A DNA stretch of 56,106 nucleotides, the filler included, from Dugesia japonica (Eukaryota), in NCBI GenBank assembly GCA_001938525.1. It is 5 parts of 5 records of this genome, joined end to end, with 100 filler letters (N's around TTAATTAATTAA, not from the genome) between each part and the next. Parts side by side here need not be neighbours in the genome. Positions count along the whole stretch, not along the records: positions 26,155 to 35,015 come from MQRL01614754.1; 4 more parts are not named here. One strand, 5' to 3'. The notes under the pieces are model-generated. The model did not search any database. It was not told where the DNA came from and was given only the letters and a program-made list of their open reading frames with translations. Below are positions 1-56,106 of the stretch, piece by piece. The stretch's first letter is position 1; every line of letters starts with the position of its first letter. Made by a program: the position numbers and the translations under genes.

Positions 1-274
1 TGTGTATGTGCGTGTTATAACTAAATTGTGAATTTCAGAGAATATATAAATTTACGAGAATTTTGAGGGAAAGTATAAATTTAATAATAATATGAATGTA
101 ACATGTTAGAAATTAATAAATTTATATTTTTAACTCTTATTTGTGACACTTAAATGTTAGTTAATTTTTAACCTTTAAACTCGAATTAAAGCTTTTCCTA
201 GAATGTGTGCACACTTTCTTTGATTAAATGCTTGAATATGTAAATTTACTAGTATATATATACATTCACTAAAA

Positions 275-541
275 TAGGGATGTGCAACCTGCGGCCGTGG
301 CTGTAGAAAATTTTATTGATATATCCAAATTCATTATTGTAGAATATAGGAAATGAGTCTCTATAGGTTTTTAGTTTTGTTTATTGTTTATAAAAGATAG
401 TTTGATCTTAAAGTAATTTTTTGAATTTTGGGCCCAACTTAATAAAAAATTATTTATAAGAGTTGGTTGACAATATTTGAGTGCTTATCTAAATAGCTTT
501 ATTTTCAACTTTTATAAAATATCAAAGGTTACGCACCTCTG
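275..541. mobile_element. hAT-type MITE (degenerate)
   Basis: Imperfect TIRs TAGGGATGTGCAACCT / AGGTTACGCACCTCTG; flanking 8-mers CACTAAAA / AACTAAAT resemble a decayed TSD. Confidence 0.55.
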
Positions 542-1519
542 AACTAAATATCGTTTAGAATTTTGTTTTCGTTGCGTTTTTCATTGATAATAGTAATTTA
601 ATTGTCGTCTTGTTTTAATGTTTTGTTCTGTTTATATTCGAAATTAGGATCGAAGATACATTTTAGATGATGACATAAACGTTAAAAGGCTGTCATATTA
701 ATAATTGTGATGAAAAAACCTTCATAAAAGGTCAATTTATAAATTTTATTAAAAAATAATTTATTTATTTCTGAGAAATGAAATAATAATTTATTATTAA
801 TAAGTGTAAAAAATTTTAAATGAATCTACTAATAAACAAATAAAGGAAATAAATACATTTATTTATGAATGTTTTTCAGTATAACTTAATTGATGATGAA
901 AAGTATTTTTAAATAAATTATCGAAATGAAATTGTAAATCTCTTTGGTTCTTTATAAAATTTATAATTAATCAATATCTAAATGTTTTTTAATTGGCTTA
1001 TTATCCGCGCAATTTTCAAATCATTTCATATTGATATTATACCATGTAGATAAATATTCACTGCCAATTTTTAATTTCAGTCTCTTACGAAAACTTCAAG
1101 TATATTTCAATGATTAATTTTTTTAAGACAATTTCATTTCTATTTTTTAAAATAAAATAATACATTATAATTTGATTATATCTCTATTTTTATCAGTCAA
1201 TTTATATTCGGATTCAAAGCAACTGAAGTGTAAAAAAATTTCTTATTCGCTTTTCTTTTATTACAGTAGTTAGATATTCAAAATTTATTTCATTTAAATA
1301 TTAAATTTATTTTTGAAAAATATTTTTATATAGTTTAATTTTACTTACAAATTTTTAAAAAAAATGATTTATTTGTAGAAAAACATATTATTGATTAAAG
1401 TGACAATTAGTCTTGATCGATCATTTTAGATGATATAATAATATTATTATTATTANNNNNNNNNNNNNNNNNNNNNNNNNNNNNNNNNNNNNNNNNNNNN
1501 NNNNNTAATAATAATAATA

Positions 1520-1700
1520 AATGTCAATAACAAAGTCAATTCCTTACGAAGACAAAGTCGAGAAAAAGAACTGAAATAATAAAATATATATAAAAATGAA
1601 AAACAATATTTTCATCGAAGCTTTTAATTTAATGAAATCTCAAATACGATCAATGGTTAAGTCAAAAATTTATTCTTGCAATAATTGTAACTGTAAAAAT
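1520..1700 (+). repeat. Copy of dispersed Penelope-like repeat, subfamily A, with mutated hammerhead-like core
   Basis: Shares AAGTCAATTC-CTTACGA-AGACAAAGTC-GA and ...TCGAAGCTTT...GATCAATGGTTAAGTC...AATAATTGTAA with copies at 9015, 12617, 36255, 48995, 49525 and 50705. Confidence 0.75.
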
Positions 1701-2699
1701 AATAATAGCTCATGTTATTTTATATACTACATTTTTGTTGTATTTAGTTTATGTAATAAGTTTTGTTTATGCAAAATTGATCATTTAAAATTTATTAAAA
1801 TAGTAATAGCTCTAAATTTATTGAAATATTGATTTGCGAAATAAATAATCGTTTTATTCGTTGTTATTTTCTTTTCGATCGTCGTTTATTTCAGTGAATT
1901 CCAGATTTTCTATGTGATTATTTATGAATATTTCTTTGTTCTCTCTCTCTCACTATTTTGGAAAAGAATTTATCGTTTTTTCAATTCATTTGATAAAATG
2001 ATAAAATTTATGTGAATGACCATTCAAAGAAAAAATTAGGAAATTAAAATTATTTTATCATGAAATTGTTGTAAAATAAATTAATATTTAAAATATAGGT
2101 GGTAATGATTACGGTAAACTTTAGTACATATCTATTTATTGTGTAGATACACAATTATTTTTGCAACACTTAGTTCTCAAATTATTGGTTTATTTGATTA
2201 CAAATAAAAATGGTATTAATTTTTAAATTACTATTTTATTATTTTTTTGAATTTATTAATTTCTTCCTAATTGTTAAATGATGTTCTTAACTATATTTTT
2301 GCATCTTTTTTTTTTGTATTTTACTAAAGAATAAATTTTTAGTTTATTTTTCTTAAAGGTTTTATATTGCGAAACAACGAAATAAATTAAATGACTTTAT
2401 GAATTCATGTTTAAATTATTGTCAAAGTTCAAATGATTTGCTTATGCATCGAATATTTATGTGTTATTGATAATTTATGTTATTATCTATCATTTTATTT
2501 TTACTAATTTTATTGATAATTTGATGTTTAATGCTTGATTTAAAATATTCGGAATTATTTTTTTCAAAAATACTCGTGAAATAAAACTATGAATAGTTTT
2601 TAAAATTGTAATATTAACGATAAGAAATTTGGTTCTTTAAATAAGGAAATAATCGAGAATAATTTCAACAAATAGGAATTAATATAAATACAGTTCGAG

Positions 2700-4440
2700 G
2701 TTATGCCAGAGTTACAAGTCGAAATTATCAGAAACATGTAAATCATACACTAAGTAAGATTGAAGATCGAAAAAACGAAATATTGAATGTTGGTAACGCC
2801 ATAAGATCGGTCATAATAAAACAAATTGTCTGACAAAGAAATTAGTAGTGTTGGACTTTGCATAAAAAAAGACAAAAAATTGCGGTGTGCAAACGATTGT
2901 ACACTGGAAATTGTTGGGAAAGTTAGAACTAGAGTGACAATTGATGAAGTTTGCAAAGAGCTTACTTTCTTTGTAAGCTTTAAGTATTCAGAAAATTAAA
3001 GGCGATCAACGATTATTGAACATAATTGAAAATAAAGATGTTTTCATGGCAGATAAATGGGACGTAGGGCGCACACATCTTATAAAACACAAAATAATTA
3101 CAAGTAGTAAACCAATTGACGTAAAATCGTACAAGCAACCAATAAAGCTAGAGGCTAAAATTAAAGAAGCTATTATAAACCTTTTTGAAAATAATATTAT
3201 ACGGAAATGCAATTCTCTATGGAATACTCCACTAATTTGTATTTGGAAAATGAAAAAGAAGGACATACTAAGTTTGGATTTTAGTCAATTGAATAACAAA
3301 AAGATATAAGCATTTCCTATGCCTAACGTTGATGAAATGCTGGACAAGTTCAATAGATTTTGGAAATGCGTACCATCAGGTAGAGTTCGAAGAGAAAAAA
3401 CAGTATTTTCAATGAAGCACGAGCAATATGGTTTTAATTGTTTTTTGAACTGATCTGTCTAAAATAGAAGCAATAAGAACATTTTGCAAACCTAGCAGTA
3501 TTTTAGGAATTTGTAATTTCTACAGGACGTTTTTATAAAATTACGCAAGAAAATCAAGGATCTTAGAACAGTTGTGTAGCGGACTAAGCAACGAGAAGTT
3601 AGAATGGACAGATGAAATAAACGATACTTTTAAGGGTCTGAAGAAAGCTCTAAGGACTGTGCCAATACTGTGTTTTCCAGACATAAACAAAGATTTTTTA
3701 ATTAAATACGGATGTAAGTTTTGAAACAATTGGAGCAGTATTGTCAGAGAGATAAAGAAGGAAGAGAAAGAGTTGTTACCTATGGATCACAATCAATGAC
3801 GAGTTATAAAAAGGGATATTGCATCACACGAAAGGAATTATTGGCTGTCTATTATTTTTGCATGAACTTCAAACACTATTTGTATGGTAGAAGATTTACT
3901 CTTAGAACAGATCATAAAGCTCTAAATTTCATGATGACGACGAAAAAACCGATTACGTCACAATTACAGACATGGATTAATCATCTCCGTAGTCTAGACA
4001 TGGTTTTGGAATATAGAAAAGGAATTCAACATGGTATTGCAGATATTTTATCTAGACCAAGATGTGAGGTATGTGTACAATGTCAAGTGTCACATGAAGA
4101 AGCTAAGAAAGGGAAGATTAAAACGAGACTACATAATTGTAAAGGATAAAGAAGATCATTTAAACATTTCTGAGGAAACAGATTTGAACAAGAAAATGAA
4201 AATTTGGGATGACAAACTACATGAAACAATAGAAGAAATACACAAATTATTATGTCATGCAGGAGTTGAAAAGGTTTTCAAATATATGAGAGACACCTGC
4301 ATTGCGTAGAATTTGTAGTCAAATACAGACGATAGTTCACAGTTGTGATATTTATCAGAAAGCTAAAGTAGTGACGACAGCAACAAAGAGATTAGAAGCT
4401 ACAAATTTGTTTGAAGTCATATTCATAGATATATGAAGGC
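2700..4440 (+). mobile_element. Decayed Ty3/Gypsy pol fragment (protease remnant, RT, RNase H, integrase zinc finger)
   Basis: Translated motifs: IRKCNSLWNTPL..LDF..LN, FPMPNVDEML, YCITRKELLAV..FKHYLYGRRFTLRTDHKAL, IHKLLCHAG; many frameshifts and stops. Confidence 0.92.
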
Positions 4441-5965
4441 CGATCCGGGAGATAGGGTTTCTCAACCGTTTTTTTGCAACTTAAAAAAAATTGAAAACCG
4501 GTTTTGATTATTTTTAATATGGCTCAAAAATATCATTCACAATCCAATTTAACAAATTAATCGATTAAACTACTAAGGATATTTTTGAGAATATTTTTTA
4601 AATAATAAATTTTTAAATTTTAATTACATTTTAAATAATTCGATTTTGCAATTTTGTTGTTCTTTTTACTATTCTTATTATAATAATATATAAAATTTTG
4701 TCATTTTTTAATATTTCCTAATAAATTATTTCTCTTAGAATTATTTTTTTGATTAGATCATGAATTTTCAATTTTTTATTTTACAAATTTATTTAGATTA
4801 CTTTTCTTGTGTTTTATTGGCTAAATTATAATCGATAATTTATTTTGAAATTATTTCAATGAATAATGAATATTTTCTCACTCGTTTATATTCAAAGAAA
4901 ATTATGTCCACAGTTTAAATTCTCTTAATATTTAAATTTTGTATTTATTTAACAAAAATTGATTTGCGAGAAATCTGATATGTTACGCCCAAACTCTTTC
5001 GCACAATCAGATGATTAAATCAGTCAAGTGTGATTAATTTTTCACGTTAATTAATACAGATTTTAATCGTAAATTTTTCTGTGAGATTTAAATTGATATG
5101 ATTATGGAATTAGTAATTAATAATTGAAAAGTTGGAAAATTTTATACCACTTAATAATAATGAACAAGAAATAAGTTTTTTTAAAACAAATGTTTACGTT
5201 GTGATTTTATTTGTTCGAAAAATTAATTATAAGCGTAAAAAAACTGTTTGATTGACTGAAATCCGATTTGTGAAAAATTCTTAACTAGTATCATTAGTAT
5301 TGTTAGACAAGATAGATAAGATAATCAATCAATACATTAAGATTTTGAATTTTACTGAAAGAAATCAATTTTTTCCTCAACTATAGATTTTTTTTAGAAA
5401 ATATTTTAAATTGTTAAAACTTTTTTTATGAATATTATTTTTATATGAATTTTTATATTTTCAAAATAAAAAAAATTTTTAAAATAATTTATGTTATTTA
5501 CTATTTTTCGTTCAATTTCAACAATTTTTTTCAATTTCAATATTTAATTTTATAGAAGTTTAATAGATAAAAGGTAAATTAATAATTAATAGTTTACAGT
5601 TTATTTGAATTAATGTTTTATTTGTAGGTTATTTACTTTTTCCGCGAAATTTATTTATGAAAATCAAAACACGGTCTAACCTTTTAATGCTACGAACTAT
5701 TCAGCAACAAATAATAAAGAAAGAAATTTATAAGAAATATATAAAAAAATATAATCTTGATATTATCATAGATTTCTATACTTCAGGTAGATATAATATT
5801 AGATTATGTAGCTTACATTTTGATAAAGACTTTAAAGAAATAAACATTAATATGAAATTAAGTAAAATGTGAAAAAATAATTCATGGTTAGAGTAGTTAC
5901 ACAAACACATTTTAAGCAGTATATACATGATGAAAGACAATTTTTTAAATGAAGTCATGTGTTAA

Positions 5966-6273
5966 TAGGGTTGCCAACATCTACAACCTTGAACCCGGGA
6001 GATTGTAAAATTGCAACCATTATAATTTATACGCTTAACAAATATAAAAAGTGGTTTATATTTTTTGTTGACACTGTTACAATTTACGCATGATGATGAT
6101 GTGTATGATTTCAGCGATATGATGACTAATACCAACAAGATATAAACAAAACAATCTTGTAAGAACGGAAAGACTGGAGGATTATATCTCCCGAGTCAGA
6201 GATAACGCCGAGACGGTAGATAAAATCAAGTTCCGAGAGACTCCCTGCAAAAACGGGTTATTTGGCAAGCCTA
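5966..6273. mobile_element. hAT-type MITE
   Basis: TIRs TAGGGTTGCCAA / TTGGCAAGCCTA; 8-bp TSD TGTGTTAA (5958-5965) / AGTGTTAA (6274-6281). Confidence 0.75.
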
Positions 6274-6448
6274 AGTGTTAAATTTAAATTTCATAAAATT
6301 TTTAACTATCAATTAATGTACATACTTAGATTATTGTTTTATTAATTAATTAATTAATTTATTAATTATTATTATTAATTATTATTATTTTATTTTATTT
6401 TAGAAATATGAAGAAAATAATAAATAATTTGTTTAATAATTTCTTTAG

Positions 6449-6569
6449 AGAGCCGATTAAAAATCATGTTGTCACATGGAACAGTACTCACAAATTTCCA
6501 TGTCGCCTAGTAGCCAATGTTCAAACAAACATGTTAGAACCCAGCGAAATGAAAATATCCGTTCGAAAA
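6449..6569 (+). CDS. FAM102: Single internal exon of a FAM102/EEIG1 (SYM-3-like) NT-C2 domain protein
   Basis: Bounded by ttctttag| and |gtgag; translates EPIKNHVVTWNSTHKFPCRLVANVQTNMLEPSEMKISVRK, matching the family pattern E.V..N.V.W...F.F.C.M.AN..T..L.P....SVRK; missed by the ORF track; no other exons found in this contig. Confidence 0.8.
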
Positions 6570-7718
6570 GTGAGAAAATAACTGATTTTTTATCGGAATA
6601 AAAAAATTCTTAAAATCAAAAGTTAAATATTTATTTAGGAATGAATAAATAATTTATTTATCAACTGAAAAAAATCAACAATTCGGTAATTATTAAGCGC
6701 TATAAAACAAAATAATGAAAATAAACAAAAATTACTGTGCTGAAAGCTCTTTCTACAATTTTTATTATTTGTATATCATCTATAAATTGTTATAATAAAA
6801 GAACGAAATATTATATTTATTTAAAATCCGATTAATTCAATTTCCAATAATCTATTTCAAATATTTATAAAATCCTTGGTAATTAATTAATTTTTTAATT
6901 GATATATTGGTATTTCATTACAACACATTGATAATTTCAAGGCAGAATATGTTTATCCGTATAATTAATATATGATTGACTGTAATTAATACTAATTAAT
7001 TAATATAATCATTAATTAATTTATTACATTATTAATTAATTAATATAATTAGTGTTTATAATATGTCTGGTTATAATAAAATGAAATGATAATATCAAGT
7101 AAATATAATTATCAATAAATTTCTTGATGTTATTTAACAGATAAATTTAATGTGAAACTATTGGCCTTCAACAACTGAAAGAAGTTTTTCAAATAAACTC
7201 TGCGTATCAATTTATCAATGAATTGAATTTTTAATTTTTTTTAATTTTTCACATTGATATTTTTGATTTAAGAGAATAATTGGAGAATTGAGATTAAGTG
7301 AACAAAATATCAACTCTATATTATTACAATATTACATTAATCTATTTTTACGAAAATTTCAGTTTTTATTTACATTTATATTATTACTTTATTTTGTTTT
7401 TAAAGAATTCATTTTTTATTAATTAATTAACTTATTTTTGAAAATAATTGAGCATGGATATTAAATATACATAAAGAATGTTTGCTATATTATCTAGATT
7501 TATCATATCATAATAGCGGCAATCATTTTTTTATTGTACCGTGATAATTAGACAAATTCAGAAATTTTCAATGTTTACTTATTAACTTATCCGTATCGTC
7601 TGATGCCGAAAGGCAATGTGCTGTTTTTAATGTTTATTATTATTATTATTTTTATTATTGCAATTAATTAATTAAATACATAGTTATACAATTCTTCTAA
7701 ACTATTATAATTATAATA

Positions 7719-8997
7719 CATGGTGTTCCAATTTAAGGTTACATTTTAAATTTAATTCCATTTATTTCTGTTTCGTTTTATTAAATCAATAATAATAATA
7801 GTAATTCATGCGGTTTTTAAAAATGAATCGTTATACCATTGAACCAAGAGTATTTAAGGTAAAAATTTATTTTAAATACGGCGAAAATTGTGCCGAAGTT
7901 CGCAGAAAATTTAAGTCTGAATATAGAAGAGAAAGTTGTCCGTCACATGTGACAATTCAAAAGTTATCAAACAATTTATAAAAAGTGGCTCGTTAAAAGA
8001 TAAACGACGCCAAGAATATCATAAAAGTGGTCGCTCGGAAACAAAAATTGCAGCTGTAAGCTGTAGTATGAGTGTGAAACCAAAAACGTCAATCCGTCGT
8101 CGTTCACAAGAGCTATCCATTCCAACAACGACGTTATTCAGAATTTTGAATGAGGATCTTCATTTTAAGGCCTTCAAGATTCAAATAACTCAACAAATAA
8201 AGCCGACAGACTTTGAAATACGCCGTAAATTCAGTAAATGGGCCATTGAAAATATGCATGAAAATTAAACATTTTTCCAAAAAGTGATTTTTAGCGACGA
8301 AGCATATTTTGAACTAGGATGATTTGTGAATACACAGAATTGTAGAATTTGAAGCAATTAAAACCCACATGAAATACTACAAATACAATTCCATTCAACA
8401 ACGGTAAATGTTTGGTGTGGTTTTTGGGCAAGTGGTGTTATCGGTCCTTATTTTTTGGAGAATGAAGCTGGGAATTCTGTAACAGTTACCGGAGCTCGAT
8501 ATCGNNNNNNNNNNNNNNNNNNNNNNNNNNNNNNNNNNNNNNNNNNNNNNNNNNNNNNNNNNNAGAACATGTGGTTTCAGCCAGATGGTGCCACATCTCA
8601 TACGGCAAAAGAAACAATTACCCTTTTAAGAGAACGACTTGGTGAATGATTAATTGGCTGCCCAGATCCTGTGATCTAACGCCTCTAGATTTTTTCTTTT
8701 GGGGTTATTTAAAGGAAAATGTGTATATTAGCGATCCTCAAACAATTGTTGATCTTAAGGAGAANNNNNNNNNNNNNNNNNNNNNNNTTAAGCCCCAGTT
8801 GTGCCAAAATGTCATAGAAAACTTTTTGTAAAAGAATGGGTGCTTGCTATGCAGCAGCAGGTCACTTGCATGACATATTTTTCATTGATAAACCGGAATA
8901 TGTGTACTTTTATTGTAAATAAATATATTGCTACATTTCATAACTTTAGCTTCTTTTATTGAAAAATTAAAAATTAACCTTTAATTGGAACACCCTG
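7719..8997 (+). mobile_element. Full-length but inactivated Tc1/mariner-superfamily transposon, rosa/DD41D-like
   Basis: TIRs CATGGTGTTCCAATTTAAGGTT / AACCTTTAATTGGAACACCCTG flanked by TA; transposase from ~7823 with MNRYTIE, VIFSDEAYF, WFQPDGATSH, WLPRSCDLTPLDFFFWGYLK; stops, frameshifts and N gaps. Confidence 0.9.
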
Positions 8998-9014
8998 TAT
9001 AATCTGAAATCCAT

Positions 9015-9230
9015 TTAAAATAAGTTTCTATCAAAATTTTTTGTTTCTTGGTTTTTGATAACAATTCGATATTTCGACTTTGTCTTCTTCATGAATTGAC
9101 TTATCGAATTGTTATCAAAAACCAAAAAAAACAAAACATTTTGATCGAATCTTTTATTCTTAATGAATTCTAAAAAACGATCAATGGTTATGTCCAACAA
9201 TTATTCTCGCAATAATTGCAATCGTAAAAT
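9015..9230. repeat. Inverted pair of Penelope-like repeat copies (subfamily A)
   Basis: Arm ...TTTTTGATAACAATTCGATA is inverted against TATCGAATTGTTATCAAAAA; hammerhead-like motif on the minus strand at ~9064-9100. Confidence 0.75.
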
Positions 9231-10764
9231 AATCTGACATGGTCTAATAATATATATTATATATGTTTTGGTACTGTAATGTATTCTTTCTTTTTTATAG
9301 CGCTCAATGTTTCAATTAATACATTCTAGATATAATTATGGCTAACACAATTCTGTAAAATTGGATAGTAACAACTTTGAGTACTTTACAATTACCACGT
9401 ATCTAGTTTTCGCAGTGATGTATACATTTATTTAATTTCAGTACTCAATCTGTTCTTAATTTACTTTGATTACTGTAGTTTTGCTCTAGGTCTTTAAAAT
9501 CTTTATTATTTCAAAAAAGCCTTTCTAACACTATCTACGAGAATCGCATTTTTTAGGGTATTATTACCTACATTATTATTTAATAAAGAACAATTATAAG
9601 AAAGTGGATTTTTTAAAATTTTCAATAAATTCTTTGACTGAAGTACTTTTGTACACTATTTCAAGGCATTATTACCACTTATATTTTATGTGTTCTTGTT
9701 TGTAATGTTATGCATCAATTTTCTTTTCGACTAATACTGTCCTTAAATTTAATTTTACGTCTGACAATAACGGGAAAATTGGGTCAACTCAATTTTTAAA
9801 ACTCATTCTTAACTCATTATCATAACCTTTAGTTTGGACAAGCAGTTTACTTAGTTAAAAGAAGTAGTTTGTGGATAATATTTTCCGTAAAATTTAAAAT
9901 TCTAAGTGGATACGCATCAATAATAACCGACCTATTTAGTGCTCAACAATCCCCACATGTTTGTTAGAATATATTTTTTCTAACGATTTTTAATGGCATA
10001 TGGTAAGGGAAGTTATGAATTCCTGATAATTGATTGCCTTTCCAAGTTTAAAGGTTTTGTTAGGCTAGTTTCATGTTCATCTTAAGTAACTTTCCGTCGT
10101 AATTGTTAAACAGGAAAAGTGTCGTGTAGTCAATACATGCGTTGATTTCATTATTAAATAATGTTCGTAATTTCCATTCATTTTGATGAATTTTGATTAC
10201 ATGACAACACAGAAATAACGTCAAACATAATTATTTATTTTTTCTCATTATATAGAAATTCCGACTGAGCGAGAAATTTTGCACGAAATTTTTAACCTAA
10301 ATAAATACAAAATTCATGTATTTTTCTATATTCATTTTTCTAGGTCAATAAAGGTTGTTATTAATACTTTTGTTATGAAAATATTGAGTTGATTCATTTT
10401 TTTAATAACTAAAATGTAACAATTTCACAGAAATCAAAATTTTATTCAAGTGGAAATTGAAATATTATTTTATTCATCAAAATTTTGTATTTTATAGTTT
10501 TATTTCATTATCTAAGATTTTTTCTACTTTTAAATTTGATATAATTGTTATGTTATAATCTAAGACAGGAATGGGAAATAGGATTTAATCAACGTGCCAA
10601 AATTAAAAAAAATATTAATGCAGTTTTTTCGAGTGCCAAAATCTCATGTTTTTATACAAAGTGCATATATAATTTTATTGTAATAAATACTAGATGTATT
10701 GGTTAATCATGCAGATTTTTAATCAAGAAAAACAAGAGAAATTCAAGACAAACATCAAAAGTAA

Positions 10765-11000
10765 TTTATTCAAAAAAACTTCCATCGCTAGCAACACATT
10801 TCCTCTATTTTTCAGGTAAATCGTGGATTCCCTGCCAATAGAACTTCTTTTGTTTTTTCCACGATATTTTAATCGGCAATTTCATATTAGTGAATTTCAA
10901 CATGTCGTATGATAGATGACACTCGGCATGCAATAATTTTTAGATCACAGACGGCAACGGCTCTTATCTCCATGTTAAACAAAGTCATAATCAACGGCCC
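10765..11000 (-). mobile_element. Mariner transposase C-terminal remnant
   Basis: Minus strand reads KKFYWQGIHDLPEK*RKCVASDGSFFE*, the typical mariner C-terminus. Confidence 0.75.
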
Positions 11001-12616
11001 AAGTATTTACAAAGCTTCTTACTTATTGCAATTTCTGCTTTTTATTGGTATCATTTTAATCGAGCAATTATTAATTGTTTGTATTTAAATTAAAACACAA
11101 ACTTGTTAGTAAATAATTAATTACAAGTAGAAAGAATATTCTCTCAATTATATTATTTATTATTTTTAATGATATTCTAAATATTTTAGTGTGTTAGGAA
11201 ACTTTTCCAGCGGTCCAAGTTTGATACTTTAGTTGCCATTTCTGATCTAAGAGAAATACTTTTTTCATTTCAATCTTACTTTATTATGAGATTTCTTTTA
11301 TTGAAATATGATATAAATTTTTTTTATATCAATATTATCATAAATATTTTATTGTTTTTAAAAACAGAAAGAAATTCATGAAATTAAAAAAAAATTGTCG
11401 ATATTCTTTATTAAATTAGTTTTTCTTTTAAATATATTTTTACATTAAAAAATAATGAAGTTTATACGAATATAGGAAGGAAATACTTGTGTTTGTATTT
11501 TTCTTTACGATAATTCGAAAATTTGATTTAAAAGTTAAAAGCGTAAATCAAAACAAATTTTACCTAAAATGTCTCAAAATTTTCGAATATTGTCTTTTTC
11601 CAGCCCCTATATTCGTATTTTCAGAATAAATATTGTAAATATCATATTATGAAATGAAATAATTTTTTTAATTAATTTATTGTCTACATAATAATTTAAA
11701 TAATTTATTCAACAATTTCATTATCTAGATCCTAACGTTTTTCTTACATTGACTTCTTTTAAAAACAGAAGAATGGTCTTCTTCATCAACCCCCTTACAT
11801 TTTTCTATAATTTACAGTATACAGCATAGATACATTACGAGTTATTGCATTTAAATAGCATAAAAAAGAATAAAGCGAAGAATATTAAAGAAATTTAAAA
11901 AGTAATAGTTTTTTTGATTTGTTTTATTATTTTCTATACTATTCTCATTTTACCAAAATAAGCGTTAATATTTTTGGAATTCATTATGTTTGCATTATTT
12001 GTTTTTTTGGTTTCGTTTTATCGTGTTCCACGTTTTACTTTTTTATATTGGATTTTTAAAATACATTTTAATACTTAATTAATTCAGTATTTAATACCTT
12101 TCTCAAACGGAAATTGTAGTAACTATCATTACAAGTTGCATATATTAATTTGAAAACATGTTTTTTTTGTTGGAGGCAATTAATTTGACAGATTATTTCC
12201 AAATAAATATTCTAATTTCTGTAGTTAAACTTAAAAACGGTGCTAAGCTCATATCATATCGTTGTTTTATTTATTTTCAAGTTTAATAAGTAGATAAAAT
12301 AAGTAAATTTGACAGAAACGTTGTGCCTGATCAATGATTTTTTTGGTTTTTCCCGATGAAGAGCTAAATAAATTCAAAGTTACATATAATACATAACCAT
12401 TACAAAAATCTTCACAATAATCCTTATCCTTACAACGATAACTTTTTTTAAAATGATACAAATCAGTAATCGATTTTATTTTAAAATACGATAAATAAGA
12501 TTAATTACATTTTCAAGAAATTAAAATTTTCAAGTATTATGGAAATATTTTAATATTCTTTTACGATTCTATTATTTAATCAATATGATCCAAATTATAA
12601 ACTTGATTCTACTTGT

Positions 12617-12745
12617 TTTACAATTACAATTATTGCGAGAATAATTGTTGGACGTAACCATTGATCGTTTTTCAGAATTCATTTAAAATAAAAGCTTCGA
12701 TCAAAATTTTGTTTATTTTTGGTTTTTGATAAAAATTCGATATTT
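12617..12745 (-). repeat. Penelope-like repeat copy, 5'-truncated near the hammerhead site
   Basis: Reverse complement matches 9102-9230; similarity stops at AAATATCGAATT. Confidence 0.75.
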
Positions 12746-13145
12746 TATAATTGTTATTTATAATTGTTATAAATCAGTAGGTTATATATTTATACTTTTC
12801 TATCTTATGTAAAACAGTTAATAAGTAAATAAAATATTAATTTTCAAGATAAATATTAAAACCAGTCATTTTGATAGGCTAATTGACTTATACTTTGTCA
12901 ATATTACGCTGTTTTATTAATAAAAACTAGTTACCAATTATTTTAGATGTAGACTCTTTTATCAAGAAAACACTATTAAAAATTATACATTAATTTAGTT
13001 TTTGAATGATGACAGTCGGTATAATTATTTTTATTGATTAAACCAGAGTTTCCTCGACTTTTCATGCTATGAAATATTCCGAAAATAATAAAATGTTAAT
13101 GGAACACAGTATTTTTTCTATGGTAATTATCCGTTAATTTACTGT

Positions 13146-13330
13146 ACACTCAATTCTCTTTTTATGCGATTTTATTTGCGCGAATTTGAAGTTATGTGGT
13201 GAAACAAAAAAATAGAAATTATTTCACTGGCCGAAGAAATTGGTGAGGAAGGTTTTTACACTCTTGGCGAGAATGATATTGAAGGACTGCTTATGGACGA
13301 AAATCTACCGCACAAAAAGAGAATTGAGTG
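13146..13330 (+). mobile_element. pogo/Tigger-like remnant
   Basis: EIISLAEEIGEEGFYTLGENDIEGLL resembles Tigger C-terminal segments; TA-CACTCAATTCTC may be the terminus. Confidence 0.45.
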
Positions 13331-14150
13331 TATGTATCTGGTTATGTCAACAATATGTTTATTATATTAAAACAATTATATAGAATATAAGATGGCTATA
13401 TTAATAATTAATTTTTACACACCCGAAACTAAATTTTTTACAAAATTAAAACCTAAAACACTCTTATTAATTTAGTCGAAAGAATTGTCTGAACATTAAA
13501 ACTAGAAAATTTATTACATTAATAAAATATTGTATTTTTAAATGACATTATATTTATTTTATTAATAATTATAATTGTAAAAATCTCATTTTTCATATAT
13601 AAATAATTATTCTCAGTAGAATTTTCATTTAAAATTTTGTTAAATAATTTCTTTCAAGTTAGTTGTTTAAAAAAGAGTCTCATTCTCGTCGGAACAATAA
13701 AATCTATAAATTTCTCCTTTGAGGTTGACATTCACCTCGCATGGTTATTCTATCAAATCAATTTATATTGATTAATCCCAATGATCTTCTACTTCAAAAA
13801 TTGCAATAATAATTCACTAATAACTCAAATAAATATCGTAGAGAATTAATTTTTTCAGATTAATGTTATGTACTAATGAAGAATTTCTAAAATTTCATTA
13901 TTTATTTTCACAATTTTTTTGTTTGTTTAGTTTTTTAAAATAATTTCAGTAAATATTTGAATAAATTTTAAATATATTCTGTATTATAATTTCTGCATTA
14001 TAAAACAATAATATTAATACTATTAGTTAAATTCAAAATCTCGCAACTCTGCATAAATTTTTATTGTTTATTACATGTTTTTTGATTAAAGTGAAAAAAG
14101 ATGAAGAACAAACAAATAATCTGAGAAATTTTAATAAAATATTTTTTTTA

Positions 14151-14320
14151 AAATATCGATTTTAATTTTAAAATACTTTTATTTTACATGAATCTTAAAT
14201 TGTTTTTAAACATAATTTCATAATATAATTTTTATAATTTTACATAATTTAAAATATCGATTTTAATTTTAAAATACTTGTATTTTACATATCTTTAATT
14301 GTTTTTAAACATAATTTCAG
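14151..14320 (+). repeat. Short direct duplication (~70 bp unit, ~100 bp apart)
   Basis: AAATATCGATTTTAATTTTAAAATACTT...TTGTTTTTAAACATAATTTCA occurs twice. Confidence 0.8.
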
Positions 14321-14369
14321 AAAATGATTTTTACAATTTCATTTTTTTCAATTATATTTGTATGTTTTA

Positions 14370-14469
14370 NNNNNNNNNNNNNNNNNNNNNNNNNNNNNNN
14401 NNNNNNNNNNNNNTTAATTAATTAANNNNNNNNNNNNNNNNNNNNNNNNNNNNNNNNNNNNNNNNNNNN
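14370..14469. other. Artificial contig linker
   Basis: 44 N + TTAATTAATTAA (stops in all six frames) + 44 N. Confidence 0.97.
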
Positions 14470-15086
14470 TTCTTCAAATTAAAATAAATATTTGAAATAT
14501 TTCAATAAAGTTTGTACATAATTTAAAAGATTGTCTATAAAATTTGTACATACCTATTATTATAAAAATAAAATTAAAATTATCCGATCAGAATTACACA
14601 TGTATAAAACAAATCATCACAAGTCGAAATAGAAATAAAATTAGAATTGTCCGATTAGAATTATTAGATACATGAAATGTAATTGAAATTGTTAATAAAA
14701 TAAATTGTCACAGATAAAATTAAAATTATTAGTCATATATCATTGAACAGAACTGATCGTAGAAATTGAATATTGAATTCAAGTTGAAGGGTCCGAATTG
14801 AGGTTTGACTGGATAAGGAGCACTTTTGCACATTTGCATTGCTTTGTATGTTTTGTGGTTTGTTATGAATGTTTGTGTATTTATTTTGTGTTTTGTGTTT
14901 CCCAACAGAGGAACGNNNNNNNNNNNNNNNNNNNNNNNNNNNNNNNNNNNNNNNNNNNNNNNNNNNNNNNNNNNNNNNNNNNNNNNNNNNNNNNNNNNNN
15001 NNNNNNNNNNNNNNNNNNNNNNNNNNNNNNNNNNNNNNNNNNNNNNNNNNNNNNNNNNNNNNNNNNNNNNNNNNNNNNNNNNNNNA

Positions 15087-16960
15087 AAATGTGCCACGCA
15101 AATAAGAGCGTTCTTATGATTAACAAATTATTACAGACGTTTTATAAAAGATTATGCTTTACTTGCAGCAATATTGTATCCAGCGATGACAGGACAAGAA
15201 AAGAACATTGAATGTACAAAAGAATGTAAGGATAGTTTTCAATCTTTGAAGATTTTGACTTTCCAAAGTAATAGAAGCGAAATGATATTGAATACTGATG
15301 CTAGTTTTGGAGCAATTGGGGGGTTTAGAGTCAATGACGTATAATGAATAGGAACAGGTCATAGCATATGGTTCTCGAACTTTAAACAATCATGAAAAAG
15401 TATATTGCGTTACTCGCAAGGAATTGTTAGCTCTACATGAGTTAATGATGTATTTTAAACACTATTTGTATGGCAAGAAATTTAGAGCAAGAATAGATCA
15501 TAAAGCATTGACTTTTATGACGAAGACTAGTAAGCCCATTAGTTCTCAGGTTCAAACATGGATAAANAATCTAGCAAAATTTAATTTTGAACTAGAATTC
15601 TAAAAAGGAGCAACTCATGGAAATGCTGATGAACTTTCAAGGATAGAAGAGAGTCTTTGTTTGCAATGTCAGACTATACATCAAGATGCCAAAGGGGAAC
15701 GAAATCGAGTTAAAAGAATCAACACTTTGGACAAAACAAACTTTGATAGAAGCAATATTAAAGAAGTACGGAGAAATGATCAAATAACGAGAGAAATAAT
15801 TGTATATATTGAAAGTGAAATGATAAATAATAAACTGAGCACAATGGTGACCAAAAGTAAATATTTTTACAAACTGGAAAAGTTTAAGTTGTATGATGAA
15901 ATACTGATTATCAATCAAGGAGACAAGAAAAGAATTTTACTGGCAAGAAAATCGATACCTAACCTTATATATTTTATACACGATGATTATATGTCATGTT
16001 GGAGGCCAAACACTGACGGAGTATTTGAATTTAAGTTTGTTTTGGCAAAATATGCAAAGACAAGTAGAACATCAACTAAAAATCGTATGATATGTAACAT
16101 GAGTAAAGCATACACTGGTTGAAAAAAAGAATTTCTTATTCCAAGAACAGAATTTGGACCACTAGAACAGGTTATCATGGATATCGCTTACTTTCCAGAA
16201 GTGAAAACCAAAGAAAATATGTTCCCGTCATGGTTGAGAGGTATAGTAAGTTAGTGTTATTCGTAACGTTAAGTAAATAGGACGAAATGTCGGTAGTTAA
16301 AGCAATAAAGAAAACCTGAATATATCGATTTGGTAAGCCAAAATCATTTATGACCGACAGAGCAAAAATATTTGAAAGAAAGTTTATGTGATCACTTGCA
16401 GAGAAGTTTGGGATTCAAGAAGAATTTTCGTTCTCATATCAACATCAATCAAATGGTTTAGCAGAAAGAAATATTAGAACACTTTGAGATATGATGGTAA
16501 CTACGATAAAGAACGGCTGCACGGAATCAGGTTGGTACAAATTACTTCCACAAATTCAGTTTGTAATAAATGCAACACAACAAAAATCGANNNNNNNNNN
16601 NNNNNNNNNNNNNNNNNNNNNNNNNNNNNNNNNNNNNNNNNGATTACCACTATCAGGAAATCCGAAACACAAAGAAATGAAGAAAACTGGCGGATAAAAG
16701 TTTACAAAAAGCCGCTCAAAATTTAACCAAATACGATTGTGAAAAACTAACTTCCAGCCATTTTGAAGAAGGCGAAAGAATATTAGTGAAATTAGAACCA
16801 CACAAGTTAAAGAAAGATGGTTTCAGCTATGAGGGTCCTTAAAAAATTAGTAAATTTATAACCCAACATCAGGGCTTATAGATTATGCAGGACAGCTTAA
16901 ACCGAGAAGAGTTGAATAGCTAAAGAAAATTAAAAATAAAAATTAAAAAGAGAGAGAGCA
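15087..16960 (+). mobile_element. Decayed Ty3/Gypsy pol (RT end, RNase H, integrase) with PPT
   Basis: ILNTDASFGAIG, YCVTRKELLA..FKHYLYGKKF..DHKAL, MTDRA, YQHQSNGLAERNIRT; purine tract AAAAGAGAGAGAG at ~16946. Confidence 0.92.
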
Positions 16961-17069
16961 GATATATATCTTTTATAAAATGATATTAAGATTTAAATTT
17001 GTTAATATTAAATTATATTATTTGTTTAAATAATTCATTATTAATGAATAGTTTTTGTTTTAATAAATA

Positions 17070-17379
17070 ATTATGGAAAGTTCAAGTCTTTTAACTATGA
17101 TAAAGGAGTAAATGGAGAATATGTTCAAAAAATTTCCAATTCATATTCTAGCAATAAAATATTTACCACCAAAGAAGATATTGATGATGGTGTAACTCAA
17201 TTATTAAATATCAATCATTAGTGTTGGGTCATCATACAGTAAATTACCATTTTCAACACCTATTGTTATTAATATTCAAAATAAAGATGATGATCTTTGT
17301 TTTCTCTATTCAGTTTTGGCTCATAAATATATTTTAAATCATCCAGCACGAGTTACAATTAATATTCCACATTTAGAAG
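17070..17379 (+). mobile_element. Polinton/Maverick (adintovirus-like) protein-primed PolB, N-terminal part
   Basis: GSSYSKLPF..VINIQNKDDDLCFLYSVLAH..NHPARV motif; frame resumes after the 17380-19699 insertion. Confidence 0.8.
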
Positions 17380-19280
17380 TGTTGAGGTAAATAGAAATGA
17401 AAATCTTTTATAAATTATAAATAATGTATTTAAAAATCAAATAATTATTCAATATGTTGGGCTGAAACGGCTCTGATGAAAACTAATTTTGAGTTTAATT
17501 TAAATTAATTAATTTTTTAAGTTAAATTAAATTAATTTTTTGAGTAAGCTGAAGGTTTCAGATGTAAAGAACCCCAAGTGCGTTAGAAAACGATGTATAA
17601 AAATGATATATATAAATATTAAAAAATACAGTTTTATATTTAAATTTGTTCTTTATTTATTGTATAGATAGACTAATGTTGTTAATAAGCAAGTGTTATC
17701 ATATATTTAAATATTACAGAGAAGTTCATAATTAAAATACTAAGTTCCTTGCTAATGTAAACTTAAATGAATAAACGATGCATCGATATTAAACTTAAAG
17801 ATCTTTTATTATAAATCATAATGAAACAAATTATAACTTGTGTTAATAATATGTTCACTCTAACTATTTACAGTGTCTGATGCAAAGAAACTAATTTACA
17901 CCTCGCTAGCAGACGTCCGAGCAAAATGGTATTCTATATAAAATAAATTAAAGAGGGAAATCATGGAGCTATAGCACAAAAACACACAGCTCAGGGATAA
18001 AATAAACAAGATGAATGAACTGGATCTCGCTTTGTCTCAAGCTTGCCGCGCCATGGAAGATATCATTAAGGCGTATGCGGACAGGAAGTGTGCGCTGATC
18101 GCTTCTGTGCGAAAACTGACACAGACAACCAAACCAGTATCATAGGTAGTCGGAGAGAAGTCAAAGGAAGTCATCGAATTGGATGAGTGATCGACATTGA
18201 ACAAATAATGATCATTGGTTCGAAACAATTGTGTACAAAATGCAGTTTTTGAATTTTTGATTTTAACATAAGCTGTTATAAATTGTTATGGTTTAATTTT
18301 AAAAACGCGAGCTGGATATAAATTGAAGATCTAAGACGGGATCCAGTATAGTCCCGAAGGGATAGTGTTGCTGGAGAAAGCAACGCAAATTTTTGTGGTT
18401 ACTAGGTATCATCCCCCAAACAGAAATGGCACTTAAGAAACAATGGTGATCGAGGGATTAATATTAAAGAACAGTAGAAACGAGATTAATATAACACCCA
18501 AAAGCCTAGTAACCCAACAAATATATAACTTGAGGGGTAACAGTAATTACCTCATCAAAAAAACTCTTATAAATAATTTTAGGATGTTCTGTTGAGAAAC
18601 CAACCAAGATATTACTGGGGACTTAATTTATACCCTTTGCAAATATAATATTCAAACTTATTGAAAACCTTATAAGAGTCCCTTAGTATTTTATTTATCT
18701 TGAAGAAATCCTCTTCGCGATAAGGTAGTGGGTTATAATATTGAATTTACTACATTGATTTTAAAAATTAATCAAAGAAAAACTAAATTACTTCTTTGCA
18801 AAAATATATTGAACAATCAATTATTTAACGTCTTGTATCCACAAGAGTTATTACAAAATTTTCTCTCGCCTTCTATCTGAAATCAATCATATATATATAT
18901 ATATATATAATTTGAACCAAATCGATCTGATTTTTTGACAATAATAAACACAAACAACACACGGATCGAACTGGTTCAGTTTTTAAAAAAAATAATAATA
19001 ATACTAATGAACGGATCAAATTGATATAATTAACAGACAAAATAATTGTAATAAAAACAATAAAACTAATGGATCAAACCGATCCAGTTTCAAGATAATT
19101 TAATTAAAAATAATTTTTTTTATAATAATTATAATTAATTACGATATAATAATAACGATAATAATAATAATTATAATAATTATAATAATAATAATTATGA
19201 TAATAATAATAAATCAATCAATAATAGTTTACAAAATTTAACGAAAAAATGAAAATCAATAAACAATAAAGAAAAAAATC

Positions 19281-19345
<65 letters not shown>

Positions 19346-19395
19346 NNNNNNNNNNNNNNNNNNNNNNNNNNNNNNNNNNNNNNNNNNNNNNNNNN

Positions 19396-19461
<66 letters not shown>

Positions 19462-19699
19462 CAAATTTTTTATGATATACATAAAATGAACGCATTGTTT
19501 TTAAGTCTCTTCATTCTATACACAAAGTTAAATGTTTATTTGGCTGCATCAAAAAAGGGTTGGTGCTAGTCCCCCATCAGCTAGCCTGAGGTTATTTGCT
19601 GGATTATTGTCCTAGATCAATTGTGTGTCGATGCTTTTATTAACATTTCACATGCCCATATAAAATTTTTCAATATGTTGGTTTTATGTGATCTCAACA
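17380..19699. mobile_element. 2.3-kb TG...CA element (long solo LTR or non-autonomous LTR derivative) inserted in Polinton polB
   Basis: Inverted termini TGTTGAG / CTCAACA; 4-bp TSD GAAG / TAAG; removing it restores HLEELKTNGMKFP. Confidence 0.8.
19140..19460. repeat. (AAT)n microsatellite
   Basis: Long pure AAT run interrupted by an N gap. Confidence 0.97.
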
Positions 19700-19703
19700 T
19701 AAG

Positions 19704-21060
19704 AATTAAAAACAAATGGAATGAAATTTCCTGCAACAATTGATGGTGTAAAATTATTTGAGGAATTGAATGATTGGAAAGCACATGTGTTTGTTGTAAC
19801 TGATTCTGAAAAACTAGAACCTTTACTCATTTCACATTTAGAAACAAATCTAAATCATAATGATAAAAAATGTAATTTATTAATTTACAAAAATCATTAT
19901 ATTATATGTAGAGATGTGAAAGTATTTTTAAAAACTAATAAAAATAATAATCATGTATGCTTGATATGTATGAATTGCTTATTATTATCAAAACATCAGA
20001 AGGAATGTGTTAACTATAAAATATTAATTCATTTAAAAATTATTAATAAAAATATAAAATTCCATTTATAATATATGGAGATTTTGAATGTTTGACTAAT
20101 TCAATTAGTCAAAAAAAATCAATATCTCTTGGAATTTATGTAGTGAGTAAATACCAAGATTTCATGAAAAATGAATACAAAGAATTTTATGGTAAAAACA
20201 TTCATGAAGAATTCTTTGAATTTTGGCAATCTGATAAATAATAAATAGATAGATATTAAAAATAGCAAATTAATTAAAGCGTTTTCAGGTAATGCACCAA
20301 ATATTCAAACAAATCAAAAAATGCAAATATTGTGAAAACATTTTACACCAAGATTACGTATTAGATAATGACCATTTTAAGGGTAAATTACGAGGTTATT
20401 GTCATACAAATTGTAACTTACAGGATTGTTCTATTAAAAGATTATTCATTTTATTCAACTTTCACAATGCACCTGAATATGATAATCATTTATTTTTTAA
20501 AGAATTATTTGCAAAATATCCCAATAAAGTTAAAATAATTTTACATACCAACGATGTTTACATATCATTACATGCATCATGTATGACTAAGTCTTCACGA
20601 ACTGGAGAAACTTTTGAAACTAATGACTTAGTTTATATCCCTGCAACAAATCAAATAAATTATATGTATGAAGTTGATTTAGAATATCCTCCAAAAATAC
20701 ATGAAAAACCAAATATTTTCCATTAGCAAAAGCTCGAATTCATATTACTGAAAATATGTTAGCTCCTAATCAATTATCAGTTTTACGCGGAGCTCAACCC
20801 GGAGGTGCAAATAAAAAATTAAACAAGAAAAATGTTTAATTAAATAAGAATCAATTTGATAAACAAAATAAAATGTTTGCTTCAATTTCTTTATCTGTTA
20901 TAATATCATCACAATGGTGATTGTCATGGTATCATGGAAGAATAGTATGACCAATGGTTTTAGGCAATTGTAAGAGTCTTCTGGACTATATGCTAGTGTA
21001 TTTGAAATTGGATGTATATTTATTGGCAGATTTCTTCCAACAGTTCAGATTGAAAACTAA
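19704..21060 (+). mobile_element. Polinton pPolB continuation (decayed, internally deleted or rearranged)
   Basis: MKFPATI..FEELN; CKYC..DNDHFKGKLRGYCHTNCNL (endonuclease VII-like); FHNAPEYDNHL (exonuclease motif); YEVDLEYP; YLKLDVYLLADFFQQFR. Confidence 0.88.
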
Positions 21061-21554
21061 TTGACCAAGTTTTTCCATGATTAGGAAATAATTGACCAAA
21101 TCACACCAAAATCAGCCAAACTTTACATTACTGAGGAAATAATTTACCGAATTCATATAAATCAGAGATTTATTTAATATTTTTTTTGAAAATATTAATT
21201 TCTACAATGTGAAATTTTAAATAATTTGATATAACGCAATTGAAATGCAAAATGAATAAGGAAATGCAATTGGTAATCTGTTTAAATAAAGACACATTCA
21301 ATTATCACTGGATAATATTTTGAGTGACATAGTTAAAATGTAAAAAACTTTATTAAAAAAAATAATAAATAAATAATTTGTAAATAAAATATAAAAATAA
21401 AAAATAATTTTCTCAAAAAGTGTTCAAATAAACAAGTTACAAAAAAATAAATGAAAAATAGTTTTCTCCAAAAAAGAGTGTTCAAATAAACAAAACTTAC
21501 AATAAAAAATTTCAAATTTAGTTTCATTAAACTAAAAAGATTATTTTTCAAGTA

Positions 21555-21996
21555 ATGGGTGGGGTTACTACCTTTGACTTTAAGAAAAAATTGACTTTAA
21601 AAATTTTCCGAAAAAATAAAAAAATATTTAAAAATTTTTTTGTTAAGTAATGTGTTTCCGTGTGGAGGGTACTACCTCTGGTCATGAGAAATAAATTGAC
21701 TTTGAGAATTTTTGAAAAAACAAATTTCTCAAAAAAAATGTTTAAGTTATGTTTCCGTGAGGACGGATACTACCTGTGACCTTGACAAAAAAAGTTTTTT
21801 ACAAAAAAATTAAAATTTTTTCAAAGGGGCTACCTTTTTACTCATCACACCTTAAAATGCAAGGGAGGGTGGGTGGAGGTAGGGATGTCCGATGATTCAC
21901 CTCTCCCTTCCCAAAAAATGTCGGTGACGACTCATCGGTGGGGTGTACTTCTATCCTTCGAGAGGCCCTGGTTTGGTGCACTCATATCTACCTAGT
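21555..21996. repeat. GC-richer terminal-type region with three ~100-bp spaced repeats
   Basis: GGTTACTACCTTTGAC / GGGTACTACCTCTGGTC / GGATACTACCTGTGACC; region ends ...TACCTAGT. Confidence 0.5.
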
Positions 21997-22559
21997 ATAT
22001 TTATTATCAAATAAATCTTATATAACAAAAACCTTGTTTTCTTTTTAATTTAATCTTAAAATCTTTTTAATTTTAACTTTATCAGAGTAATTTAATTCAA
22101 TATTTTCAACCATTTGTTCTATTACCAAATCTAAATTCATGGTAAAAGAACAATAAATTTTTTTTGTCATGAATAACTAAATATAAAATAACAACAACAA
22201 CAATGATAAAAGCAACATATATTTTTAAAAACAGTTCACATATTTTGGCCCAAAAGAGTGCCGGTTTTACGTTTAGATATATACTGATTTTTTACCGATT
22301 TCTTCTTTTCTAAAATAAAAATAATTAAATAATATGATAAAAAACTAAATAAATGCCTCTTATTTTTCATAATTTTCCTTAGCGTAATGAGTCGACATTA
22401 GATTTTTCAAAAAAAAGAACATTTATAGAACAGTTTGTAGGTGACTAGTCCAAATAAGTCCTGAATGATTCGAATAAATCCGAAATCATAGATTTTTTTT
22501 TATTAATTTTTTTTATTCAGAAAGAACTCAATTTGATTAATTCTTGGGCGTTTTGGGAC

Positions 22560-24148
22560 TAAACAGAGGATATTTAGCCTCATTGATTATATGATGTAAG
22601 TAAATGTGATAGCTCACTTTGATTACTCTTTCGATTGATATTTGCGAGATTTTCTTTATTTCATTTGAGGTTAGACCAATTTGTTTGAGAGCTTTTTGAT
22701 TGAAGGGGTTCCAAGAGGCTAATGTACTAATAACAAGATCATCAAGTTTAAAATCTTTGTAGGACTTTGAGCTAATTTCGGCTCTGATGCACTCATATTT
22801 TTCCTATTATCTTCTCTAACTTTTGCGAAGCTTTGTAATGAATAATATGGAACCTTTATGTCAAGAATATGAATGTGTGCATTTCTGTGGCTCTTGATTA
22901 TTAGATCAAGTTTGAGCTTTGTTGTGAGTCCTTGTTGATATGAATCCATTTCTACATCAAAGTTCGATTTTTTAAGTTGAGCTGCCATTTTTTCCATAAC
23001 ACCATTGTTTTTATAGCACCTTTGATTCCTCATGACTGAACAGTGGTTGAATATGTGTGTTTGAGTTTCCGCTTCAGTATCACATTGACTGCAGTGAATT
23101 GGCATATTGCTCTTCAGTCTGTAAGGATTGAAGTTGGTTTTCAGAAGATTGTTTCTTGCTCTGACAAGGAAGAGGTAATCGCTTGCAGAAAAGTTTATGT
23201 TTTTCATAAATTTGTAAGCATAGTCTGATGAGGCTAGACAGGTTGCTAGAAGAACTTGTGTGGGAAGGTTTTACAAATTTTGGAAATATATCATCCCAAT
23301 TTCAGTATGTAGGACATTGCACAATTTAGACTTTGAGCTGCAATTGATCAGTATATTGAGAAAGGAATTATAATTATTCAGTCCAGTGGTTTTCAGGGTT
23401 TTTTCATTTTCTTCAGTAAAGAAGACCAGTTTTAGTTTATGGGCAAGATGAGACTAGATAAGATTCATCTTATTTATCAGGTTTCAAGATGAGATTAGTT
23501 NAGAACGTTTTCCATTGACCAGGTATATACTTAATCTTTAGAATTCTTTTAAATAGAGTCTGTAGAAAAAGTGATTGAGATAAATTTTAAGCTAGTCAGA
23601 GTAAGTGATTTTATCCATCCAGGGTGAGAATTTTGAAGTGCTGTTAAAAGCAATTTTGATTTGATTGAAGGTTATTTCATTGTTATTGAAAAAGTCTTTA
23701 AAAGGTGGAATATCAAGAAGTTTAAACTTATGTATGTTTAAGTTTTCTGGCAGAATCTGAGTGAAATGATTGATAATATTCTCTTTAGTTGGGGTTGAGT
23801 CTGGAATTGTTGATCCAAGAATTTCATAAAATACTTTTGAAGACGTTTTTATATGCCTGCTCTGAAGTGAGTATTTAGATTCAGTAAGATCGTCTCTGAT
23901 CTTGTGGAAAGTGTGTTTTGCCCNTTTATTGATAAGCTTGTTAGGAACTATTTTGAGTAGTTCTCTAGATGCTACATTGATAGCTTCAGTTATGTTTATT
24001 GTAACTTCTTTAATTCTTATAATGAAAAGAGTCATATTTGGTTTCAAGTTGGTGTGATTGGAGGTAAAAATCTATTTGATATGATTGTTGACCATGGATT
24101 TGATTTCCTGTCTATATTCCTTAGTATATGGTACAGTGAAGCTTTTGC
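22560..24148 (-). mobile_element. Decayed non-LTR retrotransposon with restriction-like endonuclease (R2/NeSL-type clade)
   Basis: CSQC..ETQTHIFNHC zinc knuckle, KLDLII..ILDIKVPY (PD-D/ExK-like), upstream EITF..KFSPWMDKITY (SPGPDG-like pre-RT motif); most of RT deleted. Confidence 0.82.
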
Positions 24149-24330
24149 CTGGAGTGCATTGATGTTCTGCTGTTACTGGTTGATCATTTAGATAGTCATG
24201 GATCTCTTCAGGGATAACTATGTCTACATCCATAGTGTATCCGTACGACAATGCATCAAAGTCCAACATGTTATATTCTTGTAATACTGATTTTTAACCA
24301 GTATGTTCCCACTCAAAGTCTTTATAGTTT
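24149..24330 (-). mobile_element. Second Polinton pPolB fragment
   Basis: DFEW...YGYTMDVDIVIPEEIHDYLNDQPVTAE matches the GY.LEVDL.YP..LHD...D.P.APE motif. Confidence 0.75.
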
Positions 24331-24538
24331 TTAAATTAAACAAAACCGATAAAGATAATGTTTATTATGATATATTTAGCAACATTTTTTCTAGTAAAAT
24401 TGAATAGGATTATGAAGTTAATTTACATTGGAAAACAAAGTATAATTATTATTATTTAGATATAGAAGCAGATGAATTAATTGATAATTTTTTTGAAGAC
24501 TGAAAATATACTTCAACTTTAAAATACAAGTAAATAAA

Positions 24539-25085
24539 ATGTCTTCAGTTTCTATACAAGAATTAATTGATTTAATAAATTCAAATAAATCCAAATCTGT
24601 AAAAATTAATGGAAAAAACTATTGGATTGGAAAACAAGTTAGAGAAGAATTAAAAAGGAAAATGGCAACTAGGTAAGAACATGAAGGTGGATTTGCTTTT
24701 CTAGCTGCAATACCAGCAATTATAGCTGGTTTAGCAGGTGCAGCTGGTGCCACCGCGGCTGTCGCTGGTACTGCTTCTGCGATTTGCTAGTACAGTTAGT
24801 CAATCAAGATCCGCTCAAGCACAAGCTCTAGAAAAAATTAAAAAACAAAAAGAAATTAAATTAGTAGAATTACAGAAAAATAAATTGCAAGAAAATCCAT
24901 AAGAGTTAGATAAAACTGGTGGGGGACTTTATTTAAAACCATATCAAGGATCTGCAATTCATAAATATTTTAAAAATAGTTTAGATAATTCAGAGTTGAA
25001 AATAATTACTCAAAACTTTAAAAATGGAATACAAGTTAAAATAAAAGGAGATGGTTTATATTTAAAACCTTTTAAAAATAGATAG
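24539..25085 (+). pseudogene. Polinton/adintovirus virion core or membrane-active precursor protein (disrupted)
   Basis: EGG|FAFLAAIPAIIAGLAGAAG hydrophobic peptide; repeated GGGLYLKPY / GDGLYLKPF; internal stops and one frameshift. Confidence 0.7.
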
Positions 25086-25895
25086 TGAACAAATAACAGA
25101 AAGAATAAAACTTTTAAAAGAATTAATTAAAGCTCAAGATAACTATGATAATTTATTNACTACAGGAGTAATTGAATCAAGAACTTTACAAGATACTTTA
25201 ACTGTTCAACAATAACCTATTGTCGAAGCAATTGAAAAATTAGATGATAAACCTAAAAACCCTTTTGAAAAAAGAATTCCATTCTTTTCAAGTACTATTA
25301 GAAATCCTGAATTTTTAAAAGTTCCAGCAGTTATACCTATATTTCTAACTGAAGTTATTGATAATAAAAATTTTCAAAAAATAATTTATCCTAATTATAA
25401 AGATTCTATAACAGAAATATATTTATTTGAAGAGAATGGGAAAAAATACTTTGAAAATAATAAAAAGTAATTCCTTATTCTGAAGAATTAATGAATTTAA
25501 TTTTAGGAAATGAAAGTAATTATCCTGAAACAATTGATATTTATTTAAATAAATTTAATATTACATTTCATCATCAAAATAAATATTATAAATTTTTAAC
25601 TGGGATAGAAGTCAAAAAAGAAATCCCAAAGGGTCCCATTACAGTTGAAAAAGAAATTCAAAAGGGTTCCTTTCCTGTAGAAAAACATGAAATTCAAAAA
25701 GCGGCCATTAAAGGTGAAGGTTTAAATCACGATCCAGTTTATTTGTTTGAAAGATTAACATTATTAATTTCAGCTGTAAAAGCCGGTCATAATAATTTAG
25801 AACAAGAAATTAAATCTGTTTGTAAATTATTATTAAACCAAAAACTGATTACCAAAGAAAAATATAAAGTTTATAAAAATAAATACTTTACCTAA
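25086..25895 (+). pseudogene. Conserved Polinton/adintovirus protein of unknown function
   Basis: C-terminal GEG..DPVYLFERLTLLISAVKAGHNNLEQEI..L matches the DP.EL..RL.LL.....AGN....EI motif of Polinton ORFs. Confidence 0.7.
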
Positions 25896-25900
25896 AGAAA

Positions 25901-26054
25901 ATGTCTCATCAATTTTTAGTTGTTGGGAAAGAGTTTAACCTTAAAGTTAATTTAAGATTTCCAAATGAATTAGATTCAGAATTTGAAATGGGATTATTTT
26001 TTAGTTATTATAATATTATTTTTAATGTTACTATTAAAAAGAATACTTTCTACT
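25901..26054 (+). CDS. Probable Polinton minor capsid (penton) N-terminus, cut by contig end
   Basis: RFPNELDSEFEMGL..YYNIIFNVT.KKNTFY resembles the P..L...YE.GL....YNS..NV...NN.FY penton start. Confidence 0.6.
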
Positions 26055-26154
26055 NNNNNNNNNNNNNNNNNNNNNNNNNNNNNNNNNNNNNNNNNNNNTT
26101 AATTAATTAANNNNNNNNNNNNNNNNNNNNNNNNNNNNNNNNNNNNNNNNNNNN
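26055..26154. other. Artificial contig linker
   Basis: N44-TTAATTAATTAA-N44. Confidence 0.97.
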
Positions 26155-26269
26155 ATTTTGTCAAATATATGCATTTTGGCATCTAAAATCCTATTACCTG
26201 GCCTAGTCACTTACTACCTACATCTACTTATATATATATATATATATTAGACATTTTGTTTTTATGATA

Positions 26270-26690
26270 CATAACGTCATGAATTAGGAACTTGTTCAGT
26301 AATGAAGCACGCAATTATTTTAACAGACGAAACTCCAATTAAAAAAAGAACGTACAATCAGGAGATTTGCACGGAGAAAATTGAAGATATGCTAGTAAAT
26401 AATGTGATAGAACCGAGTTGTTCATCATGGGAATTTTCAGTAGTATTAATTAAAAAGAAAGACGGATCAACGAGATTTTGTATTGATTATCGAGATTTTA
26501 ACCCTAAAACAAAGAATGATACATATCCATTACCAGACATAAACCAGATGTTAGTGCTATCATATAATGCAAAATCTTCACGACGTTAGATTTACGAAGC
26601 GGATATTGGCATATCAAAATAGAAGAAGCAGAAAAAGAGAAAACAGCGTTTTCAGCAGGAAAAGATTTATATCAATTCATAGTATGTATA
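26270..26690 (+). mobile_element. Ty3/Gypsy reverse transcriptase N-terminal half
   Basis: VIEPSCSSWEFSVVLIKKKDGSTRFCIDYR..DTYPLPDI, then after a frameshift FTTLDLRSGYWHI..EKEKTAFS; ends abruptly (deletion). Confidence 0.93.
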
Positions 26691-26802
26691 ATATCAATAG
26701 TGGTAATGACACGGCCGATAAAAGATCGGAATTTAGGCGAAAAAATTATACGAAATAAACGAAACTACGACAGCAACAAGCTGAGCAAAAAAAACGGTCA
26801 AA

Positions 26803-28565
26803 ATGATAGATAAATGGTTATACATATTACTAGCATTAATAATGATAAAGGTAGTCCGAGGTGAAAGTACATGGACAAAGAGTCCGACAATAATAAAGAA
26901 TCAGAGTAAAAATGAGAATAACAAGTATTGGACAATAATACTAACAGCAGCTATAATGACGTCAATAACAATGTTATTAATTTTGTTGACGATCGTCTTA
27001 AAAGGCGAAAAAACGGATAAACGAAGAGAAATTGAAATGGAAACGCCAAGAGGAGTAGGTCAAATGCTGATTCCGAGGGAATTTATGGATATATATGATA
27101 ATAATTGTGATTATGATACGAGCAATTAATGGAGAGAAGTGCTACGATTATGAAGATGTACATACAGAACATCGAGTATATATAACGAGATACGAGGTAA
27201 AAGTGCTGACAATATGGAGAAAAAGATTAAGACGCGTTCTATCAAAAGGAGGTCATTATACGGAAACAGAATATGGAGCTCCGTTTACATGGGTACAACC
27301 TGGCATACAGGTAAAAGGGCACTCAAAGACTGTAAAGATTTTCAGAGAATCTTGAGATAAAAGGAGAAAAACCGCATGAAATGCAATTAATACAATACGA
27401 AGGGATTTATGAAAATCCTTACCGAGAGGAAACGTGGACGTCTAGTTACCGCAAAGATTCTTGAATTTTCGAAGTTAGAAGAAGCTTTAGTATATATTAC
27501 AAAAATTATTTTCACATCCTATACTCAATACAAGATTGGAACAAACTAACATGGGGGAGAAACGAGGGATATTGTGCTAAGAAACAAGTATCATATATAT
27601 CACATTTTTGGAAATTTACACCAGAAGGAGTGCATGAAGTACTTTGGACAAAACGAAGACGAAAATTTGAAGCCAAACGAAGTGATATATCCTACAGCAG
27701 GAGAAGTACACTCGTAATCATGAAAAATTGGGCAGGAAAGTTTGTGGACTTATCAGTTTTTCGAGAAGGAAAACAAAATATGAGAATCAAACATTATCTA
27801 TCACTTAATGATTGGAAAAATGGTGATTTGTTATTGGAATATAAATGGGACGACAATCAACAAGAATTAAAACGCGAAATACATTTGAGATATGGAATAT
27901 GGTTCGAAGTAGAATATATGATAGTGTGGGAGCTACCACTAGATAAAACGACGAAACGAGTCATCAAACCAAGAAATACAACAAGAATGACAATTGAACC
28001 AACGACGACAACAAAGTTAACCAGTAAACAAAAAACGACGCGAGGTAGAGAGACGACAAAACCAGAAACAACGAAGATGAGTAAAGTAAACAACATTACA
28101 GAAATCAGTACAACCGGTAAAAGAGAAATGATCAAAGTGAATAAACATGAAACTAGAATGAAAACGAACGAAAGATCAGAAACTTCGATAAGAGTGCTGA
28201 ATCAGGAAAATGATATTTTTGAAAGACTGATGGAAAAGATGGCAAGGGCCAACGAGATATAAAATCAAACCAGAGAAAATGAAACAATTAAAAAAAGTGA
28301 CGACGATAACGACGATATTAGAAACGGATGGTCAATGAGACTCATTGGAAGAGTTGGTGGAATCTTAGCTATAATATTGTTAACAATAATCGTATGTGTA
28401 AAAGCGAGAAAGGGACAATATGGGAGACCGAAAATTCTAACATTTGTAATATTAATTGATTTTGAAACAGTACTGGTATTATTCCTAAAAGGAATATATG
28501 GAATAATTTTTAATTTGATTAACCATTTCAATCTATTTTTTCTTAATTTCATAATACTTTTATAA
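26803..28565 (+). pseudogene. Env-like membrane glycoprotein or polyprotein (frameshifted)
   Basis: Signal-like WLYILLALIMIKVVRG, TM, second signal-like segment IIIVIMIRAING-EKC, aromatic ectodomain, Thr-rich stalk with NTT/NIT sequons, TM GILAIILLTIIVCV followed by KARK; same strand, directly after RT. Confidence 0.6.
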
Positions 28566-30239
28566 ACATCATTGTCTTTATTAAATGAATCAATAGAACT
28601 GTTAGGCTAGAACATATAATTTTAGTGCAAAAGAGCTAACAAAGCATCCCCAAATAATACGAAAATTAACAGAGAACCAGCGGAAAATTAAGTAAAAAAT
28701 TCGTGCTGGACCAGATATTTTGCCTTATAGTATNATTATTATTATGTAATTATTATAATTATAATTATTATACGATTATTATTGAAACGGGAAAAAATTG
28801 AAAATTGGGCGTAAAGGACCCAAATTTGGAGATACGACGATGAAATTTGGATGTACGAGTGGGAAATGATAAGACAAATAATAAAATTAATATAAAATAC
28901 TATAATAAAATATTAAAGGGGCCTCTGCGACCCATTATTGTTATTATAAATAACGCTAATTNNNNNNNNNNNNNNNNNNNNNNNNNNNNNNNNNNNNNNN
29001 NNNNNNNNNNNNNNNNNNNNNNNNNNNNNNNNNNNNNNNNNNNNNNGATGATTCAGTCGGAAAACTAAACAGTGAGACAAGGACATTCTCCTGACGACAC
29101 GAATTTGGTTTTTCCAAATTAGTTGTCAATCAATCGTGCATGCAGGCAAGCAAAGTTGTGGTGCGATCATTCCCGATATTCGAGAAAATCTGTTTCCAGG
29201 AACCAATGAATGGACGGGATTTTGAAATGCGAATCGACGATTGGACGAGTAATGAGAACTCTCCAGTCGTGGTGTCGATGAAGTGAATAAAACAAGATTA
29301 CTTAAAAAGGAGAAGAGAGAAAAAAAAGTGAAAAAATTATTTTTTAGCAAAATTTTATGCCAAATTTTTGAAATTTCAATTCATTGTGTAACAGCAGTTC
29401 CCGGAATATTTTATCCATCCTACAGTTATTCAACGACAACAGAAGTAACATTTATTGATTGTATTTTATTATTTTTGTATTTTTACAAAATGAAAAATCA
29501 ACATATCTATTATGAAATTAAAATTATCATGTCCGAGTGTCCGCATTAGAATCCTTATGAGTAACAAAATCGAATTATGAATTTAATGACGAGGAGAATT
29601 CCGAAACGGGATTTTAAAAAAAATAGGAACCAAGAGATCACGGGAATTCAGAGGAATTCGCCGGGTAGCGTTTAAGCATAGAAAGGAGAAATCGAGGCCG
29701 AGAATTGTATCGCAAAAATAGGCTATTTGTCAAATTTCAACGGATATAAATTTTATAGAACTTTTTCTGATTCCCCGATGGGATCACTGTTTGGTTTGAT
29801 CTACTTTGAGTGATAGAAATTTTTTCCTTTTTGTCAAAAGCCGTATGAACATTTAATAAATAATAAAAATTATTATTCGAAATTCTCATTGATTTATTTA
29901 TTATTATTTATTTTATATGATCATTCATTATAATTAACAGATGTATTNNNNNNNNNNNNNNNNNNNNNNNNNNNNNTAAATCGAAGTGCAACCATTTCGT
30001 AATGATTAGGGAACGATTAATAGAGTTTGGCGATAACGGGAACGAGGAAAGATATCTATTACCAGTGGGTATCTTCTCTGGTTCGCGTTATGGGATGGTG
30101 GAAATGGTAATAGGCCCCAGGCCGAAGAAATCGTGCAAAAATCATGAGCTATTTAAAATTTGATTTTATTTTATTGTGGTCATTTTGATGACAGTATCGT
30201 ATATAGAGTAAATTGATAAAAATGATCATAATTTATTAG

Positions 30240-30602
30240 ATGATGAAAAACAGAAGAAATTTGAAGCGACCACGATATATATGGCCGTACATCTATCGCA
30301 ACGGCTACTACTATATCGAGTGGACGGAGGTCCAGGAAATGATCCGCGACGAGAAAATAAAACGGAAAGAAAAGACAACGGAATTGAGGGCGGATCTCGA
30401 GGTGGTCCATTTGCGGATTGCCATACTCGAAGCCAATAATACGCTGGTGGCTTCGCAACGGGATTGGTTGATGGCGGTCCTCGAGGAGACCGAGTCGACA
30501 GCCACTGCCGGGGACGTCCAACTGCCAGAGATGGATCTAGGTGGGAACGAGGTTGAAGAGGACGAGTTGGATTCGCAGGCCGAACAAGAAGAGGGGAAAT
30601 AA
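30240..30602 (+). CDS. Intact 120-aa basic / coiled-coil / acidic protein, possibly the last exon of a spliced accessory gene
   Basis: Open GC-richer frame directly after ttattag; an upstream frame (~29977-30106) ends at |gtaata in phase. Confidence 0.55.
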   Translation: MMKNRRNLKRPRYIWPYIYRNGYYYIEWTEVQEMIRDEKIKRKEKTTELRADLEVVHLRIAILEANNTLVASQRDWLMAVLEETESTATAGDVQLPEMDLGGNEVEEDELDSQAEQEEGK

Positions 30603-31478
30603 TGAGGAGCCTGCTGGGCCTGAGTGGTGCTAGCACGGTCTCAAGTGTAGTAAAAAAATAAAAAAATTTCTAAATGTATTGAAGAATTTGCTATTGATTT
30701 TTTTTAATTTTAAAATTTGGTTGTTATAGTAAATAGGTGAAAGTGTGATATGTACGTCACGATAATCTGCAGAGACAGGGTTAAATCAATTGCGTTTCAT
30801 TTTATTTTATTTCGTTTATTCGGAAGTTTTTAGAATTGTCATAACTGAGAATAGAATAATTATAAAATTCGAAAAATATAAATTATAATTATTGCACGTT
30901 AATTATTTCAGAAATGATGCCAAAATTCTGCAGAAGGGCAAAAGACCGTTCAAAGCTCATGTTGGATGATTTGAACATTTCGGCTAAAATTAAATATGTG
31001 CCGAATTATTTTTTTTTAAAATTTATTTTAATTCATTAGAAAAGTCAATTTTCGATCGTGTAACCTCATGTTTTAGTCAGTAGAAGTGTATTATTTATAT
31101 TTTACAATANTTTTATTTTGAAAGATATTGACATAAATGAGTTCCAATTTTATTATTCGCCATTGTGCCTGTTAATATTTAACATTAATCGTGAAAACCG
31201 AGTATGGTGTAAGGGAATATGGGAAAACGATATGATCAATTTAAATTTATAATGACAACGAATAATGAGCAAATGAGTGGGTGATAATTGGGATTCCTGA
31301 AAAAGAAACGTAAGACGTGATACCACAAAGTCGCGCTGAACCCGCAGAAAAGAGGTGCATGTCACAGAGGTGACTAAATGCTTGTGGTTTTTAGGTATGC
31401 CCCTAGATGAAATATATCGGATTTATTTAGTTACGGAAATAATCGAATATGAAGAGTGCAGATATTAAACTCAGATAT

Positions 31479-31937
31479 TCAAAATCCTAAAAATCCAACA
31501 GAACCATTTTCAACTCGTGATGTAGTTGGTGTATTTGTTGTATTATTCACATTGTCTTTATATAAAAATGACGAATTAAATGTGTTCGTATAAGTGGTAT
31601 TATTAACTGTGTTTTTATACAAAGACGATGAATCAAATGTTGGCCTTTGTGTTTTATTATTCACACTACTGCTTTCAAATGCTCGATTACTCATTTGTTG
31701 ATTAGCATTAAATGGTGTGCTGTGCATAAGTGGATGTTTCATTTTAACTGGTGTTTTAAAAATATCTGAATTACCTGTGACATTAATTGGACCAGATGTT
31801 GAAGCAACCATAATTTTTTGTGCTCCAAGTTGCATTTGTTTTCGTTTTGCAATTTTATTTTCATACCCTCGTGTGATTTGATTGGATCGATTTAATTTAT
31901 AAACTTTGTTTCTACCTGTGTTTTTCATTATTTTCAA
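31479..31937 (-). CDS. Hypothetical N/T/S-rich protein with internal repeats
   Basis: 152 open codons in AT-rich DNA; repeats FESSSVNNKT / FDSSSLYKNTVNNTT / FNSSFLYKDNVNNTT. Confidence 0.35.
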   Translation of the reverse strand: MKIMKNTGRNKVYKLNRSNQITRGYENKIAKRKQMQLGAQKIMVASTSGPINVTGNSDIFKTPVKMKHPLMHSTPFNANQQMSNRAFESSSVNNKTQRPTFDSSSLYKNTVNNTTYTNTFNSSFLYKDNVNNTTNTPTTSRVENGSVGFLGF

Positions 31938-32382
31938 AATATTTATTTATGCCAAAGTTCAGTAAAACAAATGAATGCGGCGACATATCAAGCGATACTG
32001 GCGGATCTGTTAGTACTAATGACAATAATAACACATCATCATCTTGCATGTATATTGTAAAATTTTATTTTATTAAATTATAAGAATTAAAGGGACACTC
32101 TCAATCAACATTACGAAATTTGGAAACAGATAACGAAGCAAACAATAAAGACAAAGGAAGCTCACTTGAACGAACTACTGAATGTAATAAACGAGCAACA
32201 AAGAGAACAAATGTTGATATTGATAATGTTAGCCTTTCATCACCCAAACGAATTTATTTTAATGAAGATGAATTTGAATCTACCAGTGAATTGCCAGAAG
32301 TAGACAGCAAAAGGCACCATCATTATACATTTAATTTTACTTAGGGTAAATTTACAACTATGGAAGATTAATATGTTAATTA

Positions 32383-33225
32383 ATGGACGCAGACGAAAAA
32401 CTAGAAGAGCTCACTGCAGACTAAATAAGAGGGGATCGTGAATTCGTGCCATATTATACAAATAGCGACAGCGAAGATTTCTTAGGGTCCGAAACAGACA
32501 TTTTTATATTTGAACCAGGTGGTAGTCTGATAGACCTGACCGAAAAAATAAATACGAATAAAGATAGAATACATCTAAAGAGATTATCTTCAAAATACAT
32601 ACCATTAAAATTTGGAAAAACCAATTCATTTGACAACAATCGAAAATACTATCGCGCTAAAAAAGGTGCGTTACTCACTTATAATAAATCAATAAATATA
32701 ACTATATATGTATATAATCCAGTAGTATCATTTTCACATAATATATACAGATAATTGTAGATATATTTTCAAAAAGAAACCGGCTTTTCAATCAAGATTA
32801 TTATTCCTTCAAAACAAAGCACAAATAATGTTGTATGAAAAACATAGGGACATCCCAAACTCATTTGATTATCATTGGAATGATATCGCTCTAATTACCT
32901 TATTTATTGAGGAACACTTTCTTTGTCCTGTGTTATGACCAACCTATAGTACCCCGAATTGCACAATGCGGACACTATTTTTGTTTTACATGTATAACTC
33001 AATACTTCGATATAATCTTCTCCGATGATTTACCATGTCATCCTTGTAGATCTTACAATTAATAATCAAAAACCTCAAATGTGTTGATTTTTACTATACA
33101 CAATGTCCCACAATATGTTAATTAATACCTTTCGAATTGTTAATAAAATTACCCTATAATAACTGCGCGCGTATCGCCAACTTGACTCCGTTTATGCAAC
33201 AAAAAGACATACCAGAAACGTGTAA
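32383..33225 (+). pseudogene. RNF10/Mag2-like C3HC4 RING E3 ligase gene, intron-containing and disrupted
   Basis: GT-AG intron 32666-32750 joins in frame to FQSRLLFLQNKAQIML..HWNDIALITL..CP(V)CYDQPIVPRIAQCGHYFCFTCITQYF..CHPC..FRIVNKITL; frameshift at ~32930 and later stops; RING not in ORF track. Confidence 0.8.
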
Positions 33226-33465
33226 TTCAGTAAGCGATTATCTCACAATTTGTCTACAAAGAGATGCCGAGCAAGGAAAGGCCAACTAGCAAGAATCCTA
33301 ACTATATCCCATATATCAACAGACATTTTCACAAGAACTTTCATCTTTTCCTTAATTCGTTTCACCAGAAACTGAATTCGGAGTTTGCATTTTCAATGAA
33401 AATTGTCTTAATACGATCCCTTCTCTTTATCATAATATAGCCTACCCTTATTTTTCAGCATCTTT

Positions 33466-33722
33466 TGTGAAGGGGATGCATATGTTGAGATCCCACATAT
33501 ACAAACATACATACATGCCACATACTCAGACACACACACACACAGACAGATAATAAATATTCAAAACCAAATCAGAGAACCAAACATATAATAGTAAATC
33601 AATGCGACGGTCAAATACAAGTGGAAGAATAATTTGAAGTTCCCCGGAATGTTGTCATTATTATCAAACGCTATAATACTNNNNNNNNNNNNNNNNNNNT
33701 ACTGTAAATCTTTTATACAACA
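33466..33722 (+). mobile_element. Polypurine tract and start of putative 3' LTR
   Basis: GTGAAGGGGATG then TGTTGAGATC at 33483; the same 10-mer is a terminus (19699, minus) of the TSD-flanked element; possible CAACA end at 33722 beyond an N gap. Confidence 0.6.
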
Positions 33723-35015
33723 AAAATAAAAGTTTCAAAAAGTGTTATTTCATTTATTTATATAAGGAGATTTGCACATATATTATCTTATTTAAACTTT
33801 TTTTATAATTATATTAAAACTATATAATGCTGTATTTACACAAAAAAAACAACCTAAACAAACAAAATACCGATTTCAATAAAATACTGATTTGTAGTAA
33901 ATAGAATTAATATGGAGCAAGTTACATTCTTTTTGAGCCAATTTAAAATCTTTGGTTGAGTCAAGTACCCAACAATAACAATGCACATATAGCTCAAATT
34001 ATGTATGATTTTAACAAAAATATCATATTTGTGTGGATATAAAATAGACAGAAATGAATTATTTTTTAAAAATGAATATTAGATTTTATTGTATCAATAA
34101 CAAACACTTAACACTAAATATGCATTAATTTCATGAACCTTTCATGATTTAACAATTTGGAGCTTATTATTTTCTGTTCAAAATAAAGGTGTTTAAGTAA
34201 TTTTTAACTATCATGAAAATAATAAGGCCATTGAAATTTTAGAAATTCCCTAGAAATCAATTTTTTAAAAAGAACATTCTGTCTCCACTAAATAACATTT
34301 CAGGTATTATGATAAGCAATAATTTAGGCACTTCAAAAATCTTCTTTAGTTATAAATGCCTTTAATTTTCAAAAGTTAGGATTTTATATTTTACAGTTTT
34401 TAAGAGATTCCANNNNNNNNNNNNNNNNNNNNNNNNNNNNNNNNNNNNNNNNNNNNNNNNNNNNNNNNNNNNNNNNNNNNNNNNNNNNNNNNNNNNNNNN
34501 NNNNNNNNNNNNNNNNNNNNNNNNNNNNNNNNNNNNNNNNNNNNNNNNNNNNNNNNNNNNNNNNNNNNNNNNNNNNNNNNNNNNNNNNNNNNNNNNNNNN
34601 NNNNNNNNNNNNNNNNNNNNNNNNNNNNNNNNNNNNNNNNNNNNNNNNNNNNNNTTTAAAACCAACTAATTTAGTTGACCAAACTACTTAAACAATCAAA
34701 GTATGAATTCACTAAATAAAATAATTTTTTGATTGGAACTTTTGTTAAATTTATAGTGATTAATAGTTTAAATATTTATATTCATAAATTTATTGTTTTA
34801 TGTTTTCTTATTTATTCTTTTTCAACTTTAATTTAATTATTCCATTTAGGAACATGAATTTTTAAAAAAGCTCTTCAAAATCGAAAATCTTTATACAAAC
34901 AAAATAAGTACATAAAGATGTAAGAATATAATATTTGATAAATTTATTAAAAAATTTTCTCTTATTCCCTTTACAGCATATTCTCTCATATGATGAATAT
35001 AGCGAATGTAATATA

Positions 35016-35115
35016 NNNNNNNNNNNNNNNNNNNNNNNNNNNNNNNNNNNNNNNNNNNNTTAATTAATTAANNNNNNNNNNNNNNNNNNNNNNNNNNNNN
35101 NNNNNNNNNNNNNNN
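35016..35115. other. Artificial contig linker
   Basis: N44-TTAATTAATTAA-N44. Confidence 0.97.
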
Positions 35116-36254
35116 ATGAATGAGTCACCAAACACTAATAGAAACACATGTTGTAACTGTAAATCTCTCAATACTAGTAAAACATGTCCATTTTCTTGTT
35201 AATAAATAAGAAATATTTTTGAAACAAAATCTGATTTAAAAAAATATTCCAAAAACTAAACTTATTAAAGTCATCAAATTTAATTTGAAAAAACAAATAT
35301 GCATTTGATTTCATTGAGAACAAAATGTCACTACCAAATGTGCTGTTATTAATGAACAGTAGTTTTTCACAATCATGAAGTTTTTTTCAATTAATCCTCA
35401 CGGAAATGGAATAAAAATATCAATATGAAAATTCAAATATAAAAATATTTTCTAAGTGAATAAATATCTCAATCGATTATTTATATTTATTTGTATTTTT
35501 GTAATTGGATTGATTAAGTGGTTTAATTGGAATTTTAGAATTGATTTCCATAAATTAGATAAAGAAATTTAATCTTCCATTCTATTAGAAAATTATTAAT
35601 GAGTACTTTTAAATCGATTTTGATTTCTTGATTGATTTATGCCAAATAAAATTATTATGGGTTGAAATATAGATCTGCTATTTTTGTTTAATCATCTAGT
35701 TTATTTAACTATTTAATTTGGAGATTGTATTTAATAATAAATTGCAAGTATACTTTTTATGTTAAGGAATTTTTCAATTTTAACCCAAATAAATGTTGCA
35801 ATGTGTGTACAAACTGAGTTCCATTTAAACTGGTAGATGAATAATATTTAGAAAGATATTATTTACTTTGAATTTAGTTCAAATATTGATCCAATATGTA
35901 CCTTTCGATTTGCGAGTAATATAGATAAAATTGCTTATTTTTTATTAAAATTGAATTTTTATAAAGTTCTAATTACAAATGATGTCAAAGTGAAATAATT
36001 ATTACATAACAACCACCAATGTTTATATCTCAATATGATGACACAAAATTTAATCTACTTTATGGAATATTTCAAATNNNNNNNNNNNNNNNNNNNNNNN
36101 NNNNNNNNNNNNNNNNNNNNNNNNNNNNNNNNNNNNNNNNNNNNNNNNNNNNATAACAAAACCTGCAAAAATTTATTCTTTATTGAAAAATGATATATCT
36201 AATTACTAAACGGCGAAGTCATATTTGTACACCTAAAAATTTTCATCTTTTCAT

Positions 36255-36360
36255 ATGAATTCATTTAAAATAAAAACTTCGATCGAAATTAGTTTTTTTT
36301 TTGGTTTTTTTAGATTAATTCGATATTTCGACTTTGTATTCGTTAGGAATTGACTTTCGT
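36255..36360 (-). repeat. Penelope-like repeat copy (subfamily A)
   Basis: Reverse complement reads AAGTCAATTC-CTAACGA-ATACAAAGTC-GAAATATC-GAATT. Confidence 0.75.
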
Positions 36361-36376
36361 CATATGAAATCTAAAG

Positions 36377-36737
36377 CATCGTTTCTCAGCCTTTACTATC
36401 CATGATTCAATACTTGTATTGATAAAAGTACTGTAATCAAAATATTCTCAATAACTAACCTGTTTCCTATTTATCTATGTATTTATTTTTCTCGCAATAC
36501 GAAACACGTCATAAAGTCAAACGCCATGATGAACTCGGTTGAGGTTATACAGCTCGTTGTTGATGCTCTGATTGAGTTAGGATGTAATTTATTTCTTAAC
36601 TATAAGGTAGTGATATAACATTATAAGCTTCATCAATGCTTGAGACCAGAAATTACGAAAAAAATATATTTCAACGATGTAATATATACTATCAATATTT
36701 TGCTATTAGTACGTGACTCATAAGTTAAGAAACACTG
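36377..36737. mobile_element. hAT (Buster/Charlie-type) MITE
   Basis: Ends CATCGTTTCTCAGC / GTTAAGAAACACTG; TSD ATCTAAAG / ATCTAAAT with central TA. Confidence 0.7.
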
Positions 36738-36784
36738 ATCTAAATCATCACATGTTAGACTTATACACTGTAAAGAGTGTAGAC

Positions 36785-37233
36785 CAGTGTTTCCCAACGT
36801 GTTGCGTACGCCCCACAGGTGTGCAATTGACAAATGAATTTTTAAAGAATGCAAATGTAACCATATGGCGATTCTAAGTCATCTAACAGTCTTAGTAAAT
36901 ATCCAGTATGGAGTGCAAATAACCTTTGGCCGCAATTTCAATATTTCGTGTTATTTTTACTAAGTATCTCACAGCGAATGACTCTGCATGAGAGCAATGA
37001 AATGACATTATGAAGTGGACGAGATGCATTCAGATAACTTCGATTCGAATCACTGAATATATTAGGTTTAATTGAATTATTATGTTTGTTTAATAACTTC
37101 CTTGTTATTTCTACCTGAATTCCATCATTAAAGATACTTATTGAACAATTAAAAAATTTTATGTTATTTGGGGGACATATTAAAATTTTAAAACTTAGGT
37201 GAGGCAAGGCAAGAAAAAGGTTGGGAAACACTG
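36785..37233. mobile_element. hAT (Buster/Charlie-type) MITE
   Basis: Perfect TIR CAGTGTTTCCCAAC / GTTGGGAAACACTG; perfect 8-bp TSD GTGTAGAC. Confidence 0.92.
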
Positions 37234-37449
37234 GTGTAGACCAAGATTTTGCTTTCTATCTATATATATTCTTTTAATATGTTTTTTCTAATATCTTTTC
37301 TATAATTTTAAATATAAACATGCTGAAAAATTAATTTTATCAAATCATACGTATAGATTATAATATCTGCAGTAGCAGTATAAAATTGAATATATATACG
37401 GTGTTATTTCTATCTTAGTCAAAATTGGTTCGGATGATGTCGAATATAC

Positions 37450-37989
37450 TAAAGAAACTATGTAATGGCCAACAGATAATTTTAAAATTTTGACACGCTG
37501 ATTTTTATTGGTATTATTCATGCGGCAAATTTCATGAACTTTTTCAATGGTTCATAAATGTGGCACTATAGTCGATTGGTGATAATCCATCATAATGGTT
37601 AATTCCTGAATGATCTGAAGTAGATTCTCATGAATTAAAATGTTTTCCAGTACGTTGAGAATAGTTTCTGTCAAATGGCCGTCTTTGGAACGGCAAAACC
37701 ATTTTCCTGTTATATTAACCTCCAATATAACAGTCTTTCCATAAACTGCATAAATGGTCTCCGATGCATTAACTCACCTGATGAATTCAAATAGTAATAT
37801 ATGACAAATATGGCCATATTTTTCTATTTCACACTCCGTTTTAAAATTATCGCCAAATGAAAATTTTCTAAAATAATTCGTTTAAACAATAGTATGTTAT
37901 TAACATAACTTTAAAATCTCGTAAATATTTATTTTATTTTAAACCAATGTTGCTTTGCAAAAATGCTACAGACCTATGCATCAACCTAA
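37450..37989 (-). mobile_element. 5' part of a decayed mariner element
   Basis: TA-TTAGGTTGATGCA terminus; HILLFEFIR*VNASETIYAVYG..KWFCRSKDG helix-turn-helix and STIVPHL. Confidence 0.78.
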
Positions 37990-51200: not shown

Positions 51201-54200
51201 TTTCAGAAAAAAATATTAAGGCAATTGAAAATTCATAACGTTTGTAAAGAATTTTTAATAACATATTGATCTGATTTTTTTTTCATTCTATATGCGTACT
51301 TATCCGGAATGAGCAAAATTTTTTATGCGTACTTGTCCGGGAGATTAATGTATATAAAACAAAACCATACGAAATTGACGTAAAATTTTTTAATTTATTA
51401 AGCCCAAACTTTTATTTATTCTATTTAGTCGAGTGTAGGGCAAAAAGCCGTTGGACAAAATGTTCCCAAGTGCAAAACTAAAACAAAAAGTCATCGGAGT
51501 TGAATATTTCGTAAATATTTCAATCCTGTTATAAAAATATTCAATTCTGGGAACGTTTTGTCCGGTTATTGTTTAGCCATGTCTGCTTTATTTTAAAGAA
51601 AATACTTTTGCTATTTAGAATTATATCACAATTTTAGTAGTACAAAATTTTCGGTTACACGTCAAAACTGCGCGACTAAAACAGTGCAATGAAATAATGG
51701 CGCAAGAAATAAAATAATATAAAAACAATAAAATAATTTAGTAATTAATAAATTATAATAATGAAAACATTTAATTTATTTATTTAAATACTAAAATTTA
51801 AACATTTAACAGAAAATTGCACACAATAATGAACGTTCACCCTATTCACCAACAATTTTAATAAGACGTTTCTCCGTATCCCTATACTTTTCACTTTGTT
51901 CCAGAAGATCATTCACTGCTAAAAATTGGTTGAGTTTAAAATCATAAAGATTTTGTTCATATTTTATCTTATTGATAAATTTCCATATAGTTGAATGATA
52001 AGCACCAAGTAAAGGACTAAAACTAAGATACCACCCTTTTATAGCATTGTTTATTTTGGGAAGTCCATCCAAAAAAGCATAAAAGCAGTTTCATAAACTA
52101 ATGAAGTATAATGGTTGTCTATGTCTACTTTTTCTATGAGAACGAACAATTAATGTATCTTCGAAATAATCAAGTAGAGGTTGAAGAACAGTTAATTTCT
52201 GTATATAAAATGCACTGTCACAAGTTTGTGAAATAATATATAAATACGAATAATCACATCTGCAATTGGGAAAAAAGCTAATGATGGTAACATACGGACA
52301 TCAAGAGTAAACTCAGAATCGTTTATGTATCGCCGATGTAAATCATGTGATTCTTAAATGGCTCACCAAATACACTGGCTTAAATGAAAAGAAAAAGCAC
52401 GTTGAGATAAATTAGGAAAAGCTCAAAAATGTTCAAAATCAATCATTATTGTAATTGGTTTTAGAGACGGTTCCAAAATTTTTTAAGCTTCCAACACCCA
52501 CTGATAGGAAATGTGAATTTTATCAGGTATTAAAGCAAAAACTGATGGAATAACATTGTGATAGTTTATTCCATGAATATTATATAGCTGTTAGAATAGA
52601 GGTGGACTACTTAAGAGGTGCTACTTTAAATGTACCATCTGCATACCAGTGATCATTACGAGCTAGAAGCTGAAGATGCCTCCTTGTAGAAAATATTAAT
52701 ATTCGATCATTAGAAGGTCCGTTATCGAAAAGAAGGAAATCTTCGTTTGATGTTTTGGTGAATTCTTCAGAGATAATTAAATCTCGTAAGTTTGTTCGCG
52801 CACGACTATTGTGTTGTACACTTAATTCCTGATATTGATGGCAATACATCAGCTGTTGCTTACGATATGCCAGTTTTATATTCGCAAAAATTCCTTTGAC
52901 TTGTCGCTTTATTTTTAATGGCTTTTACTTCTGCGCCACTACGATGAAACTACTGTGAACTAGTAAATCATGACAACGTAAAGAGAAATGGTTTGCATTT
53001 TGGCAAAAAGAATACTGGTGAAGAAACTTTCAATGAATTATATGCGGATGTTCATTTGGGGGGTGTTCATTTTTAAATATTTTCATGGTTTTCGGACCCT
53101 TTGAAAATCTAAAATTTAAATGAACCGAAATTAAATTAAATTTTCTCCCGTATTTTAAGTGAAATTCAAACAAATAGTCTCTGATTTTAGACTAGACCAG
53201 AGTAATCACAATAAAATACACTATCCGCGAACAGAACTACCATCCGGTGAATGAACAAATTCTTAAAATTTGTGTTTAGTTAAGCAAGATATATCGGGAT
53301 AGCCAATTTACGAATGTACTGCAAAGTCATTGGCGAAATATCTCTGGAAAGTAATTGCCTCATGGTCCCAACGAAACTGCTTTTGAGATAGTCATTAGGA
53401 CCGCGGACACAAATTTGAGAACCACTACTATACAGTTTATCATACTAAATATAAATATTAAAGTTACATAACAGATATTGATCTTAATTCATTATGTATG
53501 CATAAAGTTTATTGAATTTTTTTCAGAGTTTTACTTCCATATTCAATTAGGAAATAATAGCCGGTGACATGAGATAGCCTCTGTGTAAAATCAACGATCA
53601 ACAATTTGTTAATGAAGCATTGAATTATTATCCGGAATGCTTCCATCCCCAAACATTCCGAATAACAGGGATTTCACTGTATTAAGAAATTAATCAACTA
53701 TTAATTAATTAATCTCTCACAAATTGCGATTTTTTAAGTTAAAGTTTTTTTAATTACAAATGTTAATTCTGTTAAAAGAAATTGTCAATATTGAAATAAA
53801 TATTACCATAAAGATGTATCGTGATAGGAAATTAGAAAATTATTAAAACTATGCATAGTTTTTTCTGTAAATGCTTTGATTGCCCACTGATTAGAAGTAT
53901 AAACTGTTCCGCCGTAAGAATGATCATATGATCCTGTCATCATCGAAGCTAGCAATAAAGGAATACTATCTTGATGTGACCATCCGGGTCCCTCAAAAGC
54001 TACTATAATATGAGCAAGAGGAAGATCGTCATCACGATGTCTTAAGTCTGATCCCGTATACCTGTATGGTAACTTTTGATCAATTCCATTTTCATAATTA
54101 CAAGAAACATTTCCAAAATATTTATTGGCAAGATTATGAAGATTATTATGATCAATATCTAAAGAATAATTTAATTATAATTTAATTTAAATTTGCCATT

Positions 54201-55036
54201 ACCCCCAGTTGCTGCAAGAACCATACGTGGAGCTTTAAAAAAATTTGAAGTAAAATTACATAAATCTTTTGCAGTTATTTTCTTGACAATTTCTTCAGTG
54301 CCTAAAATACTACGACCCAATGGAGTGCCTTGATAAGCGGTAGCGTGGATATAATCAAAAACTACTTCACGAGGATTATTTCCAACAGCCTTAAACTCTA
54401 TTATAAAAGACAGTAAAACTTGAGTTAGATTACTTCCATTTCCTTAAGAATATTTTCTTTAGATCTTTCAACTAGATTATCATCATATTTATTAGTAGCG
54501 ACAATCTCACCCAATAAACTCACAGCTAAACTTTAATTAATTTAATATTTTTTTTAACAATCAACCCCATTCTATATCTTTTTTGTGGCAATTGGCATAG
54601 AGAGCAATCATTTCTCTAGATGTATAAGCATTCCACGAAGCATTTCTTTCTAAAGTTTCCATTTGGATTGTTTTATGATCTCTACTATTGGTACCCTTAA
54701 AATACATATGTTCGAGAAAGTGAGCAACACCATTATTTTTATCAGTTTCACAGCGCGACCCTATATCCATCCACAAACCAACCTAGTTTTAATAAATTTT
54801 GAAAATGATGATATAAAATTACGGTGCAAATTTCAGAACGCCAATTTTCTGATATAACTCGAAAATCATTGTTTAACTTGGAAACTTCAGCCTCTGGTAA
54901 TTCATTTTGCAGAAAACGAGGACTATAATCGACTGCCTTATGAAATGACCGAGCCTAGCAATTCACTAAATATATGTTTAATCTAATAAAAACTTACCAA
55001 TAATCTATAATCCCATTTACAGTGTAGTCGAAACAT
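48213..55036 (-). CDS. PMPCB: Mitochondrial processing peptidase beta / complex III core 1 family (M16B), ~466 aa; exons 54998-55036, 54823-54954, 54566-54782, 54434-54525, 54203-54389, 53807-54158, 48442-~48682, 48326-48401, 48213-48277
   Basis: NNGVAHFLEHMYFKGT (HxxEH), NAYTSRE, ILKEME, EVVFDYIHATAYQGTPLGRSILG, APRMVLA, YDKCP..GPIEGLLDY; visible introns are GT-AG and in phase; exon 7 start lies in the N gap. Confidence 0.93.
49156..49500 (-). mobile_element. Tc1-like transposase N-terminal HTH remnant (intronic)
   Basis: DIRDKIISKYKLRKSYIDISTDLQVKYETEKSAINTF paired-like HTH pattern. Confidence 0.5.
49525..49840. repeat. Head-to-head palindrome of Penelope-like repeat (subfamily B), one hammerhead-like motif per arm
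   Basis: ~125-bp arms around spacer TTTGCGTT (49648-49655); motifs at ~49579-49612 (-) and 49691-49724 (+). Confidence 0.85.
50568..51350 (+). mobile_element. pogo/Tigger-like element, internally deleted
   Basis: TA-flanked TIRs CAGTAATCTTCCGGTTAAGTAAGCA / TGCGTACTTGTCCGGGAGATTAATG; DPENIYDMDEKRLF..KERILLVVCAN..KSKSP. Confidence 0.85.
50705..50738 (+). ncRNA. Minimal type I hammerhead ribozyme-like motif (best preserved copy)
   Basis: GTTC-CTGAAGA-A-GAC(TATT)GTC-GAA-AATT-T-GAAT: intact core, stem II, palindromic helix III, stem I. Confidence 0.65.
51436..52950 (-). mobile_element. Decayed MULE (Mutator-like) transposase
   Basis: RILIFST..WYADGTFKVAP, QLYIIHG, PSVFALIPDK, TIMIDFE, PKINNAIKGWY..HSTIWKFI. 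Confidence 0.88.
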
Positions 55037-55699
55037 CAAATACAGTTAAAATCTAAAAACTAGAAATTTATTTAATATTTCTGAAAAATTGAAATTATCA
55101 ATAGATTTATTTATTTATTTATTTATTTAATACAGTTAAACCACTAGTAATTTAGTTCATTTAGTCGATATAAAAATATTCTTTTAAATTGCTTTCGTAC
55201 AAAATGTTACTCTTATTTCTAGTTTGCTATGAATTTTGAAAATTAGATTACGTATAACATCAAATATGTATAAAAAATACTGATATTATTTTAATTATAT
55301 AATCATTAAATATTTAGTTATTAAACTTCTATTAAATTGAATTTTCTAATATGAATATAGAAGTGTATAAAAATATTTTAACAATTCCATAATTGGTCCT
55401 TTAAACATATAATTTTTCGTCAACTTTAAATTTTTATAATGAAGAATTGAAAATTTCTCATGGTATTTAAAAATAGTGTAAAACAAGTTTATTTTTTATG
55501 ATAATGTTCCAAATAAATATCAGTAGTTATATAATTGATTTTGATGTAAATTGAAATGTTTAAATTAGTCAAACAAAACCATGTCTACATCTTTCGTATA
55601 TTCAGTAAGTAATAGTTTCTCATTTTTTTCTAAATCATCATTTAACTGTTCAAAATTCTGAAGAAATAAGTATTTTTTACATACAATATTGTAAGTAAG

Positions 55700-56106
55700 A
55701 AGAAAATCAGTGGTTAAAAATTCAAATTAGAAAATCGTAGCTTGACCAAGAAAGGAGTTACAAGGATTTTAAGATTATTCAATTAGATCCCAGCAAGTTT
55801 GGAATTTCAAAATTTTGGCCAATGAAAAGAACTCAGGTGACGATCTAGCCAATAAGAACGTTAGAAGAATTGTACGATGCCCAGAAGCCAATAGAAATAA
55901 TGGTGGAGTAAAGAAAAACTGGTATTAATACAGTTTCAATTCCAGAAGAAAATCAATCAAGTTTTGAATCGAAATTTATTAGCAAAATTGAATAAAAGGT
56001 AATTACCGGTTTTAAAATTTGTGTTTTGCAACGATTTCCAACTCCAAAACCTATGAAAAATGAACGATAGATAAATCAATTCCAATGGGTTGCCAAAGAG
56101 ATTTCT
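55700..56106 (+). mobile_element. Possible gag-like remnant at window end
   Basis: Purine-rich broken coding-like frames (PIRTLEELYDAQKPIE); no diagnostic motif. Confidence 0.25.

Follow-up and report, generated by a model that had tools for sequence, protein, structure and literature searches.

A frame-broken RNF10-like RING fragment in Dugesia japonica, likely a host-derived pseudogene outside LTR elements

The 56,106-nt stretch of Dugesia japonica DNA analysed here (the window; filler included, assembly GCA_001938525.1) carries a truncated and frame-broken copy of a RING-HC domain, which likely derives from a host gene of the RNF10/Mag2 family, resides at about one locus and is likely a non-functional pseudogene lying outside LTR elements. 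The best reading of the evidence is that of an RNF10-like truncated paralogue or retrocopy that died fairly recently. An earlier note on this DNA had proposed a host ubiquitin ligase captured, and perhaps repurposed, by a retroelement, while admitting the alternative of an ordinary pseudogene with no link to LTR elements; it is this alternative that fits the data best.

The fragment is found in AT-rich animal DNA (GC 0.18-0.35) with many N gaps, and the joins at 14370-14469, 26055-26154, 35016-35115 and 47687-47786, across which continuity is not to be assumed, consist of 44 N, TTAATTAATTAA and 44 N. The coordinates of the main features are collected in Table 1. The WD40 exon of the WDR62/MAPKBP1-like gene has named relatives in molluscs, trematodes, an annelid and one plant; a location of the RNF10-like piece inside this gene was considered and is excluded as far as the gene has been mapped. 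The stretches at 19703-20723 and 24540-26050 we take, by eye and from gene content, to be Polinton-like; in this region (19703-26050) there is an endonuclease VII match at 20274-20723, and small hydrophobic or basic ORFs occur from 24540. A near-perfect 106-nt inverted repeat at 49542-49761 belongs to a small dispersed family, with further members at 1532-1703, 9008-9233, 12613-12765 and 36242-36357.

Table 1. Features of the window discussed in the text, with strand and basis of assignment.
Position	Strand	Feature	Basis
2977-4306; 15287-16119		Gypsy pol scraps	
22540-24071	-	LINE scrap, interrupting the Polinton-like pieces	
26275-26690	+	Gypsy-type reverse transcriptase (RT) scrap, frame-broken	RVT_1, E=4.5e-4; 29% to the pol scrap at 3055-3342
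26785-28562	+	Interrupted ORFs with hydrophobic segments; likeness to env judged only by eye	Eye
29977-31500	.	Multi-copy repeat block, shared terminus CCAACA at 31500	Depth 611-7,272; joints
32418-32419	.	Junction of two locus versions: RING side common, upstream side different	Contigs of X1 and X3
32425-32751	+	109-codon stop-free frame immediately 5' of the RNF10-like piece; could be a putative N-terminal part	Frame only
32726-32929	+	Stop-free piece (N piece): RNF10-like N-flank (LFLQNK block, W 32876 at 16 residues before C1) and C1-Pro	
32930-32933	+	Frame break (GTGT) within the first CxxC	Identical letters in X3 contig
32931-33059	+	Remaining RING-HC, C2 to C8, x11 and x14 spacing; stop codons at 33060 end the piece	PF00097; RNF10 RING profile
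33050-33118	+	Other-frame piece (KNLKCV), weak match to the block after the RNF10 RING	Profile rank, shuffles
33088-33156	+	Third flank block of the earlier note, homology unsupported	Profile rank
33469-33476	+	Purine tract GAAGGGGA, called PPT in the earlier note	422 nt beyond C8
33477-34412	+	Low-copy DNA beyond the tract, no LTR behaviour	Depth 11-49, one bin near 200
38640-41420	-	WDR62/MAPKBP1-like host gene, exons	
53806-54443	-	M16 peptidase, host gene	Pfam

The split RING domain and its relatives

All eight zinc ligands of a RING-HC (C3HC4) domain are found on the plus strand, split by a frame break in GTGT. The first ligand (C1, 32924), preceded by a tryptophan at 32876, is read in one frame, and the others (C2 32931, C3 32967, H 32973, C5 32982, C6 32991, C7 33036, C8 33045) in the next frame; read across the break, they form the pattern C-x2-C-x11-C-x-H-x2-C-x2-C-x14-C-x2-C over 32924-33047, in keeping with the general C3HC4 arrangement C-x2-C-x9-39-C-x-H-x2-C-x2-C-xn-C-x2-C, which bears out the previous observation of a RING divided between frames at a GT repeat near 32930. 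By itself, the second-frame piece exceeds the cut-off of Pfam zf-C3HC4 (PF00097), with 28.6 bits against 21 (E=1.3e-6). At least one additional frame break, absent from the earlier note, is located at 33048-33062, as implied by the piece at 33050-33118 being in another frame. Both breaks are matched by an X3 contig (475 nt, from a DNA-type run), which spans 32597-33071 with a single differing letter and, because this contig is free of gaps, we take the breaks to lie in the DNA and not to be assembly slips, bearing in mind that X3 could be the source run of the assembly itself. An X1 contig, from a separate study, spans 32419-34412 with 16 differing letters and one gap at an unplaced position. 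Short introns behind the first break were ruled out, since the x11 spacing leaves no room for them. The 109-codon frame on the 5' side has no Pfam match, and its best N-terminal-motif window ranks only 131 of 29,426; another motif-like window, within 32091-32300, shares first place among 29,426 with an unrelated piece, is some three times too distant on the 5' side and was set aside as a chance match.

The reference family was fetched with a short RNF10-type motif, yielding at least 110 loci, each with a motif ORF. When one family member was searched against proteins, 2,612 matched at E≤0.001; the 150 best of them were used, and 139 of these had a RING with enough flank. Sources apply the name RNF10 to 5 of 10 and to 2 of 8 of the clusters looked up, and to none of them the name of another family. 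The window copy shares with RNF10 of animals and Mag2 of yeast the C3HC4 x11/x14 arrangement, the tryptophan at -16 from C1 and an upstream block of FLQ type; with fungal members of the family it shares a P-x2-P-R-I stretch before CGH. Among the 139 proteins (from the best 150 of 2,612), the x11/x14 spacing is the family mode (123), the tryptophan at -16 occurs in 112 and an FLQ or YLQ block in 116.

The decoys in all profile comparisons were viral RINGs only, and the x11/x14 pair is absent from the ten commonest spacings of these 101 decoys. The RNF10 RING profile matches the RING piece with E=3.3e-9 in a search of 2,359 window pieces; nine of the 101 viral RINGs score equally well on it. Local scores of the RING piece average 71.7 (maximum 99) against the 139 RNF10 proteins and 55.2 (maximum 72) against the viral RINGs. 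Nearly all family ORFs (108 of 110, from the at least 110 loci) match the RING locus, with a best E of 5e-8, the best match elsewhere in the window having E=0.073. In the RING, identity to the family averages 0.29 and reaches 0.42 at most, against 0.72 within the family.

The fetching motif resembles the core of the query, a bias from which the flank tests and the full-length search alone are free. In the latter, a profile of the whole family protein, with 723 positions and drawn from 127 proteins, matched the RING piece alone among the 2,359 window pieces. On the flank profile, the N piece scores 9.2 bits, a value reached by 2 of 5,000 shuffles in which the terminal three residues were kept fixed, by none of 640 natural window stretches and by none of 67 viral RING flanks (viral maximum 5.3). 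In ungapped scans with RNF10 profiles, the block running from the tryptophan to CP ranks first of 24,273 windows (14.7 against 9.8 for the next) and the LFLQNK block ranks 47 of 33,577; shifting the upstream motif onto YTDNCRYIF gave a lower score and rank 147. Whole-domain profiles place the N piece second of 2,359, yet with E values of 3.1 and 0.9. Beyond C8 the likeness is weak, the following block ranking 170 of 38,295 windows with an HMM score matched by 497 of 3,000 shuffles, and the FRIVNKITL piece, at rank 2,923 or worse of 38,295, is at chance level. Hence, the RNF10-like flanks that had been aligned by eye survive upstream of the RING, in the LFLQNK and W-to-CP blocks, but not in FRIVNKITL.

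Taken together, the spacing, the N-flank score, the W-to-CP block and the full-length profile sustain the RNF10/Mag2 kinship formerly put forward, as judged against viral decoys only. On this sequence comparison the kinship can be called moderately supported, and the RING fragment very probably descends from RNF10. An origin in some other cellular RING-HC family (TRIM, TRAF, RNF5/PEX10-like or a lineage-specific ligase), with an RNF10-like flank arisen by chance, seems to us unlikely: the anchored flank test, the first rank of the W-to-CP block, the modal x11/x14 spacing and the concentration of family ORF matches on this locus all argue against it, whereas it would be in line with a PDB search of the RING that matched only TRIM39 and TRIM21, with the failure of flank-only profiles to list the N piece when searches were not anchored (up to E=5 in one and E=3 in another), with the weak or chance-level blocks after C8 and with the expansion of TRAF-like genes described for planarians (PMC8807557). 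Word-index protein searches with the flank and RING as query gave 38 longer candidates, none with E≤0.001, and none among near-length proteins either, both being weak negatives; a scan of viral contigs for the RNF10-type motif gave no matches.

The copy is truncated, as had been proposed. Family proteins extend for a median of 506 residues beyond C8 (139 of the best 150 of 2,612), whereas only 422 nt separate C8 from the purine tract, and the full-length profile finds no recognisable RNF10 C-terminal part among the 2,359 pieces of the window. The full-length RNF10 architecture with an intact frame is thus missing, which designates the copy as a pseudogene fragment and not as a working member of the family.

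Copy number and retroelement surroundings

Contigs of four sequencing runs were mapped on 29977-34412 at 80% likeness. Summed contig depth, which is not a true copy count, is 611-7,272 across 29977-31604 (a single bin there reaching 86,674/256,978) and 6-39 over 31605-33676, one bin excepted; long-contig depth is about 6-9 over 31464-32418 and 11-17 from 32419 onward. Low copy is accepted in spite of that caveat because the contrast is hundredfold and the long contigs agree, and the gene, together with the DNA to past 34412, stands at about one locus (from 32419, at 80% likeness). The several element copies envisaged in the earlier note are reduced accordingly to about one locus, a bump at 32937-33084 apart. 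X1 record 7 covers 31464-32448 at depth 5.9, and X1 record 8 covers 32419-34412 at depth 11.1 and bears 594 other letters upstream of 32419; X3 record 14 stops at 32418. Depths and junction are consistent with a pair of alleles, or of recent copies, having the RING side in common and different DNA upstream.

The bump in summed depth falls on the RING bin (32937-33084; 344/953), amid low-copy DNA. None of the variants listed came from this bin, and a similar bump, of about 200, is seen at 33677-33824, where the DNA is AT-rich; as a cause, partial low-complexity matches are likelier than diverged RING copies. The low-copy DNA further upstream holds stop-free frames at 31482-31946 (minus strand, with 57-nt repeats) and 32084-32341 (plus strand), with extra depth at 31901-32196; the stop-free frames in 31482-32341 have no Pfam match at cut-off.

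The terminus of the upstream repeat block is marked by at least six joints that rejoin at 31479-31480 with 21-22 letters. Its last 541 nt (30960-31500) have LTR-like 8-bp inverted ends, TGTTGGAT...ATCCAACA (one match, with 0.048 expected by chance), and no target-site duplication at these ends; this segment may be the 3' LTR of an upstream element. Inside it lies a core of about 100 nt (31310-31407) with variable flanks and very high copy (bins in 31309-31456 at 86,674 and 256,978), on which RNA reads map on both strands. The multi-copy block also includes a 120-codon ORF with an acidic tail (30240-30599), with no Pfam match at cut-off and Atlas matches below 0.9, and Rfam on 29977-35000 gave only two sub-threshold chance matches. 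Since the 31500 terminus is common to several contigs, 30960-31500 is LTR-like and the DNA beyond the purine tract is unlike it, an element appears to end 1.4 kb before C1.

The RT scrap sits 6.2 kb upstream, with two N gaps and the repeat terminus in between; these gaps (28962-29046 and 29948-29976) separate the repeat block from the RT and env-like scraps. No RNase H or integrase follows the RT scrap at 26275-26690. It is almost directly joined to the env-like ORFs, and signal-like starts at 26815 and 27086 are similar to each other; the env-like ORFs have no Pfam match at cut-off, and Atlas gave none usable for 27465-28259.

The statement that the fragment lies just upstream of a polypurine tract (PPT) is not confirmed, for the tract exists but is one of 19 on the plus strand that satisfy the same loose rule (7 on the minus strand; 3 on the plus strand with GGGG), and the DNA that follows is low-copy (depth 11-33 up to 33676) and not LTR-like. 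No copies of 33477-34412 longer than 27 nt occur within the window, the post-tract DNA bears no resemblance to 30960-31500, and no LTR pair was found in the 56-kb window, within the limits set by assembly gaps. Three marks of LTR cargo are therefore missing here: a position between two LTRs, a PPT followed by a repeated LTR and multiple gene-bearing copies of the element.

That an LTR retroelement took up an RNF10 fragment close to its 3' end and used it as an accessory ubiquitin ligase, this locus being a dead copy from a diverged or extinct family, is in our view improbable. The Gypsy RT and env-like scraps, which share the strand of the gene and lie 4-6 kb upstream, the lack of introns at two conserved sites, the scarcity of stops although no close expressed parent is seen and the raised depth of the RING bin would agree with it, as would the MATH/TRAF, SUMO-like and BIR domains borne by planarian Burro elements (PMC6431247), but the flanks of the gene and the post-tract DNA are at low-copy depth, the partner LTR is absent, the post-tract DNA differs from the LTR-like segment, the repeat block stops at 31500 and is parted from the env-like ORFs by N gaps, a second version of the locus has different DNA upstream of 32419, and the purine tract is but one among many. 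The corresponding scenario, in which an LTR lineage once bore a fast-evolving, truncated RNF10-derived ligase under selection, with this locus as its relic and the bump as diverged sister copies, likewise deserves little credence. Retroelement capture and repurposing, as advanced in the earlier note, is thus not supported, given the one-locus depth, the missing second LTR and the end of the upstream repeat at 31500.

Cargo of this general kind is known. Burro/GYPSM1, giant Gypsy LTR elements of planarians, provide a precedent in that they carry ubiquitin- and apoptosis-related domains together with env (PMC6431247); their copies, however, number in the thousands, and these domains mostly reside in a long ORF1 that precedes the protease (PMC6431247), whereas the present locus is single and has neither an LTR pair nor a polyprotein. 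Section 7 of the same source makes no mention of RNF10 in describing Burro. The Vesta, Juno and TelKA LTR elements of bdelloids resemble the proposed arrangement in having an extra ORF3 downstream of pol, but their cargo is a GDSL lipase, a DEDDy exonuclease or env, in defined elements (PMC5408684), and neither RING nor ubiquitin appears in the text available from that source. A Helitron is described as having supplied a promoter to an RNF10 gene, RNF10 not being its cargo (PMC4778049). No report of RNF10 as mobile-element cargo was found in the literature searched, most subscription journals, Repbase and bioRxiv supplements being outside its scope. Were capture nonetheless true, a connection between a mobile element and ribosome quality control would follow, and the retroelement ligase could have tuned this process on its own long mRNA.

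Expression, origin and loss of the copy

No RNA reads fall on 32345-33232 at 80% likeness in two runs, of which 6% and 25% were read, which argues, within the sensitivity of the mapper, against strong expression and against a near-identical expressed parent. A word search of sequencing runs listed no RNA run containing the sequence; three runs that may be RNA have 0.30-0.47 of its words, which carries no weight as evidence. The 108 codons of flank and RING contain no stops, where neutral drift of 10% or 20% predicts 2.3 or 4.2 (P of none 0.10 or 0.015), in a test that is biased because the pieces are themselves bounded by stops. Few stops and the lack of a close expressed parent suggest that the frame was probably kept open after the copy had diverged from the genes expressed today, its loss being fairly recent, and the deficit at 20% drift (P=0.015) suggests that the parent was already distinct. 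An open-frame period followed by recent loss fits a dead paralogue; it would fit cargo too, though in that case sister copies would be expected.

A splice donor just after the RING is present in 8 of 18 animal-type family loci, 7 of which also have an AG 27 nt before C1, and the window sequence runs uninterrupted through both family intron sites, as expected of a retrocopy, or after loss of introns throughout the lineage. A search for a poly(A) tail near the copy, whose ends are not delimited, gave nothing beyond an A8 run at 33842.

Unlike RNF10/Mag2, the window copy is frame-broken, has about 29% RING identity against 72% within the family, is devoid of some 500 recognisable C-terminal residues and shows no transcript. 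Two transcripts of a planarian transcriptome, dd_Smed_v6_3878 and dd_Smed_v6_9026, have RNF10 as their best human RING/U-box match (PMC8807557), with scores of no more than 74.7 and 58.5 bits (rows 199 and 376 of supplement file 2 in PMC8807557). Their low scores indicate that divergent paralogues exist in a plausible host group and, because these transcripts also score low, the low RING identity of the window copy needs no special story. By description, they are like it in being highly divergent RNF10-like RING genes; they differ in being transcribed, whereas the window copy has no reads.

That the gene is a live host paralogue of RNF10 whose breaks are confined to this assembly or strain, or else a fragment carried here by a DNA transposon, a Helitron or a Polinton, is very unlikely, given that the X3 contig agrees with both breaks without gaps, that RNA reads are absent from the two partly read runs, that the C-terminal part is absent from the window and that no transposon ends were seen round the gene, even if the few stops, the unplaced 1-letter gap in the X1 contig and the Polinton-like scraps might be cited in its favour.

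Under the preferred reading of a dead paralogue or retrocopy, a host RNF10 paralogue that was evolving fast would have given rise, by duplication or retrocopying, to a copy in transposon-rich intergenic DNA, which would likely have stayed open in frame for some time and then been killed by small indels. RNF10 and Mag2 monoubiquitinate uS3 on stalled 40S subunits (PMC11604940), so that this premise of the earlier note is in print, and by analogy the parent likely acted in the same way. The copy itself would have no present-day mechanism: since translation leaves the frame after the first zinc ligand, a RING would neither fold nor recruit an E2. As a pseudogene, it would be of little import, and would at most illustrate how genes arise and die within a divergent RNF10 family of invertebrates.
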